64,000 nt of DNA from NCBI GenBank assembly GCA_937864225.1, contig CALMJK010000002.1, forward strand, positions 67,916-131,915, written 5' to 3'. Under the pieces are notes generated by a model, which saw only the letters and a program-made list of their open reading frames with translations, had not been told where the DNA came from and searched no databases. Shown here in pieces: positions 1-64,000 of this stretch. The position numbers were made by a program, and so were the translations under genes. Source of the stretch: an uncultured bacterium. GTDB lineage: Bacteria; Krumholzibacteriota; Krumholzibacteriia; LZORAL124-64-63. Position 1 is the stretch's first letter, and the number at the start of each line of letters is the position of its first letter.

Positions 1-818
1 CTGCCGTCCCTCGCGCCAGTCGATGGCGGCGATCACCATCGCGTCGGGATGCGGCAGCACCTGCACCGCCACGCCGCCCCGCGCCGCCCACGCGTCGAGC
101 CGGGAGCTCGCCAGCCCCCCGTACGTCAGGAAAGCGGGCACCAGCAGATCCCGGTCGTCGCGGGCGTACTCCGCGACGGCCAGCAGGACGACCTGCGGGC
201 CGAGTTCCCGCAACGCCCGGGCGCGCAGCGCGAAAGAGCCCCAGCTCTGGCGCTCGACGGCATCCTCGCCCTCTTCCCGGCGCAATCGAGACCCGCGCAG
301 GTCCGCGGCCAGATCGAGGAAGGCGCGGGGATTCAGATCCAGCCGCGCGCCCAGTCCCAGCGACAGTTCATTCATCTCCGCTCCCGCCCAGACGTAGCTC
401 GTCCCCACGTGCAGGCCGAGCGCGGCACGCCCCCACCGCCAGCCGGCCAGAACGTTGACACCATCCGGCCGCGCGGGATTGTTCGCCCGGTCGAGATCGT
501 CGAAGAGATACAGCCCCAGGCTGGCCGTCCCGTCGCGCCCGGCGGGGCTCCAGTGCACGCCGGCGCCGGCGCTGTCCTCGGCGCGCCAGGCGTACTCGCC
601 GTACTCCACGACGGCCATTTGCGGATAGGCGGGCAGGCAACCGTACCAGCGCAGCACGTTGGCCGTGTCGTCGAACCAGTCTCCGTCGCCGCCCAGGCTG
701 CGCACGCGGGTCTCGGTGGCCGTGGCCGTACCTGCCGCGGCCAGCGCGCACGCGAAGAGAGCGCAGACAGCCCATCGGGACACGTGCGGTCTGGGGCGAG
801 GCGCGCGCCAGGAACTCA
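1..818 (-). CDS. hypothetical secreted protein, partial (3' end runs off the window start)
   Basis: Minus-strand frame starting at an ATG near 818 with GGGAGG about 6 nt upstream. N-terminus MSSWRAPRPRPHVSRWAVCALFACALAAAGTATA looks like a signal peptide. The competing plus-strand ORF 49..843 is Arg/Pro-rich junk. Translation near the window edge looks degraded, so there may be a frameshift or a misread on my part. Confidence 0.35.
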
Positions 819-844
819 TCGCTGGACCTCCCAACCGGCCTGAC

Positions 845-2161
845 CTACAGGTGGCCTCTGTCGGTCAGACGATAATCCCCCAGGCCGTGGGCGTCGAGGA
901 ATGTGAACACGAGGTTGCGGTCGTGGTAGTACCAGATCTCCCAGCGCGCCTCCATGGAAAGATCGTCGCCGCGCTGCTCGATCCCGTCCGGAGCCCCGTA
1001 ACGGATCCAGATCCGGCCGCGGTCGGTGACGGCGCCGCGCCCGAAGCCTCCGAACCGCTCGTCCGCCTCCAGGACGCGCCGCAGATGGGCCGCCTCGAGC
1101 TGAGCCGCCGAACCGCCTTCTGCCGCCGCCGCTTCCTCCCAGAAGGCGCGCCAGGCCGCCTCCCTCCCCGCCGGCGGGACGCCCTTCAAATCGCGCCGCG
1201 CCTGCTCGGCCGGCAGGCCGTCGAGCCAGCCGAGGTGCTGCCGCCACTGGCCGTCGTCGCCGAAGCGCACGGTCAAGTTCACGAACGGGCGGGCGGGATC
1301 CAGGTCCAGACGCTGCGGGCGGGCCGTATCGCCGCTCTCGAGCCAGACCGCCAGCAGCAGCCGCCCGAAGTCCAGGTCCTGCGCCGGCCAGGCCAGATCG
1401 ACCGGCGGCACCTCGTCTCCCACGGCCACCGGCGCGAGCGGAAGGCGCAGCGCTTGGGCCAGTTGCTCTCGGTCCGCTTGCCGGCGCTCGGGCGCCGCCA
1501 GCGCCGCGAGCGTCACCCCGCCCGCCGGCCACTGCGCGACGTTGGGGCGCCGTCCGAGCTGGACCCGCGCCCGCAGCGTGTCGCGCCCGGCGCCCAGCGT
1601 GGGCGGTGTGCCGTCGTCCAGATTCCAGGCGAAGCCCGCGAAATAGACCGGCACCCGCAGGCCCTCTCCCACCTGCACGGTCAGGCGCTCGCGCCAGCGG
1701 CGCGACGTGTCGTCGACCAGCACGTCCACGTCCAGCTCGGCGCGCCCCTGTCCCGGCAGGCGCAGGGGCACGGCGCAGACCAGCTGCCCATCGCCGCGCG
1801 TGGCCGCGTGGTCCGGCACGACGACCTCCGCCGACGCCACGCCCCCGCCGATCCGCCGGCCGTCTCGGCGCGCCACGACCGTGACCCGCATGCCCGCCCG
1901 GAACTCGCCCGCCCGCCGCGTGAAGACCAGCGAGCGGTACGGCACCCCCACCTGCAGGAGACGCGACTCCGCGCCCGTAGAATCGATGCGTGTCGCCACC
2001 GTCAGCCGCAAGCCGCTCGGCGCGTCGGGCGCGCCGCGTGGTTGGGCCGCGCTCGGCGCGGGGCCCGCGAGCAGCAGACCCGCGCCCAGCGCCAGGACCG
2101 CCAGCCGAGGCCGCACCAAGCCGCCGGGCGCGAGAAAACGCGGGCGCCGTCGGGGAAGCAT
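845..2161 (-). CDS. GWxTD domain-containing protein
   Basis: 438 aa with an N-terminal signal-like segment (LAVLALGAGLLLAGPAPSAA). C-terminal motif AVTDRGRIWIRYGAPDGIEQ ... LDAHGLGDYRL matches the GWxTD domain pattern (TD-RG-[IV]-[WY]-I-x-x-G-x-P-D). Confidence 0.55.
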   Translation of the reverse strand: MLPRRRPRFLAPGGLVRPRLAVLALGAGLLLAGPAPSAAQPRGAPDAPSGLRLTVATRIDSTGAESRLLQVGVPYRSLVFTRRAGEFRAGMRVTVVARRDGRRIGGGVASAEVVVPDHAATRGDGQLVCAVPLRLPGQGRAELDVDVLVDDTSRRWRERLTVQVGEGLRVPVYFAGFAWNLDDGTPPTLGAGRDTLRARVQLGRRPNVAQWPAGGVTLAALAAPERRQADREQLAQALRLPLAPVAVGDEVPPVDLAWPAQDLDFGRLLLAVWLESGDTARPQRLDLDPARPFVNLTVRFGDDGQWRQHLGWLDGLPAEQARRDLKGVPPAGREAAWRAFWEEAAAAEGGSAAQLEAAHLRRVLEADERFGGFGRGAVTDRGRIWIRYGAPDGIEQRGDDLSMEARWEIWYYHDRNLVFTFLDAHGLGDYRLTDRGHL

Positions 2162-2174
2162 GCTCGTCCTTCGC

Positions 2175-2903
2175 TCAGGCCAACCGGGCGCCTGGGCGCC
2201 CCGGCTCGTTCACCTGGTCACTGGCGATCATGCCGTCGTGCAGCCGGATGATGCGATGCGTGTGGGCCGCGATGTCCGGCTCGTGGGTGACGATGATGAT
2301 CGTGTTGCCCGCCGCGTGCAACTGGTCGAGCAGACCCATGATCTCGAGGCTTGTGACGGAGTCGAGGTTCCCCGTCGGCTCGTCCGCGAGAAGCAGGGAC
2401 GGGTTGTTGACGAGCGCGCGGGCGATGGCGACGCGCTGGCGCTGGCCGCCGGACAGCTCATTGGGCTTATGGGTCGCGCGATCGCTCAGCCCGACCGCCT
2501 GCAGCGCCGCCCCCGTCCGCAGGCGACGCTGCGCCGCCGGCACGCCGGCGTAGACCAGCGGCAACTCCACGTTCTGGAAGGCGGTCGCGCGCGGCAACAG
2601 GTTGAACGTCTGGAACACGAATCCGATCTCTTGGTTGCGGATGCGCGCGAGCGCGTCGTCCGTCAACGTGCTCACTTCGACGCCGGCCAGCGTGTACGAC
2701 CCCGACGTCGCGGTGTCGAGACAGCCAACGAGGTTCATGAGGGTCGATTTGCCCGAACCGCTCGGCCCCATGATCGAGACGTATTCGCCGCGCTGGACCT
2801 CCAGGTCCACGCCGCGCACGGCCGGCACCTCGACCGTGCCCACGACGTAGGTCTTGCGCAGATCGCGGATCGCGATGAGGGTGTCGTGACCGCCGGAGGT
2901 CAC
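2175..2903 (-). CDS. ABC transporter ATP-binding protein (MacB/LolD/FtsE-type ATPase)
   Basis: Walker [10 protein letters not shown], signature [15 protein letters not shown], Walker [16 protein letters not shown] start overlaps the TolC stop (GTGA). No permease or membrane-fusion protein gene is adjacent. Confidence 0.85.
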
Positions 2904-4351
2904 GAACCAGTTCCCACGAAACGAACGGTCCGGCCCACCGCGCGATCGAGCCTGGCGGCGTTGATCAGCCAGTCGCAGATCGCCTGCACCTCGTCGCTGC
3001 GCGCCCTCGCCAAGTTGACCTGCGCCGTGATGATGTCGAGCGTCGTGCCGGCTCCCACCCGGAAACGTTCCTGCGCCAAGCGCAGCTCCTCTTCGGTCTG
3101 TCCGATCGTCTCCTTGCTCAGGCTCGCCCGTTCGCGCGCCTCCAGCAGGCTGTTGTAGATGCTGCGGATCTCGAGCTGCGCGTCGAGCCGCGCCTGATCG
3201 AGCGCGTACTGCGCGACTCGCACGCCGGCCTTCGCGCGGGAACGCCCCGTCAGGCTCTGCAAACGATCGAACACGTTCCAGTTCAAGCGGTAGCCATAGC
3301 CCAGGTTGTCCGATTCCTGCGCGCCGAACCGGTACGGCGATTCGTTCTTGTAACGCGAGTAGCTAAGGAAGAGATCGAGGCTCGGCCAGAGATTCGAGCT
3401 GGCGGAGGTCACGTCGCCCTTGCTCGCCTCCACTTCCTGCTCGCGGCCGCGCAGGTCGAGACGGTTCGCCACCGCTTCCTGGTAGAGGGTCTCGAGCTGT
3501 TCGAGGCTGAAATCGGCGTTCTGGACCGAACGCTCGATTTCGAAGCGCTTGGCCAGCGGCTGGTTCATGGTGTGGGCGAGCACGGCGAAGGCCTGTTCGA
3601 CCGCGTTCTGCGCCCTGACCGCGTCCAGCTTGGTCTGCTCGTGCCGCACTCGCGCCTGCAGGACGTCGCTGCGCGCCGCGCTGCCGAGCTTGAAGTACAC
3701 GTCCATGCGCTCGAGCTCGCGCGCCGCCAGGTCGCGGCTCTCCGCGGCCACTTCCAGCAGGCGTTCCATGCGCAGCAGGTCAAAGTAGGCCGCGGCCACG
3801 CTCTCGACCAACTGGTGGCGGCTGTAGGACTCCGCGGCCTCCGCGGCCCGCAGCGTGGCGCGGGCCGACTTGAGGCCGCCGTAGTTGCGGAAACCGTCGA
3901 ACACGTTCAGGCTCGCCTGTCCGCTCCAGTCCTGATAGGTGGTGGTGATGCTCTCGTCGGCCACCTCGCCGGTGGCCGAAGACACCGGGAAGACCAGGAT
4001 CGGCCCTTCGAGCGACTGCACGCTGTAGAGGTCGGCGGCCGTCTGCGCGACGTCGAAGTCCGTGCGCTCGTTTTTGCTGTAGGTGCGGCTGAGGCTGACG
4101 TCGGGCAGGAAGGCGCCCCAGGCTCCCTTGACGCCTTGCGCGGCGCCCTCGCGCTGCGCGCCGACGCTGGCCAGCGTCGGACTGTTGCCGAGCGCGATGG
4201 CCACGCACTCCTGCAGGCTGAGGACCGGCGCTTCCTGGGCCGGCGACGCGGCGCCGGAATCCGCGCCCTGAGCGAAGGCTCCGGCCGCGACGGCGCAGAT
4301 ATGGCTCGCGACGGCCAGCGGAACGAACGAACGAAACAGCGTCTTCAACAT
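2900..4351 (-). CDS. TolC-family outer membrane efflux protein
   Basis: True start at internal ATG ([27 protein letters not shown], signal peptide), about 484 aa. Two coiled-coil/beta-barrel repeat halves typical of the OEP family. Confidence 0.8.
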
Positions 4352-4557
4352 GGAACGAGCCCTCCCGGACGGAGAACGCGACGGGCCGCCGCGCGGTGCC
4401 TCGGCGGCCGGATCAGATACTAAACGCGGGCGGCCCCCTCTTCCAGCGCCAATCGGCATCCGCGCGCCGCCCGACCGCCCAAGCCAACCCCTACGCAAAC
4501 AAGCGGGCGGGGTTGCAACCCCGCCCGCATCGCAGTCCTTGGGCCACGCCACCCGGC

Positions 4558-5205
4558 CTAGTGCAGCCTGAAGCGGAAGGGAATGGCCATCCAGACCTTC
4601 ACCGGAATGTTGCGCTGCTTGCCGGGCTCGAACTTGCACTTCATGGCTGCCTCGCGCGCCGAGGCGTCGAGCAAGGGATGCACGCCTTGCAGGACCACCG
4701 CCTGCATGACGCTGCCGTCCGGGCCCACGAGCACCTTCACAATCACCGTGCCCTCGAGCTGCGACGCGCGCGCCATCTCCGGATAGTCGGGCGGCACGAA
4801 TTTGACCATCTTCGGCTTTTCCTGCGACGCGACGAACACATCGCCGCCGTCGCCGGCGCCCATGTCGCCGCTCGTCATCGGGATGTCCTCGAAATCCTCG
4901 AAAAGGCTCTCGGCGATGTCGACCTCGTCGCTCACCTCGTCGTCCGGCGCGGCCTCGATCGGCGCCTGCGGCCGGGGGACGTCCTCGGGCGGCGGCGGCA
5001 GCTCGATGGCGTCTGGCATGTCCACGATCTCGAAGGTCGAGGTGCGCAGGCGGTAAGGATTCGGGATGTATTTCGGCGAGAAGAGGAACAGCAGCAGGAT
5101 GATGAGCATGGCCACGTACGCGCCGCGGCGCAGGTACCGGTTGTACCCCGCCTTGAACTCGTCGTTGGCCGACATCCTGATCTGCGCCAGCTGCTCGGTG
5201 GTCAT
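4558..5205 (-). CDS. tonB: TonB-family energy transducer (TonB C-terminal domain)
   Basis: Start at internal Met (MTTEQLAQIRM). Single N-terminal TM (YVAMLIILLLFLF), Pro/Glu-rich linker, C-terminal KFVPPDYPEMARASQLEGTVIVKVLVGPDGSV. Confidence 0.75.
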   Translation of the reverse strand: MTTEQLAQIRMSANDEFKAGYNRYLRRGAYVAMLIILLLFLFSPKYIPNPYRLRTSTFEIVDMPDAIELPPPPEDVPRPQAPIEAAPDDEVSDEVDIAESLFEDFEDIPMTSGDMGAGDGGDVFVASQEKPKMVKFVPPDYPEMARASQLEGTVIVKVLVGPDGSVMQAVVLQGVHPLLDASAREAAMKCKFEPGKQRNIPVKVWMAIPFRFRLH

Positions 5206-5218
5206 GCCCGCTCCTCGC

Positions 5219-5650
5219 CTAGAACTTGCGCCCGGGGGCGGCATCCGGCTTGGCGTTGAACGACACGCGCAACGCGTTGACGTCCTTGAGCTCCTCCATG
5301 ACGTCGGAGACCACCTTGTACGGCGTGGCGTTGTCCGCCTTGAAAGCCACCACCAGCGAGGGATTGCCCTGGAGCTTCTGGGCGATGAGGTTGGACACGT
5401 TGGTGTCCTGCACGAGCATGTCGTCGATGGAGATCTGGCCCCTGCGATTGATGAAGATGTTCGTCACCATCTCCTGCTTGATCTTCTCCGCCGCCTCGGC
5501 GCGGGGCAGCTCCACCACAAGCCCCGTCTCCTTGCGGAAGATGGTGGTCACCATGAAGAAGATCAGCAGCAGGAACGCGATGTCGCCGGTCGAGGCCGTC
5601 GAGATCTCCGACGTGGCCGCGCTCTTCCGCCTGAATTTCTTTGCACGCAT
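5219..5650 (-). CDS. exbD: biopolymer transport protein ExbD/TolR
   Basis: 143 aa. N-terminal ISTASTGDIAFLLLIFFMVTTIF ExbD signature. Confidence 0.85.
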   Translation of the reverse strand: MRAKKFRRKSAATSEISTASTGDIAFLLLIFFMVTTIFRKETGLVVELPRAEAAEKIKQEMVTNIFINRRGQISIDDMLVQDTNVSNLIAQKLQGNPSLVVAFKADNATPYKVVSDVMEELKDVNALRVSFNAKPDAAPGRKF

Positions 5651-5659
5651 GCTCTCGCC

Positions 5660-6073
5660 TCAAACCTTCGACGTCTTCAGCGAAACGCGCCTGGCCTCCG
5701 CGAGCTTCAGCTCGTCGAGGCAGGCGACCATCTTGCCGTAGTCGGCGTCCGGATGCGTTTCGAGGACGACGACCAGCTTCGGGTTGGCCTGCAGGCTGCG
5801 TTCGATGTTGCTCTTGATCGCGTTGATCTCGATCGGCTTCTTGTCGAGCGTGATGTGGTTGTCCGCGTGCACCTTCAGCGTCATGACGTTGCTCTGCTTG
5901 ACCCTGACCGCCTGCACGGCGCTGTCCTTGGCCGGCAGCAGCAGCGGCAGGCCGAAATCCTCGGCGAAGGCCGTGGACACGATGAAAAAGATCAGCAGCA
6001 GGAAGGCCACGTCGCCGGTCGACGCGAGATTGATCGCCCCGATCGGAGGCTTGCGCTTGATTTTCATGACCAT
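5660..6073 (-). CDS. exbD: biopolymer transport protein ExbD/TolR (second paralog)
   Basis: 137 aa. INLASTGDVAFLLLIFFIVSTAF. Tandem to the first exbD. Confidence 0.85.
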   Translation of the reverse strand: MVMKIKRKPPIGAINLASTGDVAFLLLIFFIVSTAFAEDFGLPLLLPAKDSAVQAVRVKQSNVMTLKVHADNHITLDKKPIEINAIKSNIERSLQANPKLVVVLETHPDADYGKMVACLDELKLAEARRVSLKTSKV

Positions 6074-6124
6074 GGCTTCGGGCCTCCCGGATCCGGTGCA
6101 GTCGGGCAGTTCGCCCCCGTCCCG

Positions 6125-6997
6125 CTACTTGCCGGCTCCCATGCGCTGGATGGCCTCGATCAGCTCGCCGGCGCTCTCCTCCATCTCGGTGACGAAGCGG
6201 TCGTTCACGTTGACGAAGTAGTTGTAGGCCGCCGCCACGGGGATGGCGATCATCAGACCGGCGGCGGTCGTGATCAGCGCCTCGGAGATGCCGCTCGCCA
6301 CGAGCTTGGCGTTGACCTGCTCGGCCGCCGCGATCGCCTCGAAGGCGTGGATCATGCCCGACACCGTGCCGAGGAAGCCGATCAGCGGCGCGATGTTGAT
6401 CACCGTCGTGAGCCAGTTCATGCCGCGCTCGAGAAAGGCCATTTCCAGGGCGCCCGCCGAGCCGCAGGCCTTCTCGACCGCCTCCGGCCCATGGTCGGCC
6501 TTCTGCAAGCCGGCGTAGAGGATGGCCGCGATCGGGCCGCGCGTACGCTGACACTCGAGGGAGGCCGCCTGCACGCCCTCCGTGCGCAGCGTGGTGATCA
6601 CGCTGCCGATGAGCTTGCGGGCGTCGGTCTTGGCGCGGTTCAGCGTCCAGGCCCGCTCGATGGTGAAGGCCAGACCGATGAGCGCCGACAAGAGCAGCCA
6701 GTGCATGAACACCCCGCCGCGCACGTACAGGTCACCCACGCCGGTCTTGCCGAGCGGACTGTTGGCGACGAGCCCCAGGAGGCCGCCCATCTTCTGCTGG
6801 ACGACCGGGATCTCGTCGGTGGAATCGGACGCGGTGCTGCCGAAGGCAAGCGAGTCGTTCGTGGCCATGATGCCTTCGATGTTCGGGCCGGCCTGGCCCG
6901 GCTCTTGGGCGACCGCGGGAACGGCCAGCAGCAGCGCCGCGCAGGCCATGCCGACCAGCGCGATCAGGGCGCGGTGGAGCGTACCGAGACGAGCCAT
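6125..6997 (-). CDS. exbB: MotA/TolQ/ExbB proton-channel protein with N-terminal signal peptide and periplasmic extension
   Basis: Start at internal ATG (MARLGTLHRALIALVGMACAALLLAVPAVA) preceded by GGGAGA. C-terminal TM core LIGFLGTVSGMIHAF...AIPVAAAYNYF typical of ExbB. Confidence 0.85.
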   Translation of the reverse strand: MARLGTLHRALIALVGMACAALLLAVPAVAQEPGQAGPNIEGIMATNDSLAFGSTASDSTDEIPVVQQKMGGLLGLVANSPLGKTGVGDLYVRGGVFMHWLLLSALIGLAFTIERAWTLNRAKTDARKLIGSVITTLRTEGVQAASLECQRTRGPIAAILYAGLQKADHGPEAVEKACGSAGALEMAFLERGMNWLTTVINIAPLIGFLGTVSGMIHAFEAIAAAEQVNAKLVASGISEALITTAAGLMIAIPVAAAYNYFVNVNDRFVTEMEESAGELIEAIQRMGAGK

Positions 6998-7244
6998 GGT
7001 GCCAGATCTCCCTTTCCAGAAATGGAGCCCGCGTGAGGATCGCACCCGAAGGGCGGAGGGTGACAGGTGGGAGCCACCCCGATCGGGCCGCAAACCCGGC
7101 AGCCAAGCCGGACACGACCCGCCCGTCGGCAGAAGCGCCGCGACCCACGGACCAGTTGCGGACGCGTTGTTAATGTGTGTCACCGCCGCAGCCAAGTCAA
7201 ACGATTTCTGGCCACGGACGGGCTCCGGACACGGGCTGCCCGGC

Positions 7245-8912
7245 TCAACCGCCGGGCTTGAGGACGCTCGTCGAATCCAGCATCCAGACCCCCACGCCGA
7301 AGCGGTCCACCAGCAAAAACCGCATCCCGAGACCCTGGCCGCTGTACCGGTTGGGAAAGAGCTGGCGTCCGGCATGGTTGTACTCCCACAGTTCGAAGCC
7401 CTGCTTGAAGGAGAGTTCCCCCTTCTTGCTCAGGATCGCGCGTCTCGTCTGGGTATTGACCACGAGCGGAATGCCAGGCTTGCCCTTGATCTGCGTCCCG
7501 TGGCGTTCGAGCGCGAAACGGTCGTAGACCTGCGCCAGGGCGTCCTCGCGCGCCCGTTCGTTGAGCGGCAGCACATCGCGCGAGATCTCGTCGGGCGGGC
7601 CAAGCAGGAGGTAGAGTTCGGCGCGAGCGTCCAGGGGACCGCGCGCTTTGATGCCCCCGAGATGTTCCCTCACGTACGAAACGCGGCACCGGAATTCCTG
7701 GTAGGCCTCGTTGACCGGGGTGGCCGGATCCGGGTCGTGTTCGCTCCAGAAGCTTTCCAGGAGGGCCTCCCGCTGGGCCTGGCCGGCCGCCTCGAATTCC
7801 TCGCGTTGATCGTCCGCCAGCACCACGCGCCCTTCCCACAGCAGTTCGTCCGCGAACCGGTTCAGTGATTCCAGGCGCCAGACGACGTCGAATTCGGCCA
7901 GCCAGCCGCGACCCCTGCCGTCGCCGGGCGCCACGCTCAGCTGGTAGACCCCGGGGGGCAGATCGGCGACGTCCAGGTCGTAGAACACGGCGGTGGCGCC
8001 GCCGGCGCTCAGGCGCGCCCCCTGGGTCTGCGTCAGCGGGATCGTGTCGCGCAGCGCGAAATCGAGATCCTTGGCCAGCACCTGAACCAGCAGCTCCGCC
8101 GGCGCGGCGTCGAGCGCCCCGGGCGCGGCCTCGACCTCGAAGTAGACCTGCAGGCGGTCCTGTTCCAACCCGTAGCGCCTTCCCGGGTGCAGATACGAAC
8201 TCAGCGCGGATTGCTCCACCTTTTCGTCGTCGAGACCTTCGTCGCTCCAGGCGCGGATCGGCGCCCGGGCCAGGAACACCGGCGCCTGCAAGGTCAACCC
8301 GGCAGGGGCCAAGAGAGGTTCGGGCGCGGCCCAGTCGGCCGCCGCCTCGCTGCGCGCCCAGAGCTGCTGGCCGGCCGGCGGCCGCTTGCCCGGGCGGGCC
8401 CGCAGCCGGTCCTCGATCGACACCGTCAGGCGCCCGCGATCGGCGCCGATGCCCCGCAGGACCAGGGGAAAATTCTGGTAGCTGGTCGCCGAAGCGGCCT
8501 GCTCCCGATCCGCGCAGCGGATGGCGATCGCGGTGGCCAACCGCGCCCCGCCGCCGCCTTCGGCGGTCAGCTCGGCCATCACGTGCAGCTGCCCCGTCAG
8601 CTCTCCCTCACCCTGCTCGAAGGTCAAATCGCGGTTCGCCGCGCAGATGAGCAGGACGAGGCTCCAGGTCCCGTCCGCCTCGCGCCGGTCGAGCACGTCG
8701 ATCGTCGTGAGGAAATTGCCCGTGCCTTCGAGCGGCCGCAGCGCGGCCATCGCCGCCCCCGCGGCGGGCAACACGGCGATCAGCACTGCTGCGACCGCGC
8801 CCCGCCGGGCCCAAACAGATGATCGAAGTTCCACGTCGGCTCCTCGGATCAGGCGCCTGCGCGGCGGGGGAGGGCGCGCCGGCCGCCTGCTTGGAAAAGA
8901 TGGTAAGGACAC
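7245..8912 (-). CDS. GWxTD-like domain protein (paralog of 845..2161)
   Basis: 555 aa with a signal-like N-terminus. C-terminal LDARAELYLLLGPPDEISRD ... LLVDRFGVGVWMLD resembles the GWxTD core. Exact start uncertain. Confidence 0.45.
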   Translation of the reverse strand: MSLPSFPSRRPARPPPPRRRLIRGADVELRSSVWARRGAVAAVLIAVLPAAGAAMAALRPLEGTGNFLTTIDVLDRREADGTWSLVLLICAANRDLTFEQGEGELTGQLHVMAELTAEGGGGARLATAIAIRCADREQAASATSYQNFPLVLRGIGADRGRLTVSIEDRLRARPGKRPPAGQQLWARSEAAADWAAPEPLLAPAGLTLQAPVFLARAPIRAWSDEGLDDEKVEQSALSSYLHPGRRYGLEQDRLQVYFEVEAAPGALDAAPAELLVQVLAKDLDFALRDTIPLTQTQGARLSAGGATAVFYDLDVADLPPGVYQLSVAPGDGRGRGWLAEFDVVWRLESLNRFADELLWEGRVVLADDQREEFEAAGQAQREALLESFWSEHDPDPATPVNEAYQEFRCRVSYVREHLGGIKARGPLDARAELYLLLGPPDEISRDVLPLNERAREDALAQVYDRFALERHGTQIKGKPGIPLVVNTQTRRAILSKKGELSFKQGFELWEYNHAGRQLFPNRYSGQGLGMRFLLVDRFGVGVWMLDSTSVLKPGG

Positions 8913-8952
8913 TCGCGCTCGCGCGCAATCTGGAAGCCGATCCCCGTCCCTC

Positions 8953-11796
8953 CTACCGGACGACGACGAACTTCCCTATGAAATCCTCGAACCGGTCGTC
9001 CTGCGACTGCACCGCGTACAGGTAGATCCCGCTCACGATCTCCTGCCCGTTCCGGCTGACCAGGTTCCACGACGCCTGCCCGTAGCCGCTCGTCCCGTCG
9101 TGATACACCGTCTGCACCAGATCGCCGTCCTCGGTGAAGATCTTGATCGTGTTGCGCGCCGCCGGCAGGTTCGCGAAACAGACGTGCACGCCGGTCGGGT
9201 CGTCCGCGTTGGGCAGGAACTCCTGGAACTCCTCCAGCGCGTCCCGCGTCGCCGGGTTCGGGTAGACATAAATGTTGGCGCCCTCGAGAGCGCGTTCCTC
9301 GGCGCTTTGCGCCGCCGCCGCGGGCACCGTGTGCGTGAACGAAGAACCCGGGTCACCCGATTGACCCTCCCCGATCGTCACATAATCGTCCCCCACGAGT
9401 CGGACGGAGTGATCGGTGGCCGTGACCGAGTAGAAATAGAGAAATCCATTGTGCACATCGTGGTCCACGTACTCGTAAAACCGCGTGCCGTGCTTGGCGA
9501 CCACGCCCACGCTCTCCGCGCGCGCGGCCGCCATGAAAAACGTGTCCAGCTCGGCCGGGTAGCCTTCCCAGGGCAGCAGCCCCTCCAACGCCGGGACCGG
9601 TATGCCGTCCCGGTCCCGCAGGGGCGGACGTGTCGACCAGGCGTTCTCGACATCGCCGTCCACGACCTCTTGCATCGCCTCCGGCAGACCGTCAAAACGC
9701 TCGCCGAAAGACGTGTCGGCCAGACACACCGGCATGTACTGGATCGACGTCAGACCCGTGTTCGCCCCCAGCGGCAGCGTTTCCGACACCACGGTGTGGT
9801 CGACCAGCTCCCGCGTGGTGATGAACGTGTTCACCACGTCGTATTCCGCGATCAACTGCCACAGCGTGCTTTCCGGACCGTTCACGACCGAAGAACCGAA
9901 CGGCCGCGTCCAGTTGTCGGCGCGCCAGATCCGGTAAGATTCGAAATCGATGACCGCCGTCCGGATGTCCTTCGTGACCTCGCTCCGGTCGTCCCAGAAA
10001 ACGTGCACGGTGTTGTCCAGCGGCCACACGCGCAGGCCCGGCGGCGGCGGCGCCATGCCCACCAGCCACCGGATGTTGTGCTCCATGCCGCCGATGCCCG
10101 TGCAACCGCCTTTCTCGCTGTCCGACGTAAGGGGCTCCCAGCAATTCCAGGTCTCCTGCAGCTGCGGCTTGTCGTTGTCGCAAATGATCCCGTTCTGACG
10201 CGAACACTCGAAACAATTGTCCATGTTCACGTAGACGCAGTGCTTGCCGAAATCAGGGTCGTCGATGTTCTCCACCACGGACAGGTCGTCTGCGACAATG
10301 CGCGGCCACGCCTGCGCCAGTTCCACGTCCACACACGACGTGTCCATGAAATCGGCCGCGAACGTGAAAATGGGATTCTGACCGCTCGCGTTGAGCGCGA
10401 AATCCTCCTGACAGATGCGCGTCTCCCGCCCATTCTGCCCGGTCGCGATGTCGCCGTCCGTGTTGAAATAGTTGCCGTAGAAGGTCAACGCCGCTTCCGC
10501 CGCGTTCGTCTGCAGCCCCTGCAGGCCAGGGCCAACCACGATCGCCGCCTGGAACTGCAGCGTGTCGCCAGGCGACAGCGTCTGGAACGGCCCGTTCGCC
10601 ACCAGAATGCGAAAATCGTTCTTCTTCGCCACGAACGTGTTGTTGTCGCGCTCTTCCCGCGACAGAAGCTCGTAGCGGTCCGAGTCGTTGACGGGATCGC
10701 CGCCCTGCTCGAAGGAAACCTGCCCGGCGAAGGCTTGATACGAGCGCACCTCCACCCGCAGCGGCGCCGTCTCCCCCGTGGGATCGGTGTCGTGCCCCAA
10801 AAACAGCAGACCAATGTAGCCGGGCGTCTGGCCGCTGTCTCCGTCGTCATCGAACATGTAGCCGACCGACACAGGCACGTAGCTCTTGTCCTTCGCCAGG
10901 ACCATGCCTTCCCACGAACCCGCCACGTCGTCGCTCGCAGCGTCGGCGACCGAACGCGGACCGATGTCGCAGTCGGCGAAAAATCCGATGTAGACATCCT
11001 CGATGGCCGCCACGCCGATGTTCGTGATGAAAAATTCGAACCCCACGAAATCATCGACGTCGTCGTTCTCCCACGCATAGGTCTGCATGATCACTTCAAG
11101 GTTCAACGGCACGTGGTCCGCGTACAACTCCCTGGCGATGCGCGTGTTGTCGTACATCGTGCAGACCATCATCTGGTTGCCCGCTTGACCGAAATCCTCG
11201 TCGATCAGACCATCATCGTCGTCGTCGTAGCCGTTGAGGATCTCCTCGTCGATCAGACCATCATCGTCGTCGTCGTTGGCCGCTTGCGGCGCCCGCCGCC
11301 CGCTGGCGTCCGCGTTGCCAGGCGGCCGCGTGAGAATCCCGCTGATCCCCTCGTAGATCGTGTCGCGCGCGTCGTCCCCCGGCCTGAACTCCATATCATA
11401 CTGCCCCGTGCTCACCAGCGGGCTGCCCAGCTGGATGCCCCCGACCCACAGACCCGCCGACCAGAGGTACTCAACGCCGCTGCCGGCCGGCCACTGCGCG
11501 GACGGCTTGTCGGACAAGGTGCTCGGGACGGAAAACCGCGATCCGATGAGGCCGAAGTTGGTGATGTTGATGTGCAGCTCACCCACGTTCATCACGTACG
11601 AGCCGTCGGTGATGTGCACGCCGTGCGGATCTTCGCGCCAGCTGTCCAGCGGATCGAAAAGCTCTACCCACGCCAACGCCGGCGTCGCCAAGGTCACCGC
11701 CAGCGCCGTCCCTGCGAGCGCCAGCGCCGCCGCGGCGAGCCGAATCCGCCGCCCCAGCGCCGCAGCAGCGCCCTCGGGCCAGGTGCGAGACAGCAT
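8953..11796 (-). CDS. large secreted protein with Asp-rich (thrombospondin-type-3-like) Ca-binding repeats and C-terminal FlgD-Ig-like / T9SS type-A sorting domain (copy A)
   Basis: 947 aa from ATG MLSRTWPEG. Signal peptide AALALAGTALAVTLATPALA. Repeats DDDDDGLIDEEILNGYDDDDDGLIDEDFGQ. C-terminus VYPNPATRD...IKIFTEDGDLV...WNLVSRNGQEIVSGIYLYAV...GKFVVVR fits the CTD sorting-domain pattern. Confidence 0.75.
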   Translation of the reverse strand: MLSRTWPEGAAAALGRRIRLAAAALALAGTALAVTLATPALAWVELFDPLDSWREDPHGVHITDGSYVMNVGELHINITNFGLIGSRFSVPSTLSDKPSAQWPAGSGVEYLWSAGLWVGGIQLGSPLVSTGQYDMEFRPGDDARDTIYEGISGILTRPPGNADASGRRAPQAANDDDDDGLIDEEILNGYDDDDDGLIDEDFGQAGNQMMVCTMYDNTRIARELYADHVPLNLEVIMQTYAWENDDVDDFVGFEFFITNIGVAAIEDVYIGFFADCDIGPRSVADAASDDVAGSWEGMVLAKDKSYVPVSVGYMFDDDGDSGQTPGYIGLLFLGHDTDPTGETAPLRVEVRSYQAFAGQVSFEQGGDPVNDSDRYELLSREERDNNTFVAKKNDFRILVANGPFQTLSPGDTLQFQAAIVVGPGLQGLQTNAAEAALTFYGNYFNTDGDIATGQNGRETRICQEDFALNASGQNPIFTFAADFMDTSCVDVELAQAWPRIVADDLSVVENIDDPDFGKHCVYVNMDNCFECSRQNGIICDNDKPQLQETWNCWEPLTSDSEKGGCTGIGGMEHNIRWLVGMAPPPPGLRVWPLDNTVHVFWDDRSEVTKDIRTAVIDFESYRIWRADNWTRPFGSSVVNGPESTLWQLIAEYDVVNTFITTRELVDHTVVSETLPLGANTGLTSIQYMPVCLADTSFGERFDGLPEAMQEVVDGDVENAWSTRPPLRDRDGIPVPALEGLLPWEGYPAELDTFFMAAARAESVGVVAKHGTRFYEYVDHDVHNGFLYFYSVTATDHSVRLVGDDYVTIGEGQSGDPGSSFTHTVPAAAAQSAEERALEGANIYVYPNPATRDALEEFQEFLPNADDPTGVHVCFANLPAARNTIKIFTEDGDLVQTVYHDGTSGYGQASWNLVSRNGQEIVSGIYLYAVQSQDDRFEDFIGKFVVVR
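11196..11276. repeat. two exact copies of a 33-bp unit (cctcgtcgatcagaccatcatcgtcgtcgtcgt) spaced 48 bp apart inside copy A; the same pair recurs in copy B about 4009 bp downstream
   Basis: Direct read. Encodes the duplicated DDDDDGLIDE Asp-rich module. Confidence 0.6.
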
Positions 11797-11964
11797 CGCG
11801 AGCTCCTTTCCGATCTGCGCAACATCTCGGCGGAACATCTCTCACGCGCATGTCGTCGCGACAACGATCAACATGAAATTACGGTTTCAGGTATCCGCCG
11901 ACAAGCGGACGCAAAACGGGCCCCTTGAAGGGGCCCGTGCGTTGCTGCGAAAAAATCGCGGGGG

Positions 11965-12897
11965 CTAGTAGGCGAACGACAGCGTCAGGCGATTCACCCA
12001 GCCCAGCGCCTGCATGTCGACCGCACTGTAGTCCAGACGCGCCTTCGACGTGCGCCCCGTCGCGAACTGCACGCCGAAGCCAAAGGCCAGGGCGTCGCTA
12101 TCGTAGTTCAGGTTGTAGCCCAGCCGGCCGTAGAACATGTTATTCAGGTTGTACTCTACTCCCATATTCGCCCGCTCACCAGCGTCCGACGGATGCTGGA
12201 ACTCCGCCGAGGCCACCAGCGCGTGATTGCGTCCCTGGAGTGCGCTGAAGCAGGCGCCGACCTTGAACGTCGTCGGCAACTTAGCCTCGCGGTCGTCGAA
12301 ATTGATCTTACCCCCCAGGTGTTGCATGACCATGCCCAGCTTCAGGCCGCGCACGCCGATGCGGTAGAGGATGCCGAAGTCCAGACTTGCGGAATTGACG
12401 CTGGTTTCAGCCAGACCCATGTGCAGGTAGTTGAGAGTGAAGCCGGAGGAAAATTTGTCCGTGAAAAAGCGCGCGTACGAGAAACCGAAGGAGGTCGAAC
12501 CGGCGTCGAAGGTCTGCCCGGTGCCCTCCGGTTCATACGCCGTGCGCACAATCATGGGATCCAACCACAGCGATCGGACCGAGAGCGCGAACGAACCCGG
12601 GATCTGCCTCGGATTGAACACCGCCACCGCCGAGGTAAGATTGATGTCCGCGGGCCACTCGACCTGCGAAATCATAAACTCGCTTCCCCGCACGTTCACC
12701 AGACCGGCCGGGTTCCAGAACACGGCCGACGCGTCGTCGGCCACGGCGGTGAAGGCCGCCCCCATGCCCGTGGCGCGGGCGGTCGTGCCTATCTGCAGGT
12801 ATTGGGCGCCGAAAGTGCCCACCTTCTCGAAGAACGCGGCCTGCGCCAGCCCAGGCAGGGCCAACACGACCAGGGTCAGGATCGTCCAGCGCTTCAT
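11965..12897 (-). CDS. PorV/PorQ-family (FadL-fold) outer-membrane beta-barrel protein
   Basis: Start at MKRWTILTLVVLALPGLAQA (GGAGG RBS). Motif GMGAAFTAVADDASAVFWNPAGL, then alternating amphipathic beta-strands, C-terminal aromatic (LTLSFAY). About 310 aa. Sits between the two cargo-gene copies. Confidence 0.6.
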   Translation of the reverse strand: MKRWTILTLVVLALPGLAQAAFFEKVGTFGAQYLQIGTTARATGMGAAFTAVADDASAVFWNPAGLVNVRGSEFMISQVEWPADINLTSAVAVFNPRQIPGSFALSVRSLWLDPMIVRTAYEPEGTGQTFDAGSTSFGFSYARFFTDKFSSGFTLNYLHMGLAETSVNSASLDFGILYRIGVRGLKLGMVMQHLGGKINFDDREAKLPTTFKVGACFSALQGRNHALVASAEFQHPSDAGERANMGVEYNLNNMFYGRLGYNLNYDSDALAFGFGVQFATGRTSKARLDYSAVDMQALGWVNRLTLSFAY

Positions 12898-12959
12898 GGG
12901 AACCTCCAAGTCCATCCACGGACGTGCCAGCATGGTCGGGGTGCTCGTTGAATCCGGCT

Positions 12960-15808
12960 CCCTACCGGACGACGACGAACTTCCCTATGAAATCCTCGAA
13001 CCGGTCGTCCTGCGACTGCACCGCGTACAGGTAGATCCCGCTCACGATCTCCTGCCCGTTCCGGCTGACCAGGTTCCACGACGCCTGCCCGTAGCCGCTC
13101 GTCCCGTCGTGATACACCGTCTGCACCAGATCGCCGTCCTCGGTGAAGATCTTGATCGTGTTGCGCGCCGCCGGCAGGTTCGCGAAACAGACGTGCACGC
13201 CGGTCGGGTCGTCCGCGTTGGGCAGGAACTCCTGGAACTCCTCCAGCGCGTCCCGCGTCGCCGGGTTCGGGTAGACATAAATGTTGGCGCCCTCGAGAGC
13301 GCGTTCCTCGGCGCTTTGCGCCGCCGCCGCGGGCACCGTGTGCGTGAACGAAGAACCCGGGTCACCCGATTGACCCTCCCCGATCGTCACATAATCGTCC
13401 CCCACGAGTCGGACGGAGTGATCGGTGGCCGTGACCGAGTAGAAATAGAGAAATCCATTGTGCACATCGTGGTCCACGTACTCGTAAAACCGCGTGCCGT
13501 GCTTGGCGACCACGCCCACGCTCTCCGCGCGCGCGGCCGCCATGAAAAACGTGTCCAGCTCGGCCGGGTAGCCTTCCCAGGGCAGCAGCCCCTCCAACGC
13601 CGGGACCGGTATGCCGTCCCGGTCCCGCAGGGGCGGACGTGTCGACCAGGCGTTCTCGACATCGCCGTCCACGACCTCTTGCATCGCCTCCGGCAGACCG
13701 TCAAAACGCTCGCCGAAAGACGTGTCGGCCAGACACACCGGCATGTACTGGATCGACGTCAGACCCGTGTTCGCCCCCAGCGGCAGCGTTTCCGACACCA
13801 CGGTGTGGTCGACCAGCTCCCGCGTGGTGATGAACGTGTTCACCACGTCGTATTCCGCGATCAACTGCCACAGCGTGCTTTCCGGACCGTTCACGACCGA
13901 AGAACCGAACGGCCGCGTCCAGTTGTCGGCGCGCCAGATCCGGTAAGATTCGAAATCGATGACCGCCGTCCGGATGTCCTTCGTGACCTCGCTCCGGTCG
14001 TCCCAGAAAACGTGCACGGTGTTGTCCAGCGGCCACACGCGCAGGCCCGGCGGCGGCGGCGCCATGCCCACCAGCCACCGGATGTTGTGCTCCATGCCGC
14101 CGATGCCCGTGCAACCGCCTTTCTCGCTGTCCGACGTAAGGGGCTCCCAGCAATTCCAGGTCTCCTGCAGCTGCGGCTTGTCGTTGTCGCAAATGATCCC
14201 GTTCTGACGCGAACACTCGAAACAATTGTCCATGTTCACGTAGACGCAGTGCTTGCCGAAATCAGGGTCGTCGATGTTCTCCACCACGGACAGGTCGTCT
14301 GCGACAATGCGCGGCCACGCCTGCGCCAGTTCCACGTCCACACACGACGTGTCCATGAAATCGGCCGCGAACGTGAAAATGGGATTCTGACCGCTCGCGT
14401 TGAGCGCGAAATCCTCCTGACAGATGCGCGTCTCCCGCCCATTCTGCCCGGTCGCGATGTCGCCGTCCGTGTTGAAATAGTTGCCGTAGAAGGTCAACGC
14501 CGCTTCCGCCGCGTTCGTCTGCAGCCCCTGCAGGCCAGGGCCAACCACGATCGCCGCCTGGAACTGCAGCGTGTCGCCAGGCGACAGCGTCTGGAACGGC
14601 CCGTTCGCCACCAGAATGCGAAAATCGTTCTTCTTCGCCACGAACGTGTTGTTGTCGCGCTCTTCCCGCGACAGAAGCTCGTAGCGGTCCGAGTCGTTGA
14701 CGGGATCGCCGCCCTGCTCGAAGGAAACCTGCCCGGCGAAGGCTTGATACGAGCGCACCTCCACCCGCAGCGGCGCCGTCTCCCCCGTGGGATCGGTGTC
14801 GTGCCCCAAAAACAGCAGACCAATGTAGCCGGGCGTCTGGCCGCTGTCTCCGTCGTCATCGAACATGTAGCCGACCGACACAGGCACGTAGCTCTTGTCC
14901 TTCGCCAGGACCATGCCTTCCCACGAACCCGCCACGTCGTCGCTCGCAGCGTCGGCGACCGAACGCGGACCGATGTCGCAGTCGGCGAAAAATCCGATGT
15001 AGACATCCTCGATGGCCGCCACGCCGATGTTCGTGATGAAAAATTCGAACCCCACGAAATCATCGACGTCGTCGTTCTCCCACGCATAGGTCTGCATGAT
15101 CACTTCAAGGTTCAACGGCACGTGGTCCGCGTACAACTCCCTGGCGATGCGCGTGTTGTCGTACATCGTGCAGACCATCATCTGGTTGCCCGCTTGACCG
15201 AAATCCTCGTCGATCAGACCATCATCGTCGTCGTCGTAGCCGTTGAGGATCTCCTCGTCGATCAGACCATCATCGTCGTCGTCGTTGGCCGCTTGCGGCG
15301 CCCGCCGCCCGCTGGCGTCCGCGTTGCCAGGCGGCCGCGTGAGAATCCCGCTGATCCCCTCGTAGATCGTGTCGCGCGCGTCGTCCCCCGGCCTGAACTC
15401 CATATCATACTGCCCCGTGCTCACCAGCGGGCTGCCCAGCTGGATGCCCCCGACCCACAGACCCGCCGACCAGAGGTACTCAACGCCGCTGCCGGCCGGC
15501 CACTGCGCGGACGGCTTGTCGGACAAGGTGCTCGGGACGGAAAACCGCGATCCGATGAGGCCGAAGTTGGTGATGTTGATGTGCAGCTCACCCACGTTCA
15601 TCACGTACGAGCCGTCGGTGATGTGCACGCCGTGCGGATCTTCGCGCCAGCTGTCCAGCGGATCGAAAAGCTCTACCCACGCCAACGCCGGCGTCGCCAA
15701 GGTCACCGCCAGCGCCGTCCCTGCGAGCGCCAGCGCCGCCGCGGCGAGCCGAATCCGCCGCCCCAGCGCCGCAGCAGCGCCCTCGGGCCAGGTGCGAGAC
15801 AGCATCGC
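12960..15808. repeat. 2.85-kb segmental duplication, copy B
   Basis: See copy A. Exact identity on direct comparison of both blocks. Confidence 0.85.
12962..15805 (-). CDS. large secreted protein with Asp-rich repeats and FlgD-Ig-like/T9SS-type CTD (copy B, identical to copy A)
   Basis: Same translation as copy A from MLSRTWPEG to KFVVVR. The upstream and downstream flanks differ. Confidence 0.75.
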   Translation of the reverse strand: MLSRTWPEGAAAALGRRIRLAAAALALAGTALAVTLATPALAWVELFDPLDSWREDPHGVHITDGSYVMNVGELHINITNFGLIGSRFSVPSTLSDKPSAQWPAGSGVEYLWSAGLWVGGIQLGSPLVSTGQYDMEFRPGDDARDTIYEGISGILTRPPGNADASGRRAPQAANDDDDDGLIDEEILNGYDDDDDGLIDEDFGQAGNQMMVCTMYDNTRIARELYADHVPLNLEVIMQTYAWENDDVDDFVGFEFFITNIGVAAIEDVYIGFFADCDIGPRSVADAASDDVAGSWEGMVLAKDKSYVPVSVGYMFDDDGDSGQTPGYIGLLFLGHDTDPTGETAPLRVEVRSYQAFAGQVSFEQGGDPVNDSDRYELLSREERDNNTFVAKKNDFRILVANGPFQTLSPGDTLQFQAAIVVGPGLQGLQTNAAEAALTFYGNYFNTDGDIATGQNGRETRICQEDFALNASGQNPIFTFAADFMDTSCVDVELAQAWPRIVADDLSVVENIDDPDFGKHCVYVNMDNCFECSRQNGIICDNDKPQLQETWNCWEPLTSDSEKGGCTGIGGMEHNIRWLVGMAPPPPGLRVWPLDNTVHVFWDDRSEVTKDIRTAVIDFESYRIWRADNWTRPFGSSVVNGPESTLWQLIAEYDVVNTFITTRELVDHTVVSETLPLGANTGLTSIQYMPVCLADTSFGERFDGLPEAMQEVVDGDVENAWSTRPPLRDRDGIPVPALEGLLPWEGYPAELDTFFMAAARAESVGVVAKHGTRFYEYVDHDVHNGFLYFYSVTATDHSVRLVGDDYVTIGEGQSGDPGSSFTHTVPAAAAQSAEERALEGANIYVYPNPATRDALEEFQEFLPNADDPTGVHVCFANLPAARNTIKIFTEDGDLVQTVYHDGTSGYGQASWNLVSRNGQEIVSGIYLYAVQSQDDRFEDFIGKFVVVR

Positions 15809-15864
15809 TGCATTCCTTTCCCGTCCGCCCGCCGCGCTCCGTGCGCGCGCGCGGCGCGGTCTAA

Positions 15865-18864
15865 TTAGAACTGCCACCGGATTCCCACGCGGAACAGCCG
15901 GTGGTCCTCGAACACTCTCGGGTCATTGATCGCGTGGAACTCGTCCAGGTTGTCGCCGTCCAGGTCCTGCAGGAACGCTCCCCCGAATTTGCCCGTTTCC
16001 GTCAGATACGAAGTGTATGCCGACGCGCCGTTGATCATGCCCGGGTAGATGTCCATCCCAACGGCTCGCACCATGTCCTGATTCAGCAGGTTCTGGGCCT
16101 GCACGTACAAGGTCAGATTCTGCCCATAGAAATTCACCTCGCGCTCGCCTTGCAGGTCGAGCACGTAGGTCGCTGGCAGGCGGCGGCTATTCTCCAGCAG
16201 CGGGTCCTGCCTCCGGTTGAAGCGATCGACGGGGGTCCAGGGGAAGCCGCTGCCGTAGGAAAAGGTCATCGAGGCCAACCACAAGCCGGGTTCGGTGATG
16301 AGGAAGTTCAAGTTGACCGTGTGGCGCTGGTCCCAGTTCAACGGCATTTCCTGATTCGGCAGATATTCCAGTCCCTCCGGGTTCGCGCCGAACTCCTGCT
16401 CCGAGGCCACGCCGTCGGCGAAGGCGTAGGTGTAGTTCACGCCGACCTCGAACTTGTTCGACAAACGCTTCTCGAGCGTGAACTCGAAGCCTCGGGAGGA
16501 CGCATAGGCCTTATTGATGTAGCGCGCGATCTGATTGCCGGTCTGCTCGTCCGTGACGGTAGTCGCGGAGATGAGGTCGTACATGTCGCGACTATAAAGT
16601 GCGACCGTGCCCGCCAGGTAATCCGTGAATTGGTGCACGAGCCCCGCTTGATAGGAGATCGTTGTCTCGGCCTTCAGGTTCGGGTTGCCCAAGGTGCCGA
16701 AGTTGCCGATCACGTCCTGGCTGGCGAAAAGCACGTTCCGGTCGGGGAACTGAATGTAGCGGCCATAAGCGAAATTGAACCCGTCGCGGTCGGTGATGGG
16801 GAACGCGAAGCTCAGTCGCGGCGAGAACTGCTGCTTGTACTTGATGACGTTGCGGTTCACCTGATCGTTCATCAGCAGAATTTCGGCGGCGGAGCCCGGC
16901 GAGAACAGATCCCACCGGAATCCGTAGCTCACGACCATGCCCTCGTACTCCCAGCGGTCCTGGGCGTACCAGGAGGCCTCGGGGTTGAAAGTGTGGAAGA
17001 CATTGCTATTGCCCCCCAGGGACCACTCCCCCGTGAAACGATTCTGCCGTTCGAGAGCGGGGTAAACCAACTCGTAGCTCTCCAGGTCGTTGTACAGCAC
17101 CTGGATCCCCGACTTCACGAGGTGCCCTTCCCAGCGGGTCGAGGTCAAATCGAACTTCATGATGTACTGACGGCTGTACTCCTCGGCGTAGTACGGGTAA
17201 TCGCCCGTCGTGATCAGCAGCGGATTCAAGGGGTCCGTGTAGTAGTCCAGCTGGGCCAAGTAGAGTTCCGCCTGGCTGTTGAACGGTCCGGGCGAAGAAA
17301 CTCCTCCCTGGTTGTATTCCCACGGCCACTTGTCCTGGACGTTGGTGTTGCCGTCAAAGGACAGGGCGCTGAGCTTGACCGTGTAGAAGGTCTCGTCGGT
17401 GAGGTTGTGCGTGAACACGAACTTGAGCTGCTGGCTCACGTTCTTCGCCGTTCGGTTGCGGTCGGCCGAGTTGAACCCGGTGTACGACGAATCCTCGGCC
17501 ACGGTCGCGTACCGGGAATCCGGATAACGGAAGCCGTCGAAAGCCGGCTGGGCCAGGACACGATAAGTCCGCCCGTCCGTGCCGCGCACCGCCAGCACGG
17601 GCGCGACCTGGCGTATGGTGCTGGAGGTGCGAAGGTCGAGCACGGCGGCGGGGCGGGCCAGTCTGCTCATGTTTTCGAACCAGGGTCCGTAGTAAACCGC
17701 CTGATAGCGCCCCATGAACGCGAAGGCGTTCTCGGAAGCGATCCATTCGACGACGGGCATCATGATGATTCGCTGGGCGTATCCGGACACGTTCCAGTTG
17801 GGTGCGTAGAACTCTGCCGACGAGTAGTTGCCCATGTACTCGCCCGTCAAACGCATGCCGGGCTTGAATTCGTAGGCGAGTTTGAGTCCCGCCTTGGCGC
17901 TGTTGGCCTGGCGGCGGCGGAATTTCAGCAGCGTGGCGTCGCCCAACTGGATCTTGTACTCGGGGCGATCGGCCAGCGAGTAATTCTCCGTGTCGCTGAA
18001 GACCGCGTCGCCCGAGAGGAAGTACGTCAGCTTGTTCACCGGCGTCGGGCCGCCGAAGCCGAACTCCAACCGGTCGTAGTTCGTGTACGTTTTGTCCTGG
18101 CGGCCGAAGTCGTCGGTGAAGTAGCGCAAGGCTCCCTCGAAGTGGTCGCCGCCGCTGCGCGTCGTGATGTTGATGATGCCGGACATCGCGTTGCCATACT
18201 CGGCGTCCAGACCGCCGGTCACCGTCTGGACGGCCTCGAACGCGAGGTTGGAGACCGATACGCTGCGCCCTCCCAGCGGGTTGTCCACCGGCACGTCGTC
18301 GATGCGCATCGAGACTTCGCCCGATCGTCCGCCGCGCACGTAGATCTCGCCCGCCCGCATGACGATGCCCGCCTGCTTGGCCACCGCGTCCTCGACGGAG
18401 TCGATGGCGTACTTGGTCAGGCGATCCTGCCCCAGCTTCTGCTCCGACCTGGCGCTGGCGACGTCCACCATGTACTTGGTGCCCTCGACGTCGAAGGCTT
18501 CGAGCGTTTCAACGATGACGACCTTCATGTTGAAGGCGACCTGCGTGGCCTCGCCGGAAGCGACGGTCACGGTCTTCTCTTCCGGCGCGTAGCCGAGGTA
18601 GAGCACCTGGACGGTGTATTGTCCCGGACGCAGGCCCTGGAAGGAGAACAAGCCGCCGCCGAGGGAAATCGTGCCTCGCGTCGTTCCCTTGATGAGAACG
18701 TTCGCGTAATCCAGCAGATCGCCTGTTTCGACGTCGCGAATGGTTCCGCGGATGCTTCCGGGGGCCGTCTGACCTGCCGCCATCATGGGCAGGGCGAGCA
18801 CGGCTAGCGCGATCAGCGCCAGCACGCCCGATGTTAGCCAGCCGAACCGGTGAGATCGGTGCAT
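15865..18864 (-). CDS. TonB-dependent receptor, SusC/RagA-like with N-terminal carboxypeptidase-regulatory-like domain
   Basis: 1000 aa from ATG MHRSHRF with AAGGAG RBS. Signal peptide, then IRGTIRDVETGDLLDYANVLIKGTTRGTISLGGGLFSF (CarbopepD_reg-like), a plug region, and a C-terminal beta-barrel ending RVGIRWQF (terminal Phe). Confidence 0.85.
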   Translation of the reverse strand: MHRSHRFGWLTSGVLALIALAVLALPMMAAGQTAPGSIRGTIRDVETGDLLDYANVLIKGTTRGTISLGGGLFSFQGLRPGQYTVQVLYLGYAPEEKTVTVASGEATQVAFNMKVVIVETLEAFDVEGTKYMVDVASARSEQKLGQDRLTKYAIDSVEDAVAKQAGIVMRAGEIYVRGGRSGEVSMRIDDVPVDNPLGGRSVSVSNLAFEAVQTVTGGLDAEYGNAMSGIINITTRSGGDHFEGALRYFTDDFGRQDKTYTNYDRLEFGFGGPTPVNKLTYFLSGDAVFSDTENYSLADRPEYKIQLGDATLLKFRRRQANSAKAGLKLAYEFKPGMRLTGEYMGNYSSAEFYAPNWNVSGYAQRIIMMPVVEWIASENAFAFMGRYQAVYYGPWFENMSRLARPAAVLDLRTSSTIRQVAPVLAVRGTDGRTYRVLAQPAFDGFRYPDSRYATVAEDSSYTGFNSADRNRTAKNVSQQLKFVFTHNLTDETFYTVKLSALSFDGNTNVQDKWPWEYNQGGVSSPGPFNSQAELYLAQLDYYTDPLNPLLITTGDYPYYAEEYSRQYIMKFDLTSTRWEGHLVKSGIQVLYNDLESYELVYPALERQNRFTGEWSLGGNSNVFHTFNPEASWYAQDRWEYEGMVVSYGFRWDLFSPGSAAEILLMNDQVNRNVIKYKQQFSPRLSFAFPITDRDGFNFAYGRYIQFPDRNVLFASQDVIGNFGTLGNPNLKAETTISYQAGLVHQFTDYLAGTVALYSRDMYDLISATTVTDEQTGNQIARYINKAYASSRGFEFTLEKRLSNKFEVGVNYTYAFADGVASEQEFGANPEGLEYLPNQEMPLNWDQRHTVNLNFLITEPGLWLASMTFSYGSGFPWTPVDRFNRRQDPLLENSRRLPATYVLDLQGEREVNFYGQNLTLYVQAQNLLNQDMVRAVGMDIYPGMINGASAYTSYLTETGKFGGAFLQDLDGDNLDEFHAINDPRVFEDHRLFRVGIRWQF

Positions 18865-19063
18865 GGCACCGCTCCTTTCACACACGGCGATTGAGCGAAA
18901 GCTGATGGTCCACATCGGCCCGTGCAACCGGATACATCCCAACTCGCGGCAATGTGGGGAGCCAGAGTGTATCTGTGCGTCCGGGCGACCTTTCACCTCC
19001 CGCCGGCTGCTGCGGTGAGGATGCGGCCGCCCCGATCAGGGTCGTACCGGCAACTCCGAGTTG

Positions 19064-19092
19064 AATATAGAGATTGCCAGAAACCGTGTCAA
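19064..19092 (-). promoter_or_regulatory. near-consensus sigma70 promoter TTGACA-N17-TATATT, followed by a ~200-nt leader before the TonB-dependent receptor ATG
   Basis: Minus-strand read ttTTGACAcggtttctggcaatctcTATATTcaactc. The -35 box overlaps the TGA stop of the upstream ABC ATPase gene. An AT-rich element in a 70% GC background. Confidence 0.5.
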
Positions 19093-20090
19093 AAGGTTCT
19101 TGGGGCCCGCCGCGCCGCGGGCGGGCACCTCAGAAAATGCGCCGCGGACACCTCGGCCAAGTCCGGCAACTCGGTGCGGCACGACGCCTCGGCGAGGGCG
19201 CAGCGCGGATGGAAGGGGCAACCCGGCGGCCTGGTCAGCAAGCTGGGCGGTTCCCCGGACCTCCCGGGAAACGGTTCGCGCGGTCCCGGCGCGGTCGGCA
19301 AGGGCGCCACAGACGGCACGGCCGCCGCCAGCAGGCGGGAGTACGGGTGCAGCGGCGGCGTGTCGGCGCCGCCCGGCATCACTTCCACCAGCAGGCCCAG
19401 GTACATGACCGCGACGCGGTCGCAGAAGCGGCGCACGACCGGCCAAGCGTGCGAGACCAGCAACAGCGCCAGCCCCCTGCGCTGCCGCGCCGACAGCAGC
19501 ACGTTGAGCACGCGCGCCTGCGAGGTGAGGTCGAGCGCGGCGGTCGGTTCGTCCGCCACCAGCGCCGCCGGCTGCGCGGCCAGCGCTCGGGCGATCGCGA
19601 CGCGCTGGCGCTGACCGCCTGACATCTCATGCGGCCAGGCGGCGGCGAGCGCCCCGTCGAGACCCACCTCATCGAGCAGGCCGAGTACGCGCTCGTGATC
19701 GTCAGGCTGCCGGCGGCCGTCCCGTCCGGCCTCGAGAGCCTCGCGCAGCGCCTCCTCCACGGTCTGGCGCGGATCCAGCGAACCACTCGGATCCTGAAAG
19801 ACCATCTGGACCAGCCGCCGCGCGCAACGCAGCTGGCGCCCGCGCAACTGCGCGAGCTCGCGGCCGGCCACCAGCACGCGTCCTGCCGTCGGCGCCAGCA
19901 ACCCCGCCATGGCGCGGGCCAGCGTCGACTTCCCGCCGCCCGATTCCCCGGTCAACCCCACGCTGTCGCCCGCCCGCAGCGCGAGCGACACTCCCGCCAC
20001 CGGGTGCAACGATCGGCCGCGCCTGCCCGCGCCGCCCGGCGCGCGCCGCGTCACGACCAGATCGCGGACCTCGAGCACGGGTTCGCTCAC
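19089..20090 (-). CDS. oligopeptide/dipeptide ABC transporter ATP-binding protein (DppF/OppF-like)
   Basis: GTG start overlapping the upstream stop (GTGA). [25 protein letters not shown]-terminal Cys cluster CPFHPRCALAEASC typical of the OppD/F C-terminal domain. Confidence 0.85.
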   Translation of the reverse strand: MSEPVLEVRDLVVTRRAPGGAGRRGRSLHPVAGVSLALRAGDSVGLTGESGGGKSTLARAMAGLLAPTAGRVLVAGRELAQLRGRQLRCARRLVQMVFQDPSGSLDPRQTVEEALREALEAGRDGRRQPDDHERVLGLLDEVGLDGALAAAWPHEMSGGQRQRVAIARALAAQPAALVADEPTAALDLTSQARVLNVLLSARQRRGLALLLVSHAWPVVRRFCDRVAVMYLGLLVEVMPGGADTPPLHPYSRLLAAAVPSVAPLPTAPGPREPFPGRSGEPPSLLTRPPGCPFHPRCALAEASCRTELPDLAEVSAAHFLRCPPAARRAPRTF

Positions 20091-21085
20091 GCCGGCACCT
20101 CCCCGCGCGCCAGCGGACCCGCCACCTCGGGCAGACAGGCCACGCGACGGTCGTCCGCGAGCGCCAACCCGAGAGCGGACTCGTCGGCGCAGGCGGGCCG
20201 CGCGTGCGGGCAGCGGCAGACGTAAGGGCAGCCGGGCGGCGGCCGACGCGGATCCGGCCCCGGCGCGTCCGCGGCGGGCAGGCGACCGTGCAGGGGCCAA
20301 CGCTCCGGCAAGGCCGCCAGCAACGCCCGCGTGAAGGGGTGCGCCGGCGCTTCGATCACGGCCCGGGCCGGTCCCATCTCGACGAGCCGGCCCGCGAACA
20401 TGACGGCCGCCCGCTCCGCGACGCGCGGCACCAGCGCCAGGTTGTGGGTCACGAACAGCAGCGCCATGCCGCGCGCCCGCACCAGTTCTGCCATGAGGTC
20501 GAGCACTTCGGCCTGCACCGTGACGTCCAGCGACGCGGTCGGCTCGTCGGCGATCAGCAGCTCGGGCCCGCAGGCCAGCGCCGCCGCCAGGAGCGCTCTC
20601 TGCCGCATGCCGCCGCTGAGCCGATGCGGGTAGTCGCGGGCGCGCGCGGCCGCGTCCGGCAACCGCACTTCCGCAAGGAGGCTCACGGCCGCCTCCCTCG
20701 CCGCGCGCCGTCCCAATCCGCGGTGATAGCGCAATCCCTCCGCCACCTGGTCGCCCACGGTCAGCACGGGGTTGAGCGCGGCCAGCGGATCCTGCAGCAC
20801 CAGCCCCAGCTTGCACCCGCGCCAACGCTGGCGGTCCCGCTCCGGCAGCGCGACGAGGTCGGTCCCCTCCCAGAGCACGCGCCCGCTCACGGTCGCGGTC
20901 GCCGGCAGCAGACCCAGCAGCGCCAACGCCAAGACGCTCTTGCCGCCGCCCGACTCGCCCACCAACGCCAGCGTCCCCGCGCGCGGCAGCGCGAAACTCA
21001 CCCCGCGCACGGCCTGCACGGGCGCGCCGTCTCCCTTGAAGGCGACCGCCAGATCCTCGACCGCGAGCAGGGGCGCCGCGCTCAT
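20087..21085 (-). CDS. oligopeptide/dipeptide ABC transporter ATP-binding protein (DppD/OppD-like)
   Basis: ATG MSAAPLLAVEDL with GGAGGG RBS and an ATGA overlap with the permease gene. GESGGGKSV, LSGGMRQRALLAAAL, C-terminal CPYVCRCPHARPAC. Confidence 0.85.
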   Translation of the reverse strand: MSAAPLLAVEDLAVAFKGDGAPVQAVRGVSFALPRAGTLALVGESGGGKSVLALALLGLLPATATVSGRVLWEGTDLVALPERDRQRWRGCKLGLVLQDPLAALNPVLTVGDQVAEGLRYHRGLGRRAAREAAVSLLAEVRLPDAAARARDYPHRLSGGMRQRALLAAALACGPELLIADEPTASLDVTVQAEVLDLMAELVRARGMALLFVTHNLALVPRVAERAAVMFAGRLVEMGPARAVIEAPAHPFTRALLAALPERWPLHGRLPAADAPGPDPRRPPPGCPYVCRCPHARPACADESALGLALADDRRVACLPEVAGPLARGEVPA

Positions 21086-21930
21086 GGGAGCACCCTCCCC
21101 TCGCCGCGAGGATCGAGGGCCTCGCTCAACCCGTCGCCCAGCAGGTTGCACCCCACCACCGCCAGCGTGAGCGCCAACCCCGGGAAGGCGGTCAGCCACC
21201 AGCCGTCCAGCAGATGGGCCCGTCCCTGCTCGATCATCGCGCCCCAGCTCACGGTCGGCTCCTGCGCGCCCAGCCCCAGATAGCTCAAGAACGATTCGAG
21301 CAGGATGGCGTTGCCGACCCGCAGCGCGACGGCCACCGCCACGGTCGGCAGCAGATGCGGCAGCACGTGCCGCAGCGCCAGCCTCGCCGGCGCGAGTCCC
21401 AGGCCGCGCGCCGCGAGCACGAAGTCGCGCTCGCGCAGCGACAACGTCTCCGCGCGCACCAGACGCGCGACGCCCATCCAGCCGGTGAGGGCCAGCACGG
21501 CGATCACCAGGCCGAGCGACGGCGCGGCGAGGGAGACGAGGAAGAGCGCCAGGATGAGGCGCGGAAAAGCGAGGCCGACGTCGGCCAGCCCCATGAGCAG
21601 GCGGTCGGCCGCCGTGCGGCCCAGACCGGCCGCCAGACCGACCAGCGTGCCCAGACCCACCGCGATCGCCGCGCCCACCACGCCGACCAGCAGCGAGGCC
21701 CGCGCGCCGTGCAAGAGCCGGCTCAGCACGTCGCGACCCAACGGGTCGGTGCCCAGCGGGCGCCCCGGTCCCGGCGGCAGCAGCCGCGCCGCCGACGGCC
21801 CCAGCGCGGCCGGATCGCCCGGCGCGACCAGCGGCGCCAGCAGCGCCGCGCCCGCCAGCAGCGCCAGGATCAGCAACCCCGCGCGCGCGCCGGGGTCGGC
21901 CAGGAGCGTGCGCGCCGATCGCCGCCTCAC
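21082..21930 (-). CDS. ABC transporter permease (DppC/OppC-like)
   Basis: GTG start overlapping the DppB-like stop. Six TM segments and an EAA-like loop (ETLSLRERDFVLAARGLG). Confidence 0.8.
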   Translation of the reverse strand: MRRRSARTLLADPGARAGLLILALLAGAALLAPLVAPGDPAALGPSAARLLPPGPGRPLGTDPLGRDVLSRLLHGARASLLVGVVGAAIAVGLGTLVGLAAGLGRTAADRLLMGLADVGLAFPRLILALFLVSLAAPSLGLVIAVLALTGWMGVARLVRAETLSLRERDFVLAARGLGLAPARLALRHVLPHLLPTVAVAVALRVGNAILLESFLSYLGLGAQEPTVSWGAMIEQGRAHLLDGWWLTAFPGLALTLAVVGCNLLGDGLSEALDPRGEGRVLP

Positions 21931-22907
21931 CGGTCGGCCTCCGACGCCAGACGCACGCGCGGATCGGCCACGCCGTACAGGACGTCCGCGAGCAGGTTGC
22001 CCAGCAGCGTCAGCGCGCCCGCCAGCGCCGTCGTGCCCATGATCACCGGGTAATCGCGCGCGAAGATGGCCTCGACGGTCAACCGCCCCAGCCCCGGCCA
22101 GGCGAAGACGACCTCCGTGACCACCGCGCCGTTGAGCAGGAACGCCAGGTTCAGACCGGCGATGGTCACCACCGGCAGCAGTCCGTTGCGCAGGGCGTGC
22201 CGCCAGATGACGGCACGCTCCGGCAGGCCGCGCGCCCGCGCCGCCAGCACGTAGTCCTGGCCCAGCGCCTCGAGCACGCCGTTGCGCACGAACCGGGCCG
22301 TGCCCAGCACCGGCGCCACGCCGATCACGCACAGCGGTAGCACCAGATGCCGCGCGACGTCGAGCACGCGTTGCGGCCACGGCAGCCAGGCCGCGCCCAC
22401 CGCCGCCACGCCACTGGCGGGCAACCACCCCAGCGCGCGGCTGAAGACGAGCACGAGCAACTGGCCCAGCCAGAACGCCGGCAGGGAGTAGAGCACCAGG
22501 CCCGCCACCGTCGCCACCCGTTCGCGACGCCGGCCGCGGTTGCGCGCCAGCCAGACGCCGGACGCCACCGCCAGCGCAAAATGCAGCACGTAGGCGATGC
22601 CCGTCAAAAGCAGGGTGCGCGGCACCGCCTCGGCCAACATGGCCGAGACCGGCTGGTGCCGGCTCAGGCTCCGCCCGAAGTCTCCCCGCGTCACGCCCCG
22701 CAGCCACTGCCAGTACTGCGCCGCCAGCGGTCGGTCCAGGCCGAGGTTGTGCCGCACGGCCGCGCGGTCGGCGGCGTCGAGATCGGCGGCCCCGAAGCGG
22801 TCGATGGGATCGCCCGGGGCCAGCCGCGCGATGAAGAACACGGCGGTCAAGAGGGCCAGCAAGAGCAGCACGGCCGAGCCCAGGCGCCGCACGACATAAA
22901 GAAGCAT
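21927..22907 (-). CDS. ABC transporter permease (DppB/OppB-like)
   Basis: MLLYVVRRLGSAVLLLLALLTAVFFIARLAPGDPI is the classic DppB N-terminus. 326 aa. Confidence 0.85.
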   Translation of the reverse strand: MLLYVVRRLGSAVLLLLALLTAVFFIARLAPGDPIDRFGAADLDAADRAAVRHNLGLDRPLAAQYWQWLRGVTRGDFGRSLSRHQPVSAMLAEAVPRTLLLTGIAYVLHFALAVASGVWLARNRGRRRERVATVAGLVLYSLPAFWLGQLLVLVFSRALGWLPASGVAAVGAAWLPWPQRVLDVARHLVLPLCVIGVAPVLGTARFVRNGVLEALGQDYVLAARARGLPERAVIWRHALRNGLLPVVTIAGLNLAFLLNGAVVTEVVFAWPGLGRLTVEAIFARDYPVIMGTTALAGALTLLGNLLADVLYGVADPRVRLASEADR

Positions 22908-22988
22908 GCGTCTCGCTTTCGCCGGAAGCGGCGGCTGATCTTAGGGACGGCCGGCGCCGGGGGTCAAGGCGAGGCGCGCCGCGCGCCG

Positions 22989-23741
22989 TCAAGCCAGCGC
23001 GGGCGGATCCTCCCAGGCCGGCCGCAGATCGAACGTCGCGGCGCAGATCTCCCCCAGTCGGCGCGCCAGCCCCGCCAGTTGCGCTTCCGGCAGGGGATGG
23101 CCCAGCAGGGTGGCCAGGTCGGTCGTGACTGCCAGCACCGTCTCGCGCGTCTGCCCCGCGCGGCGGGCCGGCGCGAGCAACTCCGCCAGTTCCGCGTGGC
23201 GCGGCCCGGTCAGCAGCGAGCCGTGCTGCAGGAAGAGCCCGTCCCGGCGCCGTTGCGCCGACCCGGCCAGCTTGCGGCCTCCCACGGTCAACTCGTGCTG
23301 CCCAGCCGAGCGGAAGCAGACCAGCCCGCGCGCGTCGGCCCGCGACTCGCCCGCCGACACGTCCGGCCGCAGCCCGAGATCCTGCAGGAAGCTCAGCAGC
23401 GCGCGGTTGATCGCGGCGTAGGTCGCGTGGAGGGTGGCGCCGAAGGTCGCGGACGGGCTCGCACCCACGATGGCGTAGGTCAACTCGTCCGCGTGCAGGA
23501 TCGCCCGGCCGCCGGTCGGCCGGCGCACGAGGCCGTAGCCGCGGGCGGCGATCGCCTCGCGCGCGAAGTCAACCTCGTCCTGGTGATAGCCGAGGGACAC
23601 GGCCGGCGGCGACCACCGGTACAGGCGCAGCACGGGCGGATCGCCGACGCGTTGCGCCGCCAGCAGCGCCGCGTCGCGCCGCATGTTGACGGCCCCCGGC
23701 AGGGGGCCGTCGTCGAAGATCCGCAGGCGCCCGTCCGCCAT
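22989..23741 (-). CDS. lipoate-protein ligase / octanoyltransferase family protein (BPL/LPL catalytic domain)
   Basis: 250 aa. ...GYHQDEVDF...GLVRRPTGGRAILHADELTYAIV...GRKLAGSAQRRR matches the LplA/LipM-type catalytic core. It sits immediately downstream of gcvPB, consistent with GcvH lipoylation. Confidence 0.75.
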   Translation of the reverse strand: MADGRLRIFDDGPLPGAVNMRRDAALLAAQRVGDPPVLRLYRWSPPAVSLGYHQDEVDFAREAIAARGYGLVRRPTGGRAILHADELTYAIVGASPSATFGATLHATYAAINRALLSFLQDLGLRPDVSAGESRADARGLVCFRSAGQHELTVGGRKLAGSAQRRRDGLFLQHGSLLTGPRHAELAELLAPARRAGQTRETVLAVTTDLATLLGHPLPEAQLAGLARRLGEICAATFDLRPAWEDPPALA

Positions 23742-23742
23742 G

Positions 23743-25257
23743 TCAGCCGCAGTTGCAAGGCCCGAGGTGCGCGAGGTCCGGCTGGCGCGCGGCGCGCGCC
23801 TCGTCGAGACGGCGCACGGGCGTCGTGTGCGGCGCGTTGTGCAGCAGCTCGGGATCGGTCCTGGCCTCGCGATGGATCTGCCGGATCGCCGCGACGAACG
23901 CGTCGAGGCTCTCCTTCGGCTCAGACTCGGTCGGTTCGATCATGAGCGCCTCGTCCACGATCAGCGGGAAGTAGACCGTCGGCGCGTGCACGCCGAAGTC
24001 GAGCAGGCGCTTGGCGAGGTCGAGGGCGCGGATGCCGTGCTGTTCCTTCCAGGCCGCGGCCGACGCCACGAACTCGTGCAGACAGCCCTCGGCGTGCGGG
24101 ACCGGCAGGATGTCCTTGAGGCAGGCCAGCACGTAGTTGGCGTTGAGCACGGCCCGCTCCGCGACCCGCGTGAGCCCATCGCCCCCGTTGCTCAGGATGT
24201 AGGCCAGCGCGCGCAGGCAGACGCCGACGTTCCCGAAGTAGGAGTGCACAGAGGGCGTGCACGGCGTCGCCGGCGCCTCGAGTCGCCACTGGCCCTCGCG
24301 CCGCGTGATGACCGGGCCGGGCAGAAACGGCGCCAGCTCCGCCGACACGCAGATCGGGCCGGCGCCCGGGCCGCCGCCGCCGTGCGGCGTCGAGAATGTC
24401 TTGTGCAGGTTGATGTGCACGACGTCGAAGCCCATGTCGGCCGGCCGCGCCTTGCCCAGGATGGCGTTGAAGTTGGCGCCGTCCATGTAGAGGCGCCCGC
24501 CGGCCTCGTGCACGACGCGCGCGATCGCCCCGATCTCGGTCTCGAACAGGCCGAGCGTGTTCGGGTTCGTGATCATGATGCCGGCCGTCCGCGGGCCGAC
24601 CGCGCGGCGCAACGCCTCCAGGTCGATCCGGCCGTTCGGGCGCGACGCGAGGGTGGCCGGCCGCATGCCGACCATCGTGACCGAGGCGGGGTTGGTGCCA
24701 TGGGCCGAATCCGGGATCAGGATCTGGTCGCGGTCCCGCTCGCCGCGCGCCAAGTGGAAAGCGCGGATCACCTGCATGCCGAGGAACTCGCCGTGCGCCC
24801 CGGCCGCCGGGTGCAGGCTGCAGGCGGGGAAACCGGTCAGCCGGCACAGGGCGTCCTGCAACCGTGCGAGCGCCTCGAGCAGGCCCTGCGCGTCGGCGTC
24901 GTCCTGCTCGGGGTGCAGCGCCGCGAAGCCGGGCAGCGCCGCGACCTCCTCGTTCAGACGCGGATTGAATTTCATCGTGCAGCTGCCCAGCGGGTACATG
25001 CCGCGCTCGATGTTGTGGTTGAGCGTCGACAGCTGCGTGTAGTGGCGCATCACTTCCGGCTCGGACAGGGCGGGCAGGTCGCACGGCGCCGCGCGCCGCG
25101 CCGCGGCCGGCAGCGCGGTGTCGACCGGCGCGCCGTCCCACGGCGGCAGGCGCAAGGCCCGCCGGCCCGCGCGCCCCTTGGCGAAAAGCGACGCCTGAAG
25201 ACCCGCTCCCCAGCGCACGGCCGGGACCGTCTCGGGCTTATCGTCAGCGCGTTCCAT
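23743..25257 (-). CDS. gcvPB: glycine dehydrogenase (decarboxylating) subunit 2
   Basis: 504 aa. EVMRHYTQLSTLNHNIERGMYPLGSCTMKFNP...SAHGTNPAS is a GcvPB hallmark. Confidence 0.9.
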   Translation of the reverse strand: MERADDKPETVPAVRWGAGLQASLFAKGRAGRRALRLPPWDGAPVDTALPAAARRAAPCDLPALSEPEVMRHYTQLSTLNHNIERGMYPLGSCTMKFNPRLNEEVAALPGFAALHPEQDDADAQGLLEALARLQDALCRLTGFPACSLHPAAGAHGEFLGMQVIRAFHLARGERDRDQILIPDSAHGTNPASVTMVGMRPATLASRPNGRIDLEALRRAVGPRTAGIMITNPNTLGLFETEIGAIARVVHEAGGRLYMDGANFNAILGKARPADMGFDVVHINLHKTFSTPHGGGGPGAGPICVSAELAPFLPGPVITRREGQWRLEAPATPCTPSVHSYFGNVGVCLRALAYILSNGGDGLTRVAERAVLNANYVLACLKDILPVPHAEGCLHEFVASAAAWKEQHGIRALDLAKRLLDFGVHAPTVYFPLIVDEALMIEPTESEPKESLDAFVAAIRQIHREARTDPELLHNAPHTTPVRRLDEARAARQPDLAHLGPCNCG

Positions 25258-25277
25258 CGTGTCTCAGCCTCCCGCCC

Positions 25278-26624
25278 TCAGGCGCCGAGGAAGTCCCGCA
25301 GCGCGCGGGCGTATGCTTCGAGGTCGGCCGCCGTCCGCTTCTCGGTGACCGCCACCAGCAGGTCGCCCTCGCCGCAGCCGGCGAACCCCGCCAGCGGGAT
25401 GCCGGCGAGGAGGCCGCGCTCGCGCGCGAAGACGCGGAACTCGCGCGCCGGCCTCGGCAGGCGCAGCACGAACTCGTTGAAGACCGGGCCCGGAAACGGC
25501 AGCGTCGCGCCGCGGACGCGACGCAACGCGTCCCGCAGCGCCTCGCAGCGCACGCGGTTCGCCTCGCCCAGCTCGACCAGGCCTTCCGGACCCAGCAGCG
25601 CCAGATAGACCGTCGCGCGCAGCGCCATGAGGCCCTGGTTCGTGCAGATGTTCGACGTCGCCTTTTCGCGCCGGATGTGCTGCTCGCGCGTCTGCAGGGT
25701 CAGCACGTAGGCGTCGCGGCCGTCCACGTCCTGCGTGCGCCCCACGACGCGGCCGGGCAGCAGGCGCTTGAACTCGTCGGCGCAGGCCAGAAGACCGAGG
25801 AGCGGTCCGCCGAACGAGCACGGCACGCCCAACGGCTGCGCCTCGCCCACCGCGATCTGCGCGCCGTACTCGGCCGGCGCCTTCAGCAGCGACAGCGACA
25901 CGGGGTTCACGCACGCGATCACGCAGGCGCCGCCCGCCGCCGCCGCCAGTTCGTCCACCGGCTCGACGAGGCCCAGGTAGTTGGGATTCTGGATCACGAC
26001 CGCGCCGACGTCCCCGGCGGCCGTCAAGGCCCGCAGCGCCGCCGGATCGGTCGTGCCGTCGGCGCGCCGCGGGATCTCCGCGAGCGCGATGTCCTCGCCG
26101 GCGAGCGTCGTGGCCATGACGCGCCGGTAGCGGGGATTGAGCGCGGTGGGCACGGCCACCTTGGGACGCCGCCGCTGGGCCGCCCCCATGCGCGCCGCCT
26201 CGGTGAGCGCCGTGGCCCCGTCGTACATGCTGGCGTTGGCCACCGGCAGGCCCGTCAGGCGGCAGACGAAAGTCTGCCATTCGTGGATCACCTGCAGCGT
26301 GCCCTGCGACACCTCGGCCTGGTACGGCGTGTAGGCGGTCAGGAACTCGCTGCGGCCCGCGATCGCGTTGATCGCGGCGGGGATCACGCAGTCGTAGACG
26401 CCCCCGCCCAGAAACGAGACCAGTTCCTCCTGGCTGCGGTTGGCGGCCGCCAGCCGCTTCATTTCGCGGCGGACCTCCTCCTCGGTGCGGCCGGGCGGCA
26501 GGTCCAACGGCCCCGGCAGGCGCACCTCGGCGGGGATGGAGGCGAACAGCGCGTCGACCGAGGGCGCGCCGATGCGCGCGAGCATGGCCGCGACGTCCGC
26601 CGCGGTGTGCGGGGTGTACGGCAT
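25278..26624 (-). CDS. gcvPA: glycine dehydrogenase (decarboxylating) subunit 1
   Basis: 448 aa. MPYTPHTAADVAAML...TAYTPYQAEVSQGTLQ...MYDGATAL. Confidence 0.9.
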   Translation of the reverse strand: MPYTPHTAADVAAMLARIGAPSVDALFASIPAEVRLPGPLDLPPGRTEEEVRREMKRLAAANRSQEELVSFLGGGVYDCVIPAAINAIAGRSEFLTAYTPYQAEVSQGTLQVIHEWQTFVCRLTGLPVANASMYDGATALTEAARMGAAQRRRPKVAVPTALNPRYRRVMATTLAGEDIALAEIPRRADGTTDPAALRALTAAGDVGAVVIQNPNYLGLVEPVDELAAAAGGACVIACVNPVSLSLLKAPAEYGAQIAVGEAQPLGVPCSFGGPLLGLLACADEFKRLLPGRVVGRTQDVDGRDAYVLTLQTREQHIRREKATSNICTNQGLMALRATVYLALLGPEGLVELGEANRVRCEALRDALRRVRGATLPFPGPVFNEFVLRLPRPAREFRVFARERGLLAGIPLAGFAGCGEGDLLVAVTEKRTAADLEAYARALRDFLGA

Positions 26625-26631
26625 GTCGGCC

Positions 26632-27009
26632 TCAGTCTTCCAGCAGCTCTTCGTACTCGGCGGCGGACAGGAGCTGGTTCAGTTCGCCGGCGTCGCTCAG
26701 CCGCACGCGGATCAGCCAGCCCGCGTCGAGCGGGTCGTTGTTGACCAGCTCCGGGCTGTCCACCACGGCCTGGTTGGTCTCGACCACTTCGCCGGAGATC
26801 GGCGTGAAGAGGTCCTCGACCGCCTTCACCGTTTCGATCGTGCCCACGGCCTCGCCCCGGGCCACCTCGTTGCCGACCTCGGGCAGGTCGAGGAAGACCA
26901 CGTCGCCCAGCTCGTGCGCGGCGTACTCGGTCACGCCCACGGTGGCGACGCTGCCCTCGACCATGACCCACTCGTGGCTCTTCGTGTATTTCCGGTCGTC
27001 CGCTACCAT
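26632..27009 (-). CDS. gcvH: glycine cleavage system protein H
   Basis: 125 aa. YTKSHEWV...[16 protein letters not shown]...ETVKAVEDL (lipoyl-lysine context). Confidence 0.9.
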
Positions 27010-27036
27010 CGTCTCGGGCCTCCTGTCCGGTGAGAG

Positions 27037-28188
27037 TCAGCTGCGGGACGCCCGCGGATCGCCTTTCACGCGGGCGGCCAGGAACGGGTAAGGGGTCGGC
27101 GCGAGCGGGAAGCGCCGGTCGCGCACGTCGACCTCGAGCGGGCCGGCGGCGGCCGCCGTTTCCACGAGCGCCAGCGCGAGCGCCCGCTGCAGCGTCGGGC
27201 TGAAGGTGCCGCTCGTGACGGCGCCGACCCGGCGCCCGGCGGCGTACACCCCGGCCCCTTGCCGCGCGATCGCGCGCCCGTCGACCGCCACGCCCACGAG
27301 CTTGCGCGGCACGCCGCCCGCCTGCTGGCGCGCGAGCGCGTCGCGACCGACGAAACCGGGCTTGTTCAGCTTCACGGCCCAGCCGATGCCGGCCTCCAGC
27401 GGCGAGATGTCCTCGCCCAGCTCGTGGCCGTACAGGCAGTAGCCCAGCTCGAAGCGCAGCGTGTCGCGGGCCGCCAGGCCGATCGGCTCGACGCCGAGGT
27501 CGGCGCCCACGTGCAACAGCTCGCGCCAGAGCGCGAGCGCGTCGTCGTTGGGCACGTAGATCTCGTAGCCGCGCTCGCCGGTGTAGCCGGTGCGCGAGAC
27601 GACCCACGTCGAGCCCCCCAGCCGCAGCTCGACCGCCGTGTAGAAATCGAGCGCCTCGACCGCCGGCAGGTGCGCCCGCAGCGCCGTGACGCGCGACACG
27701 AGCTGCCAGGCCTCGGGGCCCTGCACCGCGATCAGCGCGACGCGGTCGCTGGCGTCGTCGAGCCGCAGGCCATCCGTCCCGCGCGCCCGCTTCGCCGTCC
27801 AGGCCGCGATCTTGGCGTGATTGGCCCCGTTGCAGACGATCAGCCAGCGCTCGGGCGCCAGGCGGTAGATCAGCATGTCGTCGAGCGTGCCGCCGTCCTC
27901 GCGGCACATCGCCGTGTAGATCACCTTGCCGACGGGGATGCCGGCCGTGCGGTTGGTCACCAGCCCGTCGAGCCACGCCTCCGCGGCGGGGCCCTCGGCG
28001 TAGATCTCGCCCATGTGGGTGATGTCGAACAGTCCGGCCCGCTCGCGCACCGCGGCGTGCTCGGCCAGCTCGCCCCGGTACTTGATCGGCATCAGGAAGC
28101 CCGCGAAGGGCGCCATCTTCGCGCCGTGGGCGAGGTGCCAATCGGTCAGGGGCGTGCGCTTGAGATCGGCTTGGGCTGGGTCTGCCAC
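27037..28188 (-). CDS. gcvT: aminomethyltransferase (glycine cleavage system T protein)
   Basis: Start moved to the GTG at VADPAQADLKRTPLTDWH (AAAGGAG RBS 6 nt upstream). The longer ATG ORF would add about 35 Arg-rich residues. About 383 aa. Confidence 0.85.
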   Translation of the reverse strand: MADPAQADLKRTPLTDWHLAHGAKMAPFAGFLMPIKYRGELAEHAAVRERAGLFDITHMGEIYAEGPAAEAWLDGLVTNRTAGIPVGKVIYTAMCREDGGTLDDMLIYRLAPERWLIVCNGANHAKIAAWTAKRARGTDGLRLDDASDRVALIAVQGPEAWQLVSRVTALRAHLPAVEALDFYTAVELRLGGSTWVVSRTGYTGERGYEIYVPNDDALALWRELLHVGADLGVEPIGLAARDTLRFELGYCLYGHELGEDISPLEAGIGWAVKLNKPGFVGRDALARQQAGGVPRKLVGVAVDGRAIARQGAGVYAAGRRVGAVTSGTFSPTLQRALALALVETAAAAGPLEVDVRDRRFPLAPTPYPFLAARVKGDPRASRS

Positions 28189-28327
28189 GGGAAGGCTCCT
28201 TTCGCGCGCGAAACGGGCGGCGCCAGGGCGCCGGGTCGTCTGTCCGGACGCGACGGCCGGGGCAAATCTAAGCGGGTGCTGGCCGCCGGCCAAGGTCGAT
28301 TGTGCGCGACCGCGACGCGACGCCGGC

Positions 28328-31198
28328 TCAGGCCGCGCCGAACAGCTCGCGCAGCATGGCGCCGGTGTACGAGGCGGGCGCGGCCGTGACGTCGGACAAC
28401 TCCCCCTGCGCGACGATCCACCCGCCGTCGCGCCCTCCTTCCGGCCCCATGTCGATGACGCGGTCGGCGCGCCTGATCACGTCCGGGTGGTGTTCGATCA
28501 CGATGACCGTGTCGCCGCGCGCGACCAGCCGCGCGAGCACGTCCAGCAGGCGGTCGACGTCGCAGAAGTGCAGGCCGGTCGTGGGCTCGTCCAGGATGTA
28601 GAGGGTGCGCCCCTGGCCGCCGCGCGACAGCTCGCGCGACAGCTTCAGGCGCTGCGCCTCGCCGCCCGAGAGCGTCGCGCCCGGCTGTCCCAGGCGCAGG
28701 TACCCGAGCCCGACGCCCACCAGCACCTCCAGGATCGGCCGACAGGCCGGGATCGCGCGCAGCAGCTCCAGCGCCTCCTCGACCGGCCGCGCCAGCAGCT
28801 CCGCGATGTTCAGCCCCTTGAAGCGCACCTCGAGGGTCTCGCGCGCGTAGCGGCTGCCGCCGCATTCCTCGCACATCACCTCGACGTCGGGCAGGAAGTC
28901 CATCGTCAGGCGGCGCACGCCCGCTCCCTCGCAGGCGGCGCAGCGCCCGCCCGGCGTGTTGAAGCTGAAGTGCCCCGGCCCCCAACCCCGCATGCGGGCC
29001 AGCTCGGTCTGCGCGAAGAGCGCGCGCACCGGCGTCAGCAGGCCGGTGTAGGTCGCGGGCGTGGAACGGGGCGTGCGGCCGATCGGGTCCTGGTCCACCA
29101 GCACGACCCCGCGCAGCGCCTCTTCCCCCTCGAGCGTGTCGAACGGCTCCGGGCGCGCCGTGGCGTGGTGCATCCTCTGCGCGAGCGCCCGGTAGAGCGT
29201 GTCGTGCACGGCGGTGCTCTTGCCCGAGCCCGACACGCCGGTCACGACGGTGAGGCGCCCGAGCGGGATCTCGAGGTCGATCCCCTTGAGATTGCGCCCG
29301 CGCAGCCCGCGCATGAGGAGCCGCCCCGCCGGCGGCTCGCCGCGCGAGAGCGGCTCCGGCCCGCGCCCGGCCGCGCCGCTGGCCAGGTAGGCGCCGGTGG
29401 AGCTGCCCGGCGTGGCGGCCACTTCCCGCCAGGTGCCCTGCGCCACGATGCGGCCCCCGTGCTCGCCGGCGCCGGGGCCGAGGTCGAGGATGTGGTCGGC
29501 GCCGAGCATGATGTCGCGGTCGTGCTCCACGACCACCACCGTGTTGCCGCGGTCGCGCAGCGCTTCCAGCGTGTCGATCAGCCGCCGGATGTCGCGATGG
29601 TGCAGTCCGACGCTCGGCTCGTCCAGGATGTAGAGCACGCCGGTCAGCCGCGAACCGACCTGGGTGGCCAGCCGCACGCGCTGCCCCTCGCCGCCCGAGA
29701 GCGTGGCGGCGCCGCGATCGAGCGAGAGATAGCCCACGCCCACGCGCTCGAGGAACTGCGCGCGCGCGAGGATTTGCTCGATCACGCGACGACCCGCTTC
29801 CCGGCGGACGCCCGGCGGAAAGGTCAGCTCCCGGCCCCACTCCACCAGTTCGGTCACCGGCAGCGCGCAGGCCTCGCCCACGTGCAGGCCGCCCACGCGC
29901 ACCGCCAGCGCCTCCGGGCGCAGCCGGTAGCCCCGGCAAGCGGTGCATGTGGCCTCTGCCATCAGCTTCTCTATCGTGCCGCGCACCTTGTCGGACTTCG
30001 TCTCGCGGTGCCGGCGCATCAGCTCCGGGATCAGCCCCTGCCACCCCTGCAGGAACGCCTGGTAGTGCACGTGCCGCTGCAGGCGCCGGTCCAGCGCGGG
30101 CGTGAGCCCATGCAGGATGGCGCGCTTGGCCTCCGGCGGCAGGTCGCGGTAGGGCGTCGTGAGGGCGAAGCCCAGCGCGCCCGCCAGCGCCTCGATCTGC
30201 GTGTAGAGCCAGCCCGTCTCCTTGCCCTTCAGGAAGGCGATCGCGCCGTCGGCGAGCGACCGCGCGGCGTCGGGGATCAGGGCGTCTTCGCGCACGGTGC
30301 GCAGGCTGCCCAGCCCGTGACACTCCGGGCAGGAGCCCCGCGGCGAGTTGAACGAGAAGAGCCGCCAGTCCAGCTCGGGGAAGCCGCGGTTGCAGGCCGG
30401 ACACGAACTGAGGCGGCTGTAGAGGACCCGCCCGCCGTCGGCGCGCAGCAGGACCACGGCGCCGGCGCCGAGCGCCGTGGCGCGTTCGAGCGCTTCCGTC
30501 ACGCGCGCCTCGAGGCCCGGCCGCGCCGTCAGCCCGTCCAGCACGACATCGATGTCGTGGCGCTGCGTGGCCGCCAGCGCCGGCGCCGCCTCGAGCTCGA
30601 TCGGCTCCCCGTCCACGAACGCCCGCAGGTAGCCCTGCGCGAGCAGGTCCTGCAGCAGCTTGCGGTGCGCGCCCTTGCGCCCGCGCGCGACCGGCGCCAG
30701 CAGCCAGAAGCGCGTGCCCGTCGGCAGCGCCAGCACCGCGTCGCGGATCTCGGACAGCGGGCGCGACGCCGCCTCGACCCCGCAGTCGGGGCAGACCACG
30801 GTGCCACAGCGGGCGTAGAGCAGCCGCACGTAGCTGGCGATCTCGGTGATGGTCCCGACCGTGGAGCGCGGGCTGCTGCCCAGCCCCTTCTGATCGATGG
30901 CCAGGGCGGGCGAGAGACCTTCGATGCGATCGACGTCGGGCTTGGGCAGTTGGTCCAGGAACTGGTGCGCGAAGCTCGAGAGGCTCTCGATGTAGCGCCG
31001 CTGCCCCTCGGCGTAGAGCGTGTCAAAGGCGAGCGACGACTTGCCCGAGCCGCTCGGCCCCGTGATGACGATCAGCCGGCGTCGCGGCAGCGTGACGTCG
31101 ATGTTCCGCAGATTGTGGACCCGGACCCCCCGGGCTGTGATCCAGCCCGCGCCCCGGGTCGGGGCCGCGTCCCCGCTATGCTCAACCAAGCTCGGCAT
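28328..31198 (-). CDS. uvrA: excinuclease ABC subunit A
   Basis: Start at internal [12 protein letters not shown] (956 aa). Two ABC ATPase modules ([23 protein letters not shown]; [16 protein letters not shown]) and zinc-finger Cys pairs. Confidence 0.9.
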
Positions 31199-31499
31199 GC
31201 CCGCTCCCGCCCGCCGCGCCGCGGGCAATCGTTCATGGTGGGGCGCGGGCCCGGCGGCGTCAAGGAGCCAAGGCTGGCTGTCGCCGCTGGCGGAGCCTCC
31301 CCAAAGGCAAGGCGCTCCGCGACGCGCGATGGCATTTCCCATCAATCCCACCCCGAAAATGCCGATCTCCATGGTGGCACGCCCGTTGCCTCCGGAGGGC
31401 GACGGGCCGCGCGACCACGCGACGAATCGGCATGCCCGCACGCGGGCGTCGCGCCCGGTTCCCCGGCGCGGGAACGGCGCGAAAGGCAGGGAGGACGGT

Positions 31500-32501
31500 A
31501 TGGGCGAGTTGATGGAGATCATCGAGTGGTTCGACGAGTCGGGGCAGGCCATGGCCCACCGCTTCCCGCCGGACGGCTCGGGCGCCCTGAAAATGGGGGC
31601 GCAGCTCATCGTGCGCGAGAGTCAGGAGGCCGTGTTCTTCAGCGGCGGCCGGGCTCTGGACCGCTTCGCGGCGGGCCGCTGGACCCTGAGCACCGCCAAT
31701 CTGCCGCTGCTCACGTCCGCGCTCTCCCTGCCGTGGGGCTTCCGCTCGCCCTTCCGGGCCGAGGTCGTCTTCACCAATCGCAAGACCTTCACCGACCTGC
31801 GCTGGGGCACCCAGGAGCCGGTCATCTTCAAGGACGAGAAGCTCGGCCACGTTCGTCTGCGCGCCTTCGGCAACTACACGCTGCGCGTGGATGACACCCT
31901 GGCGTTCGTCAACCGGGTGGTCGGCACCGCCGGGCATTATGCAACCTCGGAGTTGGAAGGGTTCCTGCGCGACGTCATCGTCGCCCGCCTGAACGACTTC
32001 CTGGGCGAGACCCTCCAGACGATCTTCGACCTGCCGGCCAACTACGACGAGATGGCGAGCGCGATGCAGGCCCGCCTGGGGCCCGACTTCGCCCGCTACG
32101 GTCTGACGCTGGAGGGCTTCTGGATCCAGTCCGTGACGCCGCCTGAAGAGGTGCAGCGCATGGTCGACGGCCAGGGCGGACTGGCGCTCGTGAAGGACAT
32201 GCCGGCCTGGATGCAGTACCAGATGGCCTCGGCGATCGGGCGCGAGCAGACCGGAGGCACGAGCGACCAGCTCGTCGGCGCTGGCCTGGGCGTCGGGGTC
32301 GGCATGATGCTGCCCGGCATGCTGCGCGACGCCCTGCACGTCGGGCCGAGCGGCGGCGCGGGCGCGCCGGCTCCCACCGGCGGCGGCGCCGGCGGCGGCG
32401 CGGCGGGCGCGGGCTTCTGCGCGCAGTGCGGCGCCGCGCTGCCCGGGGGCGCCCGGTTCTGCCCGGGTTGCGGCCGCGCCCTCGACGGTTCGCAGTCATG
32501 A
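31500..32501 (+). CDS. SPFH/band-7 family protein (Band_7_1 type) with C-terminal zinc-ribbon
   Basis: [18 protein letters not shown] with [34 protein letters not shown]...[12 protein letters not shown] is the Band_7_1 signature. C-terminal [19 protein letters not shown] zinc ribbon. Confidence 0.75.
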
Positions 32502-33307
32502 CCGACAGCGCGCCATTGCGCTGCCCGCAATGCGGCGCGCCCCTGCCCACCACGGCCGGCGGCCTCGACCTGCTCTGCCCCTGGTGCCGCTCCACCGTGC
32601 GCCTGGGCGCGCCGGCCGCGCAACGCGAGCTGCTGCTCGTCGACCGCGGCGACCGCGCCGAGGCCGCCCTGCTGCTCGCGCAGCACCTCGCCGCGCGCCA
32701 CGGCCACGACGCGACCGTGCGCGGCGGCGGCGAGTCGCGCCTGCTGCCCTTCTGGTCGGTGCTCACGCGCGACGGCGACCTGCTCACCGGCCCCGCCACC
32801 GCCGAGGAGCCGCAGCTGCTCGCGCGCCTGACGCTCCCCTCGCTGCCCGCCCGTCCGGTGGCCGCGGCGGAGCTGGCCGGCGTCGAACAGGCCCCGGCCG
32901 ACGTGACGCTCGCGGCCTTCCTCGCCGCGCCCCGCGACGCGCGCGAGCCGGCCGCCGCCGTCGCGCCGGAGCAGGTCGAACGCGCCTGGCTGATCTGGGT
33001 GCCGGTGCGCTGCTGGCAGGTGCGCGTCGGCGGGCGCGCGGTGCGCGCCCTGACCGTCGCGGACAGCAGCGTGCCTGTCCTGGCGCCCCTGCCCGCGCCG
33101 GCGCGGCCGCCGGTGCGTTGGCGCCAGCTGCTCGAACTGGGCGCCTGGTGCGGCTGTCTGGTGCTGGCCGGCCGCCTGTTGCCGCTGGCGCTGCACGTGC
33201 CCGTGGCGGCCGCGCTCGTCGTGGCCGGCCTGTGGGCGTGGCGCCGTCCGATCGGCCGCGGCGCCGGGCAGGCCCTGGGCGCGCCGGGCACGGGAGGCCG
33301 GGGATGA
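32498..33307 (+). CDS. zinc-ribbon protein with C-terminal transmembrane segments (hypothetical), paralog 1
   Basis: ATG overlaps the upstream stop (ATGA). N-terminal CPQCGAPL...CPWC. Hydrophobic C-terminus [35 protein letters not shown]. Confidence 0.6.
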
Positions 33308-34425
33308 ACGCGCCCGAGCAGATCGCCAGCCGTCTGCCGGCGCTGGGCTGTCCGGCCTGCGGCGGCCACACCCGACCCGGCCCCGGCGGCCGCCACGACT
33401 GCGATTTCTGCGGCGGCCATTTCCTGGATGCCGTCGGCGGCGGCGTGCCGACCGTCACGCCGGCCCGTCACGTCGGCGCCGCGACCGCGTACCACACCGC
33501 CACCGGCTGGTTGCGCGCGCAGGCGATCCTCGCGCGACCGGCGCCCCGTCCCGGCGACATCTCGCTGCTGTATGTCCCGTACTGGCGCTACGAGGCCACG
33601 CTGTCCGGCTGGCTGCTGACGCGACCCCATCGGCAGGCGCGCGCCCCCGTGCCGGCCGCCTCCGGCCGGCGCGGCGCCAGCGCGGGCGACGAAAGCCAGG
33701 AGAGGCTGGCCGATCTGCTGCGCCGCGCCTCCGGACCGAACGAGGCGCAACGCTTGGCCGAGTTCCTGGCCGCGCGGCCGCCCGGCGAGCGCGACGCCCC
33801 GGCCGGGGGCGGTGCGGACACGCCTGACCGCGGCCTGCGCACGAGCGCGTTGCTGCGCCCGGTGGCGTGGAGCGGGCCGGGCTGCGATGTGCGCGACTTC
33901 GGCCTCGTCGGCGTCCACCGGCTGGTCAGCGACGACCGGCTCACGCCGTTCGATTTCGCCGCGGCCGAACGGACCGGCACCGTCTGCCAGGTCACCGGCA
34001 GCGTGGCCACCGTCCGGCGCCTGGCCGAGCGCGCCATCCTGAACCAGTTGGCCGGCTCGCAGCAGTTGTTGCGCCGCCGCCTCAGTTTCGTGCGTGAGAA
34101 GGTCGAGCTGGTCTACTACCCGCTGTACGTCTTCAAGTATCGCGCGCGGGGGCTGGCCTGCCGGCTGGTCCTGGACGGCGCGCGCGGCGAGCTGCTGGCG
34201 GGCAGCCGGCCGGCGGCGCAGCCGGACGGCCTGTGGCGGCTGTTCTGCGGCACCGCGCTCTGGAGCTGCGTCTGGAGCGCCAGCGCGCAGGCGGGAGCGG
34301 GCTGCCTGCCCGCGCTCTGGCTGGGCGACGGCTGGGCTCGCAACCACCTCGCCTCGCCGCGCGAGCTGGCGCTGCGCGCGCAGGCGGCGCTGGAGCCGCC
34401 GCGCGTGACCGTCGAGGAGTTTTGA
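33304..34425 (+). CDS. zinc-ribbon domain protein (hypothetical), paralog 2
   Basis: ATGA overlap with paralog 1. N-terminal CPACGG...CDFCGG. Internal LLYVPYWRY and LVYYPLYVFKYR motifs. Confidence 0.6.
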   Translation: MNAPEQIASRLPALGCPACGGHTRPGPGGRHDCDFCGGHFLDAVGGGVPTVTPARHVGAATAYHTATGWLRAQAILARPAPRPGDISLLYVPYWRYEATLSGWLLTRPHRQARAPVPAASGRRGASAGDESQERLADLLRRASGPNEAQRLAEFLAARPPGERDAPAGGGADTPDRGLRTSALLRPVAWSGPGCDVRDFGLVGVHRLVSDDRLTPFDFAAAERTGTVCQVTGSVATVRRLAERAILNQLAGSQQLLRRRLSFVREKVELVYYPLYVFKYRARGLACRLVLDGARGELLAGSRPAAQPDGLWRLFCGTALWSCVWSASAQAGAGCLPALWLGDGWARNHLASPRELALRAQAALEPPRVTVEEF

Positions 34426-34447
34426 GCGTGCGGAAGGGGGCGCGACG

Positions 34448-35125
34448 ATGACTTTGGTGCGACTGGCCTGCCCGAACTGCGGCACCGACCTGACGGGACC
34501 GCCCGGCGCGGTGCTCTTCCCGTGCGCGGGCTGCGGGCAAACGTGCGAGGCGGCGGCCGGCCGGCTGCGCCGCGTCGCGACCCGCGCCCTCGCGCCGCGC
34601 CGCGAGGCGCGGGACCGGCGGCTCGTGCACCTGCCGTGCTGGTGCTTCACGCTGACGTGCGTCGCGGACGCGCCTGTCGCGGGCCTGCCGCCCCGCGTCG
34701 TCGTGCCGTCGGTGGGCCCGATGCCCGGCGGCATCTTCCTGCGCCTGGCGCGCGGCCTGAGCATGGCGGCGAAGGGCTGGGCCGCGCCGGCCGTGGGCGC
34801 CTCCGCCGCGGCCCCCGCCGGGGCGCTGCCCGGACGGCTGGGCGTGGCCGACGCCCTGGCCCTGGCGCAGACCGTGGCCCTGGCCTGTGTGCCGGGCACG
34901 GTGCGGGCGGGACTCTTGACCGCCGAGCCTTTCCCGCTGCGGCTGGCGGACGCCGAACTGGTTTGGCTCCCCTGCGCGTTCAACGGCGCCCGCTGCGAGG
35001 ACCTCCTGGTGGGCCTCGACGTCCACGCGCGCCTGCTCGAAGGCGGACAACAGGCGCCTACGGCGCGGCCGGCGCGCCCGCCGGAGGGCGTTCCCGCCGA
35101 CGATCCGGTCGGCGCGCCCCGCTGA
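34448..35125 (+). CDS. zinc-ribbon domain protein (hypothetical), paralog 3
   Basis: N-terminal CPNCGTDL...CAGCGQ. LVHLPCWCF and LVWLPCAF motifs parallel paralogs 1 and 2. Confidence 0.55.
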   Translation: MTLVRLACPNCGTDLTGPPGAVLFPCAGCGQTCEAAAGRLRRVATRALAPRREARDRRLVHLPCWCFTLTCVADAPVAGLPPRVVVPSVGPMPGGIFLRLARGLSMAAKGWAAPAVGASAAAPAGALPGRLGVADALALAQTVALACVPGTVRAGLLTAEPFPLRLADAELVWLPCAFNGARCEDLLVGLDVHARLLEGGQQAPTARPARPPEGVPADDPVGAPR

Positions 35126-35135
35126 AGCGCGGCGG

Positions 35136-35852
35136 CTACCGCGGATCGGCCGTGACGCCGGCGGCCGCCGCCCGCTCGGCGTCGGTCAGCGCCGCGGTCC
35201 CCTCCAACACGGTCATCTTGATGATGCGGATCGGGACGACGGGATTGTCGCCCGCGTCGCGCTGCGCGCCGACGATGCGATCCACCGCGTCCATGCCGGC
35301 GACGACCTGCCCGAAGATGCTGTACTTGTTGTCGAGCGCCGGCGCGTCCGCCACGCAGACGAAGAACTGGCTGCCCGCGGAGTTGGGATCCTGCGAGCGC
35401 GCCATGGAGAGGGTGCCGCGCTGGTGCTCGGCCGTCGGCGAGAACTCTGCCCGCAGCCGCGCCGGCCCGGTCAGGTCGAGGCCCACGTAGCCCCGTTCCT
35501 CCAGCACGCGCGAGGCGGCCTGCACCGCCGCTCGCTCCTGGGGCCCGAGCACGTCCGCCAGCGTGGGCCCGCCCGTGCCGTCGTCGCGCCGCTCGGCGTT
35601 GCGCGTGTTGGGATCGCCGCCCTGGATCACGAAGCCGGGCACCACGCGATGGAAATAGAGGCCATCGAAGAACCCGGCCCGCGCCAGGTGGGTGAAGTTC
35701 CCGACGTGGTGCGGCGCGAGCTCGGGCTGCATCTGGATCAGGAACGAACCCGAGTCGGTTTCGCAGCGCACGAACAGATCCGTCGCTCCGGCCGGCGCCG
35801 CGACCGCGAGCAGGGCGACCAGGACACACACGAGATGCGCGACCAGTTTCAT
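35136..35852 (-). CDS. peptidyl-prolyl cis-trans isomerase, cyclophilin type (secreted)
   Basis: Signal peptide MKLVAHLVCVLVALLAVAAPAGA. FHRVVPGFVIQGGDP...GTLSMARS...NSAGSQFFVC cyclophilin core with an internal insertion. Confidence 0.85.
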   Translation of the reverse strand: MKLVAHLVCVLVALLAVAAPAGATDLFVRCETDSGSFLIQMQPELAPHHVGNFTHLARAGFFDGLYFHRVVPGFVIQGGDPNTRNAERRDDGTGGPTLADVLGPQERAAVQAASRVLEERGYVGLDLTGPARLRAEFSPTAEHQRGTLSMARSQDPNSAGSQFFVCVADAPALDNKYSIFGQVVAGMDAVDRIVGAQRDAGDNPVVPIRIIKMTVLEGTAALTDAERAAAAGVTADPR

Positions 35853-36042
35853 CGTTTTCCTCCGCGTTCACCCGAGCCGGCGCCGGCGAGCGCCGGCGGC
35901 GGCATGCTAGCCGCGCCGGACGCCGACGGCAAGCCCAGCCCTCGCGACGGCGCGCCGCGGCGACCTTGCCCGGTGCACCGCCGAACACCATACTAGGGAT
36001 CCGCGCCGGCGCTCCGGCCAGCCGCCGCCCCGAGGAGGGCCC

Positions 36043-37212
36043 ATGGGCGAACTGCACTACCTCGACAACGCCTCGACCGCCTTCCCGAAGCCGGACCGCG
36101 TTCACGACGCGATGTCCTCCTTCTACCGGAAGCTCGGCGTGAACCCGGGCCGTTCAGGGTACGATCTCGCCATGGAGGCGGGTCTCGTCGTGGACGGCAC
36201 GCGGCGCGCGCTCAACGCGTTCTTCAACAACCCCGCGCGCGATCACAACCGGCTCGTCTTCGCGGCCAACGCTTCCGACGCGCTCAACATCCTGATCCAG
36301 GGCCTGGTGCAGCGCGGCGACCATGTGATCTCGACGCAGCTCGAGCACAACTCCGTGCTGCGCCCCCTCTACATGCTCGAGCAGGCCGGCGTGATCGAGA
36401 CCGACCTGGTGCCGTTCGACGGCGCCGGATTCGTGGATCCCGACGAGATCGCGCGGCGCCTGCGCCCCAGCACGCGGCTGGTCGTCGTCAATCACGGCTC
36501 GAACGTGCTGGGCACCGTGCAGCCGGTCGCCCAGATCGGCCGTCTCTGCCGCGAGCGCGGCGTCCTGTTCGCCATCGACTCCGCCCAGACCGCGGGCGTC
36601 GTGCCGATCGACATGGAGGCGATGCGGATCGACGCCGTCGCCTTCACCGGGCACAAGTCGCTGCTGGGGCCGACAGGCGTGGGCGGCCTGGCCGTGGGGC
36701 CTGACCTGCCGCTGCGCAGCACCCGCTGGGGCGGCACCGGCGTGAAGTCCGCCGTCCGCGCCCACCTGGAGGAATTCCCCCACCGCTGCGAGATCGGCAC
36801 GCTCAACACGTTGGGCATCGCCGGCCTGATGGCGGGCCAAGAGTGGCTGCGCGACCGCGGGCAGGCCGCGATCCGCGCCCACGAGATGGAGCTGACCGCC
36901 CTGTTGCTGGACGGCCTGCGCGAAATCGACGGGCTGACCTGCTACTGCGCCGGCGCCGACGACCGGCATTTGCCCGTGCTGAGCTGCAATCTGGCGGGCA
37001 TCGACGCGGCCGAAGTGGGCACCATCCTCGACGCGCAGTACGACATCGCCGTGCGCGCCGGCCTGCACTGCGCTCCGCTCGTGCACGAGCGCCTCGGCAC
37101 GACCCCCACGGGCGCCGTCCGCTTCAGCATCGGCCCGTTCAACACGAGACAGGACGTGGAGCTCGCGGCACGCGCCATGGGCGAGATCGGCGCGCGCTTC
37201 CCGGCCCGCTGA
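36043..37212 (+). CDS. aminotransferase class V-fold PLP-dependent enzyme (cysteine desulfurase-like)
   Basis: 389 aa. YLDNASTAFPKP...FTGHKSLLGPTGVGGL (PLP-lysine context)...RAGLHCAP. Confidence 0.7.
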   Translation: MGELHYLDNASTAFPKPDRVHDAMSSFYRKLGVNPGRSGYDLAMEAGLVVDGTRRALNAFFNNPARDHNRLVFAANASDALNILIQGLVQRGDHVISTQLEHNSVLRPLYMLEQAGVIETDLVPFDGAGFVDPDEIARRLRPSTRLVVVNHGSNVLGTVQPVAQIGRLCRERGVLFAIDSAQTAGVVPIDMEAMRIDAVAFTGHKSLLGPTGVGGLAVGPDLPLRSTRWGGTGVKSAVRAHLEEFPHRCEIGTLNTLGIAGLMAGQEWLRDRGQAAIRAHEMELTALLLDGLREIDGLTCYCAGADDRHLPVLSCNLAGIDAAEVGTILDAQYDIAVRAGLHCAPLVHERLGTTPTGAVRFSIGPFNTRQDVELAARAMGEIGARFPAR

Positions 37213-37217
37213 CGCGA

Positions 37218-37245
37218 GCGGGCGGCGCGATCCCGCGCCGCCCGC
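37218..37245. terminator. GC-rich perfect hairpin (12-bp stem, 4-nt loop) between convergent genes; candidate bidirectional terminator
   Basis: gcgggcggcgcg-atcc-cgcgccgcccgc immediately after the aminotransferase stop. Coordinates approximate to within about 1 nt. Confidence 0.45.
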
Positions 37246-37291
37246 CTGCCGGTCGTCCGTTCGCGCGCGCTCCGCGCGCGGCGTTCCGCCG

Positions 37292-37948
37292 TTATCTCGT
37301 CGGCTTGTGCATCGCGATCTGCACGAAGCGGTTGTTGGCGCGGCCGTCGGGCGTCTCGTTGACGTCGATGGGCCGGTACGGGCCGTAGCTGACCGCGGCG
37401 AAGCGCTGGGGATCCAGCTTGAGCTCGCCGGTCAGGTAGCGCACGACGGCGCAAGCGCGGTAGGCGCCCAGCTCCCAGTTCGTGGCCCAGCGCTCGAGGT
37501 ACTCGTTCTTGATGAGCTTGTCGTCGGTGTGGCCCTCGACGAAGACCTCCCAGTCGGGGCGCTCGCCGATCGAGCGGGCGATCGCCTCGAGGGTCGGCTT
37601 CATCTCGCTGCGGACCTGGTCGGAACCGGATCTGAAGAGCAGCTTCTCCGGCACGCGGACCATGACGACCTCGTTGACCTGCTGCACCAGCACGTCCTTG
37701 TCCGCCTCGCACTTCTTCAGATTGGCCCGCAGCTCATCGGCGAGCTTCTGGCATTCGCCCAGATTCCCGTCCTTGGCGGCCAGTTGCGACTGAAGGTCCA
37801 CGACCTGCGCGTCCAGCTCGGTGATGCGCGCCTTGAACTCCTTGCAGGAGCTGCAGCCGGACGCGGCCGCCAGCGCCGCCACCGCCACCGCCAGCACCGC
37901 CAATCGGACGATTGTGCGCACGGTCCCCTTCGAATGTGACATCATCAT
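37292..37948 (-). CDS. OmpA/MotB-domain lipoprotein with coiled-coil region
   Basis: Lipobox LAAASGC. Coiled coil ELDAQVVDLQSQLAAK. C-terminal OmpA-like FRSGSDQVRSEMKPTLEAIA...VEGHTDD...NNRFVQI. Confidence 0.75.
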   Translation of the reverse strand: MMMSHSKGTVRTIVRLAVLAVAVAALAAASGCSSCKEFKARITELDAQVVDLQSQLAAKDGNLGECQKLADELRANLKKCEADKDVLVQQVNEVVMVRVPEKLLFRSGSDQVRSEMKPTLEAIARSIGERPDWEVFVEGHTDDKLIKNEYLERWATNWELGAYRACAVVRYLTGELKLDPQRFAAVSYGPYRPIDVNETPDGRANNRFVQIAMHKPTR

Positions 37949-38159
37949 CTTCCTTTCTCGCGGCGCCTCAGCCGCGGCCGTCCATCTCGGCCACTGATGG
38001 CGGCGCTCCCCTGACTCGGATGCCTCCAGCAGGCATCGGCCACTCCCGCCAAATCTGAAGCTCGGCGGGCAGTCGGCTCAGAACACGGAATTTACCCGTT
38101 CCCGGCGGACCGGCCAAGCGGTTTTTTCGCCGGTCCCGGCGCCCGCCGCCGCCCGCGCC

Positions 38160-38825
38160 CTAGCCGTGGCGATCGAGCACCTCGTCCGGGCCGATCACGT
38201 CGATGCGGTCGCCGGCGTGCAGGCGCATCTCGCCGTGCGGCAGCACGATCCGCTCCGCCTCCTCCCCCTCGACCGCCGAGGCGCGCACGATCTGGATGAG
38301 GTTGAGCCGCTCCTGCCGCAGCAGCGACAGCTCGGAAAGGCTGCGGCCGATCCAGGCGGCGGGCACCGGCACGCGCCGCAGGCTGAAGCCCTGGGGCAGC
38401 TCCACGAAATCGACGACGGACTCGTGGGCGAGATGCTCGGCGAGCCGGTGTCCCATCTCCTCTTCCGGCATCACGGTGACGTCGGCCCCGACGCTCTCCA
38501 GCACCCGCCGTCGCAGCGGGCTGTTGACCTTGACCACGACGCGCGGCACGCCCAGCTCCTTGCACAGGACCGTCACGAGCACGGCCGCTTCGAAATTCGT
38601 GCCGATGGCGATGATCGCCACGTCCATGCTGCCGACGTCGTAGGCGACCAGGTTCTCGCGCGCCGTGGCGTCGAAGGCCACGGCCACGCTGACATCGTCC
38701 TGGATCTGCTCCACCAGGCGCAGGTTGCGATCCACGGCCAGCACCTCGACGCCGTCGCGGAACAGCCGGGTGGCCACGCTCGCGCCGAACTGTCCGAGTC
38801 CGAAAACGGCGACCTTCCTCAGCAT
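38160..38825 (-). CDS. trkA: potassium uptake regulatory protein (TrkA/KtrA-type, RCK N-terminal domain)
   Basis: VAVFGLGQFGASVA Rossmann motif. 221 aa. Confidence 0.8.
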   Translation of the reverse strand: MLRKVAVFGLGQFGASVATRLFRDGVEVLAVDRNLRLVEQIQDDVSVAVAFDATARENLVAYDVGSMDVAIIAIGTNFEAAVLVTVLCKELGVPRVVVKVNSPLRRRVLESVGADVTVMPEEEMGHRLAEHLAHESVVDFVELPQGFSLRRVPVPAAWIGRSLSELSLLRQERLNLIQIVRASAVEGEEAERIVLPHGEMRLHAGDRIDVIGPDEVLDRHG

Positions 38826-38880
38826 GACGCACCTTTCCGGCGTCCGCCAGACGCCCGCGGCCGGCCAGTCGCCGCCGCCG

Positions 38881-40668
38881 TCAACCGATCATCAGCCGCG
38901 ACGCGGGCAGCCGCACGCCGTGCTCGCGGGTCGGCCGCACCACCCCATAGGCGATGGCCAGCGGGCCGACGCGGCCATAGAACATCAGCAGCACGATCAG
39001 CAGCTTGCCCGCCGCCGACAGCCCCGGCGTCAGCCCCAACGACAGCCCGACCGTGCCGAGGGCCGAGTAGACCTCGTAGGCGGCCGGCAGCGCCTCGCAC
39101 CCCTCGATCAGCAGCAGTAGAAACATGCCGGCCGTGCCGACCAGCACGTTCGCCATCACGACGAACGTGGCCTGCCGCACGGTCTGCGTCGAGATCTCGC
39201 GGTCGTGCAAGCGCGCGTGCGGGTGCCCGGCGACGATCGCCCGCAGGTGCGACCAAAGCACGGCTATCGTCGTCACCTTGACGCCTCCCCCCGTCGACCC
39301 CGAGGAGGCGCCGATGAACATCAGCAGGATCTGCAACACGAGCGCCGCCTGGCTCAGGTGCGCCAGATCCACCGTGGTGAACCCGGCCGTGCGCGGGGTG
39401 GCGGCCTGGAACAGCGCCAGGCCCAGGCGTTCGCCCGTCGGCCGGCCGGCGAACGCGCCGTCCCACTCCAGGATCGCCAGCAGCAGCGCGCCGCCCGCCA
39501 CGAGGATGAGCGTCGAGCGCAGCACCAGGCGCGTCTGCACGTTCAGCCGCCGCCCGGCGCCGGACCGCACGCCCTGCAGTCGGCCCCGCAGGAAGAAGAG
39601 CAGGTTGCCCACGACCGAGAAGCCCAGGCCGCCGGTGATCAGCAGCGCGACCACGGTCAGGTGCACCAGCGGCACGTCGGCGAAGCCGCAGAGCGAATCG
39701 GTCCACGTGCTGAAACCGGCGTTGCAGAAGGCGGAGACGGCGTGGAACAGCGCGCTGAAGGCGCGCGCGTCGCGCGCGGGGATGGCGTCGGCGAAACCCG
39801 CGTAGAGCAGCGCGGCGCCGACGAGCTCGGTGGCCACGGTGAACAGCACGATGAACCGCAGCGTTCGCCCCACCTGGTCGACGAAGTCGATCTGGAAGAT
39901 CTCGCGCAGCAGGCTCCCCTCGCGCACGCCGATGCCGCGGCCAAGCAGCAGGGCCAAGGTGGCCGTGATCGACATGATGCCCAGCCCGCCCAGCTGGATC
40001 AGCACCAGGATGATCCACTGCCCCAGGCGCGTGAAATCGCCGCCCGTGTCGCGCACCACGAGCCCCGTCACGCACACGGCCGACGTGCTGGTGAACAGGG
40101 CGTCCAGGGGGCTGCAGGCGTGCCCGCGCGGCGCGGCGCGCGGCAGCATGAGCAGGCCGGCGCCGATGACGATCACCGCGGCGAACGCCATCAGGAAGAC
40201 CAGCATCGGCCGCACGCGCCGCTGCGCCAGGCGCGAGCTGAGGCGCTGCAGGTTGATCAGCATGTTGCCCAGGATGAAGAACTGCAGCAGCACGACGTAC
40301 GCCTGGGTGACCGTCGCGATCGACAGGGAGTGCAAGAACGGCGCGAGCCAGGCGCGTCCTCCCAGGCCGATCACGGCCAGCTCTGCCGTCAGCAGCAGCG
40401 TGAGCACCAGCAGCGGCCAGCGCGCCTGGAAGAAGTCCCGCCACGGCCGCACGGTCAGGGCCGCGATCAGCCCCTCGAGCAGGAACCCGCCGACGGCCAC
40501 CCCGCGCAGCGCGGCCAGCGCGCCCGCGTACCGCCACGCGTCGTAGATGCCCCAGTCGACCAGGAAGCCCGCCAGCCCGGCCGAGCCGGCCAAGACCAGC
40601 AGCCAGCGCCGCGCCAGCGGCCAGCGTTCCGCTCCGTTGCGCACGCTACTCCCCGATCTCGTCGCCAT
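38881..40668 (-). CDS. trkH: TrkH/KtrB-family potassium transporter with about 140-aa N-terminal extension (start uncertain)
   Basis: Core from about residue 145 (MLVFLMAF...SPLDALFTSTSAVCVTGLVV). Selectivity-filter-like GGxG repeats. The ORF as given overlaps the upstream gene's 3' end by about 23 nt. Confidence 0.7.
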   Translation of the reverse strand: MATRSGSSVRNGAERWPLARRWLLVLAGSAGLAGFLVDWGIYDAWRYAGALAALRGVAVGGFLLEGLIAALTVRPWRDFFQARWPLLVLTLLLTAELAVIGLGGRAWLAPFLHSLSIATVTQAYVVLLQFFILGNMLINLQRLSSRLAQRRVRPMLVFLMAFAAVIVIGAGLLMLPRAAPRGHACSPLDALFTSTSAVCVTGLVVRDTGGDFTRLGQWIILVLIQLGGLGIMSITATLALLLGRGIGVREGSLLREIFQIDFVDQVGRTLRFIVLFTVATELVGAALLYAGFADAIPARDARAFSALFHAVSAFCNAGFSTWTDSLCGFADVPLVHLTVVALLITGGLGFSVVGNLLFFLRGRLQGVRSGAGRRLNVQTRLVLRSTLILVAGGALLLAILEWDGAFAGRPTGERLGLALFQAATPRTAGFTTVDLAHLSQAALVLQILLMFIGASSGSTGGGVKVTTIAVLWSHLRAIVAGHPHARLHDREISTQTVRQATFVVMANVLVGTAGMFLLLLIEGCEALPAAYEVYSALGTVGLSLGLTPGLSAAGKLLIVLLMFYGRVGPLAIAYGVVRPTREHGVRLPASRLMIG

Positions 40669-42982
40669 CGCCGCCGCCCTCCGGCGGGCGCGCGACGGGC
40701 CCTTCGTCGGGCAGTTGGTACTCGTTGACCACCGCCGCGCCGATCGAGGCGGCGTTGGAGACGATTCGCCGCAGGTCGCTGATCAGGTGGATGTGGATCG
40801 AGCTCGTGGCCTCGCTCTCGGGAATTCCCTTGCCGAGGCGATCCAGGTGCTCGAAGTGCAGATTGCGCGCGCGGCGCGCCATCTCGGCCTTGCGCGCGAC
40901 GACCGCCCGCGCCAGCCCGTGATCGTGGGTCGCGAACGCCAGCAGCGCCTGTTCGAGCATGGCCAGCACGTCGTCGTAGTACGCCGACCACTGGCGCGCC
41001 CCCTCCGTCGAGAAGTGCAGATCGTCGCGGAACACCTTCTCGGCCAGCCCCATGAGGTTCTTGCTGATGAGATCGCCGATGGTCTCGAGGTGGTGCACCG
41101 TGTACAGCAGCGAGGCGACGCGCGCCGCCTGCTCCGCCCCCAACTCGCGCCGGCCCATGCGCGTCAGGTAGCGCCGCAGCGCTTCGTCGAGGGCGTCCAC
41201 CTTGTTGTCGAGCGCGACGACCACGCGCAGCTTCTCCGCGTCGCGGTCGCGGAACACCTCGGCGCCGCCGCGCAGCATGCGCAGCACGGCGTCACCCATG
41301 CGGCCGATCTCGCGCTGGACCTGGGCCAGCGCAATGGCCGGCACCTCGAGGATCCGCTCGTCGATGTACTTTGGCGTCCAGACCCGTTCCCGCTCCTCGG
41401 GCCGGTCGCCCACCAGCCGTCCCAGCAGGCGGGCCGCGCCGTCGAGCGCGGGCAGGAAGACCAACGCCGCCGCCACGTTGAAGAGCGTGTGGGCGTTGGC
41501 GATCTGGCGCGCCAGATCGGGCGCCGTCCGCGCGACCAGCGCCGCGAACGGGCCCGTCAGCGGCAGCATCAGCGCCACGGCAGCCACCTTGAAGAAGACG
41601 TGCGCCAGCGCCACCCGCTGCGCCTCGCGGTGGGCGCCAAAGGCGGCCAGCGCCGCCGTCACGCACGTGCCGATGTTGGCGCCGAAGATGACCGGGATGG
41701 CGGTCTCGAGGCCAATCAGCCCCTGGAAGGCGAGCGTGAGGGCGATGCCGATCGTGGCCGCGCTGTTGTGGATGAGCGCGGTGAACACGACCGCGGCCAG
41801 CAGCACCAGCACCGGGTGTTCCTGGCCCGACACGAGCAGCTGCCGGAACGCGGGCAGGTCGGCCAGCGGCTCCATCGCGCGACTCATCAGCGACATGCCG
41901 TAGAAGATCAGCCCCACCCCGAGCACGAACTGCCCCAGCGAGACGTGGCGATGCCTCGGCAACGCGGAGAGCGCGAAGCCCGCGAACACGATCAGCAGCG
42001 AGTAGTCCTTCAGCGGAAACGCCAACAACTGCACCGTGAGCGTCGTGCCGACGTCGGCGCCCAGGATGATCGCCAGCGCCTGCCGCAGGCTCAGCAGGCC
42101 CGCGTTGGCGAAGGAGACCAGCATGACCGTCGTCGCGCTGCTGCTCTGCACCAGGGCGGTGACGACCGTGCCGGTCAGCAGGCCCAGCAGCCGGTTGTCG
42201 GTCACGCGCCCGAGGATCGCGCGCAGGCGGTTGCCCGCGACCTGCTCCAGGCCGGTCGTCGTCATGCGCATGCCCACGAGGAAGAGCGCCAGGCCGCCGA
42301 GCAGGCCGGACCACAGCAGCAGCGTCCAGCGCGGATCGACCACGCGCAGGACGAACGCGGTCGTCTCGTCGCGATCCTGCGGCAGCGCGGCCGTCACGCG
42401 CAACGGCTCCACGGACTTCCCGGGCAGCACGTGCACGCCCGCGCAGCCCAGCAGATCGCTGCGCACGGACAGCCGCGACGAATCCGCCGCCGGCGTCAGC
42501 GCGGCCGGCCGCGGCTCGTATCCCGGCGAGCCGTCGCGCTTGGGCACCAGCGGGCTGAGCGTCCCGTTGCTGCGCGCCCGGCCGTCCGGCTCGAAGCCTG
42601 GTTCGATCCGGAACACGACGGCCGCGCCGCTCACCGGCGCGCCGCGCGCGTCCAAAACCTGCACCAGCAGCGGGCGCGACGCCGCCCCTCGCGGGCTGAG
42701 GGTCTGCCGGTTGCCGCTGATGTCGCGGCCGAGCGTGTCCACCGCCTTGATCAGCCGCAGCTCGCCGACCGTGTCCGCCGCCGCGACAGCGGCCAGCGTG
42801 TCCGGCGCCGCCGCGAGGCGGGCAAAATCTGCCCCCGCGTCCGGCGCGGCGCCGCTTTCTGCCGCCGCCCCGGCGAGCGTCGCGGCAGGCGGCCCGCTGC
42901 CGGGGCCGCCCCCCACGGGACCGGTCCGGCCCAGCGCCAGGCCTGGCCACGCCAGCATCAGGCCGATGATAACGATTTTCAT
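40646..42982 (-). CDS. Na+/phosphate symporter family protein (NptA/YjbB-like with PhoU-like C-terminal domain) carrying an N-terminal secreted extension of about 270 aa
   Basis: ATG MKIVIIGLMLAWPGLALG (signal peptide). Core LVQSSSATTVMLVSFANAGLL / LIHNSAATIGIALTLA repeats. C-terminal PhoU-like helical region. Confidence 0.75.
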   Translation of the reverse strand: MKIVIIGLMLAWPGLALGRTGPVGGGPGSGPPAATLAGAAAESGAAPDAGADFARLAAAPDTLAAVAAADTVGELRLIKAVDTLGRDISGNRQTLSPRGAASRPLLVQVLDARGAPVSGAAVVFRIEPGFEPDGRARSNGTLSPLVPKRDGSPGYEPRPAALTPAADSSRLSVRSDLLGCAGVHVLPGKSVEPLRVTAALPQDRDETTAFVLRVVDPRWTLLLWSGLLGGLALFLVGMRMTTTGLEQVAGNRLRAILGRVTDNRLLGLLTGTVVTALVQSSSATTVMLVSFANAGLLSLRQALAIILGADVGTTLTVQLLAFPLKDYSLLIVFAGFALSALPRHRHVSLGQFVLGVGLIFYGMSLMSRAMEPLADLPAFRQLLVSGQEHPVLVLLAAVVFTALIHNSAATIGIALTLAFQGLIGLETAIPVIFGANIGTCVTAALAAFGAHREAQRVALAHVFFKVAAVALMLPLTGPFAALVARTAPDLARQIANAHTLFNVAAALVFLPALDGAARLLGRLVGDRPEERERVWTPKYIDERILEVPAIALAQVQREIGRMGDAVLRMLRGGAEVFRDRDAEKLRVVVALDNKVDALDEALRRYLTRMGRRELGAEQAARVASLLYTVHHLETIGDLISKNLMGLAEKVFRDDLHFSTEGARQWSAYYDDVLAMLEQALLAFATHDHGLARAVVARKAEMARRARNLHFEHLDRLGKGIPESEATSSIHIHLISDLRRIVSNAASIGAAVVNEYQLPDEGPVARPPEGGGDGDEIGE

Positions 42983-43287
42983 TGGGGCGATCCCGGGCTT
43001 CCCCGGTCCCCGCCAAAAGCCGCCGCGCGTCCCGGCGCTCGCCACCGGACAGCCGCAGCATGGACCCCGGCTCCGCAACGGGAAACACCGGGGCTTGGAG
43101 GGGAGGTTCTGGGCAGCGTATAGCCGCTTCGGCACAATCATTGCGACCACGCGGGACACTGGTCCCGCACGGGGAAGAATCGGGCGTTTTGCCACGATGG
43201 CGCCCCGTCCGGCGCTCCGGCCGCCGGCCGGACCCGGACCCGGAAATTGCCGGTGCATCCTAAGCCCTGGAGCGGCGGTCCACAACA

Positions 43288-45375
43288 GTGGAAATCAAGC
43301 TCGGCATCGTGCGCAAAGGCGGCGGTCGACCCGGACACGCCGGGCGGATCGTGGCGATCATGGCGGCCTTGCTGGCCGTCCTACCAGGCGCGACGCGCGC
43401 CGCCGAGGCCCCGCTCGACACGCTCGAGACCCAGGACGCGCCGCCCCCCTGGGTGCCCCGCGACATCCAGATCTCGCGCAGCCTGCTGCCCGAAATCAGC
43501 GGCTCCCAGCTGCCGGCGACGCAGCCGCCCGCGCGTCCCCCGCGGCTGGATGACCCGCTGGAAGCGGCGTGGCGGTTCCACCAGGCCCGCCGCGCCCTCG
43601 CCGACGACCAGGCCGATGCCGCCTTGCAAAAGGTGCGCGAGGCCGGGGCGCTCGACCCGGCGCGCGCGGCCTACCCCTGGTGGCGGACCTGGCTCGCCCT
43701 GCACGGCCGCAACCTCGACTTCCTGGAGGCGCTGCCCGCCGCCTGGCACGCCTCGCGCGCCGACCTCGCCGCCTGGAAGCGGCTGCTGCTGCTGGGGCAC
43801 GAGGGCGCCCTGCTGTGGCTGGCCCTGTTCTGGACCCTCGTCGCGCTCGCCTGCCTCTTCCGCTGGGGCCGGCACGTGGCCCACGATCTCAGCGCCCTCT
43901 TCTGGCGCGACGCGCGCCACGCGCCCCGCCGCTGGACGCTGCCGCTGCTGCTGCTGGCGCTCGTGCTGCTGCGGCCCGGCTGGCTGCTCTGGCTGGGGCT
44001 CGTCTCGGTGCCGCTGTATCTGGGGGCTTCGAACCGGGGGCGCGCACTGTTGGCGCTGATCTGGCTGCTCGCCGCGGCGGCCGTCTACCCCGACTGGCCC
44101 GCCCTGCGCAGCGCCGTGCCCGCGCTCGATCCCGGCAGCGAGACCGTGCTGCTGTCGCGGGCGGCGGTGTCGCCGGCGACGCCGCAGCTCGTCCAGGAAC
44201 TGGAGCAGCGCCTCCCGCAGGCCGGCCGCGACGCGCCGCGCACCGCGCGGCTGCGCCTGGCGCTGGGCATCCAGGCGGCGCGCGGCGGCGACTACGACGC
44301 CAGCCGGCGGCTCTTCGACGCCATCGCGCGGCAGGATCCGTCCAACGTGGCCGCGGTGGTGAACCTGGCCAACAGCGAGTACTACCTCGGTCGCTACGAC
44401 GCGGCCGTGCGCGGCTACCAGCAGGCGCTGCAGAGCGAGCCGACGCGCGGCGAGATTTATTACAACCTGTCGCAGGCCTACACGCGCAAGCTGTTCTTCC
44501 GCGAGTCGAGCGAGGCGCTGACCAGCGCCAACCGGCTGGGCTTCTCGCCAGAGCCCTGGGAAGACGCGGCCGAGGCGTACAACGGCTTCGCGCCGGTCGT
44601 CTACCTCGGCCACGATCGGGAGGACCTCGAGAGCAGCGCGCGCTGGGAGGCGACCCACTACGCCCCGCTCGCGCACCTCGCGGCCTGGTTCCCCTGGCTG
44701 GGCCCCGCGCCCCGCCTGCTGTTCTGGCTGCTGCTGGGCCTGCTGATCCTGACCGTCGTCCTGGGGCTGGCGCTGCCGCTGCGCCTGCGTTGCGCCCCGT
44801 GCAGCAACTGCAACGTGCCGATCTGCCCCCGGTGCGGCACGCGCCGCGAAGAGGGCCTGCTCTGCGCGAAGTGCCAGGAGACCGCCGAGCGCGCCCGTTC
44901 CGAACTGGTGCTCGCCACCCTGCTCAAGAACCGCGGGCGCGACATCGAGCTGCATTTCGTCACCGCCGCGCGCCGCTTCAACCGCTGGCTGCCCGGCGCC
45001 AGCAATCTCGTCGCCGGCCAGCCCCTGATGGGCCTGGCGCGGCTCGGGCTGCTCGCGACCGCGCTGCTGCTGATGCTCTTCGGCTGGTCGTTCAATCTGA
45101 TGGCCGTCTGGGACATGCCCGGGGTGCGCCTGCCGGAGGAGACCCTGCACCCGCTGCTGGCGCCCCTGCCGGTGGACGCCTGGAACGGGCTGCGCGGGTG
45201 GTCGCTCTGGGCGGGCCTGGCGCTGGCGTCGCTCCTGTACGCGACGGCCTGGCTGGGCCGCGAGAGCTTCCGGCGCGGGCGTCCGTCGCACATGTCCAAG
45301 CAGATCCTGAAATTCGACGCCGCGTCCGCCGCGTCCGGCGGCGGCCCGCGGCGCGAAACCGCGCAGGGGCGGTGA
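43288..45375 (+). CDS. TPR-repeat and Cys-rich (zinc-ribbon-like) polytopic membrane protein, hypothetical
   Basis: The ORF begins at a GTG. A more likely ATG gives MAALLAVLPGATRAAEA (signal peptide) at about 43360. TPR-like AVVNLANSEYYLGRYDAAVRGYQQALQ. CAPCSNCNVPICPRCG...CAKCQE. Several TM segments. Confidence 0.55.
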   Translation: MEIKLGIVRKGGGRPGHAGRIVAIMAALLAVLPGATRAAEAPLDTLETQDAPPPWVPRDIQISRSLLPEISGSQLPATQPPARPPRLDDPLEAAWRFHQARRALADDQADAALQKVREAGALDPARAAYPWWRTWLALHGRNLDFLEALPAAWHASRADLAAWKRLLLLGHEGALLWLALFWTLVALACLFRWGRHVAHDLSALFWRDARHAPRRWTLPLLLLALVLLRPGWLLWLGLVSVPLYLGASNRGRALLALIWLLAAAAVYPDWPALRSAVPALDPGSETVLLSRAAVSPATPQLVQELEQRLPQAGRDAPRTARLRLALGIQAARGGDYDASRRLFDAIARQDPSNVAAVVNLANSEYYLGRYDAAVRGYQQALQSEPTRGEIYYNLSQAYTRKLFFRESSEALTSANRLGFSPEPWEDAAEAYNGFAPVVYLGHDREDLESSARWEATHYAPLAHLAAWFPWLGPAPRLLFWLLLGLLILTVVLGLALPLRLRCAPCSNCNVPICPRCGTRREEGLLCAKCQETAERARSELVLATLLKNRGRDIELHFVTAARRFNRWLPGASNLVAGQPLMGLARLGLLATALLLMLFGWSFNLMAVWDMPGVRLPEETLHPLLAPLPVDAWNGLRGWSLWAGLALASLLYATAWLGRESFRRGRPSHMSKQILKFDAASAASGGGPRRETAQGR

Positions 45376-45378
45376 GGC

Positions 45379-46512
45379 ATGGCGCTCGAGGGACAGCTCA
45401 GCGATTTCAGTCTCGAGGAGATCCTCCAGCTGATCGCCGTCCAGCAGAAGTCGGGCTTCCTCGTGCTCAAGCACGAGCGCGAGATCGTCTTCTACTTCGA
45501 TCGCGGCGTCCTGATCTCCACCCGCGACCGCCGCAATCCCGGCGACGACCCGCTCGATGCCTATCTGCATCGCTACGGCTTCCTGAAGCCCGAGCAGTGG
45601 CAGCACATCGAGTTCGTCCTCCAGCACGCGAAGCTCGACCTGACCGAGGTGCTGACCTCGGAGAACCTCCTCGACGAGGCGGCCCTGACCGCCGTCCTGC
45701 AGGGGTTGGCTCAGGAGCTGGTCCACGAGGGGATGAAGATCAAGCGCGGCCAGTACCACTTCACGGCCACCACCGAGGTGGGCACCGGCGTGCGCGGCCG
45801 CATCGCCATGGACGTGCAGGGCCTGCTGATGGAGGGAGCGCGCCGTCTCGACGAAGAGCCCCGGCTCGTCGAAAAGCTGCCCAGCCTGTCGATGACCTTC
45901 GAGCCCGGTCCCAAGCCGCCGCAGGCCGGCGCGCTGGGCGAAATTTCGCAGCGCCTGCTGCGGCTGGCGACGCAGGGCCTCTCGCTCGGCGAGATCATCG
46001 CGCAGGGACGGACCAGCGCCTTCATGGCGCGCGAGCTGCTGGCGAACCTGTGCGAGTCGGGCGCGCTGATCGCCTCCAAGACCGAACTGGCGCAGGTCAT
46101 CCAGCTGCCCGTCAGCCGCCAGGCCGACGGCGGCGGCCGCGACGCCCTGCGCCAGCCCGCGCTCGTCGCGCTGCTGTGCCTGCTGCTGCTGGCGGGCGCG
46201 GTCGCGCAATGGCGGCCCCTGTTGGCCGGTCCGGCGCCCCCCGACCTGACCGCCGACGCGGACCGGACGGCGATCGACGGGCCGCAGGGCGTCGCCTGCG
46301 TCACGGCCGAGCAGATCCGGCTGGCGCAGCTGCGCGACGGCGTCGAGCAGGCGATCCTCCTCTACCACCGCCAGCACGGCCGCCATCCGCGCGCGCTGAC
46401 CGCGCTGGTCGAGGAGGGTTTCCTGGACGCCGGCGTGCCGACCACGCTCGAGGCGCGCGGTTGGCGGTACCAGGCGACCGGCGGCCATGGCGGCCGCCTG
46501 CTGGCGCCCTAG
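45379..46512 (+). CDS. DUF4388 domain-containing protein
   Basis: N-terminal LEGQLSDFSLEEILQLIAVQQKSGFLVL is the DUF4388 hallmark. Starts 4 nt after the upstream stop. Confidence 0.65.
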   Translation: MALEGQLSDFSLEEILQLIAVQQKSGFLVLKHEREIVFYFDRGVLISTRDRRNPGDDPLDAYLHRYGFLKPEQWQHIEFVLQHAKLDLTEVLTSENLLDEAALTAVLQGLAQELVHEGMKIKRGQYHFTATTEVGTGVRGRIAMDVQGLLMEGARRLDEEPRLVEKLPSLSMTFEPGPKPPQAGALGEISQRLLRLATQGLSLGEIIAQGRTSAFMARELLANLCESGALIASKTELAQVIQLPVSRQADGGGRDALRQPALVALLCLLLLAGAVAQWRPLLAGPAPPDLTADADRTAIDGPQGVACVTAEQIRLAQLRDGVEQAILLYHRQHGRHPRALTALVEEGFLDAGVPTTLEARGWRYQATGGHGGRLLAP

Positions 46513-46643
46513 CCGCCCGACGCGCCGCGCTTGACTCCCTCGCCTGCCCCGCTAGCTTCGAGCTCGCGCACGCCGCCGCGGGCACGCCGCCCGCGCCGCG
46601 TCCACCCGCGCCGCGCGCCCGCCGCGCGCTGGAGGGCTCCGCC

Positions 46644-47852
46644 ATGGCCGCTCCCGTGCCCCGCTTCCTGCCCGCCGACCGGGTCCGCAACCTGCCGCCG
46701 TACATCTTCGCGCGCGTCTTCGCGCTGCGCGACGGGGCCCTGGCCCAGGGGCGGCGGGTGTACGACATGGGGGTCGGCAATCCGGACGGCCGCCCGCCCG
46801 CGCACGTCGTGCAGGCGCTCGTCGACGCCGTCGGCGACCCGGCGGCCAACGTGCACCGTTATTCGACCTTCGACGGCTCGCCGGCCCTGCGCCGCGCGAT
46901 CGCCCACTGGTACGAGCGCCGCTTCGGCGTGGCGCTCGCGCCCGACGCCCAGACGCTGCCGCTGATCGGCTCCAAGGAGGGGCTGGCGAACCTGATGCGC
47001 GCCTACGTGAACCGGGGCGACGTCGTGATCATCCCCAGTCCCTGCTACCCCGCCTACTTCGGCGCGGCGCGTCTGTGCGAGGCGGAGATTCACGAGATGG
47101 AGCTGAGCGAGGCGCGCGGCTACCAGCCCGACTTCGACGCCATCCCCGCCGACGTCGCGGGCCGCGCGAAGCTGCTGCTTTTGAACTACCCCAACAACCC
47201 GACGGGGGGCGTCTGCGAGCTCGGGCTGTACGAGCGGGCTTTGGCGTTCTGCGACCGGCACGGCATCCTGCTCGTCTCGGACATCGCCTACAGCGAATTG
47301 AGCCTGGATCCGGCCTGCTCGCCGCCCAGCGCCCTGCAGGTGCCGGGCGCCGCCGAACGCGTCGTCGAGTTCCAGTCCCTCTCGAAAAGCCACAACATGG
47401 CGGGCTGGCGCGTTGGCTTCGTCGCCGGCTGCGCCGAGGTCGTCGCCACGCTCGGCCGGCTCAAGAGCAACGTCGACTTCTCCCTCTTCGGCGCCATCCA
47501 GGCCGCCGCCGCGGCCGCGCTGACGGGCGATCAGTCGATCTGCCGCGACAACGCCGCGCTCTACCGCCGCCGCCGCGACCTCGTGCTCGAGACGTGGCGC
47601 GCGCTCGGCTGGCGTCTCGAGCCTCCCCGCGCCACGATGTACGTCTGGGGCCACGTGCCGCGCGCCTACGGCGACGACGACTGGGCCTTCGTGCACGACC
47701 TATTCGCGAAGACCGGCGTGCTGCTCTCGCCCGGGTCGGGCTTCGGCGTCTACGGCAAGGGGTGCGTCCGCGCCTCGCTGGGTCTGGAAGAGTCGGCGCT
47801 GCGCGACGCCATGGCCGCGTGCGCCGCGGCCGACCTCGACTGGCGCGGTTGA
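46644..47852 (+). CDS. class I/II PLP-dependent aminotransferase (LL-diaminopimelate/aspartate aminotransferase-like)
   Basis: ATG MAAPVPRF with GGAGGG RBS. NLPPYIF...LNYPNNPTG...SLSKSHNMAGWRVG (PLP-Lys context). Confidence 0.75.
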   Translation: MAAPVPRFLPADRVRNLPPYIFARVFALRDGALAQGRRVYDMGVGNPDGRPPAHVVQALVDAVGDPAANVHRYSTFDGSPALRRAIAHWYERRFGVALAPDAQTLPLIGSKEGLANLMRAYVNRGDVVIIPSPCYPAYFGAARLCEAEIHEMELSEARGYQPDFDAIPADVAGRAKLLLLNYPNNPTGGVCELGLYERALAFCDRHGILLVSDIAYSELSLDPACSPPSALQVPGAAERVVEFQSLSKSHNMAGWRVGFVAGCAEVVATLGRLKSNVDFSLFGAIQAAAAAALTGDQSICRDNAALYRRRRDLVLETWRALGWRLEPPRATMYVWGHVPRAYGDDDWAFVHDLFAKTGVLLSPGSGFGVYGKGCVRASLGLEESALRDAMAACAAADLDWRG

Positions 47853-47872
47853 GCGGCGGCCCGCGCCGGCGC

Positions 47873-49126
47873 TCAGGCGGGTCCGTACGTCGCGACGACC
47901 AGGCGGTCGGGGTGGAAGTAGAGTTCGGCCGCGCGCGCGACCCCGTCGCGGTCGACCGCGTCGAGTTCCGCGACGAGCTCCGTCAACGGCACGAAGCGCC
48001 CGTGATAGATCTCGTTCTTGGCGGCGCGCCCCATCTGTCCCATCACGCCCTCGAGCGAGAAGACCGTCTGCGCCTTCAACTGCGCCCGGTTGGCCTCCAG
48101 CTCGTCGGCATCGGCCCCATCGCGGATCAGCCGCGCGTACTCCTGGCGCACGACCTCCTCGACGCGGCTCATCTTGGCGGGCGAGCACGACCCGGCGCAG
48201 CTGACTAGGCCGGTGTCGCGCCCGAGGTCGGTGTAGATGTAGACCGTGTACGCCAGCCCTTCCCGCTCCCGCACCGCCTGGAAGACCCGGCTCGACATCC
48301 CGCCCCCCAGCAGGTTCGCCACCAGATAGATCGCCACCCGGTCGGGGTGGTTCAGCGACACCGCCGCGGCCCCCAGTTCGAAGTAGCTCTGCACGAGGGG
48401 ACCGCGCAGGTCCAGGCGCCCCGCCCCCCCGGCGTTCAGCGGGGTCGACCCCGGCGCCGCGGCTTGCCGCGGCGGAGGCGCGTCGAACAGCCGCGCCACG
48501 AGATCGCGCGCGCGCTCGTCCACCTCGCCCGCGAGCGTGACGACGAGGTTGGGCCCGCACATCAGCGCGGCGTGCTCGCGCCGCAGCGTGGCCTGGTCGA
48601 GCGCCATGACGCTCTCGCGCGTGCCGAGGATCGGCAGCGCGCGCGGGTGCGATTCGTACAGGCGGGCCTCGAAGGCGTCGTGCAGGTGATCCTCGGGCGT
48701 GTCGCGGGCCTCCTGGATCTCCTCGCAGACGACCTCCTGCTCGAGCTTGATCATCTCGGGATCGAGCGCCGGGCGCAGCAGCATGTCGGCCAGCAGCTCC
48801 GCCGTGGCCGGCAGGTACTCCGGCAGCACGCGCGCCGTGAACGCGAGGTTGTCCTTGGTCGTGAAGGCGTCGACGGAGGCGCCGAGCGCGTCGAAGCCGG
48901 CCGCGATCTCCAGCGCGGAGCGGTTGACCGACCCCTTGAAGACGATGTGCTCGATGAAATGCGACAGTCCGCCCAGCCCGGGCGGCTCGTCCTGGGTGCT
49001 GCGGCGCACCCAGCAGCCCAGCGCCACGGAATGGGCGCCGGGCACCGGCACGGTGAGCAGGACGGCCCCGCCGGGAAGCATCACGCGCCCCGGCGGGGTC
49101 TCGTCGGCGTAGCAGCCTAGGTTCAT
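47873..49126 (-). CDS. M16 family zinc peptidase (pitrilysin/insulinase-like)
   Basis: HFIEHIVFKG inverted zinc-binding motif HxxEH. 417 aa. Conserved position downstream of pnp. Confidence 0.85.
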   Translation of the reverse strand: MNLGCYADETPPGRVMLPGGAVLLTVPVPGAHSVALGCWVRRSTQDEPPGLGGLSHFIEHIVFKGSVNRSALEIAAGFDALGASVDAFTTKDNLAFTARVLPEYLPATAELLADMLLRPALDPEMIKLEQEVVCEEIQEARDTPEDHLHDAFEARLYESHPRALPILGTRESVMALDQATLRREHAALMCGPNLVVTLAGEVDERARDLVARLFDAPPPRQAAAPGSTPLNAGGAGRLDLRGPLVQSYFELGAAAVSLNHPDRVAIYLVANLLGGGMSSRVFQAVREREGLAYTVYIYTDLGRDTGLVSCAGSCSPAKMSRVEEVVRQEYARLIRDGADADELEANRAQLKAQTVFSLEGVMGQMGRAAKNEIYHGRFVPLTELVAELDAVDRDGVARAAELYFHPDRLVVATYGPA

Positions 49127-49159
49127 GGGCGACAGCGCCGGTTGGACACGGGGCGCCGC

Positions 49160-51358
49160 CTACCGACGCCGCCGCTCGCGGTCGCCGCCGCGGTCGCCGC
49201 CGCGGTCGAAACCGCGCCCGCCGCGGCCGCCGCGATCCACGCGCGCGGCCTCGGGGTCCACGCCCGCCGGCACCGGCAGCAGCGCCTTGCGCGACAGGCG
49301 CACCTTGCCGGTGCGGCCATCGACCTCGACCAGCTTGACGTCGACCTCCTCGCCCATCTGTAGCACGTCCTCGACGTTCCCGACGCGGAAGTGCTCGAGC
49401 TCGGAGATGTGGAGCAGCCCCTCCTTGCCGGGCAGGTACTCCACGAAGGCGCCGAAATCGGTGATGCTCTTGACCTTGCCGTGATAGACCGCGCCGATCT
49501 CCGGCTCGGTCATCATGCCCTTGATGATGTCCATGGCCGCCTGGCCGCTCGCCTGGTCGGCGGACGAGACGTACACGATGCCGTTGTCGTCGACCTCGAT
49601 CGTCGCGCCGGTCGTCTCCTGGATCTTCTTGATCACCTTGCCGCCCGGGCCGATGAGCTCGCCGATCTTCTGCACCGGGATCTGGATCGAGATGATCTTC
49701 GGCGCGTAGGGAGAGAGCTCCGCGCGCGGCGCGGACAGCGCCTCGGCCATCTTGTCCAGAATGTGCAGGCGCGCGCGGCGCGCGTTCTCGAGCGCCTCGG
49801 TCAGGATCGCGCGGCTGATGCCGCCGATCTTCGTGTCGAGCTGGAAGGCGGTGATGCCGTCGCGCGAGCCGGTCACCTTGAAGTCCATGTCGCCGAGGTG
49901 ATCCTCGACGCCCAGGATGTCGGTCAGCACCGCGACGCGGTCCCCTTCCTTGACCAGGCCCATCGCCACGCCCGCGACGGGGCGCTTGATCGGCACGCCG
50001 GCGTCCATCAGGGCGAGGATGCCGGAGCAGACCGTGGCCATCGAGCTCGAGCCGTTCGACTCGAGGATGTCCGACACGATGCGGATCGTGTAGGGGAACT
50101 CCTCGATCGTGGGCAACACGGGCTTGATCGCGCGCTCGGCCAGCTTGCCGTGCCCGACCTCGCGGCGGCCCTGGCCGGAGTAGCGTCCGACCTCGCCCAC
50201 CGAGAAGGGCGGGAAGTTGTAGTGCAGGTAGTACTTGTTGTAGAACTCGGTCTCCAGGCTCTCGATCTTCTGCTCGTCCATCTTGGTGCCGAGCGTGGTC
50301 GTGCCGAGCGACTGGGTCTCGCCGCGCGTGAACAGCGCCGAGCCGTGCGCGCGGGGCAGCACGCCCAGGTCGATCGTGATCGGACGCACGGTGGTCAGGT
50401 CGCGGCCGTCGGCGCGACGCTTCTCGTCGAGGATCATCGCGCGCATGGTCTGCTTCTCGAGCTTGGCGAAGGCCTCCTCGACGCCCGGCTTGGCCGCGCC
50501 GGTGGCGTCCACGAAGTGCGCCTTGACCTTGGCCGTCAGCGCCTCGACGGCGTCCTGGCGCTCCTGCTTGCTCGCGATGCGCACCGCGGCGCGCAGATCG
50601 GCGCCCACGAGCGCCTCGACCTCGGCCAGCAGCGCCTTGTCCTGCGTCGCGATCTCCACGGCGAACTTCGGCTTGGCCGGCGCGCGCGACTTCAGATCGC
50701 GCTGCATCGCGTTCAGCTTGCGGATCCACCCGTGCGCGAAGTCGATGGCGTCGAGCAGCCGCTCCTCCGACACCTCGCGGCACTCGCCCTCGATCATGAC
50801 CACGATCTCGTCGGTGCCGGCCACGACCAGGTCCATCGACGACTGCTCGCGCTGCGCGAAGCTCGGATTGCAGATGAACTGCCCCTCGACCTCCGCCACG
50901 CGCACGCCCGAGATGATCTCGGGGAAGGGCACGTCGGAGATGTTCAGGGCCGCCGAGGCCGCGGTGATCGCGAGCACGTCGGCGTCGAAATCGGTGTCGG
51001 CGCTGATGATGAACGCGACGATCTGGGTCTCGTTGCGGTAGCCCTCCGGAAACAGCGGGCGCAGCGGCCGGTCGATGAGCCGGCAGCTGAGCGTCTCGCG
51101 CTCGGAGGGGCGCCCCTCGCGCTTGAAGAAGCCGCCGGGGATTTTGCCGGCGGCGTAGGTCTTGTTGCGGTACTCGACGAACAGCGGCAGAAAATCGCGG
51201 TCGCTCCGCTTCTTCTCGGCCACGGCGCAGACCAGCGCCATGGTATCGCCCTGGCGCACGACGACGGCGCCATTGGCCTGCCGCGCCATGCGGCCGGTCT
51301 CCAGCGAGAACTCGGCGCCGTTGATCTCCATGGAAACACGCATCGGATTCGGTTGCAT
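49160..51358 (-). CDS. pnp: polyribonucleotide nucleotidyltransferase
   Basis: Start at internal Met [17 protein letters not shown]. Two RNase PH domains, KH ([11 protein letters not shown]) and S1 ([18 protein letters not shown]), plus an RGG-rich tail. Confidence 0.9.
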
Positions 51359-51547
51359 CTTGCTTCTTCCTTCCGTCTCTCTACTTCCCCAACTTCCCCC
51401 ACCAGCTTCCACGGAGGTGGCGCGGCACGGCGCAGCCGTGCCCTGACCGGCGGGACGCGGCGCACGAATACGCGCCGCGGTCCGTCTCCTCGGACTCCAT
51501 CACCAGGATGAGAGGCTGCCCTGTCTTGGGGTGGCTCGACCGCGTCG

Positions 51548-51817
51548 TCAGCCGCGGATCTCGAGCTCCTTGATGAGGGCGCGATAGCTCTCGAGGTTCT
51601 TCTTCTTCAGGTAGTTCAGCAGCCGCTTGCGCTGGCCTACCATCTTCAGCAGTCCGCGCCGCGAGTGATGATCCTTCGCGTGGAGTTTGAAGTGTCCCGA
51701 GAGCTGCTTGATCCTCGCCGTCAGCAACGCGATCTGCACCTCGGGCGAACCGGAGTCGCCTTCGTGCTTTTTGTGCTGGGCGATGACCGCCTGCTTCTGT
51801 TCCTTGGTGAGCGCCAT
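51548..51817 (-). CDS. rpsO: 30S ribosomal protein S15
   Basis: 89 aa. [36 protein letters not shown]... GAAGGAGG RBS. Confidence 0.95.
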
Positions 51818-52006
51818 CGTCGAGAACCTCCTTCATAGGGTCACGATGGCCGCAGGTTCGATCCCGTTCGGGGAATACAGGTGATAGATGGTTCCCATTC
51901 CCCGTTCGGCGGCGCGAGCGCCGTCATGATCGACCCGCTGCGGATTCCGGGCACCACAGAAAACGCAGGGCCAGAGGGGGCCCCGCGTCCTGCAATGGCC
52001 GCCCGC

Positions 52007-52035
52007 AATATAGGCCAGGGCTCCAGCTCTGGCAA
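52007..52035 (-). promoter_or_regulatory. candidate sigma70 promoter TTGCCA-N17-TATATT about 190 nt upstream of rpsO
   Basis: Minus-strand read TTGCCAgagctggagccctggccTATATT. Coordinates come from counting back from the rpsO ATG. Confidence 0.4.
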
Positions 52036-52101
52036 GCGGAAACCCCGACGGGAATGATCGGCCGCAAACGGCTGCGCTTGAGGCGGATGCGCGGGCGGCC
52101 C

Positions 52102-54132
52102 CTAGGCGCCGCCGCTGCCGGCGATCCCGGCGCCCTCGGCCACCGCCAGCGCCGGGCGTGGCGGCGGTTCCGCGACGGGGGGCGGCGTCGTGGCCAGGCC
52201 GTTGGTCAGGCCCCGGAACGTCGGCACCAGCCCGATCAGCAGGGTCCAGCAGGCGTCCAGATCGCCCGCCTCGGCGGCCGCCAGCAGCCGCCGCACCCGC
52301 GGTTCCAGATCCGGCGGACCCCCCTCGCCGCGCGGGGCGGCCAGGATGCTGGGGTGGGCGGTGGCCTGCGGCTGCTCGGCCTGCGTCCAGAGCTCCTCGG
52401 TCAGCTTCTCGCCGGGGCGCAGGCCCGTGTAGACCACCGGCACGTCCACGTCGGGCACCAGGCCGCTGAGCTGGATCATGTTGCGGGCGAGCTGGTCGAT
52501 GGAGACCGGCTCGCCCATGTCGAGGATGAAGGTCTCGCCGCCGCGGGCCATGGCGCCGGCGAACAGCACCAGGTGCACGGCCTCGGCGATGGTCATGAAG
52601 TAGCGTTCCATGCGCGGGTGGGTGACCGTGACCGGCAGCCCCTGGCGGATCTGGCGCAGGAACAGCTCGACCACGCTGCCGTTGGAGCCCAGGACGTTGC
52701 CGAAGCGGATGGCGCAGTAGCGCCCGGCGGCCGCGTTGCTGCGGGCGCGCACCAGATGCTCGCAGATCCGCTTGCTGGCGCCCATGACGCTGGTCGGGTT
52801 GACCGCCTTGTCCGTGCTGATCAGCACGAACGCCTCCACGCCGTGCCGCTCGGCCGCTCCCAGCAGGTTCAGCGTGCCGCCCACGTTGTTGAGGATCGCC
52901 TCGGCCGGATGGTGCTGCAGCACGGGCACGTGCTTGTAGGCCGCGGCATGGAAGACGATCTCCGGCCGCCGGCGCGCGAACAGCTCGTCCAGGCGCCGCG
53001 GCTCGCGCACGTCGCCCAATTGGAAGTCCAGCGCGACGCCCTCCGCCGCCCGCGCGCGCAGCTCGTGCTCGAGGCGGAACAGTCCGTTCTCGTCGCGGTC
53101 GAGGCAGATCAGCGCGGTCGCTCCCTGCCCGGCGATCTGGCGGCACAGCTCCGAGCCGATGCTCCCGGCCGCGCCCGTCACGAGCACGGTGCGGCCGCGC
53201 AGCAGTTCCCTGATCTGCGGCACGCTGGCCGGCAGGGAGCTGCGCTGCAGCAGGTCCTCGACCCGGAAATCGGAGATCCGTTCCACGACCCGGTTGCTGT
53301 GCAGGATCTGGGCGACGTCGGGGATCGTCTTGAGCGGGACGGCCACCTGCCGGCACAGGCGCGCGATGCGGTACATCTGCGCGGAGGTCGCCGACGGCAC
53401 GGCCAGCACGATGGCCTGGGCCCGGTGGCGCCGCACGACCTCGGCCACGCGCTCGATCGGGCCCACCACGGGCACGCCCATGATCGTCGTGCCCTGCTTG
53501 AGCGCGTCGTCGTCCAGGATCGCCACGGGCCGCCACTGGGCGAGCCGGCGGCCGAACATGGCGCGGATGGTCAGCACGCCGGCCTCCCCCGCGCCCACCA
53601 CGACCACGCGCCGGCGGCCGGGCGCGCCCAGCGCGCCGCGACACTCCTCGCTCACGCGCCACGCGTAGCGCAGCGCGGCCAACAGCGCCAGACACACGAG
53701 CGCCTCGATCGCCAGGACGCCGCGGGGCAGGCCGCCCTGCCCGGTCAGGCGCAGCGCAGCGCCCAGCAGCGCCGAGCCCGTGATGGTCGCGCCCACCAGC
53801 GGCAGCAGATCGCCGGCCCCGGCGTGTCGCCACGGCAGCCGGTGCAGGCGAAAGGCGAGGCAACCCGCCACGCGCGCGCCGATCACCACGGGCAGCGTGT
53901 GCAGCCAGAGGGCGTGCCACGGCTCGCGCAGCCGATCCAGGGGCGAGCTGTCCAGGCGCAGGCAGAAGGTCAGGGTCCAGGAGATCGCCGCGACGGCGGC
54001 GCCCAGGACGATGGTCACGGGCAACCGTCGCGCCCGCAACCAGCGGCTCAGCGCGCCTTCAGGTTGGAAGAAGGAGGCCAAGGCGGCGCCGCCGGCCACG
54101 AGCCCGAGCGCACGGCGCGGTTTGAACTCCAT
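52102..54132 (-). CDS. polysaccharide biosynthesis protein, UDP-sugar 4,6-dehydratase family (PglF/WbpM/CapD-like) with N-terminal membrane domain
   Basis: Start MEFKPRR. Four N-terminal TMs, a Rossmann domain, then VTGAAGSIGSELCRQ...YKHVP...MGASKRICE catalytic motifs. Confidence 0.85.
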   Translation of the reverse strand: MEFKPRRALGLVAGGAALASFFQPEGALSRWLRARRLPVTIVLGAAVAAISWTLTFCLRLDSSPLDRLREPWHALWLHTLPVVIGARVAGCLAFRLHRLPWRHAGAGDLLPLVGATITGSALLGAALRLTGQGGLPRGVLAIEALVCLALLAALRYAWRVSEECRGALGAPGRRRVVVVGAGEAGVLTIRAMFGRRLAQWRPVAILDDDALKQGTTIMGVPVVGPIERVAEVVRRHRAQAIVLAVPSATSAQMYRIARLCRQVAVPLKTIPDVAQILHSNRVVERISDFRVEDLLQRSSLPASVPQIRELLRGRTVLVTGAAGSIGSELCRQIAGQGATALICLDRDENGLFRLEHELRARAAEGVALDFQLGDVREPRRLDELFARRRPEIVFHAAAYKHVPVLQHHPAEAILNNVGGTLNLLGAAERHGVEAFVLISTDKAVNPTSVMGASKRICEHLVRARSNAAAGRYCAIRFGNVLGSNGSVVELFLRQIRQGLPVTVTHPRMERYFMTIAEAVHLVLFAGAMARGGETFILDMGEPVSIDQLARNMIQLSGLVPDVDVPVVYTGLRPGEKLTEELWTQAEQPQATAHPSILAAPRGEGGPPDLEPRVRRLLAAAEAGDLDACWTLLIGLVPTFRGLTNGLATTPPPVAEPPPRPALAVAEGAGIAGSGGA

Positions 54133-54272
54133 TTCTCGAGCCTTTCCGACCACAACCCGCGCCGTCGCCAGCGCGCGGCGCGGAGGGCGAGAAGAACTTC
54201 AGCGCGGCACTATAGAGCAAGCGCGCGCGCCCTGACAGCGCGATTCCTTCGCGCGAACTCTGGGGTTGCCGG

Positions 54273-54896
54273 TCACCGGTCGTCCGGGCCGGTCACGATG
54301 GCGCGCTCCTCGAGCAGGGCCACGATCCGCTCGACGCACTCCCGCGGCGAGAGCCGGTCGGTGTCGAGCACGAGCTCGGCCGCCTGCGGCTCCTCGTAGG
54401 GGGCGCTGATCCCGGTGAACTCGGGGATCTGCCCGGCGCGGGCCTTCTTGTAGAGGCCCTTGGGATCGCGCCGTTCGCACTCCTCCACGGAGCAGCGGCA
54501 CCAGATCTCGATGAACTCGCCCGGCGGCAGCAGCGCCCGGTTGCGATCGCGGTCGGCCCGGTAGGGCGAGATGAAGGCGGTGAGCGCGACGAGGCCGGCG
54601 TCGACCATCAGCTTGGCCACCTCGCCGATGCGCCGGATGTTCTCCTCGCGATCGGCCGGGCTGAAACCCAGGTCGCGATTGAGGCCGTGCCGGACGTTGT
54701 CCCCGTCCAGGATGTAGGTGTGGCAGCCCCGCTCGAACAGCACCTGCTCGACCATGCGGGCCAGGGTGGACTTGCCGCTGCTGGACAGGCCGGTGAACCA
54801 CAGCACGGCGCCCTTGTGCCCGTTGCGCCGCTCGCGATCCTCCCGCCCGACGATCGCCTCGGACCAGGTGATGTGCTTGCTCTTGGGTGCGTCCAT
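54273..54896 (-). CDS. cysC: adenylyl-sulfate kinase
   Basis: Start [30 protein letters not shown]-loop. ...[14 protein letters not shown]... Confidence 0.85.
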
Positions 54897-54975
54897 GGTC
54901 GCGCGCCGCCTCCCGCGTGGTTGAGCGCAGTCGCCGGCGCCGTCCCGCGCCCCGGACCGCAAGTGGATGGAAAGG

Positions 54976-55215
54976 TCAGAGATAACCCAGGGTCTTGAGC
55001 TTGTCCTTGATGCGCTCGAGCTGCTCCCCGCTGAACTCGACGGGCTCGCCCTGCCCCGTCTTGGGCGCCTGCGGCACCCGCCCCTCGTACACGATGTCCC
55101 GCAGCACGAACACCACGAAATCCGTGACCGAATTGAAACCCGACCCCTCGATCAACCGTGATATATGGTCGTAGAGGGGTTTGGGGATCTTGAGGGTGAC
55201 TCGTGGCTGGGGCAT
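54976..55215 (-). CDS. ribbon-helix-helix (CopG/Arc-like) DNA-binding protein
   Basis: About 80 aa from [42 protein letters not shown]. Beta-strand then two helices, typical RHH. Confidence 0.5.
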
Positions 55216-55341
55216 GGCAATCTCCCAGGGCGCCCGGAGCACTCCGAAAACACTCACATAGTAGCCCAAGGAAGACCCGGAATCAAGCGCGATGCGCGAC
55301 GGCGCCGGATCGGGCGGCGACTTCGTTGGCCCTGCGCACCG

Positions 55342-56529
55342 CTATTTCCGGTCGGCAGGCTCGGCCCCCGCGACCCGCGCGTCCCCCGGCGCGGGTACGC
55401 CGATCTTCTGCGCCGCGCGCGCGGCCGCCCTCAAATCCGCCAGCGCCTCGCCGACCGCCCGCACGCCCGCTTCCCTGGCCGCGATGGCGCCGCGCTGCGC
55501 GTGGAAGCGCAGGATCAGCCCGGCGCAGGCCAACGAGAGCAGCACGACCGCGTAGAAACCGGCCGCCGCCCGCCCGCCACTGCCGAGCCCCATGGCCACG
55601 GCCAGCGCGGCGCACGCGAGCATCGCGACCGCGTAACCCGCCGTCACGCCGGTGTGCGAACAGCCCGCGCGCACGAGCAGTTGATAGAGGTGGTCGCGGT
55701 GCGCGTCCCCCAGCCGCTGCCTTCTGAGAACCCTGCCCAGAAGCGTGAAGACTCCGTCGAAGAAGAACGGCCACACCACCAGCAGGGTCAGCACGAACAG
55801 CTGCGGGCGCGGCACGACGCACGACGCGTGCAGCACGCCGAAGGCGAGGAAGAACCCCAGCGGCAGGCTGCCGGCGTCGCCGAGGAAGATCCGCGCCCGG
55901 GGAAAATTGTGGCGCAGGAAGCCGAGGCTGCAGCCGGCCATGGCCATGGCCAGCCAAGCGAAGCCCGCGTCGCCTCCCGCCGCCGTGAACGCCGCCAAAG
56001 CCAACGCCGCCAAGACCGCCTGGAAGCCTGCCAGCCCGTTGATGCCGTCCATGAAGTTGAAGACGTTCGTGAAGCCAACCAGCCACAGCCATGAGAAAAC
56101 GGGGCCCCAGAAGCCCAGATCCACGGCCGGCAGCAGCGGGAACTGCAGCGCCGGCAACGCCAGGTCCCCCAGCCACACCGCCCACGCCGCCGCGCCCCCC
56201 TGCACCAGCAGGCGCGTGGACACGCGCAGGGAAGAGCGGTCATCGAAGAATCCCAGCGCCAGCAGCGCCAGCAACGGGATCGAAAGCGCCAGCCAAGTCG
56301 CGTCCAGCCGCACCCAGCCCAGGCCCAGCAGCGCGACATTCGCCGCCGCGTAGACCGCCAGCACGCTCAGCCCGCCCCCCCGCGGCACGGGCAACTCGTG
56401 CGAGCTGCGCTCGTTGGGGATATCGAGGATCGCATGCGATCGCAACAGACGAATCATGGCCGGCGTCACGGCCATGGTCACGGCGCCCGCAGCCAACATG
56501 ACCGCGATCATCGAAAAGGCGTGTTCCAT
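55342..56529 (-). CDS. UDP-HexNAc:undecaprenyl-phosphate HexNAc-1-phosphate transferase (WecA/WbpL, MraY-like GT4 family)
   Basis: 395 aa polytopic. DDRSSL, NVFNFMDGINGLAG and FLGDAGSLPLGF motifs. Confidence 0.8.
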   Translation of the reverse strand: MEHAFSMIAVMLAAGAVTMAVTPAMIRLLRSHAILDIPNERSSHELPVPRGGGLSVLAVYAAANVALLGLGWVRLDATWLALSIPLLALLALGFFDDRSSLRVSTRLLVQGGAAAWAVWLGDLALPALQFPLLPAVDLGFWGPVFSWLWLVGFTNVFNFMDGINGLAGFQAVLAALALAAFTAAGGDAGFAWLAMAMAGCSLGFLRHNFPRARIFLGDAGSLPLGFFLAFGVLHASCVVPRPQLFVLTLLVVWPFFFDGVFTLLGRVLRRQRLGDAHRDHLYQLLVRAGCSHTGVTAGYAVAMLACAALAVAMGLGSGGRAAAGFYAVVLLSLACAGLILRFHAQRGAIAAREAGVRAVGEALADLRAAARAAQKIGVPAPGDARVAGAEPADRK

Positions 56530-57010
56530 CTAGCCTCCGCCGGCGCCGACTGCTCCCTTAGCCAGCGACACTCCCTTCCCGGCACGCAACAGGTCTAGTC
56601 CACGGTTCTCCTCGACGCCATTATCGCGCCCCCCGCCCATAAGCGGGAGTGTTTTTCAGCGCCCAGGCCGCATCGGGATTTAGCCACGCTTCGAATCACA
56701 ACAACTCTTGCCGCCTTCGCCTTCCGATGTCTGCATGATGAGAGCCAAGACATGTCAACGTAGTTTGGCCAGTTGACCCCGGCAATGGCAAAGTGGCACA
56801 ATGGCCCAGCAGACAATCAAAACCCAGTTAGCATCCTCGTCTGATTGCGAGTGCATACCGAAGGACTTGAAGATCTCGTATCTCCGAGGCCGGCTTCGCT
56901 ATCCGTCCTATAGTGCGAATCAGCTAAACCATGCGCAGGCGTTCGCGCTCATCGTTGCCGCAGAAGTAGCCTTGTTGTCAAATAGACCTCACCATTAAGG
57001 GCCAGCTCCA

Positions 57011-57748
57011 ATGCACACCAAACGAGATCTTGACCGTTACCTGGACGCCGCCGTGCAGGATGGTCTCCATCGCAATAGAAACAACCTTGAGTTCCAGTTA
57101 CACTCACTTTTCGGCAAAATGGATTTCCTGAATAAAGCCGTGTTGGATGTCGGCGGGGGTTCCGGGCTCTACAGTTTTTATGCAGCGCTAATGGGCGCTG
57201 CAAGAGTAGTATGCCTCGAACCTGGAAGTCATGGAAGCTCGTCGGGCGCGATTAACAAATTCAATACAATGAAGCGCACCCTCGATATCAGCAATGTTGT
57301 ACTTATGCCCATCACTCTCCAGTCCTTGAGCACAACGAATGGTACATTTGACATCATTTTACTGCATAACTCCATTAATCACTTGGATGAAACAGCGTGC
57401 ATCAATTTATTAACGCATCCCGCATCCAGAGCGATATACAAAGACATTTTCTTGAAGCTCTATGCGCTGGCTAATGACGGCGCCGTATTGATCATCTGTG
57501 ACTGCTCCAGGCATAATTTTTTCGCGCGGTTGCAAATCCGCAACCCTTTTGCTCCCACAATTGAATGGCATAAGCACCAATCCCCTGAAGTATGGGAGAA
57601 ATTATTGCGCGAGGTTGGTTTTGCTTATCCTCATATATCATGGTCATCGTTCAATACACTACGACGTTGCGGAAAAATTCTGACTGGCAATAGACTTATA
57701 TCATATTTCCTGATCAGCCATTTTTGCCTTACAATGCACAAGACATGA
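57011..57748 (+). CDS. class I SAM-dependent methyltransferase
   Basis: VLDVGGGSGLYSFYAALMGA (motif I). 245 aa. Very low GC (about 42-45%) compared with the 70% flank. Confidence 0.7.
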   Translation: MHTKRDLDRYLDAAVQDGLHRNRNNLEFQLHSLFGKMDFLNKAVLDVGGGSGLYSFYAALMGAARVVCLEPGSHGSSSGAINKFNTMKRTLDISNVVLMPITLQSLSTTNGTFDIILLHNSINHLDETACINLLTHPASRAIYKDIFLKLYALANDGAVLIICDCSRHNFFARLQIRNPFAPTIEWHKHQSPEVWEKLLREVGFAYPHISWSSFNTLRRCGKILTGNRLISYFLISHFCLTMHKT

Positions 57749-57814
57749 TGGCGTTAGTCAGATGGCCCACGAGCCTTAAGTGAAGGCAGAATATCGGAGT
57801 GGAAGGGATCAGAC

Positions 57815-58630
57815 ATGGATGATCGTTCAACGGCAATAAGGATGCGGGAGAAGCAATACCACGATGCCTTCTATGCCGGGGATTCTCCACTCCCTGAAGT
57901 GGTCATAGCCGAGGTGAGGGAACTGTCCTTGAAACCCTGTTATCAGACAGGGAGAGACAAGTACTCAGATAACAAAATGGCCTTTCACGAAATCATCCAC
58001 CGGGATGGCGGATGGAGCGGCAAGCACGTTTTGGACTATGCGTGCGGACGAGGCTCTTGGGCCATCTACTATGCCCTCACCGGGGCTCAACGGGTGCAGG
58101 GCTTCGATATCTCTGAGACCGCTATACAGCGCGGGCGCGAGCGAGTAGAACGTCAAGGTCTCGCGGATCGCGTGGATTTAAGGGCCATGGATGCTGCGCG
58201 GCTTGATTACGAAGATGAAACCTTTGAGATGGTTATCGGAACTGCTGTTTTGCACCACGTCATAAAGTACCCACAGGTCTTTGAAGAACTCCATCGCGTG
58301 ATGGCCCCAGGCGCCAAGGCGTATTTCTTGGAAGGGCTAGCGGATTTTCCGCTTTTCCGCCTTTGGTGGAAAATCAAGGGAGAAGTACCCCAAGGGGACG
58401 TCCCCATCTTCTCGCGAGACATCCATGAAAAGGCCTCGATGTTCTCGAAAATTGTCATCCATGGTGATACGTTTCTCTATTCGGCAAAGACGATGCTTTG
58501 GAAGCCATCAATGGGGCGTGGCCGCAAGTCTCTTCTGAAAGTGCTTAAGGCGATAGATACTTTCCTTTTTCGGGTTTGTCCTGTTCTGCGTCGATGCGGG
58601 AGCTTCTCCTACATCGTTTTGACAAAATAG
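57815..58630 (+). CDS. class I SAM-dependent methyltransferase
   Basis: VLDYACGRGSWAIYYALTGA (motif I)...MVIGTAVLHHV. 271 aa. Confidence 0.7.
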   Translation: MDDRSTAIRMREKQYHDAFYAGDSPLPEVVIAEVRELSLKPCYQTGRDKYSDNKMAFHEIIHRDGGWSGKHVLDYACGRGSWAIYYALTGAQRVQGFDISETAIQRGRERVERQGLADRVDLRAMDAARLDYEDETFEMVIGTAVLHHVIKYPQVFEELHRVMAPGAKAYFLEGLADFPLFRLWWKIKGEVPQGDVPIFSRDIHEKASMFSKIVIHGDTFLYSAKTMLWKPSMGRGRKSLLKVLKAIDTFLFRVCPVLRRCGSFSYIVLTK

Positions 58631-58724
58631 CTCGGTCCGTAGCCTGTCTCACCGCAGCGACTCGCTGTGCGGGCGGGGAATGTCTGGATGACTCTGATCC
58701 CCTTGACATGGTCGGCAAACCGCC

Positions 58725-60095
58725 ATGGCGTTCGAAATTAAAAAGCGCATCTACGACTCGCTACCCGCGAGCGTGCAGTCGCTGGTCGGGCTTGTGCCTT
58801 TTGCCTGGCTGGCCGGGCAGTCCTATCGCCGGACGATGGCTCGGGGACGGTTCTTCGAAACCGCCTCGCGCAAGGACGTGCGTGCCTATCAGGAACGCAT
58901 GCTCGGCGCGATGCTGGATTTCGCCACGTCTGAAGTCCCCGCCTATCGCAAACACCGCTCTGCAGTTGAGAGACTCTCGCCATTCGAGGCGCTCAAGGAG
59001 TTTCCTCCGCTGAACAAAGAGGATGTCCAACGGGACTTCGAAAGCTACCTGCCCAGAACTCTCCGACACATTCCCCACTACGAGATCTCTACCGGCGGCA
59101 CGAGCGGTGACCGCCTCCGCCTGTACGTCGACGACGTGTCACAGTCCGTGGAAACCGCCTTCGTGCATCGCGTATGGAGTCACGTCGGCTATACACCGCG
59201 CGCGCGGAAGGCGACCTTCCGTGGCGTCACGTTTCGGGATTTTCCACCCGACGTCTATTGGCAAGCCAACCCCATTTACAACGAACTTCAGTTCTCGCCC
59301 TTTCATATGAGCGAGAAGACTTTGGATCTCTATGCCAGAGCCCTGATCCGATACGTTCCCCGATACCTTCACGGCTACCCATCGGCCATCGATTATCTTG
59401 CCTCACACATGCTTCAGAACGCCATGTCCGCGAACATGCCTTCGATTCGCGCGGTTTTCCTGACTTCGGAGGCCTGCACACCGGCGCAACGTCAGCGAAT
59501 CGAACAGGCCTTCCGAACCAGGGTCTTCCCCCTGTACGGACACAGTGAACGTCTCATTCTTGCCGTTGAATGCGAACACGCGCAGGTCTACCACCACGTT
59601 CCTGACTACGGCGTGCTGGAAATCTTCGCCGAGGACGGAACGTGCTGCGAAGAGGACGGACAGCGAGGCGAACTCGTGGGCACCGGCCTCTTGAATCGGT
59701 CGATGCCCCTCATTCGGTACCGTACCGGCGACTACGCCACGAGACGGGCATATGCATGCGCGTGCGGTCGCAATTGGGACCGCTTCGCGGAACTCGAGGG
59801 GCGCTGGAAACAAGATATGCTGCTCGGCAAAACAGGATCACGGATATCCATCACGGCGCTCAACATGCACGGGTCGGTGCTCGAACATGTCGGCCGCTTT
59901 CAGTACAGACAAACAGAGCCAGGGCGTTGCTCGCTCCGCGTGGTGCCCGCCGTCGGCTTCACAGATGCCGATGTAGCCAGAATCGAAGAGGCGTATCGCG
60001 CCAAAGTGCGCGATGAATTGGATGTCGTCGTCGAAATCGTCGGCAGCATCCCCCTAACAGCCAGGGGCAAGCTCAAGGCGGTTGTCCGGGAGTGA
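58725..60095 (+). CDS. adenylate-forming enzyme, phenylacetate-CoA ligase / CapK / coenzyme F390 synthetase family
   Basis: 456 aa. ISTGGTSGDRLRLYV (AMP-binding motif), YGHSERL, IRYRTGDYA, LTARGKLKAV. This family is typical of capsule and O-antigen modification loci. Confidence 0.7.
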   Translation: MAFEIKKRIYDSLPASVQSLVGLVPFAWLAGQSYRRTMARGRFFETASRKDVRAYQERMLGAMLDFATSEVPAYRKHRSAVERLSPFEALKEFPPLNKEDVQRDFESYLPRTLRHIPHYEISTGGTSGDRLRLYVDDVSQSVETAFVHRVWSHVGYTPRARKATFRGVTFRDFPPDVYWQANPIYNELQFSPFHMSEKTLDLYARALIRYVPRYLHGYPSAIDYLASHMLQNAMSANMPSIRAVFLTSEACTPAQRQRIEQAFRTRVFPLYGHSERLILAVECEHAQVYHHVPDYGVLEIFAEDGTCCEEDGQRGELVGTGLLNRSMPLIRYRTGDYATRRAYACACGRNWDRFAELEGRWKQDMLLGKTGSRISITALNMHGSVLEHVGRFQYRQTEPGRCSLRVVPAVGFTDADVARIEEAYRAKVRDELDVVVEIVGSIPLTARGKLKAVVRE

Positions 60096-60243
60096 TGGGC
60101 GATCAACCACACGATCAGGGCCACCGCGTGCGCTGATTCCTTAGGCATCCGCTTCTTGGACTGTCGCGAAAGTGCGGATTCAAGACCTGCCGCCACGATG
60201 CCCAAGCCGGGGCCGTGCCGGCACTTGACACGCTTTCCGCACC

Positions 60244-63015
60244 ATGCTTGAGTTCGCGATCGTGGCCGCAACCAAGAAAACGTCAGGCGTTGACGCCCCG
60301 CCGCTCGATCAAGAACCAGCGGCACGCATTCTTTTGCTCGGCCCCCAGACCAATCGCCGCAATCCCACCATCACGGGCGGCACGGTGGCCTTTCACGAGA
60401 CCATGCGGGAGTATCTCAGCTCTCGATGCGATCTATCTGTGCACTGCATCGACACGAATAAGGTCAATTATGGCGGAAGACTCAAGGCGGCGCTGGCGAT
60501 CTTGCATCAGGGGATCAGCGAAATGCGCGCCGCTGAGGTTCTGTTTATCAACGGCAGCGCCAATGATTATCTGTTTCTCGCGCCCCTGCTCGTGGCCCGC
60601 GCGCGACAATTGGGCGTAAAAACTGTGTTGCGTAAGTTTGCCGGCGACTTCGACCAGCGTTACGCGCGTTGGCCTCGCCCCGCTCGGGCTGTGGTTGCCC
60701 GCATGCTAAGAGCGGCGGATGTGCTCTTCTGGCAGACCCGCAATTTGGTGGAGTTCGGGAAACTCTTCAATCCGATCAGCCTTTGGTTTCCCAATGTGCG
60801 TCCAGAACCGCCGGCTGCGCTCATAAAGACAAGACCGCGTTTCGAGCGCCGTTTCGTTTTTGTCGGCCATGTGGTCCGCGAGAAGGGCATGGCCGAGCTG
60901 AAAGCCGCGGCTGAAAAGTTGCCGGAAAGCTATTCCGTCGACGTGTACGGCCCGCTTATGGATCCGGAGATAGATGCAGCCTGGTTCGCTGGCTCGCGCA
61001 TCGTCTATCGCGGCGCGGTGCCGCGCGAGCAGGTTCTGGCCCGCCTGGCCGAGTATTCCGTGCTGGTGTTGCCTTCATGGCGCGAGGGGCACCCTGGCAT
61101 CATCATCGAGGCACTTTCCTTGGGTTTGCCCGTGGTTGCCACGCGCGTTGGCGGCATCCCGGAGCTTGTCGAAGACGGCGTCAACGGCTTTCTCGTCGAA
61201 CCGCGTGACGCGGAGGCTTTGCGTAAGGCCATGCTGCGCATCGGAGATGAAAACTACGCCACGCTTTCCGCCGCGGCGCGCAGCACCTTTTCGCAGTTTG
61301 AGAGCAAGTCCGTCTATGATCGGTTTTTCGAGCAGGTCGTAGCGCTGGCGGCCGTGGCCAGGGGAAATCAGCGTCGCAATCGCGAGGACAGGGCGAGGCC
61401 AAATGCGTTTCGCCCTCTTGTCGGCACCCGCGACTGTGTGAGACGCGGCCTGCGTCTTTTTGAAACCGTGCGTTGGTTGAAACCCCGTCAACTCCTGGCC
61501 AGGATTCTGCGCCTCGTTCGCCTGCGCCTGGGTTTGAACCGCTTGCGTCCCGCCAAGGCCCCCGGGGTCACTCTGCTGAGACTCGGGGAAGGCTTGCCGG
61601 TGCGAGAGAGTTATCGTGAGGGCGTTTTTACATTTCTGAATCGGGCCGAACATTTCACCGATGGCATTGATTGGGAATGCGGCAGACATGGCCGGCTATG
61701 GACCTACAATCTGGGATACTTCGATTTTCTGCGGCAGCAAGACATGGGCCGTGAGGAAGGGCTTGCGCTGATACGCGACTTTCTGCGCGATCTCCCGGCT
61801 CGCACGACCGCTCTCAACCCCTACCCTCTATCCTTGCGCGGCGTGAACTGGATTCGTTTCCTATCCCGCTGGCAGGTGCAGGATCACGAAGTGCTAGACG
61901 CTCTTTATGCCCAGTACCGCCATCTGCACCGCAACGTCGAGTACCACCTGATGGGTAATCATCTGCTTGAGAATGCGTTTTCGCTGCTCTTCGCGGGACA
62001 GTTCTTTGGTGAGCATGCATTTGGCCGCACGGCCGCTCGACTTCTACGCGGGCAGTTGGCTGAACAAATCCTGGATGACGGAGCCCACTTCGAGTTGTCA
62101 CCCATGTATCACTCCATAATCCTGGAACGGCTATTGGACGCAAACGATCTGCTGACTCATAGCCACACGCCAGACCCCGGGCTCGCCACGATTCTAAGAA
62201 ACAGCGCATCCTCCATGGCTAGCTGGCTAAGACAGGTCACCTTCTCAGACGGTAGCTTGCCAGCCGTCAACGACACCGTCCAAGGCATCGCGTCCAGTCC
62301 CGCCGACTTGCTGGCCTACGCAGACAGTCTCGCCATCCAACCCGACGATAAACCGCTTGGCTCATCCGGCTATCGCATGTTCAGAAAAATTGCGTACGAA
62401 GCGTTCGTCGATGTCGGTCACATCGGGCCTGACTACCAGCCGGCGCATGCACACAGCGACACTCTGAATCTGCTGCTCCAGGCCCACGACCAACCGTTTA
62501 TCGTGGATACCGGCATCTCCACCTACGACGATTCTCCGCGGCGCCGGCATGAGCGCGGCACGGCAGCCCACAACACGGTCGTCGTGGACGGCGAGGAACA
62601 GAGCGATCTGTGGAGCGCGTTCCGCGCCGGCCGCCGCGCCAAGATCGTTCATTTGCGCGAAAGATCAGACCACGTCTCAGCTATCCATGATGGGTATCGA
62701 CGGCTTGGCTGTCTTCATAGCCGCGAGCTTCGCTTCGGCGATAATGAGATTCAACTTGTCGACCGGCTCGAGTCAAGCGGCGGGCATGTCGGCCAGCATG
62801 CGGGCCTGGCTCGCTTCCACCTGCATCCCGATGTTCGGGTGCACAAGCGCGATGCCACATCCGTTCACACAAGTCTCGGCGCATTTGTTTTCGCTGGCCA
62901 CGCGGATCTGTCCATCCAAGAGTACGAGTGCTGCAACGGGTACAACTGCCGTCGCTCGGCCAGCGTTCTGTTGGTCAATTTCCGTGGCACACTGCGAACC
63001 AAGATTTCGGTTTAG
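60244..63015 (+). CDS. two-domain protein: N-terminal GT4-family glycosyltransferase fused to C-terminal heparinase II/III-like domain
   Basis: Single 923-aa frame. GT4 C-terminal motif EGHPGIIIEALSLGLPVVATRVGGIPELVEDGVNGFLVEP. Downstream ...NHLLENAFSLL...SPMYHSIILERLL...GPDYQPAHAHSDTLNLLL...HNTVVVDGEEQS fits Hepar_II_III. Start codon uncertain. Confidence 0.65.
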   Translation: MLEFAIVAATKKTSGVDAPPLDQEPAARILLLGPQTNRRNPTITGGTVAFHETMREYLSSRCDLSVHCIDTNKVNYGGRLKAALAILHQGISEMRAAEVLFINGSANDYLFLAPLLVARARQLGVKTVLRKFAGDFDQRYARWPRPARAVVARMLRAADVLFWQTRNLVEFGKLFNPISLWFPNVRPEPPAALIKTRPRFERRFVFVGHVVREKGMAELKAAAEKLPESYSVDVYGPLMDPEIDAAWFAGSRIVYRGAVPREQVLARLAEYSVLVLPSWREGHPGIIIEALSLGLPVVATRVGGIPELVEDGVNGFLVEPRDAEALRKAMLRIGDENYATLSAAARSTFSQFESKSVYDRFFEQVVALAAVARGNQRRNREDRARPNAFRPLVGTRDCVRRGLRLFETVRWLKPRQLLARILRLVRLRLGLNRLRPAKAPGVTLLRLGEGLPVRESYREGVFTFLNRAEHFTDGIDWECGRHGRLWTYNLGYFDFLRQQDMGREEGLALIRDFLRDLPARTTALNPYPLSLRGVNWIRFLSRWQVQDHEVLDALYAQYRHLHRNVEYHLMGNHLLENAFSLLFAGQFFGEHAFGRTAARLLRGQLAEQILDDGAHFELSPMYHSIILERLLDANDLLTHSHTPDPGLATILRNSASSMASWLRQVTFSDGSLPAVNDTVQGIASSPADLLAYADSLAIQPDDKPLGSSGYRMFRKIAYEAFVDVGHIGPDYQPAHAHSDTLNLLLQAHDQPFIVDTGISTYDDSPRRRHERGTAAHNTVVVDGEEQSDLWSAFRAGRRAKIVHLRERSDHVSAIHDGYRRLGCLHSRELRFGDNEIQLVDRLESSGGHVGQHAGLARFHLHPDVRVHKRDATSVHTSLGAFVFAGHADLSIQEYECCNGYNCRRSASVLLVNFRGTLRTKISV

Positions 63016-63017
63016 CA

Positions 63018-63908
63018 ATGCAACATGTCCTGATCATTGGAGCGACTGGATTCACCGGCCGCTATGTGCTGGATGAACTGTCGCGCTCGGGCCGATACGA
63101 TATCAGCCTGTTTGTGCGCGATCCGGCCAAGTTGTCTTTTTTGCCGACCGCCTCCGGGCGCAGAGTTCACTATGGAACAATAGAGGATATAAAGGCTCTT
63201 ACGGCCGCTCTGCGTGGTGTCGAAATTCTGGTGTGCACCGCATCTCTTGGCTTCGGTCACGCGCCGAATCTCCTGCAGGCCTGTCACGACGCATCCGTAC
63301 AACGAACCATCTTTTTTAGCACTACCGCCATCTTCACAAGGCTGAATCCGCCATCCAAGAAACTGCGCCTCGCCGCGGAAACGGCTATACAGGCGAGTGG
63401 GCTCGATTATACGATTCTCCGTCCCACGATGATCTATGGCGCGCGCGGCGACCGCAATATTTTCCGCCTCATCCGCTATATCGACCGCATGCCCATCATT
63501 GTCATACCCGGCCGGGGCCACAATCTGTTGCAGCCCGTTTTCGTGAAGGATCTCGCAATGGCGGTGCGCCAAATCCTGGCAGAACCGTCGACAATTGGGA
63601 AATGCTATACGCTTTCAGGACGCGATGTCATTCCCTTTGGCGACCTCGTGCGCTACTTGGCTTCCGCCCTTGAACGACGACGTATGTATTTGCATATCCC
63701 AATCTGCCTAGCTACCGCGCCCCTGTCGGTTTTGAACGCATGCGGCCTTCGCACGCCCATAAAGGTTGAACAGATTTTGCGCCTCCAAGAGGACAAGACA
63801 TTCTCTTTCGATGAGGCCGCCAACGATTTCGGCTACGCACCATCTTCCCTCGCTGAAGTTCTTCAAGCCGAGGTGGCCGAATATCTAGGCGACACTGGAC
63901 GGGCATAA
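63018..63908 (+). CDS. NAD-dependent epimerase/dehydratase family protein
   Basis: MQHVLIIGATGFTGRYVL Rossmann GxxGxxG. 296 aa. ATG 3 nt after the upstream stop. Confidence 0.8.
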   Translation: MQHVLIIGATGFTGRYVLDELSRSGRYDISLFVRDPAKLSFLPTASGRRVHYGTIEDIKALTAALRGVEILVCTASLGFGHAPNLLQACHDASVQRTIFFSTTAIFTRLNPPSKKLRLAAETAIQASGLDYTILRPTMIYGARGDRNIFRLIRYIDRMPIIVIPGRGHNLLQPVFVKDLAMAVRQILAEPSTIGKCYTLSGRDVIPFGDLVRYLASALERRRMYLHIPICLATAPLSVLNACGLRTPIKVEQILRLQEDKTFSFDEAANDFGYAPSSLAEVLQAEVAEYLGDTGRA

Positions 63909-63910
63909 TC

Positions 63911-64000
63911 ATGAAGATCTGCATTATTACCCACTACTATCCGCCAGAGATTGGAGCGCCGCAGGCGCGCCTTTCGGAAATGGCACGCGCGTGGGTCAAG
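63911..64000 (+). CDS. GT4-family glycosyltransferase, 5' partial (continues beyond window)
   Basis: MKICIITHYYPPEIGAPQARLSEMARAWVK is the characteristic N-terminal HYYPPE motif of WcaI/WbuB-like GT4 enzymes. Confidence 0.6.
   Translation, partial: MKICIITHYYPPEIGAPQARLSEMARAWVK

Follow-up and report, generated by a model that had tools for sequence, protein, structure and literature searches.

How does a bacterial genome sequence come to show two letter-for-letter identical copies of a large gene, each ending almost exactly where the gene itself ends? The question is raised by a 64-kb stretch of Krumholzibacteriota DNA (64,000 nt, hereafter the window), in which exact-match extension finds two blocks that are 100% identical over 2848 nt, with 0 mismatches, and lie 4009 nt apart (Table 1). 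A preliminary description had placed the blocks correctly to within 1 nt (the first starts at 8952, not 8951) and had seen no difference between them. Each block consists of the coding sequence (CDS) of a 947-aa protein, the cargo, on the minus strand, with 3 nt (GCG) before the ATG and 1 nt (G) past the stop, which bears out the claim that the repeat edges coincide with the CDS boundaries. Over 50-400 nt on each side the flanks of the two blocks are 25-29% identical, the random level for sequence of 69% G+C, and local alignment of the 150-nt flanks scores no better than shuffles (p about 0.5-0.7). The flanks had been said to differ completely; this holds except for an 8-nt ribosome-binding-site (RBS) motif that is common to both and lies 4-5 nt outside the block.

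A perfect repeat of 2.85 kb cannot have arisen by chance. A mobile element or cassette (IS, integron cassette or retro-copy) was considered and rejected: inverted or direct repeats are absent at the block ends, there is no recombinase, the block is one conserved chromosomal CDS and its neighbours are conserved cluster genes. A planted or synthetic duplication is ruled out by the presence of the same arrangement in public assemblies from several samples.

Table 1. Features of the duplicated locus, in window coordinates.
Feature	Position	Strand	Description and basis
exbB, exbD, exbD and TonB C-terminal-domain genes	4558..6997	-	exbB 6125-6997, exbD 5660-6073, exbD 5219-5650, TonB C-terminal-domain gene 4558-5205; assigned from Pfam families on identical public contigs, whose coordinates were mapped onto the window
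GWxTD-domain protein gene, 529 aa	7245..8834	-	NCBIfam TIGR04514 GWxTD_dom, 8.8e-13; gene call from public contigs
Repeat copy 1, extra lineage-specific copy	8952..11799	-	Cargo CDS 8953-11796 (947 aa; ATG at 11796, TAG ends at 8953), inserted in the PorV-GWxTD intergenic region
Second GGAAAGGA motif, copy 1 (new copy)	11804..11811	-	4 nt upstream of GCG-ATG, outside the identical block
Promoter-like element TTGTCG-N17-TAATTT (core CCGTAATTTCA)	11876..11904	-	Upstream of the new cargo copy; motif conservation
G+C-rich hairpin followed by UUUUG, likely transcription terminator	11911..11945	-	Just past the PorV stop; RNA fold
PorV/PorQ-family outer-membrane barrel gene, 310 aa	11965..12897	-	Inside the 1161-nt unique spacer 11800-12960
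Repeat copy 2, ancestral position	12961..15808	-	Cargo CDS 12962-15805 (947 aa; ATG at 15805, TAG ends at 12962), between TBDR and PorV genes; synteny with >40 single-copy relatives
RBS-like motif GGAAAGGA of copy 2 (ancestral position)	15814..15821	-	5 nt upstream of GCG-ATG
TonB-dependent receptor (TBDR) gene, 999 aa	15865..18864	-	First gene of the conserved cluster; gene call from public contigs

The two copies sit in a conserved cluster of this Krumholzibacteriota bacterium that runs from a TBDR through the 947-aa secreted cargo, a PorV/PorQ barrel and a GWxTD protein to ExbB-ExbD-ExbD-TonB. The TBDR gene product matches Pfam TonB_dep_Rec_b-barrel (2.3e-26), an N-terminal CarboxypepD_reg domain (2.5e-15) and Plug, and in most related loci whose contig extends that far its gene precedes the cargo gene. 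In single-copy relatives the GWxTD gene directly follows PorV; a literature search found GWxTD mentioned in no paper. The exbB, exbD, exbD and TonB genes follow downstream in the same orientation as the cluster, and Rfam returned no RNA family in positions 6500-19500.

The gene between the copies had been described as a PorV/PorQ-family barrel, and NCBIfam PorV_fam (NF033709) bears this out with 170 bits against a cut-off of 90 over residues 30-309 of 310. Pfam PorV also matches (31.2 bits against 27), and a weak Toluene_X (OMPP1/FadL/TodX) match fits a FadL-like barrel fold. The scores fall below the cut-offs of the equivalogs (NF033710, NF033711) for PorV (60.5 against 250) and PorQ (72.6 against 220), so that the barrel is to be filed as a member of the PorV/PorQ family only. 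The exact 310-aa protein is present on 9-10 public contigs.

The duplicated gene encodes a secreted protein, as first described, with a signal peptide and a T9SS-like C-terminal domain. Its hydrophobic N-terminal helix, modelled as residues 9-36, ends in ATPALA-W and has the features of a Sec signal peptide. At the C-terminus the scores for TIGR04183 (19.3 bits against 23), PF18962 (14.7 against 27) and CHU_C (20.4 against 27) are sub-threshold; the C-terminal region of PorZ matches with E = 4e-9, and in a Foldseek alignment the cargo C-terminus and PorZ (5m11) are 25% identical across 106 columns. One homologue (P0106) carries the NCBI name 'T9SS type A sorting domain-containing'. The family profile matched no PDB sequence, the 64-kb window holds none of the T9SS core genes SprA/Sov, PorK/L/M/N and PorU, and our literature search found no paper connecting Krumholzibacteria with T9SS. 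We infer putative T9SS cargo and shuttle roles for the cargo and the PorV-family barrel.

Comparison with relatives shows which copy is the new one. Cargo is followed by PorV in 52 related loci. In more than 40 related Krumholzibacteriota loci PorV is preceded by just one cargo gene, and about 40 loci extend to GWxTD and carry no second cargo copy there, including the closest relatives L007, L008, L091 and L092 (65-70% aa identity). The nearest orthologue of the cargo is at most 70% identical at the amino acid level, against at least 99.2% identity between the two copies. The duplication is lineage-specific; as an arrangement it is ordinary and belongs to a known kind of event.

Two copies also occur in one distant clade (L042, L043/L046 and L056/L063), in the order TBDR-A-PorV-B-GWxTD, where A and B are the two cargo genes. 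There A and B are 72-74% identical, having diverged evenly (60-84% identity) with no sign of conversion, and both the insertion point and the RBS differ from those of the window. This clade made the cargo-PorV-cargo layout independently. An ancient duplication that the window would share with the L042 clade, followed by losses, was rejected since a neighbour-joining tree places the B copies as sisters to their own A copies, far from the window, and since the insertion point and RBS differ. Further cargo paralogues, in L040, L051, L053, L055 and L060, have no PorV gene beside them.

Is the second copy in the window a product of assembly? The preliminary description had suggested an assembly or scaffolding artefact. 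In the pure form of this reading the genome would hold one cargo copy, and the assembler or a mixture of strains would supply the other. In its favour, no contig shows a difference between its two copies, the repeat is written from one graph edge, and 2.85 kb is beyond what short-read assemblers resolve by reads alone. The order TBDR-cargo-PorV-cargo-GWxTD nevertheless appears in seven independent metagenome assemblies, and SPAdes contigs from ERZ781235, 237, 240, 242 and 243 have the same gene order. Fragmented assemblies break exactly at the repeat ends: L004 covers the spacer and reaches 77 nt into both copies, Logan unitig L005 covers it and reaches 30 nt into both, and at the GWxTD-side end of the repeat L094 begins ~30 nt and L003 55 nt inside. 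The PorV spacer is joined to both cargo end and cargo start in independent runs (L004 and L005), GWxTD is joined to cargo end (L094 and L003) and the TBDR gene to cargo start; PorV is chromosomal and lies between cargo and GWxTD in all relatives. The observed junctions and the position of PorV leave flank-repeat-spacer-repeat-flank (A-R-S-R-B) as the only simple path. A pure artefact is thus very improbable, and the duplication is confirmed as real rather than a scaffolding error.

The perfection of the repeat is where the suspicion of an artefact probably stands. Copies are identical to each other within all contigs that hold both (6/6), and among seven versions of the repeat there are 21-22 biallelic variable sites in different mosaics, with all four combinations of the two main clusters present. 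Counting 21 sites in the 2848-nt repeat and 6 in 13.1 kb of flanks plus spacer, the densities are 7.4 and 0.46 per kb, a 16-fold difference. The sites, which span CDS positions 184-2541, are clustered (12 within 85 nt, 4 within 6 nt), with no variant in the first 186 nt or the last ~300 nt of the block, and they recombine among assemblies; those closest to the unique upstream sequences fall at CDS 184-324. Excess apparent polymorphism whose state agrees between the two emitted copies, and spacer-only contigs that stop exactly k-1 or k bases within the repeat, are what a collapsed repeat would give. Copies alike within contigs and mosaic between assemblies point to one graph edge written twice, so that the real copies would be at least 99.2% identical and probably not 100%. 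The way in which SPAdes resolves simple loops, together with the comparison of contigs, makes it most likely that the absolute 100% identity is a product of the assembler and hides a few real differences. A repeat-only contig with a coverage tag was searched for and none was found, and scans of JGI metagenomes for the species returned nothing. A far more diverged second copy masked by the assembler was rejected: every sequence in the 90% cluster (6/6) shares at least 99% identity, and the relative that follows, at 70%, comes from another sample.

The short sequences around the new copy bear on how it arrived. On its two strands together the window contains the RBS-like motif GGAAAGGA just twice, once upstream of each cargo copy. 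The motif is conserved at orthologous cargo genes throughout the phylum, being found upstream of them in L007, L008, L009, L042, L091 and L092. Between the motif and GCG, copy 1 has GCTC and copy 2 has ATGCA, which are wholly different and include an indel; outside the block, this motif with its fully diverged 4-5 nt spacer is the sole homologous sequence. The presence of GGAAAGGA upstream of the new copy, outside the identical block, indicates that the copied unit once took in the RBS.

Further upstream of the new copy lie elements that belong to PorV and GWxTD in relatives. The hairpin after PorV has a 10-bp perfect stem and a folding energy of -39.8 kcal/mol (z = -4.4), and matching hairpins follow PorV in L006-L012, L080 and L092. 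A simple terminator scan did not flag it because its tail has only 4 T. The PorV-GWxTD intergenic regions of L006, L007, L008, L009, L080 and L092 carry CCGTAGATTCA, CCGTAAATTCA or CCGTAGCTTCA; this promoter-like motif lies upstream of the GWxTD gene in relatives and upstream of the new cargo copy here. A sigma-70 scan found no promoter, and the candidate promoter is accordingly proposed from motif conservation. When the two halves of the window's PorV-GWxTD intergenic region are compared with L092, the terminator, the promoter-like motif and the GWxTD RBS are the only recognisable elements, which leaves the insertion junction beyond reconstruction.

We consider it about an even chance that the whole of the following account is right: the cargo was copied with its RBS into the PorV-GWxTD region, the copies were homogenised by gene conversion and their perfect identity comes from assembly. 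The cargo gene and its ribosome-binding site would have been copied, in this lineage only, into the intergenic region between PorV and GWxTD, landing downstream of two elements, the terminator of PorV and the promoter-like sequence that would normally serve the GWxTD operon. Such a position would yield one protein from two transcription units. RecA-type gene conversion may then maintain, or may recently have restored, the uniformity of these direct repeats (at least 99.2% over the CDS), with conversion tracts that would stop where homology stops, 3 nt upstream of the ATG and 1 nt past the stop codon.

A recent duplication combined with CDS-restricted conversion had already been put forward for this locus, and it is the reading we favour, on the strength of the single-copy relatives and of the conserved RBS outside the block. 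Conversion itself we infer. For the sharp edges we favour gene-bounded conversion; its main rival is a very recent duplication. Variable sites grouped as tightly as these (12 in 85 nt, 4 in 6 nt) are better accounted for by incomplete conversion than by point mutation. On the other hand, the even divergence in the distant cargo-PorV-cargo clade speaks against conversion, as homogenisation is no general property of the gene family. Since no diverged homologous flank extends beyond the 8-nt motif, the case for an old duplication consists of the 5-nt spacer and the clustered polymorphisms, and the variant-free first 186 nt and last ~300 nt would also be expected of a very recent copy.

That rival, a very recent single duplication whose copies are truly or nearly identical and in which gene conversion is unneeded, is unlikely in our judgement, while still to be taken seriously. 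The duplication could have come about by a tandem duplication of cargo and PorV followed by loss of the second PorV, or by a replication template switch, and the 4-5 nt change beside the RBS would be one complex mutation or junction filler. Junctions just outside the RBS and stop would follow from short intergenic regions (59 and 64 nt), which restrict the viable positions, and from the survival of only intact, translatable copies. The identity of at least 99.2%, the variant-free ends, the single-copy state of the closest relatives and the paralogues of the other clade, which diverged in the ordinary way without conversion, all agree with it. It nevertheless requires a 5-nt replacement with an indel between RBS and ATG while the adjoining 2848 nt stayed almost unchanged, recent point mutation leaves the clustered patches (12 in 85 nt) unexplained, and two junctions within a few nucleotides of the gene ends are improbable (a rough estimate gives well under 1%).

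A further proposal, that cargo-shuttle-cargo is a selected module, is a functional statement and compatible with either origin, conversion or recent duplication. A second cargo beside its PorV partner would be advantageous through dosage or a second promoter, and such an advantage would explain both the repeated origin of the layout and the failure of recombination to remove the direct repeats. The independent acquisition of the same layout by the distant clade lends this idea some support, as do the position of the new copy, which follows the terminator of PorV and a promoter-like motif that is conserved, and the retention of cargo-PorV adjacency in 52 loci. Against it, about 40 lineages have one copy, the usual conserved module is cargo-PorV, the copies of the distant clade diverged normally, other cargo paralogues lie away from PorV in the loci listed above, and local duplication places copies nearby even without selection. 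We think selection for the module rather doubtful.

Returning to the favoured copying of the cargo with its RBS, followed by conversion, we speculate, with little confidence, that in Krumholzibacteriota a PorV-family barrel acts as a private shuttle or anchor for one surface protein that works with the TBDR and its own ExbBD-TonB, and that a second cargo is repeatedly added under another promoter, here kept identical by gene-bounded conversion. The conserved cluster suggests that, outside Bacteroidota, a PorV-family barrel can be reserved for one cargo. If the private-shuttle reading is true, T9SS-style cargo/shuttle pairing with a type-A-like C-terminal domain (CTD) exists outside Bacteroidota and is coupled to nutrient uptake. 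The conserved cluster itself (TBDR, CTD protein, PorV-family barrel, GWxTD and ExbBD/TonB, in 52 loci) is uncharacterised. If conversion is true, the locus offers a clean case of CDS-confined concerted evolution in an uncultured phylum. For metagenome-assembled genomes in general, a byte-identical, sharp-ended repeat may be a true duplication whose perfection stems from assembly, and comparing independent assemblies revealed such assembly-made perfection without any reads.

Three known systems and one class of assembly behaviour resemble parts of this locus. Collapsed or loop-resolved de Bruijn repeats have these traits in common with the locus: a repeat that exceeds the read length becomes one graph edge, the unique sequences next to it extend k or k-1 bases into it (as in L004, L005 and L094), and contigs that traverse the loop hold two byte-identical copies, with copy variants appearing as bubble choices that differ by assembly. 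The repeat here differs in being genuine, with no false duplication and with only the last fraction of a percent in doubt.

The precedent for concerted evolution by gene conversion is tufA/tufB of Salmonella and E. coli, likewise two near-identical protein genes per chromosome with unrelated flanks, identical over a stretch that matches the coding sequence. The tuf pair is ancient, inverted and 762 kb apart, whereas the cargo copies are lineage-specific direct repeats 1.16 kb apart, whose true divergence is masked by assembly and for which conversion is proposed from the pattern of identity.

The pairing of cargo and barrel recalls the T9SS type B cargos of Bacteroidota and their PorP/SprF-like barrels (SprB/SprF), in which the gene of a CTD-bearing secreted protein adjoins that of a small, presumably dedicated barrel of the PorV/PorP superfamily (PMC12618676). 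The present pair, known from sequence alone, belongs to Krumholzibacteriota and is set in a TBDR/ExbBD/TonB cluster; its barrel is of the PorV/PorQ rather than the PorP/SprF family, and its cargo CTD resembles, with sub-threshold scores, type A and PorZ-type domains. PorV of Porphyromonas and Flavobacterium, the general shuttle for type A CTDs, is related to the barrel at the family level (NCBIfam PorV_fam, 170 bits). The Krumholzibacteriota barrel is shorter (310 aa), fails the PorV/PorQ equivalog cut-offs and is linked to one cargo family instead of many cargoes.

Window positions 8952-11799 and 12961-15808 hold the same 2848 nt with 0 mismatches, their starts 4009 nt apart, as determined by seeded repeat finding and exact-match extension. 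Each block contains a single cargo ORF, and the identical stretch comprises its coding sequence (CDS), the GCG ahead of the ATG and one G past the stop. Exact-match extension and translation bear out the preliminary description of the duplicated block, whose coordinates were 1 nt off. The sequences 50-400 nt outside each block end are 25-29% identical, equivalent to random sequence at 69% G+C, and local alignments of the 150-nt flanks gave scores no higher than those of shuffled sequence.

The duplication is genuine and lineage-specific. The exact protein of the PorV/PorQ-family gene in the spacer (PorV) was found on about 10 public contigs, and the order TonB-dependent receptor (TBDR)-cargo-PorV-cargo-GWxTD occurs in SPAdes contigs from metagenome assemblies ERZ781242, 243, 235, 240 and 237 that are 99.9% identical to the window. 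Fragmented assemblies break exactly at the repeat ends. One 1315-nt sequence (L004) consists of the PorV spacer plus 77 nt of each cargo copy, a 1221-nt Logan unitig from 6 runs (L005) of the spacer plus exactly 30 nt of each copy, L003 starts 55 nt within the repeat, and a Logan contig (L094) starts ~30 nt within the repeat end ahead of GWxTD. Overhangs of k or k-1 are expected where an assembly graph branches; those observed fit such branching, so the spacer is joined to a cargo end and a cargo start. Cargo ends also have alternative neighbours among contigs and unitigs. All relatives have PorV between their cargo and GWxTD genes, which makes A-R-S-R-B the simplest path through the genome, with R the repeat, S the spacer and A and B the outer flanks. 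That the second copy is purely an assembly artefact is thus very improbable.

The perfection of the duplication is a different matter. The two copies match each other in 6/6 two-copy contigs (the window, L001, L002, L086/87, L088/89 and L090). Across assemblies, the repeat exists in seven forms, which differ at 22 biallelic sites (CDS 184-2541). Of these, 20 fall within CDS 184-789; 12 cluster in 241-324, with five amino-acid changes, and another 4 in 399-404. For the two main clusters, each of the four possible allele combinations is present. Among the six two-copy contigs, the 2848-nt repeat has 21 variable sites versus 6 over the 13.1 kb of flanks and spacer common to them (7.4 versus 0.46 per kb). 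True identity of the copies in all populations would require each change to have been copied to the second gene separately per sample while the flanks stayed constant. De Bruijn assemblers represent a repeat as one graph edge, resolve its bubbles once and write the loop twice. Judged from the between-assembly comparison and this general behaviour, graph-edge collapse is the simpler reading. The claim of a perfect duplication holds for the duplication, recovered in seven assemblies; the perfect identity is probably overstated by assembly, and on the collapse reading the real copies are at least 99.2% identical but probably differ at some of the 22 sites. At both clusters, the family consensus agrees better with the alleles of other assemblies than with those of the window, which look derived. 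Clusters of several changed nucleotides such as these point to sequence brought in from another paralogue, or to diversification between the two copies.

Scanning GTDB representative genomes gave 80 loci, onto which four cluster proteins were mapped. Cargo is followed by PorV in 52, and ~40 extend to GWxTD without a second cargo, including the nearest relatives L007 and L008. L091 and L092, fetched separately, likewise have a single cargo and no second copy before GWxTD. These relatives indicate an ancestral state of one cargo between TBDR and PorV, making copy 1 the addition. A distant clade (L042; L043 with L046; L056 with L063) also has TBDR-A-PorV-B-GWxTD. Its A and B genes share 72-74% nucleotide identity, evenly along the gene, and in a neighbour-joining tree its B copies are sister to its own A copies, far from the window. 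Its insertion point lies between the PorV terminator and a conserved promoter-like motif, whereas the window's new copy lies downstream of that motif. The layout thus arose at least twice. Further cargo paralogues occur elsewhere in genomes without PorV. One dispersed pair in a single MAG (CAXXKE01, contigs >1 Mb; L027 and L040) shares 89% identity across 2700 nt with 0 gaps; the homology runs from just past the signal-peptide region exactly as far as the stop codon, and no PorV gene adjoins L040. Homology confined to the gene may thus recur in this family. In a more distant branch of the family (44-49% identity), the genes form head-to-tail tandem pairs that enclose no PorV-family gene.

That the ends coincide with the CDS can be explained conventionally. 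The motif GGAAAGGA occurs only twice in the window, both strands counted, 5 nt upstream of GCG-ATG in copy 2 and 4 nt upstream in copy 1. Upstream of the cargo orthologues of L007, L008, L009, L042, L091 and L092 the motif is present too, whereas neighbouring genes have GGAGG or GAGGAG as ribosome-binding site (RBS). The new copy thus carried the cargo's own RBS, and the unit originally copied was larger than today's identical block. Between motif and GCG, the sequences are wholly different (ATGCA in copy 2, GCTC in copy 1). Gene conversion, which cannot proceed past the end of homology, predicts just such a contrast between five fully diverged nucleotides and 2848 adjoining ones that have not diverged; tracts ending at those limits would confine identity to a CDS-sized block. 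Incomplete conversion agrees with the way in which the variable patches cluster and recombine. However, evidence for the duplication's age is thin, the distant clade's copies show no conversion, and a very recent duplication could yield the same picture. We consider the chances about even that conversion maintains the identity of the copies. In a simple recent duplication, the shortness of the intergenic regions (59 and 64 nt) and selection for an intact gene would limit where the junctions fall; this reading also needs one complex mutation near the RBS and seems to us rather unlikely.

Copy 1 is preceded by a strong hairpin after PorV, followed by UUUUG (-39.8 kcal/mol, z = -4.4), and by a conserved TTGTCG-N17-TAATTT element that precedes GWxTD in relatives. 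From these sequence features we infer that the copies belong to different expression units: copy 2 would be co-expressed with TBDR and PorV, and copy 1, from a putative promoter, with the GWxTD-exbBD-tonB unit. A generic promoter scan found nothing.

The cargo protein has a signal-peptide-like N-terminus, contains two DDDDDGLIDE calcium-binding-type repeats and matches no Pfam family above threshold. In each cargo copy, a perfect 34-nt direct repeat encodes two units of this acidic motif, DDDDDGLIDE(E/D), which resembles the calcium-binding motifs of thrombospondin type 3 repeats or EF-hands; one homologue bears the NCBI name 'EF-hand domain-containing'. Over the C-terminal ~115 residues, similarity to T9SS sorting domains is weak but consistent (PorZ C-terminus, E = 4e-9; TIGR04183, 19.3 bits with a cut-off of 23; PF18962 and CHU_C, both sub-threshold). 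Foldseek aligned the AlphaFold model (mean pLDDT 73.9) to the N-terminal beta-sandwich region of GH116, GH94 and dextran dextrinase enzymes (TM ~0.2) and to the PorZ C-terminal domain (5m11). We read the cargo as a predicted secreted or surface protein with a T9SS-like tail. Its hundreds of homologues are all ~910-980 aa, and those with a name are labelled Candidatus Krumholzibacteria.

The spacer protein misses the PorV and PorQ equivalog cut-offs. The remaining window genes are chromosomal housekeeping genes (UvrA, PNPase, TrkH, Na/Pi transporter). Third-position G+C is 0.84-0.86 in the TBDR-cargo-PorV-cargo-GWxTD cluster (7245-18996) and 0.92-0.96 in most other window genes, which could reflect expression level, amino-acid usage or a different history.

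Features of the cargo cluster, the wider window and related loci
Feature	Position	Strand	Remarks
Cargo ORF, copy 1	ATG 11796; TAG stop ends 8953	-	947 aa
Cargo ORF, copy 2	ATG 15805; TAG stop ends 12962	-	947 aa
PorV/PorQ-family gene	11965-12897	-	310 aa; NCBIfam PorV_fam 170 bits (cut-off 90)
CarboxypepD_reg/TonB-dependent receptor gene	upstream of cargo-PorV-cargo	-
GWxTD-domain genes	845-2161; 7245-8834	-	one cluster; downstream order GWxTD, exbB-exbD-exbD-tonB, OEP, ABC ATPase, second GWxTD
Hairpin	11911-11945
TTGTCG-N17-TAATTT element	11876-11904
Allele cluster CDS 241-324	11473-11556 / 15482-15565		window F..R.V.P..K; other assemblies H..Q.I.Q..A
Allele cluster CDS 399-404	11393-11398 / 15402-15407		window DM; other assemblies ER
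34-nt direct repeat, 48 nt spacing	11195-11228 + 11243-11276; 15204-15237 + 15252-15285
Dispersed cargo pair	L027 10129-12828; L040 10060-12759
Tandem cargo pairs	L064 2665-8031; L071 4731-10301; L073 3416-8946; L075 10001-15439; L077 7320-12871
923-aa ORF	60244-63015	+	GT4 glycosyltransferase, heparinase II/III N- and C-terminal domains; near Polysacc_synt_2 gene (52102-54153)
1376-aa ORF	31975-36105	-	no Pfam match at E <= 1e-4; possibly spurious, as the G+C-based gene filter passed over it

The duplication resembles the concerted evolution of tuf genes, with repeat collapse during assembly added to it. The conserved TBDR-cargo-PorV-GWxTD cluster is a more interesting lead than the duplication; the literature searched yielded no mention of GWxTD. 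In Flavobacterium, type B CTD proteins are encoded beside cognate PorP/SprF shuttles (PMC12618676; PMC9143113). The likeness lies in a cargo gene adjoining a barrel gene, but here a PorV/PorQ-family barrel is paired with a type-A-like tail, in a different phylum.

Follow-up and report, generated by a model that had tools for sequence, protein, structure and literature searches.

A low-GC block of 9.9 kb and seven genes, which starts near the right end of the window (the whole 64,000-nt stretch of DNA analysed here) and ends ~2.4 kb past it as read from conspecific contigs, is likely to have been gained by horizontal transfer and to form the middle part of an EPS or capsule locus of the Wzx/Wzy-dependent type. 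The DNA comes from an uncultured host with ~70% GC that probably belongs to the FCB group, and the block adds one more case to a familiar, textbook type of horizontal gene replacement. The block lies between native initiation genes on one side and native wzy-wzx-wzz-wza on the other, and thus makes up the central repeat-unit part of an apparently complete Wzx/Wzy EPS/CPS locus. The features of the locus are as follows (positions beyond 64,000 are window-equivalent):

52102..54132, minus strand: PglF/WbpM/CapD-like membrane-anchored UDP-HexNAc 4,6-dehydratase, 676 aa (Pfam Polysacc_synt_2, 6e-106, and CoA_binding_3)
54273..54896, minus strand: adenylyl-sulfate (APS) kinase, 207 aa (Pfam APS_kinase, 6e-67; NCBIfam NF003013)
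54976..55215, minus strand: small native-side ORF, 79 aa (gene call in the source assemblies)
55342..56529, minus strand: WecA/WbpL-family polyprenyl-phosphate HexNAc-1-phosphate transferase, 395 aa (Pfam Glycos_transf_4, 8e-36)
56530..57010, no strand: left junction, a divergent intergenic region of 481 bp in which GC falls from ~0.65 to ~0.50 (50-bp GC profile)
57011..57748, plus strand: MT1, class I SAM-dependent methyltransferase, 245 aa (weak Pfam methyltransferase matches)
57815..58630, plus strand: MT2, SAM-dependent methyltransferase of the UbiE/Methyltransf_11/25 type, 271 aa (Pfam, 1e-19)
58725..60095, plus strand: CapK/PaaK-like adenylate-forming ligase, 456 aa (Pfam AMP-binding, weak, and CapK_C)
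60244..63015, plus strand: GT4 fused to a heparinase II/III-like domain, 923 aa (Pfam Glycos_transf_1/Glyco_trans_1_4, Hepar_II_III_N, Hepar_II_III_C)
63018..63908, plus strand: SDR-family NAD(P)-dependent epimerase/reductase, 296 aa (Pfam NAD_binding_10 and Epimerase)
63911..64000, plus strand: 5' end of GT4b, a WcaI-like GT4 of 422 aa when complete, continuing to the equivalent of 65179 (NCBIfam WcaI)
65224-66354, minus strand: GT4c (TTG start; GC3 0.60)
66355-66403: right junction
66404-67693: wzy candidate, 429 aa (weak Wzy_C match)
67681-69240: wzx, 519 aa (Polysacc_synt, PF01943)
69233-70165: wzz, 310 aa (Wzz/GNVR)
70199-72586: wza, 795 aa (Poly_export and SLBB)

The GC content is 70.5% over positions 1-56529 of the window, drops to 56.2% in the block (56530 to ~66403; 0.567 for its in-window part, 56530-64000) and returns to 70.4% beyond it, while 7.47-kb windows upstream of the block reach a minimum of 0.628. 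The 1-kb profile stays at 0.60-0.78 up to 56 kb and, for the rest of the window from 57 kb on, at 0.47-0.61, and the 200-bp profile places the step down within 56401-57000, with values of 0.42-0.46 at 57201-57800. The GC3 of all seven block genes (0.51-0.70) is outside the 0.84-0.96 of the 40 surrounding genes (Mann-Whitney p = 3e-5, ranges without overlap), their codon-usage distance B is 0.50-0.87 vs a core mean of 0.24, and the tetranucleotide correlation to the core is 0.54-0.68 in the block vs 0.72-0.93 elsewhere. The block is thus atypical in composition and codon usage against a background of 40 local genes, many of them housekeeping, in ~74 kb, i.e. by a local rather than a genome-wide comparison. 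Besides GC3, also GC1 and GC2 are shifted, and by the Muto-Osawa/Lawrence-Ochman relationships the codon-position GC of the block comes near the values for a 50-60% GC genome. The abrupt break between a low-GC island and a ~70% GC core, described in the initial annotation, is thereby confirmed as real and sharp by GC profiles, GC3, codon usage and tetranucleotides; the range of ~45-55% GC given there for the island fits MT1 (0.455) and MT2 (0.52), but the other block genes have 0.55-0.60. The window contains also a second, milder low-GC stretch (~9-19 kb, 0.60-0.65 GC), which we regard as an effect of amino-acid composition and an anomaly other than that of the block, because its GC3 is still 0.85.

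Both boundaries of the block are step functions located at gene boundaries. At the left one, the WecA-family gene retains an in-frame GC3 of 0.80-0.97 the whole way to its start codon, and GC3 passes from 0.80-0.88 to 0.60 across the 481-bp intergenic region. The right one, found when the flank beyond 64 kb was inspected as proposed initially, lies between two genes of the same orientation, and GC3 there climbs from 0.55 to 0.88 over ~50 bp. The left junction is presumed to hold promoters for the two diverging operons. Promoter-like matches occur in it at chance frequency and not above; blastx gave no gene remnant and no Rfam family matched there, and its sequence is identical or nearly so across all strains.

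The left flank comprises genes of native composition, as had been supposed for WecA, APS kinase and PglF (GC3 0.90-0.96), and the gene identities proposed from the sequence hold against Pfam and NCBIfam. The initiating transferase expected of a Wzx/Wzy locus is represented by the Glycos_transf_4 protein at 55342-56529 (minus strand; GC3 0.90), whose NCBIfam matches are WecA/MraY-like and below cut-off. The PglF-like gene (GC 0.74, GC3 0.95; NCBIfam matches PseB/FnlA-like, under the equivalog cut-offs) lies 1.2 kb from it on the same strand, so that dehydratase and initiator occur together, in the wbpL-wbpM order described previously (PMC6804347). Between them, the APS kinase (NCBIfam NF003013, 301 bits against a cut-off of 163; GC3 0.96) is identical at the protein level in 12 conspecific contigs and has no homologue among 80 WecA loci, the 79-aa ORF shows no match in Pfam or NCBIfam, and the spacer 55216-55341 is hypervariable between strains (13 SNPs, 4 contig ends).

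On the right side, wzy, wzx, wzz and wza exhibit native GC3 values (0.85-0.96), which are uniform along the gene in both wzx (0.94) and wzy (0.85). The Wzx flippase is recognised by its Pfam domain and has no NCBIfam equivalog. The 429-aa Wzy candidate has a weak Wzy_C match and no NCBIfam match, and its location between wzx and the glycosyltransferases favours a polymerase role. A Wzz co-polymerase and a Wza OPX exporter are both present, with NCBIfam best matches to chain-length determinant and EPS export (EpsE/PEP-CTERM exporter) proteins under cut-off; no tyrosine-kinase domain was seen. It is unusual for wzx and wzy to be native beside a set of glycosyltransferases that is foreign throughout: in the loci of enterobacteria these two genes are normally more atypical than any other (PMC3715488), whereas here neither belongs to the atypical part. 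As the other boundary abuts wzy-wzx-wzz-wza, the block is the centre of the locus, and not, as first thought, a cassette inserted at a conserved initiating-enzyme locus.

The first three genes of the block encode two methyltransferases and a ligase, and the biochemical roles proposed here are predictions from family-level matches, all below equivalog cut-offs. MT1 has the lowest GC of the block (0.455; GC3 0.51) and belongs to an uncharacterised, widespread family (~960 homologues, mostly exactly 245 aa long and ~60% identical), whose members are singletons in unrelated contexts, low in GC there too, and in other genomes are found near integrase or transposase and restriction-modification genes. 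It is missing from the syntenic loci L092-L099 of other uncultured lineages, and is probably a separate add-on. MT2 (GC 0.52, GC3 0.58) is 71-75% identical to the gene directly upstream of CapK in L092 and L095, and its pairing with the CapK-like gene (GC 0.59, GC3 0.70) is conserved. The CapK-like protein has NCBIfam matches to DVU_1553, FlxY and PaaK-like families, none reaching cut-off, PDB matches to phenylacetate-CoA ligases (4e-12), and 1,493 homologues, the best of which (73% and 71%) are in polysaccharide loci. An anti-phage defence function of the GT4 and methyltransferase genes was considered and rejected, as the Pfam GT4-conflict match is below cut-off and the context is that of polysaccharide synthesis; in PADLOC, MT1 and MT2 matched mad2 only in part, over the SAM domain, and the remaining proteins had no match.

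In the fusion protein (GC 0.60, GC3 0.68) the Glycos_transf_1/Glyco_trans_1_4 region spans aa 201-334, and a heparinase II/III family domain, recognised by Hepar_II_III_N (5e-13) and Hepar_II_III_C (6e-46) of Pfam, spans aa 552-915. The latter shows weak matches to heparinase III in the PDB and would resemble a polysaccharide lyase/epimerase fold; for the GT4 part, the closest PDB entry is PglA from the Campylobacter protein-glycosylation pathway. In L092, L095 and L099 the N-terminal part corresponds to a separate GT (34-37% identity) and the C-terminal part to a separate protein of ~570 aa (32-34%), and an exhaustive HMMER search revealed a large family of stand-alone proteins of ~525 aa (36-46%), among which fusions are rare. 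The SDR (GC 0.55, GC3 0.61) has only generic matches in Pfam and NCBIfam; six loci of different phyla (L022, L031, L034, L045, L055, L058) have homologues of it (38-44%) that directly adjoin a WecA-family gene and are accompanied by a GT4b homologue, and in two of these loci PglF precedes or follows. The protein is a likely candidate for the 4-keto reductase that would act with the PglF-like dehydratase. GT4b (GC 0.545, GC3 0.66; NCBIfam WcaI family, 7e-57, below cut-off), seen complete in L001 and L007, and GT4c bring the number of repeat-unit GT4 domains to three, none of which lies outside the low-GC block. The block includes a pair of convergent genes, and on one side of this pair transcription keeps the direction of the native wza-wzz-wzx-wzy run.

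Support for transfer that is independent of composition comes from the strong phylogenetic discordance of the MT2-CapK pair: MT2 and CapK are 71-75% identical to those of L093 and L095, which equals the distance between L093 and L095 themselves (75-78%), whereas identity to these lineages is only 28-37% for Wza, WecA, Hepar and the GT part, with Wza and WecA at 28-36%, although the lineages mutually share 57-86%. The low GC is not intrinsic to the block families or to the locus, because the loci of relatives keep native GC, both in the syntenic GT-MT2-CapK-Hepar arrangements L092-L099 (uniformly 64-66% GC, GC3 ~0.8) and in the nearest relatives L012, L015, L019 and L018 (GC3 ~0.9). The latter four share PglF (50-57% identical and adjoining WecA), WecA (41-47%), Wza (56-60%) or pnp-rpsO synteny, but have no block genes at >=50% coverage, bar weak GT4c-like matches in L015 and L018; conserved flanks with a differing centre are thus seen in a weak form, these relatives being distant (phylum or class level). 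Composition, discordance and the native GC of the same locus type in relatives together uphold the proposal of a foreign polysaccharide cassette. It is not a single unit but a mosaic of at least three histories, namely MT1, MT2-CapK and GT4::Hepar-SDR-GT4b-GT4c, because the gene GC differs (0.455, then 0.52, then 0.55-0.60) and because the syntenic loci lack MT1, which occurs elsewhere as a low-GC singleton. No donor was found: the closest MT2 and CapK homologues are in 66% GC contigs, not 50-60% GC ones, and no relative of the other block genes exceeds ~49% identity.

Every conspecific contig that reaches the block (8 samples, of one population or study series) carries the same cassette at 99.0-99.95% identity, and the cassette is fixed in the sampled population. 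Only allelic SNP patches vary between strains; they occur in the border genes (PglF-like and WecA-family) and in the GT4-heparinase fusion, the most polymorphic block gene, and show that the block recombines. An APS-kinase look-up over 12 contigs gave no other neighbour of WecA; 7 contigs end before the junction. The suggested serotype variability is accordingly not borne out by the 8 samples, among which the strains have no different cassettes, and the comparison of strains proposed with it revealed no presence/absence polymorphism. Since no strain with another or an absent cassette was found, we infer exchange at the locus rather than observe it.

The source is metagenomic and several assemblies end inside or beside the block, which could point to an assembly or binning chimera of two organisms; the chance of this is practically negligible, as both junctions are spanned contiguously by L001/L102, the left one also by L006, L101 and L110 and the right one by L007-L009, in independent assemblies from different samples made by the ENA and Logan pipelines (99.0-99.95% identical to the window), the whole block is contained in one 516-kb contig, and the assembly breaks coincide with the allelic SNP patches. 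Distinctly unlikely, too, is vertical inheritance with compositional decay of the ancestral central genes in place, either by reduced recombination/GC-biased gene conversion in a strain-specific segment or by selection for rare codons/low expression. The parts list Wza, Wzz, Wzy, GT4, GT, CapK, Hepar and WecA recurs in other uncultured lineages as a conserved locus type, so that the block genes would be expected here; mobility genes and att-like repeats are absent, the cassette is fixed across the sampled strains, and the Epim/GT4b pair, about as distant from the copies of other phyla as WecA and PglF, is free of discordance. Decay is, however, difficult to reconcile with a composition that steps within ~50 bp between co-oriented genes and is shifted at GC1 and GC2 and not at GC3 alone, with the strong MT2-CapK discordance and the native GC of homologous loci, with a central segment that departs from the canonical colinear order by rearrangement, inversion and fusion, and with SNP patches that testify to recombination. 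Very improbable is a mobile element of the classical kind (integrative island, ICE or prophage remnant) that entered site-specifically and has since lost its mobility genes, as the sharp boundaries and the association of MT1 homologues elsewhere with integrase or transposase and restriction-modification genes might suggest. No integrase, transposase, tRNA or direct/inverted flanking repeat was found in the block or ~7.5 kb beyond it, PHROG and PADLOC matches are to generic SAM and GT domains only, and seven of seven genes are of polysaccharide-pathway types that fit the flanks functionally, with one side of the convergent pair following the native direction. An integrase-mediated genomic island was rejected: the called genes from 44 to 74 kb include no integrase or recombinase, ARAGORN returned 0 tRNA/tmRNA genes, and no repeats span the boundaries; the statement that the window is free of integrases and IS elements proved correct, and extends to 10 kb beyond.

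A further question is that of the product. The locus might make a lipopolysaccharide O-antigen or a protein-linked glycan, with the 429-aa Wzy_C protein acting as a WaaL/PglL-type ligase/oligosaccharyltransferase. The Wzy_C domain is common to O-antigen ligases and PglL-type O-oligosaccharyltransferases and the match here is only weak, the GT4 part of the fusion is nearest to Campylobacter PglA, and a PglF-like dehydratase is present. We consider this unlikely in view of the Wza/OPX outer-membrane exporter and Wzz/GNVR co-polymerase co-oriented with wzx and wzy, their best matches among EPS export and chain-length proteins, and the fact that no PglB-type transferase was seen; the glycoprotein modification mentioned initially as an option thus finds no specific support, and Wza with Wzz point to an exported polymer.

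Under the acquisition of a foreign central region, native-composition genes on the left would provide initiation (WecA/WbpL-family transferase, PglF/WbpM-like 4,6-dehydratase, APS kinase), and those on the right flipping, polymerisation, chain-length control and export. The foreign block would contribute all repeat-unit-specifying genes (three GT4s, SDR, CapK/PaaK-type ligase, two methyltransferases), with the SDR probably completing a 6-deoxy-HexNAc first sugar such as QuiNAc or FucNAc, as in modules of the WbpK/V-WbpL-WbpM type. The block probably entered a pre-existing locus by recombination, displacing earlier central genes, with no site-specific integration, and the donors of the mosaic segments probably had ~50-60% GC. 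Because all three recognisable glycosyltransferases are in the block, replacement of the central region is a better description than an add-on.

Integrase-mediated islands at tRNA genes share with the block atypical composition and sharp boundaries, but the block lacks integrase, tRNA and direct repeats, and its content is functionally integrated with both flanks. The locus type of L092-L096 and L099 (one member labelled Candidatus Eisenbacteria), for which no characterised member was found in the literature searched, has the same parts list and the same core order, GT-(MT2)-CapK-heparinase II/III-like, between Wza-Wzz-Wzx-Wzy and a WecA-family gene, and identities to the window's proteins are 71-75% for MT2 and 62-73% for CapK. 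The genes of that type are arranged colinearly on a single strand and are native in composition (GC3 ~0.8); the loci have separate genes for the GT and the heparinase-like protein, lack MT1, and carry extra genes (UDP-GlcNAc 2-epimerase, DegT aminotransferase, C5-epimerase-like; sulfotransferase in L095), whereas the locus in the window is inverted, rearranged, fused and low in GC.

The P. aeruginosa OSA (B-band) clusters, which have low GC, likewise represent a Wzx/Wzy-dependent locus at a fixed position in a high-GC genome. Their borders are conserved, wzz/ihfB on one side and the wbpM dehydratase on the other, with highly divergent GTs between them; wbpK (SDR reductase), wbpL (WecA-family initiator) and wbpM form one module, and whole clusters are replaced by recombination between the borders, wbpM being a recombination hot spot (PMC6804347, PMC4600120). 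In the present locus the PglF-like and WecA-family genes similarly constitute a native border with SNP patches. Unlike in OSA, wzx and wzy here lie among the native genes and not in a variable segment, and the SDR belongs to the foreign block, apart from WecA/PglF and encoded by the other strand. The strains also showed no alternative cassettes, and the Wza exporter suggests that the product is EPS/CPS and not O-antigen.

The rfb clusters of Salmonella enterica/E. coli consist of contiguous segments, each differently atypically low in GC, and become gradually more native towards the flanks. This pattern has been interpreted as horizontal transfer from sources of lower GC, the segments having separate histories or having been assembled stepwise (PMC3715488). 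The rfb clusters have no integrases either, and are exchanged by homologous recombination in the flanks. The differences are that only GTs and modifying enzymes are foreign here, wzx and wzy being native, and that with a host of 70% GC vs 51-52% the absolute GC3 contrast (~0.3) is larger in the present locus.

The abrupt break in GC content that the initial annotation described near 56.5 kb is real, and is seen alike in GC profiles, in GC at the third codon position (GC3), in codon usage and in tetranucleotides. In 1-kb windows the GC content is 0.60–0.78 until 56 kb and 0.47–0.61 between 57 kb and the window end, while the 200-bp profile locates the step down at 56401–57000, with a minimum of 0.42–0.46 at 57201–57800. 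Because most long ORFs are spurious in this GC-rich sequence, genes were chosen by codon-position GC and checked with Pfam and NCBIfam. The GC3 values of the seven genes of the low-GC block, taken in order from MT1 to GT4c, are 0.51, 0.58, 0.70, 0.68, 0.61, 0.66 and 0.60, a range that does not overlap with that of 40 genes outside the block (0.84–0.96, mean 0.91; Mann-Whitney p = 3e-5). The Karlin-type codon-usage distance to the core is 0.50–0.87 for block genes and 0.24 on average for core genes, the single core gene with a comparable distance (0.555) being an ORF of 79 codons, and the tetranucleotide-usage correlation to the core is 0.54–0.68 in the block and 0.72–0.93 elsewhere. The complete block, followed beyond the window on conspecific contigs (positions above 64000 are window-equivalent coordinates), comprises 9,874 bp of 0.562 GC between flanks of 0.705 GC (left) and 0.704 GC (right); its part within the window has 0.567 GC, and the lowest upstream 7.5-kb window 0.628 GC. 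The initially claimed range of 45–55% GC fits only MT1 (0.455) and MT2 (0.52), while the other block genes have 0.55–0.60.

Both edges of the block are steps. On the right, the first 40 codons of GT4c have an in-frame GC3 of 0.55, and the last 40 of wzy, ~50 bp away, one of 0.88; on the left, GC3 changes from 0.80–0.88 in the 5' end of the WecA gene to 0.60 at the start of MT1, over a divergent intergenic region of 481 bp. A milder GC dip at ~9–19 kb keeps a GC3 of 0.85; it is due to the amino-acid composition of outer-membrane proteins of the T9SS type and is distinct from the anomaly of the block. There (8953–18996, minus strand) the GC content is 0.60–0.65, the dip comes from codon positions 1 and 2 without foreign codon usage, and the products are two ~965-aa proteins with PorZ-like T9SS C-terminal domains, a 1043-aa TonB-dependent-receptor-like protein and a PorV-family protein (11965–12933, minus strand). 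The T9SS parts suggest a host from the FCB group. A further stretch of ~2.6 kb (32500–35100) has 77–78% GC and a strong negative AT skew; the GC3 > GC1 > GC2 pattern is absent from all its reading frames, its candidate ORFs, including one of 1376 aa (31975–36105), have no Pfam match, and its tandem repeats are only trivial.

The block and its flanks of native composition (that of the surrounding genes of ~70% GC) are composed as follows.

Left flank, native GC, minus strand: pnp, rpsO, PglF/WbpM-like 4,6-dehydratase, APS kinase, 79-aa ORF, WecA/WbpL-family initiating transferase
Block, plus strand: MT1, SAM methyltransferase, 245 aa
Block, plus strand: MT2, SAM methyltransferase, 271 aa
Block, plus strand: CapK/PaaK-type adenylate-forming ligase, 456 aa
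Block, plus strand: GT4::heparinase II/III-like fusion, 923 aa
Block, plus strand: SDR, 296 aa
Block, 63911–65179 window-equivalent, plus strand: GT4b, WcaI-like
Block, 65224–66354 window-equivalent, minus strand, convergent to GT4b: GT4c
Right flank, minus strand: wzy, GC3 0.85
Right flank, minus strand: wzx, GC3 0.94
Right flank, minus strand: wzz, GC3 0.94
Right flank, minus strand: wza, GC3 0.96
Right flank, minus strand: two paralogous ORFs after wza, no family match

Every NCBIfam match falls below its equivalog cut-off, hence the functional names are valid only at the level of families. The gene content (Pfam, NCBIfam) supports the proposed polysaccharide cassette, and the initiation flank (WecA, APS kinase, PglF) has the native composition ascribed to it. 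The block is not an add-on inserted at an initiating-enzyme locus, as was first proposed, and is the centre of a complete native locus, with native wzy-wzx-wzz-wza on its right; it is also a mosaic (see below). The low-GC sequence terminates at GT4c, which starts with TTG followed by a typical GT4 N-terminus RILCLTENLGQGGAE; beyond it, wzy, wzx, wzz and wza are encoded on the same strand and have native composition. GT4c begins only ~50 bp after wzy in the same orientation, and a common transcript with the native wza-wzz-wzx-wzy run is probable. The three glycosyltransferases that can be recognised in the locus all lie inside the foreign block, while the predicted functions of initiation, flipping, polymerisation, chain-length control and export belong to genes of native composition. 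The paralogous ORFs after wza (L007:16354–17528, window-equivalent 72734–73908) are adjacent, have native GC, encode 208 and at least 197 aa and share a stretch of 84 nt at 70% identity; the former has no Pfam or NCBIfam match and the latter no Pfam match on record.

The conspecific contigs were found by exact-protein look-ups with CapK, the SDR, WecA, a variant of MT1 and the APS kinase (ENA assemblies ERZ781235-243, Logan runs SRR5468104-108) and are 99.0–99.95% identical to the window at the nucleotide level. The cassette is present in every one that reaches the block, in 8 samples. Since all strains share an identical APS kinase, a look-up with this protein shows each distinct neighbourhood as a separate entry; among the 12 contigs obtained, no alternative neighbour of WecA was found (3 of the 3 that read past WecA enter MT1, and 7 stop inside WecA or the 79-aa ORF). 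Thus the initial description of the cassette as serotype-variable is not supported by the contigs from 8 samples, which represent essentially one population, and no empty-site contig was found among the conspecific ones.

Differences between strains are clustered in short patches, many of them non-synonymous: in the fusion gene 18 differences over 78 bp (60480–60557, up to 23% divergence) and 19 over 169 bp (61341–61509), in MT1 10 over 103 bp (57049–57151), and further patches in the fusion (60122–60420 and 60772–61030), the SDR (63293–63363), MT2 (58255–58468), GT4c, Wza, PglF and the 5' half of WecA. In one strain the fusion gene carries 36 non-synonymous and 17 synonymous differences; the start codon of this gene (60244) is ATG in the window and GTG in L003/L008 and L009. 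In the ~126-bp spacer between the 79-aa ORF and WecA (55216–55341), 13 positions set the window apart from each of the six other contigs that cross it, and four more contigs stop in or just before it (window 55196–55266); this short intergenic stretch, on the native side of the cassette, seems to be hypervariable. Foreign and native genes are both affected by the patches, which lie where assemblies break. In appearance the patches resemble short recombination tracts derived from diverged alleles, although a strain-chimeric metagenome consensus could contribute; they do not amount to polymorphism of the cassette as such. A very recent sweep of MT1-MT2-CapK, considered because of zero SNPs in six contigs, was rejected in view of the patches of contig L101 in MT1 and MT2 and of those in the native Wza, WecA and PglF. 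Likewise, the low coverage of two 4-kb contigs (L004, L005) is better explained by allelic bubbles at SNP patches than by strains without the cassette.

Homologous loci with native GC exist elsewhere. The closest homologues of the CapK-type ligase (73% and 71% identity) and of MT2 (71–75%) are found in syntenic loci of uncultured bacteria, with the order Wza-Wzz-(sulfotransferase)-Wzx-phosphodiesterase-Wzy-GT4-GT-MT2-CapK-heparinase II/III-like-2-epimerase-DegT-C5-epimerase-like-WecA-like. The loci with the closest CapK and MT2 are uniformly of ~66% GC (GC3 0.78–0.87), and a third example (62% identity, 64% GC) has a cluster member labelled Candidatus Eisenbacteria. A WecA scan of GTDB representatives revealed no relative above 47% identity; the nearest relatives were picked by local tblastn of the locus proteins against 80 WecA loci. 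In one of them (L018) M16-pnp-rpsO-PglF adjoins WecA as here (PNPase 69%, S15 74%), and three others of 71–72% GC (L012, L015, L019) have Wza and PglF of 56–60% and 53–57% identity, respectively. The polysaccharide loci of all four have a native GC3 (~0.9). These comparisons indicate that low GC is intrinsic neither to the block genes nor to the locus, and since the loci of the relatives are of native GC, what looks ancestral to the lineage is the presence of a polysaccharide locus at this position of the chromosome, and not its low-GC centre. L018 has a drop of its own ~6 kb beyond WecA (16000–20000; ~0.59 GC, GC3 0.64–0.74), in which the ORFs have no Pfam match.

Pairwise identities of block and flank proteins are discordant. 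To the syntenic loci L093 and L095, MT2 and CapK are 72–75% and 71–73% identical, as close as these two loci are to each other (75% and 78%), while Wza, WecA, the heparinase-like part and the GT part are only 28–37% identical (57–86% between the two). The CapK-type ligase is not intrinsically slow-evolving, because between L093 and L099 it is 64% identical, compared to 67% for both Wza and WecA. Judged from this discordance, MT2-CapK has a history different from both the native flanks and the remaining block genes. MT1, the gene of lowest GC in the block, has no counterpart in the syntenic loci and represents a third component. Its family comprises ~960 proteins, mostly of exactly 245 aa and ~60% identical, and its homologues are GC-poor singletons in unrelated neighbourhoods (L097:8001–8738, L098:8001–8738), so to speak of widely mobile methyltransferases may be justified. 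One homologue (GC 0.49 in a contig of 0.61–0.65) is downstream of type I restriction and ImmA/IrrE-like genes, another (0.46 in a genome of 0.49) is near an integrase and a transposase. The other block genes have no relative above ~49% identity. The exact sequence of the fusion gave no match, the window allele differing from all recorded strains, and a scan of metagenome contigs gave one weak match. The fusion is not an orphan, as a word-indexed protein search had implied: in an exhaustive HMMER search its C-terminal half belongs to a large stand-alone family of ~525 aa (36–46% identity, 3,012 matches at E <= 1e-30), in which other GT fusions are few. Its N- and C-terminal parts have their counterparts in two separate genes of the syntenic loci, for a GT and a heparinase-like protein, on either side of MT2-CapK; compared with the colinear order there, the central segment here is inverted, reordered and fused. 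The block is thus a mosaic of MT1, MT2-CapK and the rest, put together either in this genome or in a donor. The Muto-Osawa and Lawrence-Ochman regressions give the codon-position GC of genes at equilibrium in a genome of given GC. The block roughly agrees with the values for genomes of 50–60% GC, and on that reading gives no clear sign of amelioration.

Could the block be an artefact of assembly that joins two sources? This is excluded for practical purposes, because both junctions are contiguous in independent assemblies: a 516-kb contig spans both of them, L006, L101 and L110 the left one and L007–L009 the right one. The block also fails the tests for a genomic island of the integrase type. 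The lack of an integrase or IS reported for the window extends beyond its end, with no integrase, transposase or phage gene at ~44–74 kb; no tRNA or tmRNA and no repeat pair bracketing the block were found, there is no Rfam family in the window, and the defence-system and phage-family libraries gave only generic SAM and GT domain matches. The left intergenic region contains no gene remnant, and promoter and terminator searches in it were negative or at chance level. The foreign origin claimed for the block is supported by composition, step edges, discordance and native-GC homologous loci. We consider it likely that in a resident Wzx/Wzy EPS/CPS locus beside rpsO-pnp the central repeat-unit genes were displaced by foreign DNA via recombination, which would have proceeded in one or several steps without site-specific machinery. 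Composition, the step edges in intergenic DNA, discordance and the homologous loci of native GC speak directly for this model, whereas recombination as such is inferred from what is known of O-antigen loci (PMC3715488, PMC4600120).

The biochemical model is derived entirely from gene neighbourhood and from similarity at the level of families. In it, a first sugar of the 6-deoxy-HexNAc type would be made by the PglF/WbpM-like dehydratase together with the SDR of the block and then be transferred to undecaprenyl phosphate by the WecA/WbpL-family enzyme, and GT4b, GT4c and the GT4 part of the fusion would extend the unit. In the loci examined, MT2 and the CapK-type ligase invariably occur together with the heparinase II/III-like domain; the three probably tailor a uronic-acid residue, with lyase/epimerase-type C5 chemistry, adenylation-dependent amidation or esterification, and methylation as the putative reactions. 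The fold of the heparinase-like domain is evident from Pfam and would not by itself distinguish a lyase from an epimerase. MT1 could add a further methyl group or be unrelated. The product would be flipped, polymerised and exported by the native Wzx, Wzy, Wzz and Wza. GT4b-SDR-WecA appears to be an initiation module conserved across phyla, as homologues of SDR and GT4b directly adjoin a WecA-family gene in six loci of different phyla, twice with PglF; its counterpart in P. aeruginosa for SDR-WecA-PglF is wbpK-wbpL-wbpM (PMC6804347). These loci (L022, L031, L045, L055 and L058 at ~7800–14200, L034 at 3082–6037) are from Chloroflexia, Polyangiaceae, Verrucomicrobia, Singulisphaera, Iamiaceae and Limisphaerales; GT4b is 32–49% and SDR 38–44% identical, and in L022 the module is followed by a PglF-like gene.

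An O-antigen or a protein glycan is an improbable product of this locus, given the presence of Wza and Wzz, which favours an exported polymer. The native APS kinase (54273–54896, inside the native flank) is a hint that the product is sulfated; over its 22 kb, the locus shows no sulfotransferase. The syntenic locus L095 has one (1669–2604), a glucuronyl C5-epimerase-like gene is found in L092, L094, L095 and L099, and there are hints that loci of this type make sulfated or epimerised acidic polymers. Perhaps, and we regard this as a long shot, the conserved GT-MT2-CapK-heparinase-like set could be an undescribed system of uronic-acid tailoring (adenylation-dependent amidation/esterification, lyase-fold C5-epimerisation, methylation) for a bacterial glycosaminoglycan-like, possibly sulfated polymer, of which this genome has a foreign copy, rearranged and fused, next to its native APS kinase; the cassette would then re-specify the repeat unit, which the resident Wzx and Wzy would still handle. 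Literature searches on what heparinase II/III-like or CapK-like proteins do in biosynthetic loci gave no usable result.

To a specialist the block is unsurprising, a clean and well-bounded case of polysaccharide-locus remodelling through horizontal transfer, in an uncultured and very GC-rich lineage of the FCB group; polysaccharide loci have hardly been examined in such lineages. An entirely foreign set of glycosyltransferase and tailoring genes next to a predicted flippase and polymerase of native composition bears on the strictness of Wzx/Wzy substrate specificity, and the uncharacterised MT2-CapK-heparinase-like module is widespread (CapK-family homologues number >1,400, and the three closest loci examined agree in gene order). 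Segments of differing atypical GC have been described and interpreted in the Salmonella rfb polysaccharide cluster (PMC3715488), and the P. aeruginosa OSA locus combines conserved borders, including wbpM, with variable glycosyltransferases, replacement via recombination and a recombination-prone wbpM (PMC6804347, PMC4600120). The latter is the closest analogue in a high-GC genome, and the locus described here belongs to the same known kind, that of polysaccharide clusters with a centre of atypical, often segmentally different GC between conserved flanks, which are exchanged by recombination. It differs from known loci in that no alternative cassettes were seen here and in that two genes of the block are convergent and another is a fusion of a GT with a heparinase-like domain. 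Moreover, the enterobacterial pattern, in which wzx and wzy are the most atypical genes, is reversed here, both having native composition, and, unlike in known loci, the putative SDR partner of the initiation module has been displaced and is foreign. The phenomenon is a textbook one, and its current understanding is changed neither by the native wzx and wzy beside foreign glycosyltransferases nor by the MT2-CapK-heparinase-like module.
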